Shown piece by piece: positions 1 to 64,000 of a DNA stretch of 64,000 nucleotides. The translations under genes were made by a program, and so were the position numbers. Origin of the DNA: Yuukianura sp. NJ FZ-2021 (lineage: Eukaryota); contig CM102290.1 in assembly GCA_046563655.1 (NCBI GenBank), positions 13,702,001-13,766,000 of the forward strand. Reading direction: 5' to 3'. The notes beneath the pieces are model-generated. The model ran no database searches, was not told where the DNA came from, and saw nothing but the letters and a program-made list of their open reading frames with translations. Position 1 is the first letter of the stretch, and the number at the start of each line of letters is the position of its first letter.

Positions 1-287
1 TTTTTGCAGTAGTTTCAGTTGCCAACGGCAAAAAAAAGATATACCCCGACCCGGACTCGATCCCATGGCCCCCACGTCAGAGGAATGAGAAAAAAAAATT
101 CATGTCGAATTTTTTAAATAGAAAACATGTTTAGGATATTTTTTCATACAATCTGGGCGTTTTCTGATGAAGAATTCGACAAAAAATATTTTTGATTTTT
201 ACTCTGGTGTGGGTGTGGCTACGCGTTCGAGTCCAGGTCGGGATACATTTTTTATTTGGCGTTGACAACCGAAACTACTGCAGAAAA
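1..287. mobile_element. Inverted-repeat element (MITE) at window start
   Basis: 1-60 (tgcagtagtttcagttgccaacg...cccgacccggactcga) is the imperfect reverse complement of ~227-287. Confidence 0.7.
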
Positions 288-1253
288 TTTTCTTTTAACA
301 TGCAGAATATGACTGTAATTTTTAAATTCAAAATTTCGAGATCACGTCAAAAGGTTTCCCTCGTTAGTCCACTAAAACAAACTTTCTCCCGCCAAAATAA
401 GAAGGAAAATGATTTGGATTTAAAAAAACGGAATTTTTTATTAACTGATTATAAACGGAAAAAGTGGATCGGAAATGGATTCTGATTTTTCCTCCTCTTT
501 TCCTGTCACCGTGTCAAATCAAACTCAAGTACGGAGTGTACCTCAAAGAAGAAGGAAGGAAATGGAAAAAAATTATTGCAAGTGAAAGTCATTTGAGTAT
601 GTCAGTCAGTCTCAGAAGTAGTGAACAGCAAATTGAGAAGGGAAAACAAATTGATGTGAATGTTCTGACTGGAAGAGAGAGTGGAACTAGACTTCCCAGT
701 TACAACCTTTACAGTATACAAGTCAGTTGTTGTGAAAGTCCTTGGCGCACTTTTCAAAAAAACCTTCGGTTCACTTGGTAGTACTTGTGACTTCAAAAAA
801 CCACTGCAAACTTCCAGTTCAAAAACGGAGCAAAAATACATTTATTTTCATTTTTTCCTCTACTCTACAGTCTGCCGCTATTTCCGTGAATGTTGGTTAG
901 TGAAGTCTGAGAGGAAGCTTTACTTTGTGCGACTCCTAAGGAATGTGCTCCTTTCTTTTCTCAATTCCATCTGCCTCTCTCGGGATATAAGAAAAGAGAG
1001 ACGAGGACACGGCGTGAGTGGGATTTGTCATCGAACAAGCTTTTTTTTCGGAGACTTAACTTGACTGGCCTTAGGAGTTAAACTACTCTCAAGCATTGTG
1101 TAACCTACTACTGCCCAACCCACTATAACACTAAAAGTTGTAACTATACTTTCACTCCTTTCACACACAGACTCAAACTCCACAATGTTACAATGTAACT
1201 AACTTCCAAACACACAAATTGGTTCAAATATAAATCCAGTTGTAACCCGGAGT

Positions 1254-1460
1254 GTACAAAAGTAGCCAAAGATTAGCGTAACCTTTGTAGCTTACTGAGG
1301 ATAAAACTGGTTGACCTTGACCTTTGACTCAGAAGAAGTTGACCAACCGAGACGATATTAAATAGTGAATATACCCGGGTCACTAGGTGTCTACGGGCAA
1401 AAACAGATTGACAGACAGACAGACAGACAAGGTCGATACATGCAGTAGCTTTCGATACTT
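1254..1460 (+). mobile_element. DINE-1/HINE-like dispersed repeat
   Basis: gtacaaaagtagc start, ttgaccttgacctttgac, (GACA)n microsatellite, gtagctttcg end; family assignment is an inference from this architecture. Confidence 0.6.
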
Positions 1461-2135
1461 CAGAAGAAAGTCTAACTTTCACTTCCTCGTGAATCCAAGC
1501 ATTATCAATTATCCGAATTTTGATGTAAGTAATGTTGTTGCTTGGCAACAGTTCAAAAACCAAGGTCCGTCTTTCCTCTCAAGGTTCACTCTCTGCTTTC
1601 CGGTTAGACAAAAAAGAATCCATATAAGTGTGAACGGAAGTTCCGGTAGATGAATCAATAGCTCAATCAGATCTAAACATTATTTGACGTTCCCCCTCTC
1701 CTACGTGTGTCAGTTGACAAGGGAGTGGTGAAAATGTAATAAAATCACAAAACAATAGTTATTGGATCCTGGATACGACAGGGAGAAAGGGATCTGTTGT
1801 GAGTCGCGGTTTCACAGTGCGGTCGCCGTGTTTCATCTCAGCCTAACCTAACAGTGTGCAACCCAATTAACATTGGCACATCTCCTCTCCACCTCCGATT
1901 ACTTTTCAATCAATATTCTCCCTTTTATTACCCTGACCACAAAGAACGCCCACGGCATCACCCTGTCCATTCTTTTCAATCAAAATAATTTTGTCATCTC
2001 TGAGCCTCTTTGCTTCCTCTTACATCACAACCTCATCCATGGCTTAGGAATTATTTGCACTACAACAGCCATACAGAAACTAGATCCAAAATTCCAAAAT
2101 TAAAATCTCGGTTATCTATCAAAAGTCCCCCTTTC

Positions 2136-2331
2136 CAAAGGTTCCTTGACAACGGAATTGTATTTCCTACAACAGGTTGTCCAATAACTCAGGATTTTCA
2201 AAAATCTTGCTTCAAACACCATGCAAAAAATTACCATAGAAAGGCAGATTTCCTACTTTCAAACAAATTTTAAAACTTCGAGTTATTGGACAACCTGGTG
2301 TAGAAAAAGGTTTTGTTGTTTACGAACCTTG
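2136..2331. mobile_element. CAAGG MITE family B
   Basis: caaaggttccttgac...tacgaaccttg; TSD cccctttc(c); similar to 26215-26439 and 49084-49295. Confidence 0.85.
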
Positions 2332-3460
2332 CCCCTTTCCATGTTTTAGTGCGTTCGCTATTTGAACTGAAATCAAGAAAAGAGGGAGACTATTTCCCAT
2401 CAAAAAAATTTTCCAAAATTTTTCATGTCCAACCTCTTTAAACCTTATCATCACACTATGAAACGTGGACTGAGCAAAAAAAATTGAAACTTTGAAACTG
2501 AATTTACAATTTTTCAGATCCGCAAAAAGAACTTTCTCTTGTCAGTTTAAAAAAAATTTTTTTTTTCCTTTTTACTTTTTACGACTTTTTAAGCATTTCC
2601 AATCGTTTTCCGCAAATAATTTTTTTTTTGGTGAGAAGCGTTCCCCTTTTGCATCTTTTGATCCAACAAAATTTTAAAAAAATATATAAACTACAGAAAT
2701 ATTGTGAAAGGTTAACAATTTTTTTTTAAATTTAAAAAAATATATACACTACAGAAATATTGTGAAAGGCTAAAAATTTTTTTTTTGCAACTTAAGAGTT
2801 AGTGGAGAATCTCCACTGGAGACTGAGTAGGTGGAATTTACAAAAGAAAGTTTTAAAAACACGTCGAGTTGGACTGAATTTTGTTTAGAGTTTGACTGTG
2901 CCTTTACTCAAAACTGTTGAAAAGAAAGTATGAGTAGGTGAATGATTTAATTTAAGTTTTGAGAATGGACGTCACCGGGAAAAAAAGTGTATTTGTTGGA
3001 CAGGAAAAGTAGTGATCAGTGGGGAGGAAGAAGTTTGCTCTAAGAATTTCAAAACAGGCGTTGGTTTTGGGGTTTGGGAAAACTAGAGAGAGCGGGAAAG
3101 GAAAGTGAATTGATATTGGTTGGAAAGTTTGGAACTCCACTTCATCATCTCTCAAAACGGAGAGGAAAGTGGGAGAGAGCCTTTGGTCCTCCTCTAATGG
3201 AGTCAAATGCCCAAATCCTCCATTCACTCAACCTTTCGGCCGAGTAAACTTTCCCATCCTAGTCAAATCTTTACTCATAAAACAATCAGGCCTCTATGCA
3301 CAATCAGGTTGAAGTGAGGCATGAGGAATGACACTATCTACAGACAATTTTCCATCCCCATGCGCCACCCTTTCACTGCCCTCCGACAAAAAAAAACAGT
3401 TGAGGCCATCAATTTAAACAAAAATTCTGCTTTTTAAATAAACCGATTGTAAAACAAAAT

Positions 3461-3806
3461 GTACAAAAGTAGCGAAAGATGACGGTTGAGAAACAAACGA
3501 TAAGAACAACGTTCGTAAGTCATTTTTCATGTCACCAGGAATAAAACCCGTTGACCTTGACCTTTGACCCACTGGTATGATATTCAATGACGAACATCCC
3601 CCGGGTCATCCGGTGTTTAATTATATTAATTAACATGATAATTAATATAATATAATATATTAATAAAATAATGAAATAATAATTAATATAATATGATAAT
3701 AATTAATAAATAGTGAAAACGGATCCGTTTCTGAGTTAATTCCCGCCGACGGACAGACAGACAGACAGAGAGACAAAGTCAATGCATAAAGTAGCTCTCG
3801 CCACTT
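3461..3806 (+). mobile_element. DINE-1/HINE-like dispersed repeat
   Basis: aagtagcgaaag ... ctctcgccactt subterminal inverted repeat, (GACA)n tract, AT-only insert at ~3620-3710. Confidence 0.6.
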
Positions 3807-4028
3807 AATGATCAGAATTCAGCTGACATTTTCATTGTTAAAAAAAAAGTGGAAATTGGCGCAGATCTTAATGTATACCCTCTCCCTCCACCTTCCCAAA
3901 TTCCGATTGCTAAAAGAGTTGAAACAGGAGTTTTTAGAGAGGAAAAAGGAAAGAAAGCAGTTTACAACAGTTGTAAAAAGAGGAAAAAGAGAAACAAAGA
4001 GAAGAAAAACGTAAAGTTTGGAGCTTAC

Positions 4029-7000
4029 CTTGCCGAAGCAACTTCGTTTATTCATTGAAGCTAGGGCGGCAGCTGCATTATGGTGTTCTGCAAACTCTAT
4101 GAAGGCATACGGATCACCATTAGGCTGAAAAGACACAAGAGAAAAAAGGAATTTATTAGAGTCTGGACTTGACTGTTTGGGCTCGGGCAGCAAAGGGAAT
4201 AAACAAACATCTTTCTCCCATTAAGGGCTCCCAATGAAAGTGGCCTCGGCAGCACAAACTATGTGGCGGGAAAGTTCAAGTCCCCGGGAATGTGCACAGA
4301 ATTAGGAGCGGAAATGCTTTTCCATTTGGATTTAGCAGAATCGTAGGAAAGAGACATTTTGTACCAAGCTATAACTCCGGCTCACTTCAAGTAGCGTCAG
4401 CCATATTGTCAAATGATATTTACATAAACAGGAAGAAGACTGCGATTACGTCCGTATGCATCACTCCCTGGAACGCTAGTTCCCGCCATTCTAATCCGCA
4501 AACAAATGGGCTCTCTACCTGATGCAGCCAATATTTCTTATTCCTCGGAGACTCTGCACAGCCACATGCTATTATCATCACCCACATCCCATTATTACAA
4601 AGGACCAGAAAACCTAACCAACCGAATTTTCAGATCCACCTTCTTACATGTTACACAAATTCCCACGACACAAACACAGTCATAATCCCTCAACTTTCAA
4701 AACCCACGCAAAAACACACAAACATCAAAATCAAAATTCGATTCAAACGCACTTCACAAAAAAATTACAATGAAAGATGCTTCCAATCCGAAAATGTGTT
4801 TGTCAAAAAATTTATAATTTGTATATAGAAACAAACATACCAAATTTGGCAAATTACCAGACAGACAGACAGACAAGGTCAAACCAATAAAGTAGCTTTC
4901 GCTAATTAATAATTAATTAAAAATAATAATGATTTGGCGTGGTTTAAAAAACAGGGCATTTGTAGTTGCAATTCCGTCTCCATTTTTTTCAATTCAGACT
5001 TTCAAAATACAAAAAATCAATAAAGCTTAAAATCCTAAAAGCCTAAAATCCTAGTTTAGTTCGGAACGAAGGTTCTTACACGCTTAAGAAAAATTCTAGA
5101 GAGAGAAAATCATCTTAACCTGTTAGCCTTCTTCTCCTTGCTACCGAGACGAGTGAAATAAAGGTTTATGTCTGTGTATAAGATGTGCAAATACTTCCAA
5201 AAGTACTCATCCCTCTTAAATCTGTGGACTCAGACTGTAGAGAAACTGACTCCAGTTCCATTTGGCTAAGGTCCTCATAGGATTATTTTTTTAACTTTGT
5301 TTACTTGTGCCAACTTGGGCACTCTCTCTTTTCAACAGAAATCGTCATATCCAGAAGAAAGAAGCAGTGGCCAAGAACCTTGTTGGTCACTCCCGTTCTT
5401 CATAGACCATTAGGCACGGACGTTTATTTCATCTTCATGATTAGGAGCAGAAGCATAGTGGATACAAAGTGAAAGTGGAATTGGAACTGATCAAAGAGTC
5501 GTTAGGAATTGAAAAGCCAAAGCAGCTTCAATTCCCCATTCCATTTAACCCCTGATCTACATTTCCACAAACAATTAACTTTGTCCTTAATTTCACCAAC
5601 TTTTATCTCCCCCCGGCTTAGAGTCAACTCCTTAACATTTGGAGCTTTCTCCTGCCACTTCAAAGGGAGAAAGTCTAATGGAGAGCACTTGGTTCAATAA
5701 AAAGGAAAGTAGACTGGAGAGAGATGTCTGCTATCTCTCTGATCAACTATAAATATTTCAGAATCACAAGCCCTTAAAGCCCCATTCAAAAAAAGGCTCC
5801 CCCTTTAGCTTCTTTCTGAAGGAAGAAGAAGGCAGGAGTTGCATAAAACAGGAAAATATCCATTGGAGGCAATAAAAGAGAGAGAAATCTCCTTGAAAAG
5901 AAGACGGTTTTGGCACTACAAATTCAAGACCTGTGAATAAATTTCCTATTTCCCCGTTCCCTCTCTACAATATTTCCCACTTTTCTCTCTGAAATCAAAC
6001 CTTCCCTTCCATTGAAAGACATGTAGCATTGGGAGAAAGGAGTGGCCCTGCATACCAAGTGGGTCTCAATCTGCCTAAAGGGTCCCTAACTGCCTCACCC
6101 CCACTCAACTACATTACCTTACCTACACTCATGCATCTTCATCTCACGACAGATCTACACTCACCTCCAAATCTCGTCCATTCCCCACTTCCAACAACCC
6201 AATTTACCTCAATGGACTTCCAGTCCCACCATGGACCCACGAGGTGGGGCTCCAATCAAAACCAGATCCAAATCCCATCTGATATTCCTATTCCAACCAA
6301 TCACACAAATCCCCGCTTCCCGGAATTTCCCAAATCCACAAATTCCCGCCACTCTTCATTTGAATTCGACAGTCAAATTCTGTACAGTCAACAGAAAACG
6401 ATGACATAGGACCGTAACCAGTGTTGCCCAAGGTTGTTTAAATCGAAATTTTGTTTCTTTTTTCTTAACAAGTTATACCATACTTATTGAGTTCATGTTA
6501 GCAGTTGAAAGTAGTAAAAGTAGGTTGGAGTGAAAGTGTCCTTGGCAATGGATTGCCCGCTTTTCCGCCGACAGTCACCAAGCTAACGAAGGCTAAAGGC
6601 TTCTCTGGGTTGGAAAAGAACATGAAAAAGTTAAGGACAGGATGAATGGTTCCTAAGTCTTGTGGAAAGTGGAGGGGAATCCAAGTTGAAAATATACAAA
6701 GAGCATTGGGAAGACGAAGTAAGATGAGGAAATGGGTCCGTATACATCATGCAAACGAAAAGGCCTTTGAAAGAAGAGGAGAAAGCGGACCCAAAAAATC
6801 CTCGTGCCAGAAATTCCACTTTTTCCTTAACAACTTTCCCCATACAGTCTCGCCTTAAAACATCCAACACCCAAATCCTAGGACTAGAGACAATATTTTA
6901 GCATACTCAAAACTCAACTTTCTCCCAATCCAACTTCACCTCTAGGAGCCAAAAACCCTCCTTTCACCACCCTCCTCCTTTCAACAGTAATTCTGAGCAT

Positions 7001-10000
7001 TATCCCCTTTAATAACAAAAGTTGTCAAGTCTCCGTTTATCTTCAAATTCAATACATTTACACACACACATCCACAAAATTCGGATATTGAATTCTCAAG
7101 TCTCTCCTTTCTCCTCCATTTCTCATTTCCTCCTTTCTACACCGGAACAAGAATAACTCTTATTTATTTCCTTCACTCTTTTCCTTTCACGTTCAACTTC
7201 AAACTCTCATTCTTGTTTTACCGGTTGCAAATCGGAGTGTAAATAAGTAGCGAAAGAAAAAGTTGACCTTTGACCTGGGACACTTCCAAAAGCCATAGTG
7301 TAATATATGGAACCATTGTATTCCGAGAAAATTGCCGCCGGGCAGACGGACAGACAGACCGATAGACAGACAGACAAGCTGAATGCTTAATGTACAGTAC
7401 CGGACAGACCGACAGGGACAAGCCTAAATAAGCCAAAAAATTATATAATACGTGAATGTACAAGCTGAAAATTTCATTAAGATTCATTCACCCGTTTTTG
7501 AATTACCTCAAAAAAACCGAAGTGAAAGTTGGAAAACCTGGAAAAAATTATAAGGACACGGCACTTTTTCGGTCCAAACAATTCTGCACTACAAATTCAT
7601 TTGTTGTAGTAAATTATCCAAATTTTCAGGATCATTTTTTAAGTGTTTGGGGCAAATTTTAAGCAATTTTTCAGAAAAATCCGAAAAAACCGAAGATACC
7701 CGAATTCGGGTATTTTCGGTTTTTTCGGATTTTTGAACGGGATTCTTTGAGGGGACTTATATGGAGCATGTGGCGAAAATTTGAGCAAAATCGGCACGCT
7801 AGTTCTCGAGATTGACCAGTTTTAAAAAACGTGATTAAGTTTTAAAAAATTTTAACATTAGTTAGCATGCACCGTTTTTCAAAAAATGTTTTCCGAATTT
7901 CGAAGTGCCGAATCTCGGGAACTAGCGTGCGGATTTTGCTCAAATTTTCACCACAGGCTCCCTATAAGTCCCCTCAATGAATCCCGTTCAAAAATCCGAA
8001 AAAACCGAAAATACCCGAATTCGGGTATTTTCGGTTTTTTCGGATTTTTCCGAAAAATAGCTTAAAATTTGCCTCAAACACTTAAAAAATGATCCTGAAA
8101 GTTTGGGCAGCCTACTACAACAATTGAATTTGTAGTGCTGAATTATTTGGACCGAAAACTTGCCGTGTCCTTATAATTTTTTCCAGGTTTTTCAACTTTC
8201 ACTTCGGTTTTTTTGACGTAATTCGAAAACGGATCAACGTATCTTAATGAAACTTTCACCATAGTTTTATATCGTACATTCCCGTATTATTTAATTTTTT
8301 GGCTGACTTAGATTGCCAATTAGTAGAGTTATCGTCAAAAATATGCTTGTCCCTATAATTTTTTCCCGCACTGTATCTCTCGCTACTTAATAAATGTGTC
8401 AAATACCGAGGTTTAAAGTTGAATTTTAATCGAAAGTCATAGTTAACACAAAAATTTAATATAAATTCAATCAAACTAACAAAAGTATACAAACTAATGT
8501 AATATTAAATTAACCAAAATTAGAAAATCAATCAGCCAATCGCCACAGAGTATTTTGTATTCACTTGGCACAAATAATCTAAACGCACTCAACTAATAAA
8601 CATAAACAAAATATTATACTGTTTACTATCTTTTTGCTCTAAAACAACAATATCTTGTTAAAAAATGAGTAAATTCTATTGGTTGTGGACTCAAATTCGA
8701 TTCTATTGGTTAAGTAGGAGAACAAAAGTGATTAACTACGTCTAGCTCTATTGAACCATCAGTACTTTACGTGTTACAAATGAGCCACGAGAGAGTTTAG
8801 CTTTGGACTTTCTCTCTTAAGCTTCTTCAACTAAAAGTTTGTTTTTCTACCCCTCATCTTTTCAACTTATCCCCTCTCACTTTCCTTTCTAAGGAAATCA
8901 GATACGAATCTTGACAAAAGGGCTTAGCAAAATAGACAAATCTAGTAGTCTACGTTTTGTACTCCCTAACATAGGCAATACTCACTACAAATATATAAAG
9001 CACAACAAACTTACACAACTTGTGGCTATGTGTAAAAAAAAGTTAACAAAAAAGTAACTTCACATAAAAATCCAAACTTTTGACAACGGAGTTCCAGGCA
9101 ACTTGGAAATATTTACATGCACACTCACTTTTACGGCCAAAAAAACAACAACAATGGAAAGTTTGGAAATTAGAGTTTCCGTATGTCAGCATACGAGCCA
9201 ACAACAACGTCGTTTAAACTTTCAAAACAAAAATTTCCCTCGAATTTACAACTCAATTCTTCTTCCAAGGCATATCCCGACACTCATGGACGGCAACAAA
9301 CGGACGTCTATAACTCATGGACGGAAAAATTATAGACATCACACTGTATGGACGGCGAACTTTAAATATTTTCAGTTTAGATTTGGTTACATTCTGTGTT
9401 TATAAATAGCCGTCCATAAAAGTCCGTCCATAAGCGTCCTGGAATCCCGTCCAAGGACGGTTTTCGTTATGGAAAAGAGGGGAGTGGGCGCCGACAGGTG
9501 GAAGGCTTCAAAGTTATGATGAAGAGGTGCACTTTAGCTCCGCCAACATAATGTTGGCAGCATTTCTTTGACTACAGGATTTACAAACTTTCTCTTTTGC
9601 TTACACTAACATTCGCATAAGGAAAGCAATACCTCTGCTGCACTTTCACTTTCGTTTACCCAAAAAACATGGAAAAGTAAAAGTTAAGTAAGAACGGTAC
9701 AGAACACCTGAAGCTCATGCTATAACCATCATCTTGTCCAAACTGCTCCTGTTGCCCTACAGGAACTCCTGTTGTGAGGAGCACGGAAGGAAGTCAATGG
9801 AAATGAGATTTGGATGAGTTGGAGATGATGAGAATGAATATAAAACAAATGTAATAACAACAACAGAAGAGAGGGCAGAGAGGACTCTGCCACTTTAGCT
9901 TTTCAAGAATAAAAATAAAGGAGAAAAGTTTAGAGAAAAAGCAGATGCGGTTTCTGGCTGTAGGGAAATTGCGTTGGTGGCATTAGGTTGCAGGAAAATT

Positions 10001-13000
10001 GGACTCGTGGCGTTAGGTTCGTAGGGAGAGGAAAGTAAGGCATTAAAAAGTGAAAGTGAAATACAAGTGGGTTAAGGCGCCAATATGAGCAGAGCAGATG
10101 CTACTACGAGGGGACCCCCACACATCCTCCATTACTTTTCATGTTACCACTTTCACTAACTCTCACTTTCACTCGATTAGAATCACTCCCTCTGTTCCAA
10201 TTGTAACCAAGTTCACAATTTCCCATTTTCTCAACAAACGAAAAACATACTTAATCAAAAAAAAAATTCACAATCCAAAATCTATTTTTTACCAGAACGC
10301 GCTGTGATCTCGCTGGGGCTCCGCCGGAGAACCACTCAATCGTTGCTATTTTATTAGAAAAAGTTTTGATTTTCTTTTTAACGCGATTTACCAATTTTGA
10401 AAAAAAAAACACTGAAAAATAATTTTTGAAAACGAATAATAATTTTAAAAGGAATTGAGTTTCAAGATTTCGAGTAGAACGATAGAATGGGTTTGGCGCC
10501 GCCCCAAAGAGCATGTGCAGCATTCTCGTCCCAACAAAAAAAAACGAAAAAATGTTTGTTTAAATTTCAATTGTGGAACATTAGCGTAAAAGTGAGCCAA
10601 ATATTGAAAACAAACTTCAAATTTGCACATGCACATAAACATCAACTTTTGGATTAAAAACACTCGAGAAATGGAATGACGAACATACTAATTTAACTAG
10701 TTTCAAGCATCAGTGAACCCAAATATAGCAGAAAAACTTCTTCTTTTTTGTATAACGAATGCAATACTCTGAACTTGAACTTGTGCGTAGTAGTGAGACT
10801 TTAAAATGAAGAATTCGCACCAGCATTATCGTCTGTAACACCCCTCAGCGTGAACATAGGGTTAGACTGACTTATTTGCTCTAAAAGATTGGATTTGGCC
10901 TCTAATCCGGACACAAAAGGACAAAAGACATCAGAGAGTATGTGTATGAAACTAACTTTCACTTTTCACTTTTCCCGCAAGAAGGAAAAGAGAAAGCCTT
11001 TCACTGTGAAATTTCAAGAAAAAACACTTTAATATACTAGGAAGTTAACTTTGGGGATTTAAAGTTTCAGTCCTCACATGCCCTACAACGCTGGAATTCT
11101 GCAGCCTCCTCCCTGTTCAAAATCCTGCCAAAATGTTGTATATATTTCGCAGTAGATTAGCTTCATTTTTACAAGTAATAACCATTACTCCTCCCTGCTC
11201 CACCGTCATCCCAAGTTCACACACAACCTCCAAGTATTTCTTTCCTTTCAACACGAAAGGCCCTGCACTACTCCAGCACAACGATAAAAATCAGTTACAG
11301 TCGAACCTCTCATTCTCCAACACGCTCTGATTGGATGATTTGAAAAAAAGAGTTTTCGCGGCTACAGTACGGTTCTAAATTGTAACACCATTGAAATCTG
11401 AGATATAGCATTTTGGTTTCTTTACAAGTAAAATCCCTCCAAAAATTTAAGTTCTACAGTATATCGCTGCCAGGAGAGGCGGAGCCCAAAGTTGCACAAT
11501 GTGAGGATCTACTGTAGTACAGTCGAACCTCTCATTGCGCGTTTTGCTTTCTTTACAAGCGAAATCCTGTCAAAAATTTAAGTTTTACGGTATCCCGCCG
11601 TCAGGAGGGGCGGAGCTAAAAGTTGCACAATGAGGGGTTCTACTGTATACACACACGATTTTCCTTCTTTTCCGGATTCTCATACTAAAAACAAACTTGC
11701 ATCAAAACAACATCTTTTCAATTTCAAAAAATCAAGACTTTAAAAATTTCAATTATTTCGCTTTTCACTACATTTGAAAACGGAATTAAACGAAAATGTA
11801 ACACATTGAGCGGAGGACGAATTACTAGGTCAAACATTGACCCAGTGGGCACCAACCCATTGTTTTACACATCGTTAGCAGGTTGGCCCTAATTATCACA
11901 TCTAAGCACCGACTGCACTTCACAGTCAGTGCAGAGCAGAGGTTTGCACCGTAGCTAAACCAACCGTCCCAGCCTGCCACTCATACTTCCTTTTCAAAAA
12001 ATTTGAAACAACTCTCGGGGAAATACTAATTACTCCACGTCACTCCCGTTTTACTTTTAAACCTTTTGAAGCTGAGAGCATCAGAAAAAAGAGAGTTTTC
12101 AAACGGAATGAAAGGGATACCAAGTGATCTGTGATGATGAGTGAAATTTAATATGCTCCCTTAAGCTCAGGCCCTCAATCTGTTCTGAGTGGGAAACAAT
12201 AGAAAGCAGATCACGATGAGATGATCATCACACAAAAGGCTCTTGTCCTCCTTCCGCCTACGAAACTTAACCCAGAGCCAGCGGCAACTTTTTCAAAAAC
12301 AAAAAACGAAATTATTACTTACGCCTGTCACTGTGTCCAATTCAAAACGGAGTTTTAAGGCCAATTGGGCAATTGCCAAAGAAAGTAAAAATTAAGCTCA
12401 ACCAATACTAAAATGGAACCATGTCAATCAGTCCTACTGCCGCGCACAACTCTAGCCGACCCCCCTCAGTTCCGTAATTACAAAGTGGCGGGAGTTTTAG
12501 TCTCCAAAAATGGAAGAAAAAGCTCCAGCTTCTTTGAAAAAAGTGGAAAACGTTAGTTAACTTCTGATGTTTGACGTTGACTTTCCCATTGGGCGGTAGG
12601 TTCTGTCGAATGTTTGGTTGACAGGCTGCGTGACTCTTTGAATTTAGTGGAACTCTGGATCTCGAGCCCGTCCAATTTTACGTGTGGCGTCGACGATAAT
12701 ATTCTTGACGAAAATGAAATTTTTGATCCTCGGCGTGCTGGATGCGACCTCCCGTCAGTTGATCCTGTCTCCTCCACGTTGTCCAATTCACCACTCTCCT
12801 CCTTGATTCGGAACCACTGACTCTCTCCGTAAGTGACAGCATTCGGATCCACAGACTTGGGTGTCGTAGCAGCTCCTCTCACTTTTCCCTCAGAAGAGCC
12901 AACTTCCGGGAACTTCCCACGCCAGGATTTGAAACTAATCCGGCCAGATTCAAATCCCATTTCTCCGTTCTGCGTCTTGTCGGGGGTTGTCCCTGCCATC

Positions 13001-16000
13001 TCAAGGTTCCTTGACAACGAAAAATGAATTTTAACAGGTTGAGTCAGAGAGTACTCAACGCGATTTTCTACGTTTATCTCTAGACTGTCTAAGGAAAATT
13101 AAAATTCTTTGGGTTGAGTACTACCTCGATTGTTGTCAATAAAAAACAAACAAACATTGGTACCAATTCGTATGTAAAATTTAAAAAATTCGGCTGTATT
13201 GTTATGACTACGATACCATGAAACAAGATTGCTATAGCGACCATTTATACAAGTGCCGTAAGAGGTTATGTCATAACTCCGATTTAAAAAAAAAAAAAAA
13301 CAAGAAAAAACAACTTTTGTACGACTTGTGTTTCGTGAATAATACTCAAATCGTCTGGCTTGAAAATTTTGCTTTGAATTTTTGAAAATTTGAAATTTGA
13401 AAATTCACATTACTAAAGCAACAAAACCGCGTCAGGGTAGTGCAGATGTGCGGTTCAAAAAATTTGAAAAAAAAAAGAATAACGGAGTTATGACATAACC
13501 TTATAAGAAAAATTAAACAAAATTTCAATTTAAACAAAGTTGCCATGAAATGAAAGACACTCCTTTTTTGCAAAATCGAAAAAACTTGAAGTACTATTCA
13601 ACCTGTTAAAGAAAATGAAAGTCAACAAACCTTGCTGCCAGCTCATCTCCTCCTCCCGCCCCCTCCAGCAACTTTCTTTTGGCCAGCATGGTCGGAGGGC
13701 GACGTCGCCTGAATTGTCGCCTATTTAAGGCCGTCATGGTCGTCGCCGCTGTGCTTGTGGTCGGTGCGACTGTTGAAGTTGGTGGCGCCCTCTGGCGGTC
13801 GTAAATCCGCTCAACTCCGTTTTCAAAACTGCCTCCTCCGAATCTAGTACTTTTGGGAGTGTTGGAGTCACTTGAGTCATCTTCCGACAGATCATCTTCC
13901 GTCATATTTTTTAAAACTAATGGTTTTGGATGTGAATAAGCACTTCTGGGTGAAGTTTGTTCTAAATTTTGCGTAGCTGATGGACGCACCGTGGACCTTT
14001 TTATCTCTAGTCCCAATTGAGTCTGTAGTCCCGTAGTCCCAGTGTGTAGTCCCATCTTCTGTTTATGGAGCCTATAGGGATGCTCCAAAGATCCACTTTC
14101 TCTTTCCTTCATTTTACTCCACTTTGGTCCAAGAGTGTTGTGCAGATCAATGTCAAGAATGGGCGACACCGTAGCAACCAATGAGTACTCTTGGAGCTCA
14201 GACGTCGAAAAACTTGGTTTATGATCAACGGATTTGGATTTTTGAAGAGCGGGAGTCGTAGACTGGAACAAATTTTGGTTTAGCACTTGCGGTTGAAGGC
14301 TGGATGAAGATTTGTAATTGTCAAGTCCCTCTGCACTTCCTGTTTCAGTGCTAGACTCAAAGTATTGTGGAAGGCGGTAGAGTTTGGGTGAACTTCCGGA
14401 TGAAGTCCCCCCCTCAGAAGGGGGGACTTCATCAGAAGCTGGGATTCCGAATAAGGGCCCCCCATTTCCCCGAAAGAATTCGTCCATAAATCCTCCTCCT
14501 GCGGATTGAGTTGCTTCGGAAGATTCAAAAGGAATGTGATGCTCCATGCTACCGGCAGCGGCGGGTGTGGAGCCCGCCGGATTCTCTGTCGGTTGAAATG
14601 AATTTTTGAGAGTAGCATCAAGGGAATTCCGTTCCTGTGTCCCACCAAATGAATTTTGTTGTTGTAGGAGAGGAGAGTCGTACATTTGGAGTGGAATGGG
14701 TTGGGGTGACTGTGATTCTTCAAGTAGGATTGGTCGTAAATCATTCATAAACTCCATAGGGATTCGCTCATATTCATTACTAGCGTAGGCTTCTAGGTTC
14801 ACATTTTGATTCTGAACTTGGAAGTTGGAGTGACCTTGACCTTGGTCACTTTGCTGGGCGGGTGACCTATAGTTGATGTTTTCTACCGGCGGACTCTGGA
14901 TTGGAAATCTATTTAGACTTCTCGGAGTTGTTGATCGGTCAGATAAAAAAGAAGCGGGAAAAACCGAATTCGAGTCCAATTCGCCTCCTGGCGCTTGATT
15001 TTGAAAATTTTGAAACTCTTGGCTTCGGACAAGCGGACTGTAGGGAAATGGGTCCGAGGAGTCATGGAAACCGTTGAACATGGTCTGCGCATGCGCATGT
15101 TCATGATTTTGACGGCCATTTTGGATATTCAAAAAGTTAAATGGTCGGTTGCCATTGGTTTCACGGTAGGCATTATTTTGAGTTGTGCCGAGAGACGAGT
15201 AGGGTTGATTGTAATTTGGCTGGTTGTAGGGGTCAGGGTACTCAATTGGGGCGGGATTGTGGCGGGTGTGGGTACTTGGTTGATGGTGGGTACTTGGCTG
15301 ATGGTGGGTACTTGGTTGATGGTGGGTACTTGGTTGATGGTGGGTACTTGGCTGATGGTGGGTACTTGGTTGATGGTGGGGCATGTGATGTATGACATGG
15401 GGCTTAGAATTGGGCATGGTCATAAAAGATACTGGATTGTGTCCACCATTGGACGGACTTTGAGTAAATCCAGGTGGAAAATAAAAGTCATTTGGATGGA
15501 CGTTATTGAATGGAGCTGACGGCGGGATCGGCGGAGCCTCCGTTGTGCTGGCCTGACTTTGATGTTGTTGGTGGCTCTGTTTTGGTCGTTTTCTTCTTGG
15601 TGGGGCTCTTTCTGCATCTTCAACTGTGTGAAACGGCCGTTGTTGAAGTCCATTTTGCCTTGACCCGCCCCCGTGCGTCTCTTTTCCAGGCGTCTGAGCT
15701 GGAACGGTTATGGGCACCCGTGGAACGGCTCGCATTTGATCACTTCCAAATCCGTTCATAAAGTTAGGCAGAAATGAGAATGGCGGAGTGGACTGGACAT
15801 GAGATGGTGGTGGCTGACGAAATGAGGGACTGTATGTCTCATTTCCCACGTAAGTGGATGATGGATGAGCATGGTGGGGCTGCTGTGGTGGCTCACTCTG
15901 ACCTTTGACCTGTCCAGACGCTGTTTGTCCAGGCTGACGATACGATAGGACATGACTCAATTGGTCTGCATTTACAAATCCTTCTGGTCTCCTTGCCTTA

Positions 16001-19000
16001 ACTTTCACTCGAGTTCTCATTTTTGGATTCTTCTGAGGAAGATTAGAGTGATGCGCCGCAGATGAGATTCCGTTGGAGTGGTGCACCGCAGATGGGATTC
16101 CGTTAGGCGAAAATGTCACTTTTGGCAGAGTGTCGTGTCCCAAACCTTCAATTTCAGGCTCATTACTTTGAAATGATGCATGAGGCTTCACTTTTAACTT
16201 GGGCCTACTTATTTTGAATTTTGAGACTAGTTGTGGTGAATCCGTGGCTACTTCATTGCCGTTGGCAGGGGAGTCACTTGGCTGTGGGGGGCCCTTGGGC
16301 CGGAACTTGGGAAAGCCCTTGTGCGGCCTTTCTCCTGGTGGAATCTCAGCAATAGTAAAAGTGTTTGGGCGTTCAGCTAAGAAGTTCGGTGGGATTCTGT
16401 AGGTTGTGGATGAAGATGAGTCGGTGGGACGTGGGACCGTGACGCCTTGGTGCTCTGAGTATTCGGGCATTAATTTTATGCCACTCATCGGCTTCAAGTG
16501 TCTCACATTTTCTCGAAACAGAGTCGGCAGCATTGGACTTTGTTTCCTTGCGGTGGTCCGAACGTATGGCTCGGTCGTTTGAAAATATTGTTCGGTCGCA
16601 GAGGTTTGTTGGCTGAAAGGTTTGGCGATTGGTTTCCAGCCAGAATATGTGGGAGAAAGGTAACCATGCTGATTGGTTCCCATGTCAACAGTTGCCATGT
16701 CAACAGCATTCGGACGTTGGACCAAATTTGCCGCAGGACTTTGAAACTTATGATCTGGCGGGTGTCGGACAAGATGTGGAGAATGCTGGAGCGTCATTTG
16801 TGTTGGCCCGGAATGCTGTAGCGTCATTTGTGTTGGCCCGGAATGCTGTAGCGTCATTTGTGTTGGCCTGGAATGCTGGAGCGTCATTTGTGTTGGCCCG
16901 GAATGTTGGTGAAAAGTTGGAATTTGCTGAACTTGTGGCTGTGGGTTTCTGTAGCCAGTAGTTGGGTGATTTGCTGGACGATGCATTGGTGGGAATTGGG
17001 TGGGGTCACGGTGGCGCATCATATGTGGTGGATGTGGCTTGTAAACACGGTTGTGGAGATGCTGGAACGCGGCGGTGGGATTGTAATGTCTCGTTGGTCT
17101 TGGTCGTGGGCGGAGTAGTTGTGGCCTCGCATTCCAAAAAACGCCACACACGACAAACGGAATAAGCCACCCCGAAATTACAAAAATCTGTCAACAACAA
17201 ACCAGTTTTTATTAACTCATCCAAAAATTAATTACATTTTAAAATTTATTTGTAAAAGAATTTTTCATTACCGTAAAAATCCTCATGGCTGCTTTGTAGA
17301 GTCACATCCACTTGTTATTTCAAAAGTAAGTTTCCATTTATGTTTTTCCCGCCACTTTTGCACTTTTTGTAACTTCAAGTTCACTTTATGCGTGTACGTT
17401 TCACTTTTAATTGTAAACAAAGAGAATCCGGTTTCTATGCTTTTCACTTCAAAAAACTTTCACTCCTTTCCTCAGTTTCAAACACAAACAAAATGAGAAT
17501 GTTGAGAAATACTAAATCGGGATGCGGGAAATATAACAAAAACGCGGGAAATAGTAAATTTTTAAATTTTTTAAGAGAATGTAAATTTTTTTTTGAATTC
17601 AAAACTTCACAATTTGGAATCTTAAAAAAACTAATTGACTAAAATTTTGGAATTAAGGTAGTACGTTAGTGTTGAGACCCCTCACAAGACTAAACCCAAT
17701 GTTTTTGGACTCTCTGAATTTTATAGGACAGATTGAGGAAATCGAGGCACAGGGCCTTGTTGAGTAGGCCATTAGTCGAATCTCTCAAAGATTCACTCTC
17801 ATCATCCTTCTTTAGATTCATTAAAGTGGATCAACCCGGTGTGGTGGTAGAGCCCACCGTGTTGGTTAAGGGGAAGAAAAAAGTAACATTTGAGACCATG
17901 TTGGAAAATGCAGAAAGAGGCATAAAACCATGGTTTTTTTTAAAAAGATTTCCGCCATGTCTTGCACACTTACACTTGTCCCCATAACTTTCATCTTTTG
18001 TTACCTTCAACAGTTGGTAAAATCTCTGAGAAATGACAAAAACACCAATTCAATAAATCGAGTGTACAAAAGTAGCCACAGATTAGACTGAAATTGCGAA
18101 CGGCTTACAATGGTGAACCTTACTACACTATAGTCATGGATTGCAAATTTAAAAAAATTTGACCTTTGCCCCGGAAAAAGTTGACCCAACTCAATAGTGA
18201 GCATTCCAAGGTCACTCGGTTTCGGTCGCCTTTGAAACCACGGAATTTTGAGCCAATTACGAGATAATTGCCGCTGACAGGCAGACAGACATGGCAAGGG
18301 CAATGCATAAAGTAGCTTTCACTCCTGGCTAACCAGAGCCGATCACGGCATTTTCCAGCTTAATAAAGTTTAAAGTAAAAACTAACAATATTAAACAAAA
18401 AGTAAAAGGAAACGAAACTGGTGGTAAAAAAAGGAACTATTCGTATGATGATGACTGCAATTTAAATTCTTTTTTGACAAAGATTGCTTGTACTGTGAAA
18501 CCTACTGACACTAAAATGAGATGTGAATTTTTGTTACACCCCGCAGGCACTTACTTTCTGGGGTAAAAACAAAAATTACAAAAGTTGGATGCTTTTGCTC
18601 AATTTTGAATCCAACAAATTCCTCACAAAAATCACACCTTTTCAATATTTCATCTTCATATGAAAAAAAAACCTTACTACAAAGCTTTGACTACCTGTCC
18701 AAAATCAGTTCATAGGGGAAAAAGTTCATTAAAACCGGAATACCAATTTTTTCAAAAAAAAAAATTGAAAAACAAATCAGAGACATCGTAAACTACGATA
18801 GTAAGACTCCCCCGGGGGATTTAACGCTTCGCAGAATTCCGTCAAGCAACGCCTTGTTACTTTTGGCGTCAAACACACCAAAAACGCTTTCATTCCTTCT
18901 CCGCTTTCTCAATTCACTAAATTAGTACTTTTTCACGTCATTTGAAGTTAAAAGCTGTTTTACCTCGTGGTAGGACAGGGTGACCAACACGACATTGACC

Positions 19001-22000
19001 ACCAATTCTCTTTTTAGTGTCTGCTTGACCAATTGCAAATGTTAAATTTCCCTCCCCCAATTAGTCTCATCTCATGGTTCCAATTGAGTCCAAGTAATCA
19101 GTGGACTAGAATAGTAATTAGCACTCAATCTGCCAATCACATAAGCTATGGCCCATGCAATCACGATGACACAAACATTTTTGTCCAACCCCAAACTTAA
19201 TTCTGCAATTAGTCAATGTCCGCTTCAACGTTTTCTTTAGCCCTGGTAGAACAACCATTAGGCAAGGTTCCTATATCAACGAAACAGTTTTCCTTTAATA
19301 GGTTAGCCAATAAGTCCTTTTGTCGAAAAATCTCGCCAAAACATTTTTTTTCCTCCAATTTTCCTGTAAAGGAAGGCACGGTGAAGCAAGTTTTACTAAT
19401 TTTTTAACAAAACTAAAAATGTTCTAGTTATTGCCTAACCCGTTGAAGAAAAAACTATTTTCTTCTTTACAAACCTTGACCATCAAGCGTAATTTGTTAC
19501 ACTGTCCAAAATTCTAACGTTCTCAAAAAAAACTTCGACTTGGGCATGATAATGAGCAGTGATATCAAAAATATTTAGTCTCCATACCCACAACGTTGAT
19601 GTTAATAAAAAAAAATCGGGCTTTTTGTTGCGAAATATTTTTTTATGCAGTTTTTTAAATTGCAGTAATTTTAAACAAGTCAATATTTGGAAGATTTTTC
19701 TTTTAATACTTTCTTTGTGAATATTTTTGGCGTTTTTAGGACATATTTTTGACAACCCTGAGAATGAGTTTTCAATCATCTCAAAATTTAACTAACCGCG
19801 ACCTGCCACGCGTTGCCACTGGCAACCTGTCTTCGAATTACCATCCAAGAACAATGAGTAATTATGAATTTGTATCTCAATATATGGTCTGAGGTGTGCT
19901 AGAAAGTCAAGTCCGTCGCCCGGGGAAATGTCAAAATCAGTTTAAATGGGCATGGTGGGAGTCTGTCTCAAAACAATAGATGCACCCTGGGTGAGTACTT
20001 TCAGTTGTGAGGAAAAGGCGTAGGCTATGGTGGCAACACGTACTGAAGTGGAGACTGCCAGATCGACATGAATCTCGATTCCAAAGGCTGTCAAGGGTGG
20101 AAATGAAAACGGACCAATTATTGGTGCTCCTCGACCAGAAGAAAAGTAGAGGATGAAGATGGAGGAAGATGAGACGGAGGAAATTTGAAAATAGAAAACA
20201 ACAAAAGGCACGGAAAATTGAGAAGGAAAGTTGATAAACAAGAAATTAAAGTTTTTGATTCGCCTGAGCTTTTCCTTTCTAGAGCAGAAGAAGAGGAACG
20301 CGTAAGGAAGCTACAGATTGATTATTTGATTACTTCACGCAGTCAGTTTCATTTCCACCTTCCTTATTTCCAAAAGCATTCAAACATTGATTCAGTCGTG
20401 AAGCCTACTTTATGCATCTACGTTGTCTGTCTGTCCGTCTGTCTGTTCGTCGGCGGCAATTATCTCGGAATCAGTTCAACATTTCCTGGATTACTTTAGA
20501 GTGAAGACTAAAGGTTGCTCCCTATTAAATTTCATCCTGTTGGGTCAACCCCTCTCGGGTCAAAGGTCAAGGTCAACCAACTTCATATCCTGGCCTGTAC
20601 AGAAGTTTTACGTATCACGGAGACAAGCAACTTAAGTGAATATCGTGTCACCCATAAACCAAGGTTGGTATAGCAGTCATTTATACAAATACCGTAGCAG
20701 GTTATGCCATAACTCCGATTTTTTTTTAAAAAGCACAAAGAAACAACTCAGATGTCCGGTTCAAAAAATTTGAAAATTTGAAAAAAAAAAAAAGTGTTAT
20801 GGCATAACCTGTTCAGAAAAAACAAACACAATTTCGATTCAAACAACCTTGCCCATAACCCTTTCAAAAACCATAGCAGATTATAGTAGTTCACCAATGC
20901 CAGTGTGAGGAGGCCGTGGTTCACCATGGTGTGCCGTTGGCTACAGCAGCGTAATCTTTCGCTACTTTCGTACCTCCATTTTACGACCGCTCTATTCATC
21001 CTCGAGGCCTTTTCAAGTTCTCTTTTGTATTTTCCAATTCAATGAACCGAACACACAAACGCATACAATTTCCAACTTCTTTTCGCCAAAAGCGAATTAG
21101 CACCAACACCAATCTCCTTTTTACGAGATAATTAGCCTTAAAATCCGCAACCCGATCATCGTTTCAAACAACATTAGTCCATTCATACAATCCAAACCCA
21201 TACATCCCCTCAAATCCAACTTTCTAACTTCATTTTCAAAGTGGACTTGACTTGAAGAGCGAGACGTAAAACGTTTAAACGAATAAATCCAAATAAGCAG
21301 AACGAACAACCTTGCACAGGAGTCCATCCCTAGTCAAATGGAAAACGGACGTTATAATTTCATGCTAGAACAAACAAGAGAGAGGATCATCGACGCGCTA
21401 ATTCTAAATACAATTAATCCCACCGATTTATCCCATCAACCCTAACCTCATCCCTCACACTGCCCAAAATTTGAAATCTCACAAAATATTACAGTTTATG
21501 CCACTTTTCTATGATTTCTCCCCACTTTTTCCTCTTGAGGTTTAACAATTTCAGGATCCGTTGAAGTGATCTCTACTATAAAGTAGAATTCATTTTCGTT
21601 TGGAAGTTTTGAAGCAAGTGCTAGGAAGCTGCAGGAGGTTTTTAGTAGTTGGAACTCTTCTATTATTATTACTACCTTCTCGTCGTAAACATTATTTAGA
21701 GGGCACAATAAAAACAGAGCTACTTAGTAGGTCGTAGAGGAGAAGATTAATGTGCGAGAGAGAAAATTAAAGTACTTTGGTCCATAACTCAACGCACTCT
21801 GTCGCACCCTATTTTATACGACTAGCATAAGGATGGTCTCAACCTTACATTGTGCAAATCAAATAGAAAAATTCAAATCCGGGCAGGGGATTAGGAAGAG
21901 TTCCACAATTAAGTAAACTAAGAGATTTTTGTAACAAAGTTGTTTGACTTACCTCTTGTATTATTTTACATCCTTTGACTACTCCGAGTTGTGAAAAGAG

Positions 22001-22693
22001 AACTAGCAGAAATTCTTCAGTCATTTGAGTGTTTAGATTCCCGACGTACCTAGGAAACAAAACCAAGACAATTAGCATTCCCTTCATTCAGGTGTAGGTT
22101 AATTTAGTTGAAGAACATTGACCGATGGTACGGTACCAAGTCATCAAGGTAGGAAAAAAACATAGGCCGAATCATATTGGGACACCTCATCATCCGGTAT
22201 GGCTTCAATACATAGAAACCGACCGGGTTCAAGCGTTCCATGATGCCATTGTGGCAATTGAAGAGCAGTTGAACTGCTATTGTGTCAACTAGAATTGTAT
22301 CAACGTCCAATCGTGTCAACAGCTACCTTGTACCAACGAGCCTAAGCAAACTTAACACACGTTGGCTTGATTAGTCGTTGATGACACAATTGACTCGTCG
22401 ACATCATTCAGTTGACCTCACAATGGCAGTTGATCCAATTCAGTTGACACAATGGCAGTTGATCCAATTCAGTTGACACAATGGCAGTTGATCCAATTCA
22501 ATTGACGCAATGGTTAGAATAGGTTGATGAAGAGCCAGCTGATGGAGAACTTCGGTGGCATCGGATACCGAAGTTTGAGAACCGAATGCCCATTTTGTTT
22601 TGAACCTTGATGACTTGGTACGAATTTTGTCGCATAACGTAGTAGCTCATATGTTTCTTACAAAGTCTTTGGCTGCGTCTCTTCCCCGAACAT
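4029..22693 (-). CDS. TIA1: TIA-1/TIAR (Rox8-like) RNA-binding protein, 5' part (RRM1); coding exons 22693-22662, 22049-21953, 4124-4029; continues beyond window start
   Basis: Spliced translation MFGEETQPKTL|YVGNLNTQMTEEFLLVLFSQLGVVKGCKIIQE|PNGDPYAFIEFAEHHNAAAALASMNKRSCFGK matches the TIA-1 N-terminus and RRM1 (PKTLYVGNL; DPYxFxEF; AAAALAxMN). All junctions are GT-AG with compatible phases (2, 0). The next expected exon (EMKVNWA-like) is not found in 1-4028. Symbol is family-level (TIA1/TIAL1/Rox8). Confidence 0.93.
6429..6480. mobile_element. CAAGG MITE family C, terminal fragment
   Basis: caaggttgtttaaatcgaaattttg matches one end of 51384-51618. Confidence 0.6.
7240..7400 (+). mobile_element. 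DINE-1/HINE-like dispersed repeat
   Basis: aagtagcgaaag, ttgacctttgacc, gacagac tract. Confidence 0.55.
7431..8304. mobile_element. ~870-bp foldback element with ~400-bp inverted arms
   Basis: Left arm 7431-~7830 mirrors right arm ~7875-8304; each arm contains a ~60-bp palindrome centred on GAATTC. Confidence 0.88.
9270..9445. mobile_element. Small foldback/MITE with ATGGACGG subrepeats
   Basis: atggacgg repeats on the left, ccgtccat repeats on the right. Confidence 0.55.
11298..11645. mobile_element. Two adjacent Tc1/mariner-type MITEs (11298-11514, 11520-11645)
   Basis: TA|cagtcgaacctc...gaggRtYctactg|TA termini with TA duplications. Confidence 0.82.
12553..17286 (-). CDS. Nested secreted low-complexity Pro/Gln/His/Ser-rich protein, ~1342 aa; exons 17286-17272, 17187-13631, 13009-12553
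   Basis: 3.5-kb open frame. A 15-nt first exon (gcagccATG AGG ATT TTT ACG|gtaat) joins in phase 0 to cag|ATT TTT at 17187, giving the signal-peptide-like MRIFTIFVISGWLIPFVVCG. The downstream ORF 12553-13009 is in frame once the MITE at 13002-13634 is removed. Inclusion of the last exon depends on the inferred MITE-derived intron. Confidence 0.85.
13045..13111. mobile_element. 67-bp mini-element nested in the family-A MITE
   Basis: Absent from other family-A copies. Flanked by a perfect 8-bp TSD ggttgagt (13037-13044, 13112-13119); ends cagaga...tctttg. Confidence 0.7.
13224..13542. mobile_element. CAAGG MITE family C nested in the family-A MITE
   Basis: Perfect 8-bp TSD ccatgaaa (13216-13223, 13543-13550); body similar to 20660-20851, 37761-38046, 51384-51618. 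Confidence 0.9.
15270..15377 (-). repeat. Coding 18-bp tandem repeat x6 (HHQPST)
   Basis: gggtacttggYtgatggt repeated six times inside the nested ORF. Confidence 0.95.
16781..16908 (-). repeat. Coding 30-bp tandem repeat x4 (GPTQMTLQHS)
   Basis: gaatgctgKagcgtcatttgtgttggccYg repeated four times inside the nested ORF. Confidence 0.95.
18063..18323 (+). mobile_element. DINE-1/HINE-like dispersed repeat
   Basis: gtacaaaagtagc ... gacagac ... atgcataaagtagctttc. Confidence 0.55.
19263..19478. mobile_element. CAAGG MITE family D
   Basis: caaggtt...aaaccttg with subterminal aggttagccaataa/ttattgcctaacc; degenerate 9-bp TSD accattagg/accatcaag. Confidence 0.8.
20398..20590 (-). mobile_element. 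DINE-1/HINE-like dispersed repeat
   Basis: Reverse-orientation copy: ctactttatgcat, tgtctgtctgtccgtctgtctg, ggtcaaaggtcaaggtcaa. Confidence 0.55.
20660..20851. mobile_element. CAAGG MITE family C
   Basis: caaggttgg...caaccttg; TSD cccataaac/cccataacc. Confidence 0.85.
22419..22513. repeat. 29-bp tandem repeat x3 in TIA-1 intron
   Basis: cacaatggcagttgatccaattcagttga repeated three times plus a partial copy. Confidence 0.9.
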
Positions 22694-23313
22694 ATCCTGT
22701 AAAAAAATAACAAACTGATTAGCAAAAATTCAGCTTCAACTAACTTAAAGGCCTATTTATTCATGTTCTTTTAATGGTCAACTTTCTTTGGAGTCCATGC
22801 CATAATCTTAGCAACGTGACACCAGTGTCGTAGGTCAGACTCACTGTTCGCAAAATAACATTCCAGATAACTCGGATCTTTACTAACCCCTCCAACGAAC
22901 TAGAACGTTTGTACTTGATTAACCGTCTACCTTTGCCACATACATAATAGTAAGATACCTCCGTAGAAAACTCCATTGTTGTAAGGTGATTGCTGACTTA
23001 TCGTTCCCAAGGAAACCGAGAAGTGATGAACGGCGACAACGACACGAGTGACGAAGACGGTGTTTGAACGTACGTATGGTTGTCGTCAGTTGTCAGTCAG
23101 TCTTCAAACCTCAGAAGGAACTCACTACGACGAAAATTAAAAATCTTAAAAGAATAGCTATTGAATTTCAATTTAAGGCTCACTTTAATCACTCAAATTG
23201 AAATTAACAACTCGACCCGTTCTTATTTTTCAAGAAAGAGAGGGAGCAGACTTTTTTTTTGAAGCACAGACAAAAAGGGGAGACCGAAGGAAATGAGCAG
23301 AGATCACATAAAG

Positions 23314-24006
23314 TAGGGTGTGGATAAAAGTCGGATCTCGGATTTCTCGGACTTTCATGAGGGGTTCAGAATTACTGTCATTGTCACTAGAAATTTTAGC
23401 GCAACACTGCTTTGTTTTCTCCGACTATTTTAGTATCTTCTCGAGTTCGACAAAAAAAATCCCCGCATCCAAAATGAACAATTAATTGTAATTAAATTCG
23501 ATCAAATTAAATTCACTTCGATCATAATTATAACAATTAAAAGTAATATACAATTGCTTATAAATATTTTATCAGTGCACTAATCGAGTAACTGTTATTG
23601 CAGCTTGAGCAATTTCTGGAAGAAAAGTGGTTCAGTTAACTACATAATGAGGGGGGAAAAATCAGAAACACTAGAACTAACAATTGTAAATTGTGTTAAC
23701 GTAAGTTCTAATAACAAACTCCAATTAAGCAAAAGCGGTTTAAATAGATAATTAAATTATTTCATAATAATTAAATTAAATTTATTTGAAATTCGCGCTG
23801 CTTGATAAACTCAGTTAATTTCTTAAAGCTGTCCAGTATGACCCCATTGCTTCCACTTGTCGTTTTAGCATTTAGCAACACTGCTCAGATGTGATTTTTA
23901 AGAATCCGAGTTATACAATGGTAGGAGTCCGACGTGACACTATGCACGTATTCACCCCTCATGCAAGATCTGAGAAGTCCGAAATCCGACTTTTAGTCAG
24001 ACCCTA
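23314..24006. mobile_element. TIR element between the FGFR 3' end and the TIA-1 5' end
   Basis: tagggtgtggataaaagtcggat...catgagggg mirrored by cccctcatg...atccgacttttagtcagacccta. Confidence 0.72.
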
Positions 24007-24368
24007 TAGAGTAACAGTGAGCATCTCAAAATCTGCAGCAGCAATGATAAAAACAGGGTAAAAGGAAAAGTTGAGTTTGAATTTTCGGAAATATCCCGCC
24101 GCGCGCTTTCTTTGTCATCGCAAAAGTGGGACGCCGCTGTGAATTGCTAAATCATAATTTGTTATTGGTTGTTGAAGAAACATTCCGTTATTAGAAGCAT
24201 TGGAATATCTGTTTCGAAATTTTTTAATTGAAAATCTTAGTAAACTTTTCATAATGCAACCATAACATTTTTCAACAGGACAGGAAAGCCTTGTTATTTA
24301 TTTTTATGAACGGTAGCAAAAATTTACTAAAACATTGAATTACTTTGATGAATAAAATAAATTAGTCA

Positions 24369-27300
24369 CTAAATGATTTCATTTTGATAAACAGTGCATT
24401 CTGGGAGGTCATCGTCCCAACTACAAATGCTTACAGTGGAATTCCGTGGTGTACTCTGCGGAGTTTCAATAAATTCTGGAGCACGAATCACGTGAAGGTA
24501 TTCCTGGAACCAAGTAGTGAAGTGCAATTTTTAAGTTCAAAATTAGTATTTGGCATTACATAATATGATTAATAATTTACAATTCCCCGGGAAGCTTCAA
24601 GAATACGGTGAAGGTCAATCACGAGGTCATCGAACGTTGGGCGTGCAGCGGACATCTCATGCCAACAATCTCTCATGATCAAATACCTTCCAAATTAATC
24701 AGTCCATATTTACTCTAGGTATATTTTCAATTTTGGGTTGAAGTAAGCGTGGGCTCCCCTCCTGTACCCACTTGTTCAAGTTTTCATGCTTCTCTAAATA
24801 TACCTATCGGATGGGTACATTTGTAACCACCACATTCCAAGACAGTAAATGTACCCATCCGATGGGTAGAATTAGAGTAGCACGAAAAATTTGAACGGCT
24901 GGGTACAGGCGGGAAGTCCAAGTTTATTTCAACCTAATTTTGTGTTTAAAAATATTTGGCGCCTTACAGGTCCGTTGGGCAGTTTGCAGGTTGTTCCATA
25001 CGTTCACCACTATTTAGTAGGTCAAGGAGCTTGTTCACGTCTGGCAAAGAAGGATAAGGTGACCCGCCCAAGGTCACGATTTCCCACAGCACAATTCCAA
25101 ACGACCATCTAAACAAAATCTTGACTTCATTTGAAAAACAGACAAGTTTAATACGCATGCGTGTACAGTTGGACTTACACGTCTGACTGTGACGTGTAGA
25201 TGCGATGGAGCAGTGTTTCTGGAGCCATCCATTTTATCGGAACGCGACCGTCACTCTTTTTCCTGTAGTAGTCGCAGGTCATGGTGCGTGCCATGCCGAA
25301 GTCAGCGATTTTGACAACCTTGCCAGCACAAACCAAGATGTTTCTAGCCGCCAGGTCACGGTGGACATACTGAAGTATCAGTAACAAGTATCAGTTCATT
25401 ACGGTTTTACATTAACAGAAAACAAGGTTCCTTGACAATAAAAAGGTAATTTTCTTTAACAGGTTAAGTATTACCTCAATTGTTGACAAAAAATGAAAAT
25501 CCAAATCCAAAAAAACTGTTACCAATTCGTATGAAAAATTTAAAAAACTCGGCTGTATTATGACTATGATACCCTGAAATTACAGACACTCCTTTTTGCA
25601 AAATTCGAAAAAAAAAAAAAACATGAGGTATTACTCAACCTGTTAAAGTAAATTAAAGTCAACAAACCTTGACCAGAAAATACGGATAATTTTGTTGGTA
25701 CCTTTTTGGCACTTAGGTGACTCATTCCCTTGGCAACTTGGTAGGCAAAGGACATCAGGTCTGAGAAATTCAGAGATTCGTGTTCGTCCGTAACCATGGC
25801 AACATCATCTGCCTCTGCTCCGGAACTTTGTCTATTCAGTACAAATTGGAGTCTTTTGCGACGAAGATAGTCACGCAGATTCCCTTCGGCAGCATACTCC
25901 ATCAACACCAGCAGTTCACCGCCAGTACTGCAGCATCCCAGCAGCTCAATCACATTCCCATGTTTACCAATTTCTTTCATAATTTCCATTTCGGACAGAA
26001 GATCAATCAAGTCATCATCCGTATGTGTCTCTATCACGTAGTGTCATTTAAAAAAAAGAAGTTCATTTTTACCATTTATTGCTATGTATGCCAAGCAGTG
26101 TTCCCGGTTTCGGTCACTTTTTCCAATTTTGGTCCGAAATGTACGAATGCTTTCGGACGGACGATCGAAATGTCCAGTGACTGAAACCGGTAACGCTGTT
26201 GACATGGTTTTACCCAAAGTTCGTAAACAAAAAAAAAACTTTTTCTACACCAGGTTGTCCAATAGCTGGAAGTTTTAAAATTTGTTTGGCAAAAATCTGT
26301 CTTGCTATGGTAATTTTTTGCATGTAAATGGGATTGGTGCAGAAAGTTGTTTGAAGTAAGATTTTTGGAAACCCTGAGGCATTGGACAACCTGTTGTAGG
26401 AAATACATTTTGTTGTATTTTGGTTATCAAGGAACCTTGGTTTTACCTTTGAGTGATTTGACGGCCACAGTCGTTTGTAGTCCAGGTTCCAGAATTCCAG
26501 TGGCAATTCCAAGGTGGACTTGGCCGAATGCTCCTTCACCCAACTTCTGACTGACGACGAGACATGTTCGGTCAAACTCCCAAGCCAAATCGGCTGGAAA
26601 GTAGTACTCGGGGCCATCGTCGTCCATTTGATAGTTTTTGATTGTAACCGTCGGAGGAGACATCTAGAAGGAAGAATTTTAGAATATCAAAATTTTTTTT
26701 TAAAATTTGGTCGATATTTCGAAAAGATATTGACCAAGCCAATAATTTTTCGAGTTGCACAAATTGAAAGTGTTACCGTAAAACCGTCGTCACTTTTTAC
26801 TTCAATTCGCTCAATTGTTACGACTTTTGTCCAGCGCTCGGGTTTTCTCATTTCGTCCAAAATAGCATCCCTGGAAAGAAATGAAAAAAAAAAGTTGTAT
26901 TAATTTTTTTTTTAAATTTTCTAAACTGTTTTAAATTACTCTCTGGATCTTCGGCGACTGTCCAGTACAAACCACCACCCAAATAAAAGTGCCACAATTA
27001 GCACAATGGCCACCGTAGAACCAACTACTGGAACAAGAATTTTTGAAAGAAGAGTCGAATTTCTGTTGACCTCTGCAATTAGTAGTCCAAAGTGACCAAA
27101 ATAATTCAAAATCTGCTTTCGAGTGCTTTCTCCAAAACTTTTTAGCTTACTCCGCTGGACAACTTTGAGGTAGAAAGTGGCAGTGGCTCTTCCGACGCTG
27201 TTTCCAACTATGCAGCTATACCAACCCTCGTCAGATGTCGTAACTTTCTCCAGTCGCAGAATGTTACCAGTGTCGTCACCGGTTGCATTGGCACGAGACT

Positions 27301-29173
27301 TTTCGAAAAAAACATGATTAATTGACTTTTAATAAAAATAAAAAATATCGTAACAAATAAAAAAAATCGGTGAGACAGACAGACAAAGCCGTATCAATAG
27401 TCTCCACAAGACTAAAATTTCGCAGAAAATCAAAAATTCAAAATTTCGAAAATGAAAATATCGTACCTTGATGGTAGTTACGTTTTCATAGTTTGAGTCA
27501 TCATGTCTCATCCACTCAACCATGTACTCTGGATCACTCAAAATGGACAATCGAAACTCAATGTCGTCTCCCATGCTGACAGTTGTATTTTCCGGACCAT
27601 CCACAATGACCGGCTTGGTGTAAGTTCTTGCTAAAGTGTCAAAATGACAACATTATGAATTAGGATAGTTGAAGATGACATGGATTAAGTGTGCTAACGT
27701 GCGACATCCAAGCGGATAGAGTAGTCCAGAGTCCCTGCGACATTGGTCATGCGACAGACATAGGTCCCTTGGTCCTCTGTCCCCAAGTCCTCAATTACCA
27801 AAGCACTTGGCTGTACTTTATGGCGGTAATTGGGCCTCAGCTCAGCCCCATCCTTCAACCAAAGGACTTCCGGCCTTGGATTCCCTAGGAACACACAAAT
27901 TTATGGTGTACTTAAGGGCTCCGTACTTGTCCAGTTGACACTTCCTTGGAGACAGTCCTATGTGTCTTCGACTGGTCCCAGCGGAGCTGGAAGTTGGTGC
28001 AGTCAGGGGTGTGCATCCGTCACCGTTTTCGGATTTTGACGGATTTTGATTAAGAATTCCGGATTTTGGATTTTGACGGATTGTGATTAAGAAATCCGGA
28101 TTTCGGATTTTGGCAGATTTTTATTTTTTATAATAGATTTAGGTAATAGATTTTTATTAAATCCAGATGTAGATCCTATGGGAAATTCATAGCGGATTTC
28201 AGAATGCATAGCATTTCCCATCAAATTTTTTTTTAGTTTTTCAATTTCAAAATTTTCGAAACAATGTCGGTTTTAAACATTTTGCAGTTCTCGACGTCAA
28301 TTTTTCAATTGTCCGCACCTTGACCAAAAATCCGTCAAATCCGGATTCCATTTCATTGAAATCCGGATTTGGAAGAATCCGAATCCGTCAAAAATCCGGA
28401 ACAAAAATCCGGATTCACACCCCTAACAGTGTGCTGTTACCTTTGGCGTGACAAAAAAGCATGGCAGTTCCCCCAACGTATTTGAGAATAAAGTGAGACA
28501 TCTCCTTTGTGTTATTCAAGTCGACGCAAATGTATGAGTCGTGTCTGGGATCCGATAAGTCACTTTCCACGACAGCACAGGAAGTGGCTCCCTCCAGCAC
28601 TTTCTCTTCCTCCTCAGCCTCGTCGTAGTCCATGAGAAGATGTTGTGCATTTTTTAAACGCTTATCTCCGACGTCGATTCGAATCTGCCTAGTGAAGCTC
28701 CTCCAGCGACATTCATATGTTCCACTCTGTTCCAGCTTCGCTCCAATGAGCATCAAGCTGCAAATCAACATTTAGGCATAGATGGACAATCAAAGGTAGA
28801 GACATAAGCCAAGTGACAAAAGAAAGGTCAAAGGTCAATTCTTTTACTTGGAATTTGATAGGCGAGTGGAGCCGGTGCTTTTCTTCAAGCGAATTCCATC
28901 TTTGAACCATTGGATTTTCGTGTTTGGTCCAAATTCATTTAAAGCTCCACAACTGACTTTCACCGTCTCTCCTTCTGTTATGTTCAAATGGATTGGCCCT
29001 TGGTCATCCAAATCTAACAAAGCAAATTATGAAAAATATTTGAACAAAAATTTTGAAAAAATGAAAATTCAAAAAATATACTCACCTATAACAAAGTCCG
29101 GAATAACAGCTGCACTTGTGTAGAAAATTGAATTCAAAGAAATCAAAATGACACTCAAAACCAACTTTTTCAT
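24369..29173 (-). CDS. FGFR: Fibroblast growth factor receptor (3 Ig domains, acid box, TM, split tyrosine kinase), ~804 aa, 14 exons
   Basis: Exons 29173-29086, 29013-28848, 28757-28441, 27884-27699, 27630-27467, 27298-27151, 27072-26940, 26870-26777, 26663-26447, 26030-25702, 25369-25179, 25108-24968, 24686-24581, 24503-24369 join in frame (2415 nt, all GT-AG). Features: signal peptide [21 protein letters not shown], acid box [106 protein letters not shown]-terminal EYL. Confidence 0.95.
24737..24933. mobile_element. Hairpin MITE in FGFR intron 12
   Basis: ~85-bp imperfect inverted arms (tcggatgggtacattt / aaatgtacccatccga core). Confidence 0.75.
25423..25671 (-). mobile_element. CAAGG MITE family A in FGFR intron 10
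   Basis: Same termini as 13002-13634; 9-bp TSD aacagaaaa/accagaaaa. Confidence 0.9.
26215..26439. mobile_element. CAAGG MITE family B in FGFR intron 9
   Basis: Perfect 8-bp TSD gttttacc (26207-26214, 26440-26447), which includes the exon 9 splice donor. Confidence 0.9.
28004..28425. mobile_element. TIR element with CGGATT subrepeats in FGFR intron 3
   Basis: caggggtgtgcatccg...cggattcacaccccta; many cggatt on the left and aatccg on the right. Confidence 0.75.
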
Positions 29174-31263
29174 GATAAAGTTTAGCTAAAGTGGATGCAT
29201 TTAAATTTAAACATAAAAAACGATAAAGTTGATACTAAAAATTTGCAACAAAAATTAAAATGAAGATCAAAAGTCAATGTATTCCTGAGAAACGCAGAAA
29301 AGTGCTGGAGTTGGCCTGAAAGTGACTAAAATTCAGTTTCAAAATTTAGATTTCTTGTCGTGAATCCTTTTGATTTTGCAACAGTTATCCAGATGGAAAT
29401 CTTAACTCTACGGATGTGACTTTACAATAAACTACACATGCATGAGTATCAAATTCCTTTTGACACTTGTAAAAACGACGTCTTCAAACATGGTTGAAAA
29501 TATTTTGAAGTTTGAAGTTTAAATAAAAAATGTGTCCAAAAAACATCAAAGCAAAAAATGAGAATTTCTTTGAAACTCGCCATTTGTCCATTCAAACGAC
29601 TTTTTTTTGAACTTCCGCTCTCGTCAAGTGTTGGACAAAAAGTGAGGAATACTTGAGCAAAGAAGTACAAAAAAGTACAAGTTCTCTTCACTTTGAATGA
29701 CTTTTCAATGGCTACAACACCAACATCTAAGTAAATTGAAATTTTGAATTTTGTTGTTTTTTGGCAGATGGAAATTTTTTGTTTGTGTGCAAATCTGTAC
29801 ATTTTCTAAAAAACATTATGGTTTGAAACGAAATGTGTAATTTGTATTGTCCCTTGTCACTTGCGTGACCAATCTTACAACACTCTCAGCTCCAATATCA
29901 AATATTGTTGGTCCAAAACGGAGAAAGTTGTGTGGTTTTAGCATGTACTACTTACGTACAACATAAAACGACGCCTTTGGGATTTTCTCTGCTGGTTCCT
30001 CTTTAATGAATTTGGGCTTGTGCCTCCTCAATTCTATCCTTTGATGAAACAAAGCAGACTATGGTCGAGTAGCACCGGAAAGAGGACCTCCTCAAATTCT
30101 CGCGTGCTGAGGACTTTACACTTTCCACGGTTCTTTTTTTTTCTGTCTACCACTCCGTTCGATTCTACAAATTATGTGGACCATTGAGTTCTGAAATGAA
30201 GATTTCCTCAAGTCCTCGTCTTCTGAGGACTTGACAGTTTCTGTCATTCGTTTTTCATGTCTAGCATAAAACTATGACCATGATACATTAGACTTTAAGC
30301 TAACATAAACAAAAACACATGTTCCTTCCATATATTATGTACTCTTTTGAGTACTAAAATGAGGATATCCTCAAACCATTATCTTCTGCGGACTTGGAAA
30401 TTTCCGCCGTTCGTTTTCTTATCCCATATATTACCACCTCCTGTTCCGGTTTGAGTAAACATTGTGTACTCATTGTGGTACTGAAATGAGGACATCCTCA
30501 AAGAGGGCCACGTGAACCCTGTAACTGTGAGACCCTGTGGTGGTATTTTATTAGTGGGAGGATCTCCAAGTGTGGATTGGATGACGAGGTTTTATGATCC
30601 AATGTGGTTGGCCTTTGGGAGACTGTAATTGCTTTCTCCTTCGGCAGAAGATGAGGAATTAGTTGTGGGTTGCCTGATGATGTTGGGGTATGGGCAAAAG
30701 AGTTCCAAGCGGATATCACACCCACGACCATCCAAAATCAGCGGAAGTAACTCCAGTGGGAGCCGTTTGTGGCGCAGCTCCAAACTGTCGGCGGTTTCGG
30801 ACATTAGCAGCAAGCAGTCTGATTTCAAAGGCGAGGAAATGGAGTTGTTTGAACTTTTTTTTGAAATTTTGATGAAGCTGGTTGTGTGTGTGGGTGGAAG
30901 CGGGACTGTTCGTGGAAGTTTGCTCTGCTCGTCACCCCCTTTGATAGTTGGGAATGAGAATCAGGGAGATCAGAGGAAGATTTGGATAGAATTGGGAAAG
31001 CAGGAACAAATAAGTTGGTTCTTCCCTGGAGAAAGCGAAAGAGAACAAAAGTAACCAGCACAATCAAGGACTTGTTTACCTTCATCCACTTTCACCCAAC
31101 TATTGTACAAGGTTCCTGGACTGTCATTATTTGGTCCATCCTTTGTCACTTCAGAAAACGAAATGTAGCAGTAGCCTTCCGGAAATGTCAGACATGTCGG
31201 GATTCCATTTCCAGAGATGAAATACGCAGCAAAAGATTTTTTTTGCTAAGCATTTGTCACAGG

Positions 31264-32091
31264 CAAGGTTTATTGACTCGATGTTTTTAACAGGTTGGGT
31301 AATTCTTCATGTTTTTCGATTTTGCAAGAAAAAAAAAGGGTTCCATGCCATTAGATCAAAAAAATTAGGTAAGCAGAATTGACGTCAGCAGAAAATAGGT
31401 AAGTTGAAATTAGGTAAGCAATGCATTTAGGTAAGCAATAGATTTAGGTAAGCAGAAAAGAGGTAAGTGGACAGTAGGTAAGCGGCATAATTAGGTAAGC
31501 AGGATTTACATCAGTCACGAAGGTGAAATTTTGAAAAAAGTTATTATTTATTTAGTGCTCAAATTTTGGTCGTTAGATAACATAATCACACCTTAACGAG
31601 GGCCCTCGAGACGGAATCAGTATCTCAAACGTTTGAAAACCTAACACCGCGCCTTCGGCGCGGGAAACTATAAAGTTAACCTAACGTAACGAGCAAACCC
31701 TAACCAAAGATTTTGCCTTCGTGACTTATGTAAATCCTGCTTACCTAATTATGCCGCTTACCTACTGTCCACTTACCTCTTTTCTGCTTACCTAAATCTA
31801 TTGCTTACCTAAATGCATTGCTTACCTAATTTCAACTTACCTATTTTCTGCTGACGTCAATTCTGCTTACCTAATTTTTTTGATCTAATGGCGTGCTACG
31901 AAAAAAAGTATCTTTTCATTTCGTGGCATCGTAGTCACAACAGTACAGTTCTTTTTTTAAATTTTACACACGAATTGGTACCAATTTTTCGGAGTGATAC
32001 TAATTTTTTTTTCTTCGTTTTTTTTTGTGAAGAAACGAGGTAGTACCCAACGTGTTACAGAAAATTAACTTTTTGTTGTCAGGGACCCTTG
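31264..32091 (+). mobile_element. CAAGG MITE family A interrupted by a foldback element
   Basis: Perfect 8-bp TSD gtcacagg (31256-31263, 32092-32099). Confidence 0.9.
31339..31900. mobile_element. Foldback (Mutator-like) element with ~185-bp near-perfect inverted arms carrying AGGTAAG subrepeats
   Basis: Arm 31344-31523 is the reverse complement of ~31716-31895; flanked by aaaaaaag on both sides. Superfamily assignment is tentative. Confidence 0.85.
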
Positions 32092-34378
32092 GTCACAGGT
32101 CCGGCCAAAATATGAATTTCAATTTTGATTTGATTTAAAAATTGACCCAGTTTTGTCCTCACTTTGGTCACGTTTCAACCCGAAACCGGGTAAAAATGGG
32201 ATTGATAAATAGGAAATTGGAATTGATTTTGTAATTCAGACGTGTGAGTTTATCATTTGGCTTTGGCCAGTCTCCCTCAATGTAACAGTAGAGTTGTTCT
32301 AAGGGAATTTGAGACTTTTTTGTTTACTTTGGCCCTTTGTTTGGTCTTCGTTTTGTAGAGTTTGAACCATCTACTTTCAATCTGGTTCAGTGTGAGGTTG
32401 GGAATGCGGTTTGGAGATTCATTGTGGAGAGAAAGCCATTCACTCCCGTTTTCCATTGTTTATCTCCGGGGATTTCCATTCAGTGGAGGCTAATGGGATT
32501 CTCACCCGCCATCTCCTTCCGTCGTCATTGTGTCTTGTCAATGGAAATCAAATGGTTCATTTACTTGGGACAGAGAGGTCCTCTAATCCCCCGAATTCAA
32601 AAAGTCTCTTAGAATCCCGCCACCCGACCAAAAGGAACTTAAGCAACAACCCATGACACCCAAACCCCCATTTTACACTTTTCACAATGTCTCAAGCACA
32701 TTAACTCTGTTTCCACTTTCCCTACTCTTGGAAAGTATTCTGGAGGAACGATAAAGAAATGGGTTTTTCTAATTTAGCCACTTAAACAAGCAGAAGTTGC
32801 ACAAAATGAGCTAATTCCACTCTAATTTTCATTCTATGGGGCAATTCCACGAAAGCCAAACACTCCTAATTACAAAACTTGTTTATTTTGGTTAACAAAA
32901 ATGAACCAACTTAAGTACTGTGTTACGCAACATGAATTGAGGGGAGAGTTGGACGAAATATTGTTATTCTTAAGTTACGCAAATCGGATTTCAACTATCG
33001 TTCTATTTTAACTCAGAAATTTTACTTTCTCCTTTACAAGTCAAAAACCGAGTTATAAAGATTTCAAAGTAAAAAAAAAAGATTTGTATGAGAATTTTTT
33101 GGATGCGTGCTGGGGCTTCGCCTCAGATCTGCTCGACCATACAATTTACATTTTATTATACTTTTTTTCCAAGTACTTCTTACACCTAACCTTAACTCAA
33201 AAAATTTCACCTTATGCCACTGGTGCTAACTAGCACTTAAACGAAAAATCTCATATTCTCAATGGACATTTCTAGTATATTGCAGTGCCAACTTGAGCGC
33301 ACACGCAAACAACATTATTTCAGTAGTAATTATGGTGTTGCTAAGGACATTGACGGGTATATGGGAAGAATAAGAAAATTTTGTTGATTTCCAAAAAAGA
33401 ATTGAGAATAAACAAATAAATTGGTAACAATGCAGAGGCGGACTTACATGTTCACATTAGTATTGCAGATAGATCTGTCACAGGATCTGTTACGTAAGAT
33501 ACTTTTTTAAACTTGACTTGGTTTCAAAGGAGTCGTGAACGTAATCCCAGACTCGACTTGAGTCAAAATCCTCTGACACCTCGCTCGACTCTTAGCATGT
33601 ACAAAGTGTGTTCATTTACTATTTTTTGACAGCACACAAGGACTTGAGTGTGAAAGTACTAAGCTGGATTTTGTAGAGCACCAAAGTTTGGTTGAGGCTT
33701 AAGTCTCTTAGTTTTCAATTTGGACTGGTGCACCAAGTCCAACTGCCAAAGCTCCACAAAACTTTTAAATATATTTGAGTAGTAGGTTGCTAGGAAACGA
33801 TTGAGAGTTGTAAATGCTTTCTCCAAAGTGGAGATCCATGCTGCCGCTTATCCACGTCCTCCTCTCCATGCAGTAAAAGTTCACTTCGACTGGCCCTCAC
33901 TATCAACTCAATTGATTTTTACGTTACGACGTCCTAAATGTCTCTTTTTATTTCCGCCTCTTTTTCAAAAAAGAAAAAAGAAAGCGTGAGAAAGTGCACG
34001 GATTTTTTTTATTCCGGTTCAAATGAAAAGAAATTCGGTGAATTCTTGTGCCATTGAAAAGCGGAGTTTGAATGCTGCAACAGTCGATCCGTTTTGCCTC
34101 ACTCCATAATTGAAAACCAATGTCATCACATTCTTACATCAACACAAAAGTGCTTTTTCCTCAAGCACTTCCGAAAACATTCAACAGCTCCTACTTACTC
34201 ACAAGCACAAAATTTTGGCTATTCTATACAAATTAACTCAGTTTTATTCTGGATTCAAAAAGCCCAACAAAGCCCTAAAAATCTCAACCGGATATCCCTC
34301 CTTTTTTTTTTAATTTCATATAATAAAAAAGTCAAAGATAGCATAATCTGAATTTTTTGTTGTGCGTTTCCTTTATTA

Positions 34379-34609
34379 CAAGGTTGATAAACAAAAAAAT
34401 ACATTTCGTTTAACAGGTTAGCCAATAACTCCAGTTTTGAATTTTTTTGAGGTGAATTTGAAACAAATCTGTCAACGGAAACTGTTTTTTTTTTCGTAAA
34501 CGAGATTGGTTCCAAACTGGTTCTAGTTTTTGTTTTTTGGAAACTTTTTCCAAAGATGGTCTTATTGCCTAAACTGTTAAAAAAACTATTTCGTCGTCAA
34601 GACACCTTG
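34379..34609. mobile_element. CAAGG MITE family D
   Basis: caaggttgat...gacaccttg; similar to 39185-39472. Confidence 0.8.
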
Positions 34610-36535
34610 CTTTTTTACTTAAAACTGAACAGACAAATCTGCGATCTGTGAGATTTTTGCAGCAGAGGCTTCTTGTCACAAGCGCGTAAGGCACAAAAAT
34701 CGTGCAGATTCGCAGTTCGGTGATGCAGAAGAACAAATTGGACTTTGAGAAATGATGAGTCTATGGTTCGTGGTCAGCGTGGTAAGGCGACACCATTACC
34801 AAGGCAACTCTCAGTTTCTGTCGACCTTGTCTGGTCATAAGTCCATTGTGTCTGGACATGAGAGAAAGTCGAGTCAGATACAATTACCTCATTTCTATTC
34901 TTCGCTCCAGTGGAACTGAAAAATCCAAGTCGATTACATGAGCTTTCCGTTTACTTTAATGGTCATTTTCAGAGTTATTTCTGGATATCAGCAGGAGACG
35001 TAGTTTGGTTTTCCATGGCTTCATTTGTACAAAAAAAAAGAGAAAACTACACTTCGTTTCGAAAATCTGACGAAAGTGTTGCTAAAAATTCAATAAAAAA
35101 ATGTAGTGAACATTTTATTTCTTCGTACAAAGATATCAATTTACTTTAGTTTCGATTTTCTCTTTTGAAATTCGGATAAGAATGACAATTTTGAACTCGA
35201 TAGCTGAAAACTTTCTTAAACTTGTGAACAGTACTGTAACTTTCCAAATGCTCATTGCTTAAAGATGACTTTGGTGCTTTCTTATGGAATTCAAAAGGCA
35301 ATACCAGCGTGCTCAAAATTTTTTTCATTTTCATTCAGCCATCGTGCAAATCCTTTACAAATCGACATCAAATCCAAAACTTCCATTATTTCGTTGAGCT
35401 CCAGCTAAAAATTCATGATTCTGACACATTCCTGAATCAATTTTTACATAAATTGCACATAAGTCAAAGTCTTGCTCATGTTTCGAAAGCATGAAAAAGT
35501 GAAAGTTTCAATTCAAACCAAATATTTTTTTTTCTATTTCACCATTTATTTTTGGAATTGAAAAACTTTTACCATTTTTTGTTTCACTGCTTTTTTTTTC
35601 TCCTGAAAACTTCATTTTCACTTTCTCCCACTTAATATTGGCGTCAACTTTTAAATTAATTGTGTTTTTTTAACAACTCAAGATGCAGGAAATTGAGAAA
35701 AATGAATTTGTACTTGAAGTAAACGAAGCAATTAAAAGTTGGCGGCTTGCCTATTGCTACTTTTAGACTAACAAAATTGAAAGTGAATCAAGGTGTACAT
35801 AAACACAAATGAGTTTCTTACTAACTAACTTAGAAAAAGTCATCAAGCTTTACATTTTTACAGTGTAAAAGCGAGACTCGGAATTGGAACGACGTGTCTA
35901 AAAAAAAGTTGTGAAAGTGATGGAGTTTCTCCAAATGAAATCTGTTCCAAAAATGGTTTTAATTTCCTAGCACGAACTAAATTTTTCATGTTGAAGCTCC
36001 TCAAATTAGTCTCTTTCAACTGTTTCTTCGCGACAGCTTTTACTTGCTATAAAAAATGAAATATGAAACTGAAACGTGGTTATTATAAGACACAGTAACA
36101 CAAAAAAAAATTTTTTTTAAACCTTTTAATAAAAGCGTAAAATAAAGTAAAAACGAGCACAACCACAGTAGATGTTTCTGTTTTTTGAAAACATGAAAGG
36201 TTTAGTTATACGAATCCATAAAAGTTTGTGGGAGAGGAGAAAGTCTGGAATTTGGAAGGCAGAGTCTGTGAGTCAAAAGAATGCAAGAGGCACTTTATCA
36301 CTTTCATTAGTTTCTTCCTACAGGAGAGAACTTTAAACTGATCATTTCCTTAATGTTGTTGGTAAGTTCTACAGAATCAAATCTATACCACAAGTTTAGG
36401 CTGGTGCGGTGGGCATCTAAGAACCTAATTTACCAAAGTTGCCATTGCCACTTTCCAACTTTACACTTAACCCAAATTGTTCAAAAAACCAACGTTTAAG
36501 CTCATCTCAGTTTTGAAGAAAACACAGTTTTTGTT

Positions 36536-36774
36536 CAAGGTTCCTTGACAACAAAAAGTTATTTCTTGACAGGTTGAGTACTACGTCGCTTGTGGAGAAA
36601 AAAATGAAAAAAAAAAGAAAAAAAAATTGGTACCAATTCGTGAGTAAAATTTAAAAACTTCGGCTGTATTGTTATGACTACGATCCCTGCAAATGAAAGG
36701 ACGCTTTTTTTAATAAAAAAAAAACATGAGGTATTACTCAACCTGTCAGAGAAAATCAAAGTCAACAAACCTTG
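36536..36774 (-). mobile_element. CAAGG MITE family A
   Basis: caaggttccttgac...gtcaacaaaccttg with the conserved cggctgtattgttatgactacgat core. Confidence 0.88.
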
Positions 36775-37760
36775 GTTTTCGCGCTTATTGTTTTCGCGCT
36801 AATTACCGTTTCGTAGCAGTTCAAGTTCTTTGACGTGTCACTTTCTCCTGGAAATTGAAATAATTACCGTTGAATTGAAACTGACAAAGTCCCTTCATTA
36901 ATTTTATTTTGGTGCGGGGGATTAGAGGTTCCGGGGATTCGAACCCACAAACCCCGTTTTCATCTCTGTCGCCTTCCAAACGACACCCAAGTGGAATCCA
37001 AATTGGACAAATCCCAATTTCCAATCAAGCAGCATCACTCATGGACCAAAAATCCCTTTATCTCACCTTCTTCACTCTAAAGTCGGTGCATTTTTCAAAA
37101 GTTGTGTAAATTTTAGTCCGAATTTTATTTTATTCTTTATTAAGTAGTGAAAACTTTATTTGGAAAAAAACTTCAAGAGTTTTATTTTTTTCAAAGTTTG
37201 ATTTTAGACACCGCTGAAATTAACACGAAATGTGCAATGATCTGAAAATTTTTGAGACAACACCTTGACTAAAATTTGTTCTAAACTCGTATGTATTTTG
37301 CAAGTCTGCCTATGACATAAGTTACATTCAGTGTTCAATTTGTAGTGTATTTTATGTTAAACTAAAAATTGTTGGTGTAACACATTTCCACTTCTGAGCT
37401 TTTCAGTTCTTTTGAAGACTTTTAGACTTAACAAGGACAGGCGGAAACAGATGCTATTTAGTTCTGTCTTGAAAACTGGGAGAGACAAAGCACAAAGTTT
37501 GTTGTCTGCTTTCCCCGACAACGTTTGTTGTTCTGGGGTCCCTTAAGGGCCTTGTCACTTTTTGTTCTCACAGCAAACCCACAACCTAAAGCGATTTGAT
37601 GTGTTAGGCTCATCTGTTTCTCTTCAATTGTTAGTTATGCATCAAAAGTTGTCCAGTTTCATAGACTTTTCTCTTTCTAAAGTCCATTTCCAATATGTAC
37701 TTTTATTCAATTTTTACAAATGGAAATGCAGCATCAAAGTATTATTTGAGGGTGAAGAAA

Positions 37761-38046
37761 CAAGGTTGTTCAAACTGAAATTTTGCTTGTTTTACCTTTA
37801 CAGGTTAAACCATAACTCCTTTTTTCAAATTTTTTGAACCGCACATCTGATGCGACTCTGTTGCGTCTCGAAATTCGAAATCAAAACTATGACTCACCAA
37901 CGTGGAAATTAAAAAATTTCAAAAAATTATTGTGAAAATAAACAAAATTAGCACAAGAGTTGATTTTTTCGTGTTTTTTTTTTAAATCAGAGTTATGGTA
38001 TAACCTGTTATACGCATTTGTATAAATGGGCGCTATAGTAATCCTG
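37761..38046. mobile_element. CAAGG MITE family C
   Basis: caaggttgttc...gctatagtaatcctg; degenerate TSD gtgaagaaa/atgaagaac. Confidence 0.8.
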
Positions 38047-39184
38047 ATGAAGAACCAAATGAGAAAAACTTTTTCCATTGACCTTTGACCTTCATTTGAC
38101 CCACTTTTACAAAAAGTCATTAACTTAAGATGACCGCATGTTGTAGTTAGGACAAGCCCATTACTACTACGGAAGTAGTAACAAAAACTTTGGTGAATGA
38201 AGTCCATGTTCCTAATGAGTTTCGATACACTTTCACATTTCTCTTTAGGTTTTGGAAGGTTTTAGCAAGGTTAGCACAACTTTCACTTTCCCATGCTTTC
38301 ACCACATTCCACCTTGCCAGTATTTTTTTCGAAAGTGCTTTGACATGTACAGACTCAGCTTAAGGACAAATCGATGCAGAATTTGTACGACGTTTTGCAT
38401 CGATTTGAGTCCTGCAAAAAATGTGCCAAATTTGCCCCAGGCTAAAAAAAACTTGCATTTCCAGAAAGTGCTGACTTTTGCCAAAAATTTCAAGAAATTT
38501 GAAATTTGAAAATACCGACAGAGAAAGCGTGTTTTAAGGTTTTACCGTTCGAAACCGTTTTAGCTACTAATTCCTAAGTGTGCTGTTGTTTGACTTTTGT
38601 TAATGAAAATTGGGAAGCCTGCCAGAGTCTTTATTTAATTATTGTAGAAGACCTCGAGACGACTTTGACAAGAATCAACGAAGCTTAGTGAAAATTGTAA
38701 AAAGACTTTAGATCTCATCTATTGATTTAACTCTTGGTATTTTCTATTTCCAGCAAAGAAGAAGCCTCCAAGAGGCGGATTAGTTGAGCCTCCAACTCAA
38801 ATCCAATTCTTTCTTTTTCCGTTTTCACAATCTATCCAATTTCATCAGCTAATTTAGTACATTTCCCTCCTCTTTCTACTTTCTCTCGTCTTCTAATTAA
38901 ACTATTATTCATTCCTCCTAAGTGTTTCTAAAGATCATTCCCACCGAATTGGAATTGAGCTTCAAAAGAGTATCCTGCTTCAATCTGAACTTAAAAGTGC
39001 AAGTCCACAGAATGGGTGCTTAATGCAAGCAGTTATCACCCAAACTAATTCTTTTTGATCTTTCTAAATTATTGCACAGACAAAATCAAAGTTCCTGCCA
39101 GAAAACTCATTTACAACAAGCAATTTGAAACCAACCACAGTTAAGAGTTGTTCGGGTAAAACAGTTCACATGGCACGCCAGAAG

Positions 39185-39472
39185 CAAGGTTGACCAACAA
39201 CGAAATACTTTTCCTTAACAGGTTAGGCAATAACTCCAGTTTTAAGTTTTTTGCAAAAAATTTTCAAAGCTGAATTCACGCAGTTTCAATAACCGTTGGC
39301 ATGGTAAATGAAAATAAAAAATTCACAGAGATGGCTATTGAATTGGCAAATTTAAGGTAGCAAAGGAGTGGAAAAAATAAAAAACAGGCAGAAAAAATTG
39401 TTTGGTTCAAGAAGATTTAGTGTTATTGCCTAACCTGTTAAAGAAAAACTAACTCGTTGTCAAGACACCTTG
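39185..39472. mobile_element. CAAGG MITE family D
   Basis: Perfect 8-bp TSD gccagaag. Confidence 0.9.
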
Positions 39473-40423
39473 GCCAGAAGCAGCGATCAATTTTTGGTCC
39501 AAATGACACGTTTGCAATTTGTGGAGATCAAACGTAGCGCTGTTCAAATGAAATCGCTAGAGGTACCTACAGCGGTTTGTCGTTCATTATGAAACTGTTT
39601 GAAACAGGGACAACAACCTTTATTTGTAAAGTTAATGAAGTCTCTTCAATTTTTTTTAGTTTTAGTGTCAATTAATTCCTACTGAGCTACTTTCTTGGAA
39701 AAAGGGCCTCACAAATGCTAAATTTATGGACAAGGTTTTTCTCTTCCAAATTGATCAGAGACATCTTCTGAGCAACTTGTACTTTCTCCGATTTTACAAA
39801 ACTTTCTCTCGACTCCTTTCAACCGCCTCTCTCACAAGACTTTTGAGCAAAACAAATTAAAGTAAACTTCAATGCAAAACTTTTTGTTGCCGCCCAATAA
39901 CTTTGGTTTCCAATAAAAAGCTGGTGAACCACAACTCTGCTGCAGCTTAACTGAACCTTGCTGCTATTCATCTTAAGTGTTAAAATTCTAAAGAAATAAA
40001 CTATTGTTCTGTTCTAAATAAAATATAAATGCTTAAAAGCGAAAATTGACCTTTGACATTAAAGTCACATGCTTATTCCATAGTAGAGTCACTCATATTC
40101 TGCATTCTTTTTTAGTTCTGAGAAAAGGAATGAAAGAAATCATCAAAAAGTTTTCCATCACTTTCTCCGCTCAAAACAACACACTCCAAATGGGATCCTG
40201 TTCTTTCCAAAAATCTCTTAGATCTTGGCCTTTACCATTCCAGGCCTGTCTCGAAAGTTGAAATGTCAATAACACAATGGCATTCAAAGGCATCACCACT
40301 TCTATCCACACAAACCTCAACTAACCTTTGCTAACTTTGCCCGAATGCCGCTGAAACCACGCCCACAATTCTTCAAAAGTTCTGAATTTTGAAAATTTTG
40401 AATTGTGCACAATTGTGTGAAAT

Positions 40424-40673
40424 CAAGGTTTGTTGACTTTGATTTGCTTTAACAGGTTGAGTAATACCTCATGTTTTTTCGATTTTGAAAAAAAAAGAGT
40501 GGCCTTTCATTTCCGGGCATCGTAGTCATAACAATATAGCCAAATTTTTGAAATTTTACATACGAATTTGTATCAATTTTTTGGATTGGTACCTTTTTTC
40601 ATTTTTTTTTTGTCAACAAGCGATGTAGTACTCAACCTGTTAGAGAAAATTAAGTTTTCGTTGTCAAACGTTG
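40424..40673 (+). mobile_element. CAAGG MITE family A
   Basis: caaggtttgttgac start; 9-bp TSD gtgtgaaat/gtgtgagat. Confidence 0.88.
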
Positions 40674-41390
40674 GTGTGAGATGGTTTACAACTCTCCGGA
40701 ATTAGTGAAAATGAATGACGGAAGAAAGATGTAGTAAGAAGTTGGGTGTGACTGATGTCGGTAGTAAATCTTTGGAATTGGTGACACACTTTTGGGCGTC
40801 CTTTTTGTCAGCAGATCTCTTTATCCCTGTCATGCGGCTTCTCCAGGGAAACGTCGAATTGGCGGGTGATTTGAAAAGGACTTGACTTCCATTTTGCATC
40901 TTCTTTTGTTATTCAATAATGAATTAGGTTCCGCTGTATTCCACTTTGTTGCCATCCAACAACAGCCTCTCTCCTCATCAAAATCAAAATGCAATTTCAT
41001 CTCTTCGCCTGCATCTTTAAACCTTGGTGTGGAACTAAGCACTGGGTTGCGTGTCTTGGCCTTTTGAGTTCCATTTTCCATCTTAGAACATGAACAAATA
41101 GAGTTTCTTTGGAACATAATTCCCATTGTTTTCACTTGGATTGTGTGTAGGCTCTTGTGGCTAAGCAAATGGATGAGGTATGCCTTGATTGATGCTTATT
41201 AAAGAAACTGGAGCTACAACAACATAGAAACACGCGCTTCTTGAAATCAAGGATCTGCTTTCGCGCAAAAAGCCGGAGTTCAAAACAAACGATCGCGGTG
41301 AAAAGCAACAAAAGTCCTTTTCATTTTTCTTAAACTAATTTTTGTAATCGTTTTGACGATTAACGGAACATGAAGATGAGTTGGCGGGAG

Positions 41391-41640
41391 CAGGGTTTGG
41401 TGATTTTGATTTTCTTTAACATGTTGGGCAATACCTCATGCTTTTTTGATTTTTCAAAAGAAATTGTCTTTTCATTTCAGGGCATCGTAGTCACAACAAT
41501 ACAGCCGAATTTTCCATACGAATTGATAGCAATTTTTTGGATTGTATTAAATTGGTACTATTTTTCTTTTCGATTTCTGTCAACAGGCGAGGTAGTATCG
41601 AACCTGTTAAAGAAAATCCTGTCATTGTCAAAGAACCTTG
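41391..41640 (+). mobile_element. CAAGG MITE family A (diverged)
   Basis: cagggtttgg...aagaaccttg; TSD ggcgggag/ggcgggat. Confidence 0.85.
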
Positions 41641-42841
41641 GGCGGGATAACTAATTTGGTGATAGAGATAATACGAGATGTTGTACAGAGACGATTGGGA
41701 TTAAATCAAAATTGGGCTTAATATGAAGCGAGAAAGTGAACCAGCTTTCTCTGCTTTCTCCTCGTGATGGTCTATTTTTGTAACAGTCCCTTCCAATACT
41801 TCTGCTGTAATCTGGTGGCTCTAACTCCCCGCCAAAAGTTGAGCTTCAAAGATTCTCTGTCACCAGATCCTAGTCGTAGTGTATTAAATTACAAACAAGA
41901 CAGGCGTGAAGTTTTCTCATTTTTCGGTTCAATGCATTTCGTCTCTCTTCATTGTCTTGCCCAATCCCAGCCACCCCATCTTCCAAAAATCAGGCTCTGC
42001 AGGGAACAGCGTCATTCCTCTGGCTCCAGCAGCGCTCAAATCGCTGATTCCGTGTCTTCGCTTCTCATCAACTCATCGCTGGAACGGCACGAGGCTCCGC
42101 AATTAAATGCCTTTGCTCCCCCGCATTACGCCGAACTGATCAAATGATCCGAGACTTTTCTTGGAACGGCACTCAAATGAAAGATTTAAATTGACCTTTT
42201 GACCTGATGCCCTTGGTGGGGGACAATTTTTTAAAAAGTGCATTCAAGCATGCTGTTTTTTGTTCAATGAAAAAAATTTTTTTTTTTTGAAATTCGAAAT
42301 TTAGAATTCTAATTCAGCCAAAAGCTGTGCTGAATCTCTCTCTTGCCAATAGGATTAATGACACAGCCTATTTATTTTGGAATTTTACTCAAGTAACTTT
42401 TCCACGCTTATGTTTGACTTTTGGAGATTTTGTTCTGAGAAAATAGCGGGGATTTGTCAATCTCACAGAAGTTTTTACTGTTTTTTGAAAAGTTTTGATT
42501 TTAGAGCTTTTCGTTCTTATCAACTCCCGCCACTGATTGACATTGGAGAGACGTGCAGCTAAAATCCAAGTCTCCTAGTATGACCGACGGTAACCTCTGC
42601 TCTTCTTTTATGCTTTAGCGCTTAATTTAGTTGCGTGGCAAAAGTCGTTTGCGTTGATGACAAGATCACTTGTGCAAACCAAACAGAATAAAATCGGAGC
42701 TGACGGAGGCTGAAAAGCTGGGGAAAATGCGAATTTTTTGGTAGTTCGTGTTGTGCTATACTTTCCCTTGGTGAAATGCAAGTTACTGCTAGCGATGGAG
42801 CCATTTGCCTAATCCGCTTCCTCAGAATTTTAGGCGATTTC

Positions 42842-42930
42842 CAAGGTTTCTTGACAACCGAATTGTATTTCCTACAACAGGTTGTCCAATAACTCGGGGT
42901 TTACAAAAATCTTCCCTCAAACAATTTTCC
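42842..42930. mobile_element. CAAGG MITE family B, truncated
   Basis: Matches the first ~90 bp of 2136-2331. Confidence 0.7.
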
Positions 42931-45322
42931 CCAGCTTTAAAACATTGAACCTCAACAGCTTCCATATGCCCAGATTTTGATTTTTCAATTATTCATGATA
43001 AAATATTTTTCATAAATCGTGTACAAAATGATTTCCTCATCGAAATTGTTTCCAGACTACTCAAAATCAATGTACCCATAAATTTCGAAATGCAATTTAA
43101 AAATGCAATTTTTTTGGAAAGACATTTGAATTATTCGAAGAATGAAATCCTGTTGGAGGAAGAAGCAAAGTCTATTTAAGTTTGACTAATGATTCCCATG
43201 TTCGTCGTTTTCAGAAATCCGGATGAGAACGCGCTCGAAATTGAAATGGGAACAAAAAGAAACGTACACAACAAAACCCATATTCGTGCAACTTCAATTT
43301 GACAATTTTGAAATGTAGTTTTCAATTTTTTCCGTAAAAAAAATAATAAATGGAAACGATGTTCTCCGCTTGTCTCAAAATTTCAACAGAATAAGGACAT
43401 CTTCTTTCCTTATTTTTTCTGAAAACAAGGTTGGATTAAAATTAGTTTCGACCTCTAATTCTCTAACATATACTTTTCAATTACTATAATTTATTTACCA
43501 ATTAATTACTTTGAGTGTTTTCAATTCCAATCGATTTCCAAAAACTTCACCACAAACGAAAGTTTTCAGGAGTCTTGGAAACTTTTTTAGACAAATTTGG
43601 ATTTAGAGGGATGTGGATAAACAAAAGTTTTTCTAATTTCATTGTGGTTTCAAAAAAAGCAGAACTTTCCAGCACAAATCGGAATTGCTTTCATGAATAA
43701 GTGAATTTGATAGACTCTTGGTTTCAAAGTTAGTTCAAAATTTATAGTTGTCATTGTGCCGAACAGACCGACAGAGTCTTGGGAACCCATAAAATAGCAA
43801 ACTACTTTCCATGCTTAATAACAACAAAACTCAAAAAAAAATTGATGAAACGGGATTTTGCCTGTTTAAAAAAACTGCAATTCAAGGTAGAAAAGCACGC
43901 TCAAGATTAAATTGAGTTTTGGTTATAGCTTGTCTAATTTGGAAATTTTCCATTTTCAATTCGTTATTCAAATTCAAAGTTGAAATGCTCGAAAAGTTCG
44001 TCAAATGGAACAATGACCTTGTCACACTTTTGTTTTTCAACTGTTCGGTTGAATGGTTCCGAAAAAAACAATTTCGACCTCCTAGATCACAAAGTGCAAT
44101 TTCTTCAGTGGAGGAAAGAAGACATGCATACTTGAAATTTATCAAATTTTGAATTCGGTAGAGCGTTGCGGTTCCTCTGTAGATTTGGCGTGTCAAGTGC
44201 ACATCTTCACGCCTTTTTGCAATATATATTCATATTTTTGCTGTGTTTTGGAAATTGAACTTTTGAGTTCCGAAGAGGTCGTCAAGTGTGAGAGCACACG
44301 AGAGCGTTATGGCACAAATGGCACACCAGGAGATGGCTACAAAGTGTAAACTTTCGCCTTTTGACTGTGGACAAGAGCAGCACTTGTGGTTTTAACTAAA
44401 ACTCAAAAAACTTTTCAACTTTGAAACAGTTTGGGCGATCCAATAATTTTGAAGTGGTTGGATTGGAGTCCACGCGGCTCTGCAGAGCGGGAATGAAAAT
44501 TGAAAAAAGTTAAAAAAAAAGTCCTCCACACTCATCTGTTGTTTGAAGTGTTGACTTTCAACTTGAGCAGAATCGCATGAGTTTGTAGTAGATTATTTGA
44601 TGTGGACAATTTAATCAATAGGGAGACCTTAGCTGTTTTCCTGTCCGATGATTCCGCAAAGCCCAAAACGCCTTTGTCACAATGCTAAAAAAAAGTACTG
44701 AAATTCAATGCATCCACCACAAGGAGCAAAACAGACAGACGGTTCGTGGAGACAAACAACAACTTTTTCCGACTCCACTTTCACTTTCACCAGCCATTCT
44801 TCACTTTTACGTTTTTTCCCGTAAATCAGGAAAGCAGATTCGAAAAAAAAATTTGGCGCAGCACTAAAACGAAAACAGCCACTTCTTGTTCCAAAATGGA
44901 ACGAAAACGCTTTTTTTTTTCTTTCCCGTCAAAATGGAAATTTCATTTTCAATTTGTATTCAGGTCTAAAAATGACAAATGTGAAAAATGGTGACAAGTT
45001 CTAAAAGGAGGTGCAGAAAATCTTTTTTTTAGTTGGGATTTCAACTGTCAATTTTCATTTCATTACTTTAATTCAGGACTGAAAGAAAAAAAGGAAGAAA
45101 GAAAGAATTCAACAGGAGAAAGTATTGAAAAGTGAAAGGAAAAATTTATCTATAAAATAAATATTGTTGATTGGTTGGAATTTTTTTTGGTGAAGTGTAC
45201 TGTTGAAGATCAAGTGGCGACCAAAACTTCGCTTCTAATAATTAAACAAGACAAGTGGATTGATTTTGTAGAAATACAAATAAAACATAAGGTAGAAAAA
45301 CAACTTTTCAATTTTCCAACTA

Positions 45323-45485
45323 CAGTAAAACCTCTCTTCTTGAAACCAATTTCGTTTTTTTCATTTGACGATGGCGTACCGTAAAACTCAAAGTTTATAA
45401 GGGATTCCAATTACAATCAAACCCAGAATTTTACAAATTTAAAAACTTAGGATTTCTTTATGTTGCGCAATGAGAGGTTTTACTG
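45323..45485. mobile_element. Tc1/mariner-type MITE
   Basis: TA|cagtaaaacctctc...gagaggttttactg|TA, perfect 14-bp TIR. Confidence 0.85.
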
Positions 45486-48400
45486 TAGCAGCAAAAAGCA
45501 GAAACCAAGTGAGTGAAGTTTTTGAAAATAAAACATCATGTAAAAAACGAAGAATTGCGTTCAAACAACCTAACTTTCTCCACTCGTGTTCTCATTTCCG
45601 AAGAAATTATTTGTGGAAGGAAGTAAGCGCAGTTCTTTCAAGTTCCTCCATACAACTTGGATTCTCTTCATCTCGTCTGCAACTCCTTTTCTCCGATTTC
45701 GCCCCAAAATCAATAGAAATTCCAATTAGTCCCGCAACATTGTCCTCCCCTGCCTCCACTTCCTTTGTACAACCAGTTTCATGTGACCAGAAAGCAAAAG
45801 GTCACGGACCAGCATTTGAAAGAGCGGCTTTTGACCTATTGTGTCCAACTGGGCTAAAAAGGCTTCTCCAAAAACTCTAAGAAAACAAAACCAAACAACT
45901 TCTGACCTTACGAGAGTCGCTTTTAGCAAATCAGAGTCAATGGAATCCAACTTCCCAGTTTTATTCAACTCTTGATCAAAAGACTCTTTCTGTTTTTTTG
46001 ATATCCGGGATACGATTTTGCTGTGATGTGAAGCTTTTGTGCAATTCACGTTTCCATCCTACGCCGGAAAACGCAACACGTTGAGCTAACCAGAACTGGA
46101 ACAACGGATAAGCTGTGACACAGAAGTTCTGAATTTTGTAAATTCCAAATTTAGTATTTATGGTTTGAATCAAAATGCATGCTCTGGTGATCACAAATTT
46201 TATAAAATGCATAGCATTTGAGAGTGAAACTTTAAATTTACAAACCCTAAAATCCTGGAATTACATTTTCCAAATGACTGACTCTGTCCTATTTGTAGCT
46301 TTTTCCTTTGATTAAATTTGAGGATTCATAAACACTCCATCCACAAACAGTACAAGGGTCCTTGTCAAATTTAATTTTTCAAATGATGCTCGTAGATGCT
46401 TTCAGCGGCTTTGCTCTAACTCAACTACAAACTTTTTAATCCGGTTACAGCGAAATTGAGTCAAGGACTTAAAAATTTTCAGGATTTTGGATTTGGCAGA
46501 GTAAGAATAGACGTGTAGGGTGCAAAAGGAAGGTAGAGTAGGCCATGAATATTAAGTTTGCAGTGCTGGTTGAACCGAAAAGTCGGTTCTAGACAACGAA
46601 AATACTAAACCACACACAAACTACTACTCACAAGGGAAAACAGTCGGAGTACAATCAAATTTGAAGAAAAAGCCCGCATCTGGAGATAAAATAAAAAATT
46701 CTGCTGCAATCCAAAACTACAGAAAAATACGGTCGCAAAAAAAACGCATTCTTTCTAACATAAAAAAATATGTTATTAGAAATTGTGAGTTTTTTGTCTA
46801 TGCCAGATTATGAAAAAAAAAACTAGTAGTATGCTTTTAGTATCAAAATAAATTTGAGAGATACATAACAAATTAATGTTGAATTTGGGCAGGAATCTGG
46901 AACTTGTGCGTTGCGCAAACACAAAAATCCGATCCAGGAAATGCTGAAGGCTATTTGGCGTTACGCAAGGTTGCTATTTGGCAGGAAATTAAAAGTTTTT
47001 AGAATTCCTGAGCAATGAACTGTACACATTTTTTGTTAACAAAAAAAAATTTTTTTTTAACGAGTGAGTTTATTTTACAATTTTACAAAAATCGTGTTTT
47101 GAAAACAATCGATCTGCATTTTAGAAGCAGCGCCCAGGAGCTAAAACAAAAAGTGTTGTTAAAACGACATTTTAATTTGAAACAAAACTTTGACAGTTAT
47201 TAACTGTATCATTTTTCCATTTTCCTTTCGTTTTAGTCGTGACGAGGAACTGTAAATTGAATTCCAGGTTCGTATGAATTTAAAATAATCGTGATATGCT
47301 TCAGCACCCAGTGAAAAATTTCATTTTTGTTCCAACTGCGCCTCATCTGCCATTGTCTACTTAGGAGCAGCGCCTTTCTTTAATCTCTTTTCTAGTCTTG
47401 TTATGAAGAAGAGTAGAGAATAATAGAACTTTCTCTCGAGATAGTACGAGGGTTAGCAAATCTACTTTTTTAAACACTAATACCTTCTAAATGTCTGGTT
47501 TTAATCAGGCACAAGGTTTAAGCCACTTTAATTGGCTTTAAAATAATGTTCTCAATTATCAACGAGGAGAAAAGCTTTTGTTTTCACTCGTTTCGAATTC
47601 GATTTTCCAAGAATTTCAGATCGATTTGGCTTTGATGTTAAAAGTAATTTGAAAAACAAGGTTAAAAGTCAGGTGATTTTAATCGTAGATGAAACTCCGG
47701 GAGCAACTCTGGTATAAAAGTAGATGAAAAAGTAGGAAATCTGCTTTCATCCTTGGATTCTTTCTCTTCTCAAGTCCTAATTTCCAGTTCCTATCCCACG
47801 GGATAAGAAAACAAAAGAAAAGTTCCAACCTTTTCAATTTTTTTTGGTGGTGGAAGGTGGAGTGTTTGAAAAATGAAGGTTTCCCGCTTACGTCTTTCAC
47901 CTTTTGATTCGTTCGTTAACTTTGTGCCTGACTTTTCACTCAAGGCTTAAAGTAACTCTCATCTCGTGGTCCACAGAACATCCTCCAGCCTCCAAACTTC
48001 TTTTTTGTACCAGGAGAAAGCTAATCCCACACAACCTGACTTTCTATCCTCAGCAGACGCGGAAAATTTGAAATATGAAAATGAAAAGTGCTTCTTTGAT
48101 TGATTAACCTAATCCTCAAACTTCTTACGTTCCACTCTTTGAGACGTTTTCTATGTGGTTCATAATTTGGGATTCAACTTCCAAAAATTAATAACCTTTT
48201 CACTAGTCCATGCATATCCTGGATGCTTTTTTTTATTTTACAAAATGTGGAATGCTAAATTTTGAATTAATTGTTCCTGACACGAAAATTTGAGTTTTTA
48301 CAACTAATTTAGTTTAATTATTAAACTTGTCTTTATTTTCAACAATTTTGTTTCATTTACCTTAAGAGTAATGTCAATTAGGGAGTTAACAATTGAGTAC

Positions 48401-48601
48401 AAGTTATGGACAACCAAGAAGGCTTTGACACTTTGACCTTTAAAGAAAGATTCAATTTAGTTATCGTTAGACTATAACTACTTCACATATTTTATAATTT
48501 AGTATTTACTTTTTTAACGATATTTAACTAGAAAGTAGCACAACTCACGGAATCTCTTTAAATTGCCGCAGTTTAATGCGAGTTTAAAAATATGTAGAAC
48601 G

Positions 48602-48760
48602 TCATTGGCGCGAAAACAATAAGTGCGAATTGAGCAACTTGGCAACAGTGCAATCGAACCTTATTGCGGGAATAGAGTGTGTTAGGATTCATTGGTAATG
48701 TAGGTTCAGGGTTGCCAGCTTGTGAAATTCGCGTTTATTGTTTTCGCTCTAATTGCCGGG
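48602..48760. mobile_element. Small TIR element
   Basis: gcgcgaaaacaataagtgcgaatt / aattcgcgtttattgttttcgctc; a related end occurs at ~36776-36810. Confidence 0.6.
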
Positions 48761-49083
48761 AACCAACAAATAAGCATCTCAACAACACTCGTATAAAACC
48801 AGATTAGAAGTTAATCAGTTTTTAATTGAGACAGGCGTTCAACACTTGGCCAAAAAATTAATTTCAAAATTTTGTAAATTATTTAACAGTTTTGAAACGC
48901 CGCTCAAAAGAGAAACATATTTATATTTTTTTTTGGATAATCCTATATATTTTCCACTCCAGTAGAATTTAGAACTATTGAAAAAAATGTTGATGTTTTT
49001 AGAAATATTTGGCACTATACACAAGCAATCTCAGCAGTCACACACATTTAGCTGTCACATTATTTGTTTAGGAAAGGGAAAGT

Positions 49084-49295
49084 CAAGGTTCGTAGACAAA
49101 AAAAAAATCTCAACACCAGGTTGTCCAGTAACTCGAAGTTTTAAAATTTGTTTGAAAGTAGGAACATTTGACTTTCTATGGTAATTTTTTGCATGTAAAT
49201 GGGATTGGTGCCGAAATTTGTTTGAAGTAAAATTTTTGAAAACTGAGTTATTGGACAACATGTTGTAGATTAGTTGTAGATTAGATGCTACCTTG
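49084..49295. mobile_element. CAAGG MITE family B
   Basis: Perfect 8-bp TSD gggaaagt. Confidence 0.9.
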
Positions 49296-51383
49296 GGGAA
49301 AGTTAAGTTTGCAAATTCATGTCAGATTGTTTTGGGAACTAAAAGTTTGGAAATGGAGACCACATCGTAGGTTGAATTTTTTTCCCGCCATGTTCAAAGA
49401 TTTGAGAGTTTATGGAAGAAAGTTGACTTGTTGAAAAGTTGTATCTGCATAAACAAGAGGGTCCTCTGATCTCTTGTGATGCGTAGTGTAGCAGGGCACA
49501 AAGACTACAACACTCGATCAGACTAAAAGTTCAAGATTTTGCAAGGAACCAGCTTGCTTGCCAGAGAAAGTGGGACGTCAACAGGCTGTTTTCTCTTGAC
49601 TTTTCCCTTACAAAGTGTTGTGAGATCACGACAGAGTCCCAAGACACTTGTAGAGATGACAAGTTTTAGTTGCCATCAGTTTAATGAAGTTTGAAGAGTG
49701 GAAAAAGTTATGATGGAGAGGGGGGAAGATGTTACTGGAGGGTAGGGGGAATATTTTGGAAAGAGAAAAGTCTAAAAACTCTCACAGTTGGATAATTCCG
49801 GAAGATCATAATGGGACCGGAGGACTTTGAACTGAAGAAAGCTGAACAAAGTTCAGGAAATGAGAAATCAGGCCTTTCATATTGAAATCTAAAAGGCTTC
49901 GGCTCCACCACCTCTCTCCACATAAACAAACTCTGAATTCAAGGAAATGAACTTCCAGAACTCTCTACTACCAGTACAAGGAACCTTGTACAACGAATCT
50001 TAACTTTTCCAACTTTTACTTTCTCTCTGTACTTTACTTTTACTCAACCAAACCAAACGAGTTTTGCTTTCTCCTAAAAAAAAGCAAATATAGCTGCACA
50101 GGATCTTCTAGGTAAACGGATCTGGGTTTTCTCTTGAATACTTTATATCCTGCTCACTTCTTGGTTGAAGTAAGCTTAAAGGCAGGTAATTGTACCCTCC
50201 AGTTAGCCTTACAAGCGTAAACCCCACGCGCCAAATTCGAAAATCTGTTATGTTTACGCCTAACTGAAGACAGCTCCGGGGTACATCACAAATTCGACAT
50301 TTTTGAACTTCCCGCGTGCAGTTTCAATAGAGGGGTACAATCACATGCCATAAAGTGTACTTTGACCCAGTTCTGAACCAAATGGAAACAGATTTAAAAA
50401 TATATGAGAACAGAAAGGTACATTTTTTAGACTCTTTTAAATTTTTAATTAAAGTTTTGCAGAAACATTTGATTTTGAGTAACATTTTGAGTCTGGGGAC
50501 GAGAGTAGTATGTAATTGCTTGCAAAATTAGATGACTGGTGCAACTGAAGGAGCAGGTCTTTTTGACAGACACGTTTGAGGAGAGGCAATTACTCATCGC
50601 AGAAGCTGTGGGAACGAAGGGCGGTTGGTGAAAGGTTGCTTTCTCCTAGAAACTTTATGTTAACCCAACAGTAAACTGCGGTCTACCTCTCCTCATTTCC
50701 CGAGGAAACTGACTTTGACCTCATAACTTGAATGCCAAAAGGAGAAGTATCAATGAAATTTCCTTTGCTGGAAAGTGAGAGTTGGTGATTGGATGACATG
50801 AGAGCCATGGAGCATGAACTGTTCAAAGGGAATCAAAAGTTTCTGTGCATGACTCCATAACCCAAACGTTATGAAATCCTAAATTAGAAACAAAAGCCAA
50901 CATGGCGTGTCAGGGGACACAAATAGGACATGTCACGTCAAAATTCTGAGAACCACTTTAAGTCAAATCCATTCAAATTTGTGCTTTAGAAGCACACTTT
51001 CAAACTCAGGAACCAAAGGAATCAAAAATTGCCACCTCTTTGAATTTTGAATTCATCTGTTCTTTGTAAGTTTTACTGTTAGTGAAATCAACTTTCACTG
51101 CACTTCTATTACAACTGTTGTTCAAGTATGGAAGTCCATTTTGCCCAACAGAAATTCTATCTCCAAACACAAGGTTTGCTTTGAACTCTCTGCCACTTCA
51201 AACAACATACGCCATTTTGAATTTTGTGTTTGAACTGCCAATGCAAACTTAGCTGCAAGCTTGACAGTCAATATTCAAACAGATACGATGAAACATAGAC
51301 TCCTGATGACTTTTTCAATTCAGCCTGTCACGTTAGTTCTAATTTCATTTATCCGACTTTTTAAAAATTTGGACACATTTTAC

Positions 51384-51618
51384 CAAGGTTGTTTAAAGCG
51401 AAATTTTGCTTATTTTTTCCTAACAGGTTGTGCCATAACTCTTGGTTAAAAAAATGTTTGTTTTGATATTTTATCTGCAAAAGATCAACTTGCGCCATGT
51501 AAAGCAAACACAATTCGTACAAAATTCCTGAAAATTTTTTTTCGTAATTTTTTGAAAAAAGTGAGTTATGGCATAACCTGTTAGCGCATTTGTATAAATC
51601 GGCGTTATAGCAACCTTG
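51384..51618. mobile_element. CAAGG MITE family C
   Basis: caaggttg...caaccttg; TSD cattttac/cattttaa; sits between two copies of a ~65-bp direct repeat (agcctgtcacgttagtt...). Confidence 0.88.
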
Positions 51619-53255
51619 CATTTTAACGTTTTAGCCTGTCACGTTAGTTCCAATTTCCTTTATCCGAGTTTCTTAAAATTTGAACTCATTTGACCGGTTT
51701 TGCAACTTTTGAATTTTTTGACGCCTGCGTTATTTTGTGGTTAAAAATGAACATAAATTTTCACCTTTAGAGTGAAAATGGCTTTCTTCTTTCCACGTGA
51801 AATGCATCTATTCCGTTGGAATTTAGTTTGAACCATGCGTTAAGGCTTACAGAAACTTATGAAATGCAGTTTCCCATTCATTTTGAAAATTTCATTTAAA
51901 AAAGACTCAAGAGTTTGCTAGTACAACTGGGGCACAGGGAACCTCAAGCGACCAAAAACGCCTTTCTGCTTTCTCCCTCCACCAACTGATTTAATTTCCT
52001 ATGTTTTTTGTAGTTAGAAAATCTTCACCTCAAGAATAAGATGGAGAAAGTAGAATAATAAATGAGACAGCGTTGTGAAGCAGAATGTACTAAAGGGTTA
52101 CGTTATGCTTAAAAGTAATTTCACTCCACAAGAGGTACCAGAGGATCTTACTTTTTCAATTTACTTTCTCTCCACGCTTTCCGCTTTTTTCATTCGCATC
52201 ACATCACATCCCATTCACGAACTAAATACATCCTGCTTCATTTTTACAAAAATTTAACTCTGTAGTTCCATTTTTTAGGAATGAATGATTTCTAGTTTTA
52301 CGAAAGCCAAGTAGAAAGCGCAAACGTAGTGACAAAAAAAATGAGGACAAAAGTATACCGACGTGACTTTTTTTGTACTAATTTTGGAAATGTAATTTCG
52401 AAAGTTGAAAACAAAATGAGTCAAACACAAAAAATCCATTTCAGGCCATGTTGGTTACGAACTTTTTTCAAACGTGGTTTGACGGAAGATGTTTGTAATA
52501 GAAAGGAAACCAAGGTTGTCGATAGAGCCGGCGAATATCATTTTGAAACCATGAAACTGAACAGCATTTTCAGTAGATCACTTCAACAAAGTAAAAGACC
52601 AAGAAAAAGTGTATTTTTTGAAGCCTCTAGCTATTCTGATAGAATAGAAATGTAGCGTTGCTAAGGGCGCCGGAGGGAGAGGAAATGTCGCTTGAGACAG
52701 ATTTCATGTCATCTTATTTTCTCTCCATTTCAAATATTCATGGAATCGAAGTAAAAAAAAAATTTCTACTCTTCAGTTCTCAAAACTGTTTTTGACAAAA
52801 GAAGGACGAAGCACATACGGAGCAGCAGCATCAGCCAAATTTTTTGATTTTGCCAAGAAAGTGAAAGCAGTCGGAACTTTTTTTTAAGGATTTAGAAAAT
52901 TTGATTTCCATCACGCACTCACGCCCCTCCTTTTGTCTCGACTCAAATTGAATTACCCGCTACGAATTCATATTCTTTTCAACTGGGACAATGAATTTAA
53001 AAAAGTGAAGTGAGCAGAGCTTCCAGGCCCTTAATCAACTTCGTTAGCTCAGGTTTCACTTTCTACACAATTTCCCAAGACACAACTTTTTCTTTCAAAT
53101 TAAGAGGGATCACATAAGTGGCAAAATGTGAACAAAAGTTTCCTTTTCATTTGAATCCTGCAGAACTTTCGCAAAAAAGGTTCGTTGTATCCACACAAGC
53201 ATTTTTTGCACTTTTGCTAAAGTCACAATAATAAAAGCAAAAAAGGATATTCAAT

Positions 53256-53592
53256 GTACCCTAAATCCTGGCGTATACCATGTATTAGTTTATAAACAAG
53301 TGCCTTTTGTCCAGTGTTGCTGGATATCCACTTTTTCAGCATTTTATCCAGGTTATATCCACTGCATAAATGGATAAATCCGCATAAAGCTTCTGATGCA
53401 CGAAATTGAGTTTCGCCCGGAAGAAACCAGAAAAATCCGGATATATCCACCACTTTCGAGGAGAGTGGGAGAAATATTTTATCCATCGACCAACACTGCT
53501 TTTGTCCTTAAACCTGATTTTGTACATGAAAATATCCAAATAATGTCAAGATATTAGATAGTGGGTACGGTATGCGCGAGGAATTAGGGTAC
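53256..53592. mobile_element. TIR element with GGATA/TATCC subrepeats
   Basis: gtaccctaaatcctggcgtatacc / ggtatgcgcgaggaattagggtac. Confidence 0.6.
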
Positions 53593-54391
53593 TTTAAATT
53601 TTTTTTTAACTGGACAAATTGGGGGAGAAAGTCCGATTTATTTTAGACATAAAAAGAAAACGACAGGAAATTGTGACTGCTTCTAATATTTCCCGCCCCC
53701 TGTTGATCGATGCTCACTTTGTTACGCCGGAAGGAACAAAAGACATGAAAAGTAACTTTCGGAATGGGATTTGTGTCCATATGAAATAGCGTTTATGTCA
53801 GAGAAAACGAGTGGTCTTAGTAACTCAGTTTTTGCACAAAAAGCAAATTTTGAGGGCAAACAAAAAGTAACTGCTGGACTTCACTTTTTGACACTCGCTC
53901 AGTAAAAGTCGACGATGGAAAGAGAAAACTTGAATGACTTTCGTGTCAAACTTTGTTTTTTCTCAGACTGTGCAGGGTTCAAGAAAAGCTTCGAGAACTT
54001 CGTCTAGAATGCAAGGACATGTTGATGAAAGGAAGGGAACTGCTGCTCTCCTTCTTAAAATGGTGACAGAGAAAGCGGGAAAGTGAAAGTTGGAATTTCA
54101 TATCATTCATCCACCCACTCATTCACTTAAAGCCGGAATTCCACTTACTTTTTAAACTTTATTTCCTAAACAGAGTCTAACCTAAATTCCGATTTCAATC
54201 CTCTCGAGGAATCATCGGCGATCCTCTTCGTCGTCATTCCAATGAGATGAGTAGCTTTCAGCAATCAAGTTCTGCACAGAGAAGCACATTGGGCACTGGG
54301 TTGTCGCCCATGGTGACACTACATTGTCACCTCTGCATTGGACGCTCAACTTGTCCGTGGAACTGGTTTGAGCACCGTGGAATGCTTTGTT

Positions 54392-56700
54392 TCACCGGGC
54401 GTGAGAACAGGTACATTTGTCAAGGTGAAGCAGCTTCTTGAATGCTTTGCGAAAATCCATGTTGAAAATTGTGTAAATGATGGCTACAAATAGAAAACAG
54501 AAAGCAAAATATTATGGTCACCTTGACTTGAACTCGGAACTCCTTATGGCTTTGGCTTTTTGTGTTTTGAGTTCTAGTTGAGTGCTAGTCAATGCTTTTG
54601 TTATTCTAGAACCGTTACATATTAAAAACTGCTGTTGTTATCATAAATCACGACAACAACTTTCTCTCTATTTTGAATTTTTTACACATCGCTAAGCGTT
54701 TTTTATCGGTCCATAAAAAAACTTGCTGTTGTTTTTAGGCGTTTAGAATATGTCAAAAAAAGTGGCCTAAAAGACAAATAGCTCCGTTCTGTAAACGCTG
54801 TATGTAAGTAGCGAAGTGAACATAATGGCTCAAGAGGGCCACTTCAAATATCAAGGTCACTTACACAAATGTTGCTTGTCTCAATGTATTGAACAACTTT
54901 TGTGGTAGACATTTTTTAATATCTTTCTAAAAATTATTTGACCTTGACCTTTCACTCGAAAGTTGTGCACTTCCAGTCAAACCACAAACCATTAATCACC
55001 CCCGAACTATGTAAACTTAATCTGTGCATGCAGATTAAAAATCGGTTCAGAGTTGTAGTTACTAGCAGACAGACTGACAGACAGACAGACTGACAGACGG
55101 AAAAACGTAAAGTAGCTACTTTCGCTACTTAATAAATAAAATCATAGAAAAAATTTGAACGACCAAATTTAGTTAGTCAAGGGCCAAATTCCTATTGGAT
55201 TTTGTATAATATAATTTTGCTTGCTATTAATACGATATAATCATTACTCTTACGATTGAGTGCCGAGTTGACGTAGCCCAGCCAAGTAATAAAGTTGCCA
55301 AGTTTTGCTGAAGGTTGTGTGCACGAGGTGCAGAATGGGAGAATGACGTACATGAGGAAGAACGGAAGCCAACAGACCACGAAGACACCCATGATGATTC
55401 CAAGCGTCCTAGCTGCCTTCCGCTCCTTAGAAAGTGAAATCCGCTGCTTTTCTTCTACAAACTGACAGACCTGCTGCGAAGGAAGGCGAGCCGACCTCTT
55501 ACTTCCGCGTCCCGCATGACCTTTGACATGCGCCCCCCCGCGGACCGGCCCATGGTTCACTCCATGCTTGGAATTGAGCGGTGCCTCTGCATCCGTCACA
55601 GAGTCCTCACTAATGTTGGCAGGACTGAGCTTGGAACTGTCGAATTCCTCGACAGCGAACTGTGTCTCTAAGTGCCCCTTGTCACTACCACCGACTGCCT
55701 CCTTCGCACCGCACTCTGCTGCGTTGGCTTTAGATTCCGCGCTTCTGGCGCGTCTTTCCTTGCGTTGTTGCAGCTTCTTCCCTTTGGCCACGCCGTCCTT
55801 CTTCTGACAGTGGTCACTTGACCCGTCATGGCCATTGTTCTCTACAGAACTGATTGAGCTCCTATCCCGCTCTCCCGTGTCTTCGTTTTTCCTAGCTCCA
55901 CTCACTCCAATAGTTTTTTGACGATCCATTGCTGAGAGTCGGGAGGCTCTAGCTCTTTGGCGAAGTCTTCTTCTCGTTGCGATAAAAATTCGGATATAAA
56001 CGGCCGTCATGACAACAAGCGGAAGAAAGAATGAGCCGAGAGAGGAGTAGATGACATAGCCTTGTTGACTCGTCAGAGTACACGGAGTGTCTTCTTTAAA
56101 TTCGGGTGGCCAGTCGTTCCATCCGAGTAGCGGCGGAGAGCTGATTATCAATGACGTGATCCAAACGGCTGCCACGGTGCAGGAAACACGGTGGAGCGTT
56201 CTTTTGCGGGCATAGTTAATGGGGTCGGTGATGGCTCTGTACCGATCTACGGCTATAACGCAGAGATGCAAAATTGAGTTGGTGCAGCAGTAGATATCAC
56301 AAGTTAGCCAAATTTCACAGACGATTTTCCCTAGAACCCACCGTCCTAGAATCAAGTAGGCGACGTTGAAGGGAAGAACGAAGATGGCCACGGTCATGTC
56401 AGCCACGGCTAAAGAAACGACGTAGAAGTTGGGAGCTGTTCGTAGCGGTCTGTAGTTAAAGACGGACAGAATGACAAGCACATTGCCTACAAGAGTGAGG
56501 ACGATGATGACTGACAATGTGACGGCAGTGATGGCAGCTTCCCATTCGGGCACGGCGAGCCAAACACCGAGGCTACTCAGGTACATTTCCACGGTGGCGT
56601 TTTCTTGGTAAGAACCATTGCAGCAGTTGTTGAAACTTGGTTCTACAAGAAAAGTGAGGTCAAACTCCTCTTCTGCTTCAACAGAATCGCTCATTCCCAT
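54392..56700 (-). CDS. Biogenic-amine GPCR, tyramine receptor type 1 (Oct/Tyr-like), ~512 aa; exons 56700-55254 and 54483-54392
   Basis: Seven TM segments with GN, SLAVAD, TM3 Asp (WLTCD), DRY, AITDPINYA, YSSLGSFFLP, ISLSKERKAARTLG, CWLPFF. A phase-1 intron splits the NPxxY motif (AAT C|gtaag...tgtag|CC ATC ATT TAC), and the last exon reads PIIYTIFNMDFRKAFKKLLHLDKCTCSHAR*. LAVPEWEA and ISLSKER are typical of arthropod TAR1. Confidence 0.93.
54935..55130 (+). mobile_element. DINE-1/HINE-like dispersed repeat in the GPCR intron
   Basis: ttgaccttgacc, (GACA)n, aagtagctactttcgctactt end. Confidence 0.55.
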
Positions 56701-58598
56701 TTTGGCACTAGCAAGTTGATTTTCTTCTCAAAACCAAATGATTTAAATGAAAAAAAGTGTGAAACCAATTAAACTTTTTGGTTGCAAGATCAAAGTTGTT
56801 CGTTTTTCCAAAGTTTTCAATACGTGAGAAGGTCCATCCTTTTACTTGAGTTGAATTCAAGTTGAGTTCAGAGAAATGCAAAAGACGAAGCGTCCATAAG
56901 TTGAATTTGTTGCTCAACTGCCAAACCTCTTTCACTTTCACCACTCCCACACAAAGTGCAAACAGATTCTAACGTCAAACTTTGCTTTCACTGCACTTTC
57001 TCTTCGCATTTTCCTCTGCTCAACTTTTGTTTATTTTCGGCACTTTCAATTCAATTTGTGGAGTCTCACACGCGTCCATATGCGGATTCCTTCATGGAAA
57101 ACAAATCCTTTTATGTCAAGTGATTCAGATTGACAAGATGGTCTGAACTAGTATCTGCATTTGACATCTGACAAGAGTAGAATCATGTTTCATGTTAGCC
57201 TAATTTCCACTTGGACGAACACTATTTTTGGCTAAGGTTGCTCCGAGTAAAGTGCTGAGCTGGTTGTTAGGCGACTAAAAGAGCAGGAACTTCCTGGATT
57301 ATTCTGGAGATTCGTCTTGTGACTCTGGAAGATATGACACTCCGCCTGTAATTTGACACACAATTACTCTACTCACTTCACAACTCGAGTCTTTGGGGAC
57401 TTCGGATCGATGGAGTTGGTGCCTACAAAACAAAAGAAAAATTAAATTATTGATTTACTCAAAGGTGTTTGAGTCAACAAAGCTCTGGGAGGAATGAAAA
57501 GTTTTTTGTTGAAAGAGTTTTAAAATTTATTCGACAGATTTAGAATGCCATTCAAAATGGAGCGGAGTCTGTGATGTTGCAGGGCCTAAATGTCAAAATG
57601 ATGACGCTGATGACGGAAGTTTTTGTGATTGAAACCTTTGAAAAATTTTGAAAATGAAAGTGAAAGCGATATTCAATCGGCTAAAATTTTGAAACCTAAT
57701 TCCTCTAGTAATGAATTTAGATTTGAGTTTGTCTAACAAATCCCATAGACCAAACTATTCGTTTCATGTTCAACATTACTTTGACTGACATGGGACGTAT
57801 CCTTGGAGCTTAAAGTATCCAATGACCCACCACCAAAAGCCGACAGGCAGAAAGTGACATGACGCAAAAACGAGACAAGCTCAAAGAATTTAGCCAATTT
57901 TCAAAAACTCAGTTTGAGTCAAATCTGTCGCGTGTTGGATCCAATATCAGTCTCTGAAATTTTACTTTGACGTTTTTTCCAGGTCTAAACTTTACAGAAT
58001 CCATTCATCTCGAAATTTAAAAAAAAGAATAAAAAATTTACAAAAATAGTAAAAAAAAAAAAACAAAGAGAAAATAAAGAAAAATACGTTTTCACCGCTT
58101 TACGCAGCATGAAGACTAAATCTCTTGGAAAACTCATCAGAATTTATCAAACTTTTGAAAAATACAAAAAAGTTACAAACTCTACTTTACAAAAGTGGTG
58201 CACAATTGTCAAGTTACAATGAAAAATTGGAATAGAGATACAGAGGAGTTGGGATAGACTATAACCGACTAGTGAAATGAAAATGAGAAAAACGCATAGC
58301 ATCTTTCCGTTTTTGAGGAGACATTCCAAGTCAACTTTCTCTTTTATGTTAGTAGACTGCTTGGCAGTGGGATGGAAAGAATAAGTGGAAGAAGAGAGAG
58401 AATTGTTTGAGAAGGGAAGTGTTGTTTGGAATTCTGAAGATGATCCGTCATTCCCATACATTTGAGCTTCAAACTATTATTCTAGCAGGATCCTCCGATT
58501 CTATCCAGAGGAGAATCGTCATGGCATCACAAGTAGGCACACCATCCTTCCTGTGAGGAAAATGGTGTGCCTACTTCGCTTTCTTTGAGCCACAAAAC

Positions 58599-58857
58599 CA
58601 AGGTTTGTTGACTCTGATTATCTTTAACAGGTTCAATAATACCTCATGTGGTTTCAATTTTGCAAAAAAAAAAAAGAGTGTCTTTTCATTTCGTGGTATC
58701 GTAGTCATAACAATACAGCCAAATTTTTTAAATTTTACATACAAATTGGTACCGATTCTTTGATTGGTACCAAAATTGGTACCAATTTTTTTTTCAACCA
58801 GCGAGGCAGTACTCAACCTGTTAAAGAAAACTAACTTTTCGTTGTCAAGGAACCTTG
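58599..58857 (+). mobile_element. CAAGG MITE family A
   Basis: Perfect 8-bp TSD cacaaaac; intact termini caaggtttgttgac...gtcaaggaaccttg. Confidence 0.92.
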
Positions 58858-60291
58858 CACAAAACGCAGAAAGCGGGGAGCAAATCAGTTTATATGGAGA
58901 AAGCAACATTTATTTTCACCTGTTGCCCACTACCATCTTCACCCCCAAATGCCACCTCCCTCTCAAGATCTCTAGTGCTTGGCATTTTTTGCCAAGGAAA
59001 CGCAAAAAGCTTTGTAGGACACTTCCTGGACATCTATTCAAAGTCCAGTCACTTTGAACTTGTGGTGGTACAAGGACATGGAGACGTTAAGAAAAGAAAG
59101 GACCTTGGAGGATCATAGATTCCAGACAGATCTTCACACATTGTTGATTCTGGACAAGTCCTGCCTCATTGATCTCTCCATTTGGCACTCCCAACCTGTC
59201 TACCTCCCCTTCCTTTTACTTATCCTCCTTATCCAATTGAAAAAAAAACATCAAATCCATTCCCCAGTTTCATTGGGTGCTTCACTAGAGGCGTGCAGCA
59301 TCCAAAGCGGAAGTGAAAGTTCTACTTGACTTGGAAAATTTCACTTTCACAATTTCAAAAAAGTGACTCTACGAGTTACTGATCCAATCTCTAACTCGTA
59401 GCGTCACTTTTTTTTAGTTTGAAATTTCGTACTTCCGGTTCCGCCTGGAAAACTTTGATACAACAAAAATGTTTAGTTGAGATGACTTTTGTCGCTTTCT
59501 TTTTAAGACAAAATTTGAAAATCAAAATTTAGACTTTTGTTGAAATCTAGATTTTTGTGGATCCAGAGACTGATTTGTGTAGTAGATTGGATGAAACGGA
59601 GTGTAGGTGGGAAGGAGGAGATGCTAAGACTAATTCCTACCCGAGAGACCACCTCTTCATGCACAATGAGGAAAGTGAGAGAAAGTGGTGAGGGAAATAG
59701 ATTCCTTCCCGGGGGGAGGGCGAGGAGAGAAATGGAATTTTATGGTCGGTGAGACCGGGAAAATTCAGTTCTTGTTCGGTACAGGAACTTCGGCAGTCCA
59801 AATAACTAAGTTAGGGACTCCTGTTCCCAAAGGCTCACAAAATAGCAGCAAAAAGGGACGGAGAAAAGTGAGGGGAACCACATAGTGCATGTAATGTATC
59901 CTCAAAAACTAACTTCACGTCATTTAATCCTCAGAGAATAGGGATCTTCACAATGTAAAAGATTAGGCTTCCTTCCTCTTCCATTGGATACTCTACCAAC
60001 CCACTTTCTCCTGCCGTCAAACAAACTCAAAACCGCAACGGCCATGGACAAATGCGACCCCCAATTTATAAAACTCTGCCTTATGTCACCTAACTTCTTG
60101 CTTTTTAGTTTGCTGTTTAGTTAGCTTAGTTTAGTTAGTTTTAGTATGAAGAAGCCTCGTTTCACCTTTGTTTTAACCTGATTCCAAAAAAAGTCACGTC
60201 TCGATCATTTGGTGCAGAATATACTGAAGAAGTGTAAAATGGTGGTGAGCAAGATGCATGCAAAACATCATGGTGCTTTCACCATCCGACA

Positions 60292-60513
60292 GAAGGTTTG
60301 TTGAGTCTCATTTTCTTTAACAGGTTGAGTAATACGTCAGTAGTCATAACAATACGGCAAATTTTTTACATTTTGCATACGAATTGGTACTATTTTCTGG
60401 ATTGGTACTAAAATTGATACGATTTTTGTTTTTTTCGTTTCTTTTTTTGTCAGCAAGCGAGGTAGTACCCAACCTGTTACAGAAAATTCGCTTTTCGTTG
60501 TCAAGGAACCTTG
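60292..60513 (+). mobile_element. CAAGG MITE family A (internal deletion)
   Basis: aaggtttgttga...gtcaaggaaccttg; TSD not evident. Confidence 0.82.
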
Positions 60514-61262
60514 GGAGGTTCACTCTTGACGGATGTGCTGCTTTTGAGCAAATCTAATCAAAGCATGGGAATTCAACGTTGCATGCCTGAAAACTTGAAA
60601 AAGAAATTCACATTTCAAAGTAAAGGCAATGCGTTTCTGGGAAAGCGAGTGAAAAGATGAGTGAATCTTGGAACATAAAGCTTTTTAGAAAATAGGAACA
60701 AGATGAAAATGCTACAGGCAAGCACCATATAGTAATTATAAAAAAAAATCCCAAGTATTTCACTGACATACAACTTTTTTGAAAAAGTGAAAAAGAAACT
60801 TTTGGGTTCTGTTTTGAACTGGTAGCAATTTATCAAGAACATCAATCTTGCAAGTTCAAAATTTAGCAGTTCAGAATAACTTTGTAAAGGAAAATGTAAC
60901 TTTGGAAATCACGGGATCTGAAATATAATTTGGTGCTAGGAAACTAAAAAAATGAAACGTCTGAAAATTAACATGAAAAAGAACTTTGCGGGCTTCCGTT
61001 CTCATTAGGTTCACATTGAAGAAAGGAAAAAAAAGTAACCCAGCAAATGGGTGGTGATAAATGAGGCAGTAATTTGGAAAGTGACGCAAATTACACTAAC
61101 ATTTCCTAACATTAGTTTTCTAAGAATGGTTGAACTTTGGCATGAAACTTACAACTATTCTTCTTTTTAATTTTCCAACAATAAAACTTTTTCCCGCTTT
61201 TGCCCAATGATTGTGCAGCAAACAGACTACCAATGGAAGCTCCCAAAAAAAGGAATTATACT

Positions 61263-61497
61263 CAAGGTTCGTAAGTAAGAAAATAGTTTTTTTTTCTTTA
61301 ACATGTTAGGCAATAAGTCGGGTTTTATTGTTTTCTCCCAAAATTATAAAAATGAAACGACATCACGGCAGCTCTCGTTTCCTTAAAAAAATGTTTAAAA
61401 AAAATGAGTAAAAAAATGTTTGCAGTGACATTTTTGGACAACGGGACTTATTGCCTAACCTGTTAAACATAACTATTTCGTTGCTATTGGAACCTTG
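61263..61497. mobile_element. CAAGG MITE family D
   Basis: caaggttc...gaaccttg with subterminal gttaggcaataa/ttattgcctaacc. Confidence 0.8.
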
Positions 61498-61913
61498 GAA
61501 CTACTGAGGCAACAACGGCGACAAATAGACAAGTCAACGGAGGTCAGCATCTCCGCAATGTTTCAGAGTGACCTCTGTGTCTTTTCTTGCTTTGTTTGAC
61601 ACTAACAACATCAAACGTAACGCTTTATTGACTGTAACTGAATTTGAACTTTCCTGCCAAAATGATCAGTTTGAGCTCAACATAGTAGTTTAAGGGAAAG
61701 CAGCATCAAGTGTCTCATCAAACAGTTTGCAATTCAGGGCACGTACTGGCATGAACCGAAAATTTATTCTGACTTACAACTCCCAATTCACAAGCGAACT
61801 TAAATCTGTTTCAAAAATCTTTAGAAAAAGGAAAATCCAGCTAACAGTTTTAAAAATTCAGCCATAGCGGACGTACGGTAAAAAAAAAGAGAATCGTTTT
61901 CAGTTTTTTTTTC

Positions 61914-62329
61914 TTAAATAACATAATTCCAAATTCCAAAAAGTTAAAAGTTTACTCTGAAAATCACTCTTTTTAAATAACATAATTCCAAATTCCAAAA
62001 AGTTAAAAGTTTACTCTGAAAATCACTCTTTTTAAATAACATAATTCCAAATTTCAAAAAGTTAAAAATTTACTCTGAAAATCACTCTTTTTAGATAACA
62101 TAATTCCAAATTCCAAAATGTTAAAAGTTTACTCTGAAAATCACTCTTTTTAAATAACATAATTCCAAATTCCAAAAAGTTAAAAGTTTACTCTGAAAAT
62201 CACTCTTTTTAAATAACATAATTCCAAATTCCAAAAAGTTAAAAGTTTACTCTGAAAATCACTCTTTTTAAATAACATAATTCAAAATTTCAAAAAGTTA
62301 AAAATTTACTCTGAAAATCACTCTTTTTA
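61914..62329. repeat. 59-bp minisatellite x7
   Basis: ttaaataacataattccaaattccaaaaagttaaaagtttactctgaaaatcactcttt head-to-tail, no spacers. Confidence 0.95.
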
Positions 62330-62621
62330 AGCAACACTAGGAAAATAGGCACATCTCTTCTTTTTTTTCTTGTTTATAAACCAGTACGAAACTAAAACTT
62401 TTTCAAATTTTCATTCTTTTGCTGATTATCTAAGTCTCGCGTGTTACATCAAACTTTTGTTTGTTTTTTGTTTTTTGCTACAGTGGAACTTCTCATTGCA
62501 CAACTTTTTTCCCGGCCTTTTCCTAATAGTGAGATACAGTAAAACTCAAATTTGAAAAGGGATTTAACTTGTAAGCAAACCAAAACGCTGCTCAAATGTG
62601 CTAAATTCGGAGTCGTGCAGT

Positions 62622-62839
62622 CAAGGCTTGTTGACTCTGATTTTCTTTAACAGGTTAAGGAAGACCTCAAAAACATGAGTTTTTCGGTTTTGCAAAAAAA
62701 GTGTCTTTCATTTCCGGGTATTGTACACGAATTGGTACAAATTTTTTTGGATTGGCACCAATTTTTTTTCATTTTTTTTTTGTCGAGGTGGTACTCCACC
62801 TGCTAAAGAAAATTCATTTTTCGTTGTCAAGGAACCTTG
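62622..62839 (+). mobile_element. CAAGG MITE family A (diverged)
   Basis: caaggcttgttgac...gtcaaggaaccttg. Confidence 0.82.
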
Positions 62840-63900
62840 CTTAGAGCAGAGAGGAAACTCTTGTTCAAACCAACCAATGAGAGCGTGTTGCACAATGGAA
62901 GGTTCTACTGTAATTCCTTTTCACTAGATCACTGAATCAAAACAGGAGTCATTAGTGCCAAAAGTAGTCGTAGTTTTGGCAATTAGGAAGAAATGTTCAC
63001 CCGCATGTTTCAAAAAATAAATAGTGTGGTGGTTGATGAGCAGCATGCAAGGGAGTTGTAATGATGCTGGAGGCGTGTTAAAACCGCCCTCTAAGCTTCT
63101 ATTGAATAATATGGACACTGGAGAGGAAGCATAGTAAAAAGCACTTCCGTCCATCACTCAGGCTCACTTGATTCAATTAAGGCCTCAAACAAAAGAGAAA
63201 GCACCCACGACTTGCTCCATTCCATGCACAGTTACTATTAGCACTCCCGCCAAGATTTGAGGCAGCGCTTTTGTGATTGGCTGGAGAAAGCTGAAATAAC
63301 AGTTACGACAAACCCATTTCTTGGAGTCTCCAGCTCACTTTCAGTCAAAACTTTTCTGGAAAAGTTGATCCAGCGATTTCCGTTTGTCACTTGGCATAAA
63401 TTTGAATTTCACACCTTCATTTTCCGTAAGAAAAGGAACATGAGAAATTAGCCTACTTTGAAACAGGAAAGCACCGCTCTAAATATAAAGTGGTTTGGGC
63501 AACGAAAATTTTCAAAAAATTTTCTCCGTCAGGAAAAGTGGTTTGTGCAACTAAAATTTTCAAAAAATTCTTTCCGCCGGGGAAAGTGGAGCAGAGGATA
63601 AAGACATGAAGATAAGACTGGCTGCTTACCACGACCTTTGACCTTTCGCTTTCTCCCGACCATTCTAAATTCATGTCGTTTCCTATTGCTAAAAACATCC
63701 TAACTCCCATTATTTATTCACGCCCTTCCAACTACCACCGAAAACACATTTTTTTCCTCTGAGCTTGGATCTGTCATAATTGCACAATTGAGTTACACGA
63801 AGTGTACAAAAAAAATTTTTTTCTAATAAAAAATAAAGGCTTACGTGTCAAAAAAAAACAATTAGAGTACAGCTTTTGAGCTGCCAAAGAACAGTCAAGG

Positions 63901-64000
63901 CAAGGTTGCTAAAATAATGAAATAGTTTTTCTTTAGCAGGTTAGGCAATAAGTCCTATTTTCGAAAAACCTTGAGTCAAACAACTTTTTTTCACCCTTTT
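63901..64000. mobile_element. CAAGG MITE family D, cut by window end
   Basis: caaggttgc...caggttaggcaataag. Confidence 0.7.

Follow-up and report, generated by a model that had tools for sequence, protein, structure and literature searches.

A CAAGG MITE in a large coding exon of Yuukianura sp. as a candidate spliceosomal intron

INTRODUCTION

Animals seldom gain introns, and such events are poorly documented. In maize, the Ds and dSpm alleles are exonic transposon insertions that are spliced out via cryptic sites in their ends, and Huff et al. in 2016 reportedly described the Introner elements of Micromonas and Aureococcus as MITE-like transposons. The latter are also summarized as MITE-like in PMC11282704; such elements are short, non-autonomous DNA transposons that supply one splice site and create the other in the duplication, leaving the mRNA unchanged. 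In Aureococcus, Introners containing both splice sites lengthen the transcript by 12 nt, or four residues, to which the element contributes 4 nt and the duplication 8 nt, according to Gozashti et al. 2022 (PMC9860276). Their operational definition of an Introner family calls for four or more introns in unrelated genes whose sequences are similar along their full length, ends included. This 2022 survey reports families of Introners in ocean genomes labelled Oikopleura and Lepeophtheirus (a copepod) and places animal Introners in only two groups, tunicates and copepods, both marine (PMC9860276). Fritillaria borealis has MITE-derived non-canonical introns (PMC11282704). A literature search returned no relevant title on Introners in springtails or other non-copepod arthropods.

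The locus described here lies in a 64-kb stretch of DNA, analysed as a whole and referred to as the window, and shares features with each of these systems. Like the splicing proposed here, the maize alleles involve single exonic insertions with terminal inverted repeats (TIRs) that are partly or wholly spliced via sites in or near the termini, with some function restored, but they are recent mutant alleles with leaky and often imprecise splicing, whereas the insertion here appears old and is possibly fixed. Like the Micromonas and Aureococcus elements, it is a short non-autonomous DNA transposon that may be predisposed to removal from pre-mRNA, although both candidate sites are inside the inverted repeats and the duplication would stay in the mRNA. 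As with the Introners of Aureococcus sp. (PMC9860276), a DNA element with TIRs and a target-site duplication (TSD) lies in a coding exon, has both splice sites (here candidates) just inside it, and adds whole codons (4 + 8 = 12 nt there, a predicted 12 + 9 = 21 nt here); there, however, many near-identical intron copies exist and orthologues without the element were compared, whereas here there is one exonic copy, known from DNA alone, of an old and diverged family with duplications of 8 or 9 bp. The Oikopleura, Lepeophtheirus and Fritillaria borealis cases similarly have animal hosts and MITE-like elements as introns (here a candidate), but there the hosts are tunicates and copepods from the sea and each family has many copies, and the candidate sites here follow the canonical GT-AG rule, which the Fritillaria sites do not.

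RESULTS

A composite MITE with two nested insertions

The element occupies positions 13002 to 13634 (633 bp with its nested inserts) and is oriented on the minus strand, where it reads CAAGGTTTGT...GTCAAGGAACCTTG; its ends on the plus strand are CAAGGTTCCTTGAC and GTCAACAAACCTTG. The flanking 9-bp duplication has a sense-upstream copy at 13635 to 13643 (CTGCCAGCT on the plus strand) and a sense-downstream copy at 12993 to 13001 (CTGCCATCT on the plus strand), identical at 8 of 9 positions, and the extent, ends and duplication all hold as an earlier note on this DNA had given them. With its TIRs, TSD, small size, lack of coding capacity and many copies, the element is a MITE, and we refer to its CAAGG-ended family as family A.

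Two later nested insertions had also been claimed, and both are present. The larger is a 319-bp MITE of a second family (family B) at 13224 to 13542, flanked by a perfect 8-bp duplication (TTTCATGG) at 13216 to 13223 and 13543 to 13550; three other copies in the window, near 20660 to 20810, 37766 to 38046 and 51389 to 51618, align piecewise to it at 73 to 100% identity. It contains a 19-bp perfect inverted repeat (13263 to 13501), which was considered as a third nested element and rejected because both of its flanks recur with it at the three other loci, making it an internal part of the family B MITE. The smaller insertion is a 67-bp segment at 13045 to 13111 with a perfect 8-bp direct repeat (ACTCAACC) at 13112 to 13119 and 13037 to 13044; it carries competing acceptor-like AGs and has no other copy in the 64-kb window.

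Family A is abundant in the window, with 21 occurrences of the TIR pattern at no more than one mismatch (mean of 0.27 and maximum of 3 in 100 shuffles) and nine copies in 64 kb, with a unit length of 218 to 259 bp and TIRs of about 45 bp. The 8- to 9-bp duplications and CAAGG ends suggest a hAT-, Mutator- or Merlin-like superfamily. One copy, at 25423 to 25671, sits in a 332-nt intron of a fibroblast growth factor receptor (FGFR) gene, whose product is closest to a springtail FGFR (51%) and then to those of spiders. Creation of this intron by the element was considered and rejected, since its donor lies 30 nt, and its acceptor 52 nt, beyond the ends of the element; the intron lies before the HRDLAARN motif, which we take to be a conserved FGFR intron position. 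A G protein-coupled receptor (GPCR) gene at 55195 to 56727 has protein-atlas matches to generic aminergic-receptor clusters only.

The host gene

The element interrupts a minus-strand gene with an exon 1 coding part at 17272 to 17286 (ATG plus four codons, read from the sequence as the start of a signal peptide), an 84-nt intron 1 at 17188 to 17271 (GTAATG...GACAG), predicted from frame continuity and the homologue N-terminus, and a large coding exon that runs from 17187 to the proposed donor at 13631 and codes for a secreted, low-complexity (P/Q/H/S/T-rich) protein. In the list of open reading frames (ORFs), this exon corresponds to a minus-strand ORF of 1,194 codons (17190 to 13606), which is followed by a second at 13098 to 12556. 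The assembled coding sequence (CDS) opens with a hydrophobic, signal-like N-terminus.

An exhaustive HMMER search with the 1,194-residue ORF gave six matches at E ≤ 0.001, of which five match repeats only and one, P0002, encoded on a single 2,691-bp contig, is the sole real homologue. P0002 begins with Met and a hydrophobic stretch at the corresponding position, and is collinear with the host protein from the signal peptide to residue ∼592, where P0002 ends, with conserved motifs (27% identity over 471 columns, E = 2e-16; 32% in a global alignment). Other searches were negative: Pfam gave no family for either the upstream or the downstream ORF, a word-based search with residues 800 to 1190 of the upstream ORF found none at E ≤ 0.001 among 7,999 scored candidates, the downstream 148-residue ORF had no homologue among four candidates, and metagenome scans with the downstream ORF and with an alignment of the N-terminal 600 residues and P0002 gave no match. 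The insertion is at ∼89% of the protein length, in a region without a detectable homologue, and protein and metagenome searches found no homologue that covers the site.

On these sequence features (an ATG, a signal peptide, a short intron, an open exon of ∼1,190 codons and a distant homologue) the host is a real gene, apparently for a secreted, fast-evolving, low-complexity protein. The absence of a Pfam family, the highly repetitive composition and the five repeat-only matches would also suit a non-functional frame, whether a pseudogene or an ORF arisen by chance in low-complexity DNA, but we regard this as highly improbable: some 1,190 open codons cannot arise by chance and could not remain open absent selection, and a real gene is also indicated by its start codon, its signal peptide and the conserved motifs of a collinear homologue.

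Reading frame with and without the element

Removal in silico of the MITE and one copy of the TSD restores the frame, as had been claimed, with 1,182 codons to the left (a figure limited by the 6-kb flank used in the excision) and 149 to the right in one frame; none of the other five frames exceeds 79 codons to the left or right of the junction. Since excision yields this much open sequence in a single frame, the exon was continuous before the insertion. On the minus strand, 148 codons are open from 12999, and the stop codon of this downstream frame is at 12553 to 12555, both in the sequence and in the ORF list. The proposed last coding exon (12556 to 13009) would consist of 8 nt of TIR, the 9-nt duplication and the original coding sequence of the C-terminus. 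Among polyadenylation-like hexamers on the sense strand, ATTAAA at 12152 is the nearest, and the element itself contains no AATAAA.

If the element is retained, the protein is truncated, also as predicted earlier: the ORF at 13606 to 17190 ends at an in-frame stop (13608 to 13606) nine codons into the MITE. The protein ending there may be functional, with the downstream 148 codons a decaying relic that is still open. The insertion lies close to the CDS 3' end, only the last ∼11% would be lost, and the C-terminal half and the downstream ORF, lacking a detectable homologue or domain, may be dispensable; weak splice signals, a GTT donor and an AAG acceptor, fit such tolerated truncation as well. 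We consider it somewhat unlikely in view of the terminal sites and the state of the downstream frame, described below.

Candidate splice sites in the inverted repeats

Our preferred reading, to which we give a probability of about 0.45, is that this old family A MITE is spliced out of the large coding exon as a spliceosomal intron; from the sequence, we infer both that splicing occurs and which sites it uses. On the sense strand the element starts CAAG/GTTTGT and ends GTCAAG/GAACCTTG (slashes mark candidate splice borders), and the predicted intron, at 13630 to 13010 (621 nt), has the donor AAG/GTTTGT and the acceptor GTCAAG/G. The host gene would be transcribed through the element, and U1 would recognize the donor, whose GT lies 4 bases into the 5' inverted repeat. 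The branch site would be CTGAC or TACTCAAC, ∼35 to 40 nt before the 3' end, and the first AG after it would be that of the AAG 8 bases into the 3' inverted repeat. Splicing would remove 621 nt and let translation run on for 148 codons, leaving a scar of 4 + 8 nt of repeat and the 9-nt duplication, or 21 nt (seven extra codons). A CDS built with 13630 to 13010 removed is 4,029 nt long, a multiple of 3 with a terminal stop only, and reproduces both the in-frame AG/G join and the predicted junction peptide of the earlier note.

Both candidate sites resemble those predicted elsewhere in the window, where the comparison set is 11 homology-inferred introns. The candidate donor shares 6 of the 9 positions of the U1 consensus (5 to 7 of 9 in the 11 inferred real donors), although it has T at +3, where 10 of the 11 have A, and the pyrimidine fraction at the acceptor is 0.65, within the real range of 0.45 to 0.95. 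AAG acceptors occur at 2 of the 11 introns, and the FGFR exons starting at 27298 and 24686 follow AAG, as the earlier note had pointed out; these exon borders are inferred by homology and give an uninterrupted FGFR frame. At 621 nt, the predicted intron is longer than any of the 11 (68 to 416 nt). In the opposite orientation of the element, the donor is poor (GTTCCT) and a pyrimidine-rich acceptor is lacking. In a minimum-energy RNA fold the element ends pair with each other, and this pairing might equally well mask the splice sites or bring them into proximity.

The terminal motifs are largely kept in family A, with GT after CAAG in 7 of the 8 copies having that end and GTCAAG/G in 6 of the 8 having the other. 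All eight other copies have an AG ∼25 nt upstream of the terminal AAG, whereas the copy at 13002 to 13634 has lost this competing AG through a 4-nt deletion and carries no AG in the stretch from the branch-like CTGAC up to the terminal AAG. If the protein is simply truncated, the sense orientation and in-frame terminal sites become coincidences, though not rare ones, and a further one is that only this copy has lost the upstream AG.

The MITE may instead be intronized through other sites, for example by joining donor 13630 to the CAG acceptor at 13085, another in-frame combination that would add ∼32 residues, or give a mix of isoforms including frameshifted ones. Near the element, 18 of 64 donor-acceptor pairs are in frame, so the existence of some in-frame pair is unsurprising, and an acceptor cluster at 13078 to 13089 comes after a pyrimidine-rich run. 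Most alternatives use poor donors, however (GTCGCC, GTTGCT or GTTGAC, for example), and the best-looking alternative acceptor, TTTTCCTTAG at 13089 within the element, appears stronger than the terminal AAG but does not keep the frame when paired with the only good donor; we see the use of other sites as a slim prospect.

Age of the insertion

The insertion looks old from its 8-of-9 duplication, its divergence and the perfect 8-bp duplications of its two nested insertions. It differs from the consensus, built from only the nine window copies, at 22 of 232 positions (9.5%); the nine copies are 7 to 16% from this consensus, and their pairwise identities are star-like at 73 to 85%. In neutral simulations at d = 0.095, at least 140 codons are still open in 3 to 8% of 3,000 runs with indels, and the frame is open in 19% without indels. 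The open downstream frame thus exceeds the neutral-decay expectation at this divergence, and leans towards splicing. Tolerated truncation is compatible with these 3 to 19% of outcomes, and more readily so if the insertion is younger, but for an old insertion an intact 148-codon frame is a minority result.

At d = 0.01 to 0.02, the downstream frame is open in 32 to 81% of simulations, so for a young insertion it would be uninformative. The composite, its TIRs intact, could have moved as a 633-bp unit from a diverged source, and divergence from a consensus of old copies cannot date a single copy; the insertion would then be a recent or polymorphic allele, perhaps a null or hypomorph, in which little time has passed. 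We think this quite unlikely, as no pair among the nine window copies exceeds 85% identity, giving no sign of recent family activity, the nested inserts occur in none of the eight other copies, and the duplication already has one mismatch in nine.

DISCUSSION

The earlier note had proposed that the element is an Introner and that its family can create introns. The anatomy given for this copy stands, with its exonic position, sense orientation, in-frame terminal sites and signs of age, and the predicted 21-nt scar is a gain of whole codons. The family-level part is not supported in the window: of the eight other family A copies in these 64 kb, none forms an intron on its own or restores an ORF, where an Introner family has at least four similar introns. 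Nor is preservation of frame by TSD length a family property in the window, since duplications, found in five of the six copies with both ends, are 9 bp in three and 8 bp in two, and an 8-bp duplication would give a 20-nt scar.

That the CAAGG family is a true animal Introner of a non-copepod arthropod, having seeded multiple introns genome-wide, is distinctly unlikely. On that account the inverted repeats would encode a donor 4 bases in at one end and a branch site, pyrimidine tract and AAG acceptor, 8 bases in, at the other; any sense exonic insertion with a 9-bp duplication would become an intron with a fixed 21-nt (seven-codon) scar; and the copy at 13002 to 13634 would have been fixed and later refined by loss of the competing upstream AG.

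If the element is not spliced, the locus is an ordinary truncating MITE insertion in a fast-evolving gene. If it is spliced, it would represent a clean, datable intron birth in another arthropod lineage, complete with duplication, scar codons and later nested insertions, and would show that, in an animal with a spliceosome permissive of AAG acceptors, the ends of an ordinary MITE can provide splice sites.

Exonic insertion and reading frame restored in silico

A family-A CAAGG MITE (13002-13634, 633 bp) lies in a minus-strand coding exon of a gene for a secreted low-complexity protein, with inverted ends of ~45 bp starting CAAGGTTCCTTGAC and CAAGGTTTGTTGAC and a bordering 9-bp direct repeat that is identical at 8/9 positions. 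The earlier note's observation of a MITE with a 9-bp duplication in a coding frame is thus confirmed in all details. The 14-base terminal motif of the family occurs 21 times in the window (≤1 mismatch), compared with a mean of 0.27 and a maximum of 3 in 100 shuffles, and BLAST and alignment recover nine family-A copies in the 64 kb, including two partial ones.

The minus-strand ORF (17190..13606, 1194 codons) enters the MITE and meets a stop nine codons inside, the truncation predicted if the element is kept, and in silico excision of the MITE and one repeat carries the upstream frame into 149 further open codons, as had also been proposed. Use of the candidate intron (13630..13010, 621 nt), whose putative sites lie inside the MITE ends, yields a 4029-nt CDS with one terminal stop only and exactly the junction peptide predicted. 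Within the MITE the sense strand has no AATAAA, and the first ATTAAA is ~400 nt beyond the downstream stop (12553-12555). That an old exonic MITE is spliced out and the host gene read through is biologically plausible, and we assign this putative reading a probability of roughly 0.45.

The host gene

The host gene is genuine, with a start codon, a signal-like N-terminus, and a collinear homologue. Its ATG (17286) is followed by four codons and an 84-nt GT..AG intron whose acceptor is in phase with the long frame, and joining the first five codons to that frame gives a hydrophobic, signal-peptide-like N-terminus. An exhaustive profile search with the protein returned six proteins at E ≤ 0.001, five of which match solely its short tandem repeats, because the protein carries near-perfect tandem peptides of 5-residue and 8-residue units (minus strand, 15200-15420 and 16750-16900). 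The sole distant homologue, P0002 (566 residues, from a single 2691-bp contig), is collinear with the host protein from the signal peptide to ~residue 592 and has conserved motifs in common with it (BLASTP E 2e-16, 27% identity over 471 columns; 32% in a global alignment). The host protein matches no Pfam family, and protein homology searches gave no match to its C-terminal half or to the downstream 148 residues. Whatever the fate of the downstream frame, selection must be acting on the 1190 codons upstream, and we regard a dead host gene as very improbable.

P0002 departs from the alignment just past a conserved PVSFM motif and ends 11 residues on, as if the gene caller had met an intron or the contig end; at this point the host coding sequence is continuous, and the two species may differ in the presence of an intron. 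Two minus-strand ORF pieces, 21848-22087 (profile 2-33, first half) and 3822-4220 (profile 38-67, second half), match parts of one RRM_1 domain, which suggests an RRM gene with a ~17.6-kb intron enclosing the entire host gene on the same strand. An intronless minus-strand ORF of 511 codons (55195-56727) codes for a rhodopsin-family GPCR (7tm_1, E 1e-69) similar to aminergic receptors in the protein atlas.

Splice sites of the candidate intron

From frame continuity and homology to springtail FGFR, eleven introns were inferred in the window: a single one in the host gene and ten in an FGFR-like gene (~24400-28000) whose assembled frame is open end to end. The closest match of this FGFR-like gene is a springtail FGFR (51% over 115 residues), followed by spider FGFRs (50%); the source animal is regarded as arthropod-like. 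The candidate donor matches the U1 consensus at 6/9 positions (5-7/9 in the inferred introns), and the acceptor pyrimidine fraction is 0.65 (0.45-0.95). The donor has T at +3, found in one inferred intron, the other 10 having A, and the AAG acceptor is shared with 2/11, at exons starting at 27298 and 24686; the homology-inferred borders thus agree with the earlier assertion that AAG acceptors are used elsewhere. The candidate length of 621 nt compares with 68-416 nt, and each of the three longest inferred introns contains a MITE.

In the exonic MITE, the stretch from a branch-like CTGAC to the terminal AAG contains no AG. Each of the eight other family-A copies has one, ~25 nt before its terminal AAG, which the exonic copy lacks because of a 4-nt deletion; this loss, one event only, is compatible with selection for the terminal acceptor. 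Several features count against the proposed site pair: a TAG acceptor (13089) that is rich in pyrimidines, lies in a 67-bp nested segment, and is out of frame with the sole good donor; a CAG acceptor at 13085 that is in frame; the 18/64 GT-AG pairs near the MITE that are in frame; and the pairing of the MITE ends in the minimum-energy RNA fold (z = -2.5), of which the centroid retains subterminal pairing only. Such pairing could either help or hinder use of the splice sites. Splicing by exactly 13630..13010 is putative and possible, if short of probable, and splicing of the element through other sites is distinctly improbable.

A 225-bp MITE from a related CAAGG family (26215-26439, within 26207-26447) lies 7 nt into FGFR intron 7, with further copies near 2156-2331, 42861-42929, and 49084-49268. 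Its perfect 8-bp duplication, GGTAAAAC, comprises the last exon base and the intron 7 donor GTAAAAC, which gives two copies of the donor (26446 and 26213), and keeping the frame requires use of the upstream one. The acceptor of FGFR intron 10 (24687-24967, 281 nt), TTTGGAAG, is weak and has a poor pyrimidine tract. This intron contains a long palindromic repeat resembling another MITE, and its exon junction was set by the residues on either side that are identical to those of the springtail protein.

The MITE family and Introners

The earlier note had further proposed that the family can create new introns, which the other window copies do not bear out: in silico removal restores a long frame in 0/8. 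One (25423-25671), in the same sense orientation, is inside a 332-nt FGFR intron that has both its splice sites outside the MITE, AAG|GTACCA as donor and TTCAG as acceptor; the position of this intron is presumably conserved in FGFR genes. Nor does duplication length consistently preserve frame: three copies have 9-bp duplications and two have 8-bp ones, and the 21-nt scar therefore belongs to the exonic insertion and not to the family. Under the operational definition of Gozashti et al. (PMC9860276), an Introner family needs four or more introns that resemble one another and lie in unrelated genes, and within the 64-kb window family A falls short of this number. We consider it quite unlikely that the CAAGG family is a true Introner.

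The candidate mechanism is like that of a published class, the Aureococcus Introners, described as carrying both splice sites and, with 4 plus 8 nt, adding four residues (PMC9860276). Among animals, that survey found Introners in no more than two groups, and Oikopleura-labelled and copepod-labelled ocean genomes are named in its supplement (PMC9860276); the tunicate Fritillaria is also described as having MITE-derived introns (PMC11282704). A literature search by title found no report of Introners in springtails or other non-copepod arthropods.

Age of the insertion and fate of the downstream frame

The nine family-A copies diverge by 7-16% from the in-window consensus (9.5%, 22/232 positions, for the exonic copy), and their pairwise identities of 73-85% are star-like, with no recent pair. 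Five copies have duplications that can be read, and in these a total of 6/43 duplicated positions differ. Nested in the exonic MITE are a 319-bp second-family MITE (13224-13542) with a perfect 8-bp duplication, which has three further window copies (piecewise identity 73-100%), and the 67-bp segment (13045-13111) between perfect 8-bp repeats. Divergence, duplication mismatches (8/9 matched at the exonic copy), and the two nested insertions favor an old insertion, in line with the earlier impression.

Neutral decay of the downstream sequence was simulated with 3000 replicates per setting. At d = 0.095, at least 140 codons stayed open in 19% of replicates with no indels and in 3-8% with 0.05-0.15 indels per substitution; at d = 0.01-0.02, the range was 32-81% over the same indel settings (none and 0.05-0.15). 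A recent insertion allele, formed when a composite, already diverged element moved lately as a unit, would correspond to the lower d values, and we think it improbable given the signs of age. Tolerated truncation of the host protein, to which the stop inside the MITE would lead and under which the downstream frame would decay, is somewhat unlikely. Provided that the insertion has the age it seems to have, the open downstream frame is moderate evidence for continued translation of the C-terminal part of the host protein, for which removal of the MITE from the mRNA would be needed.
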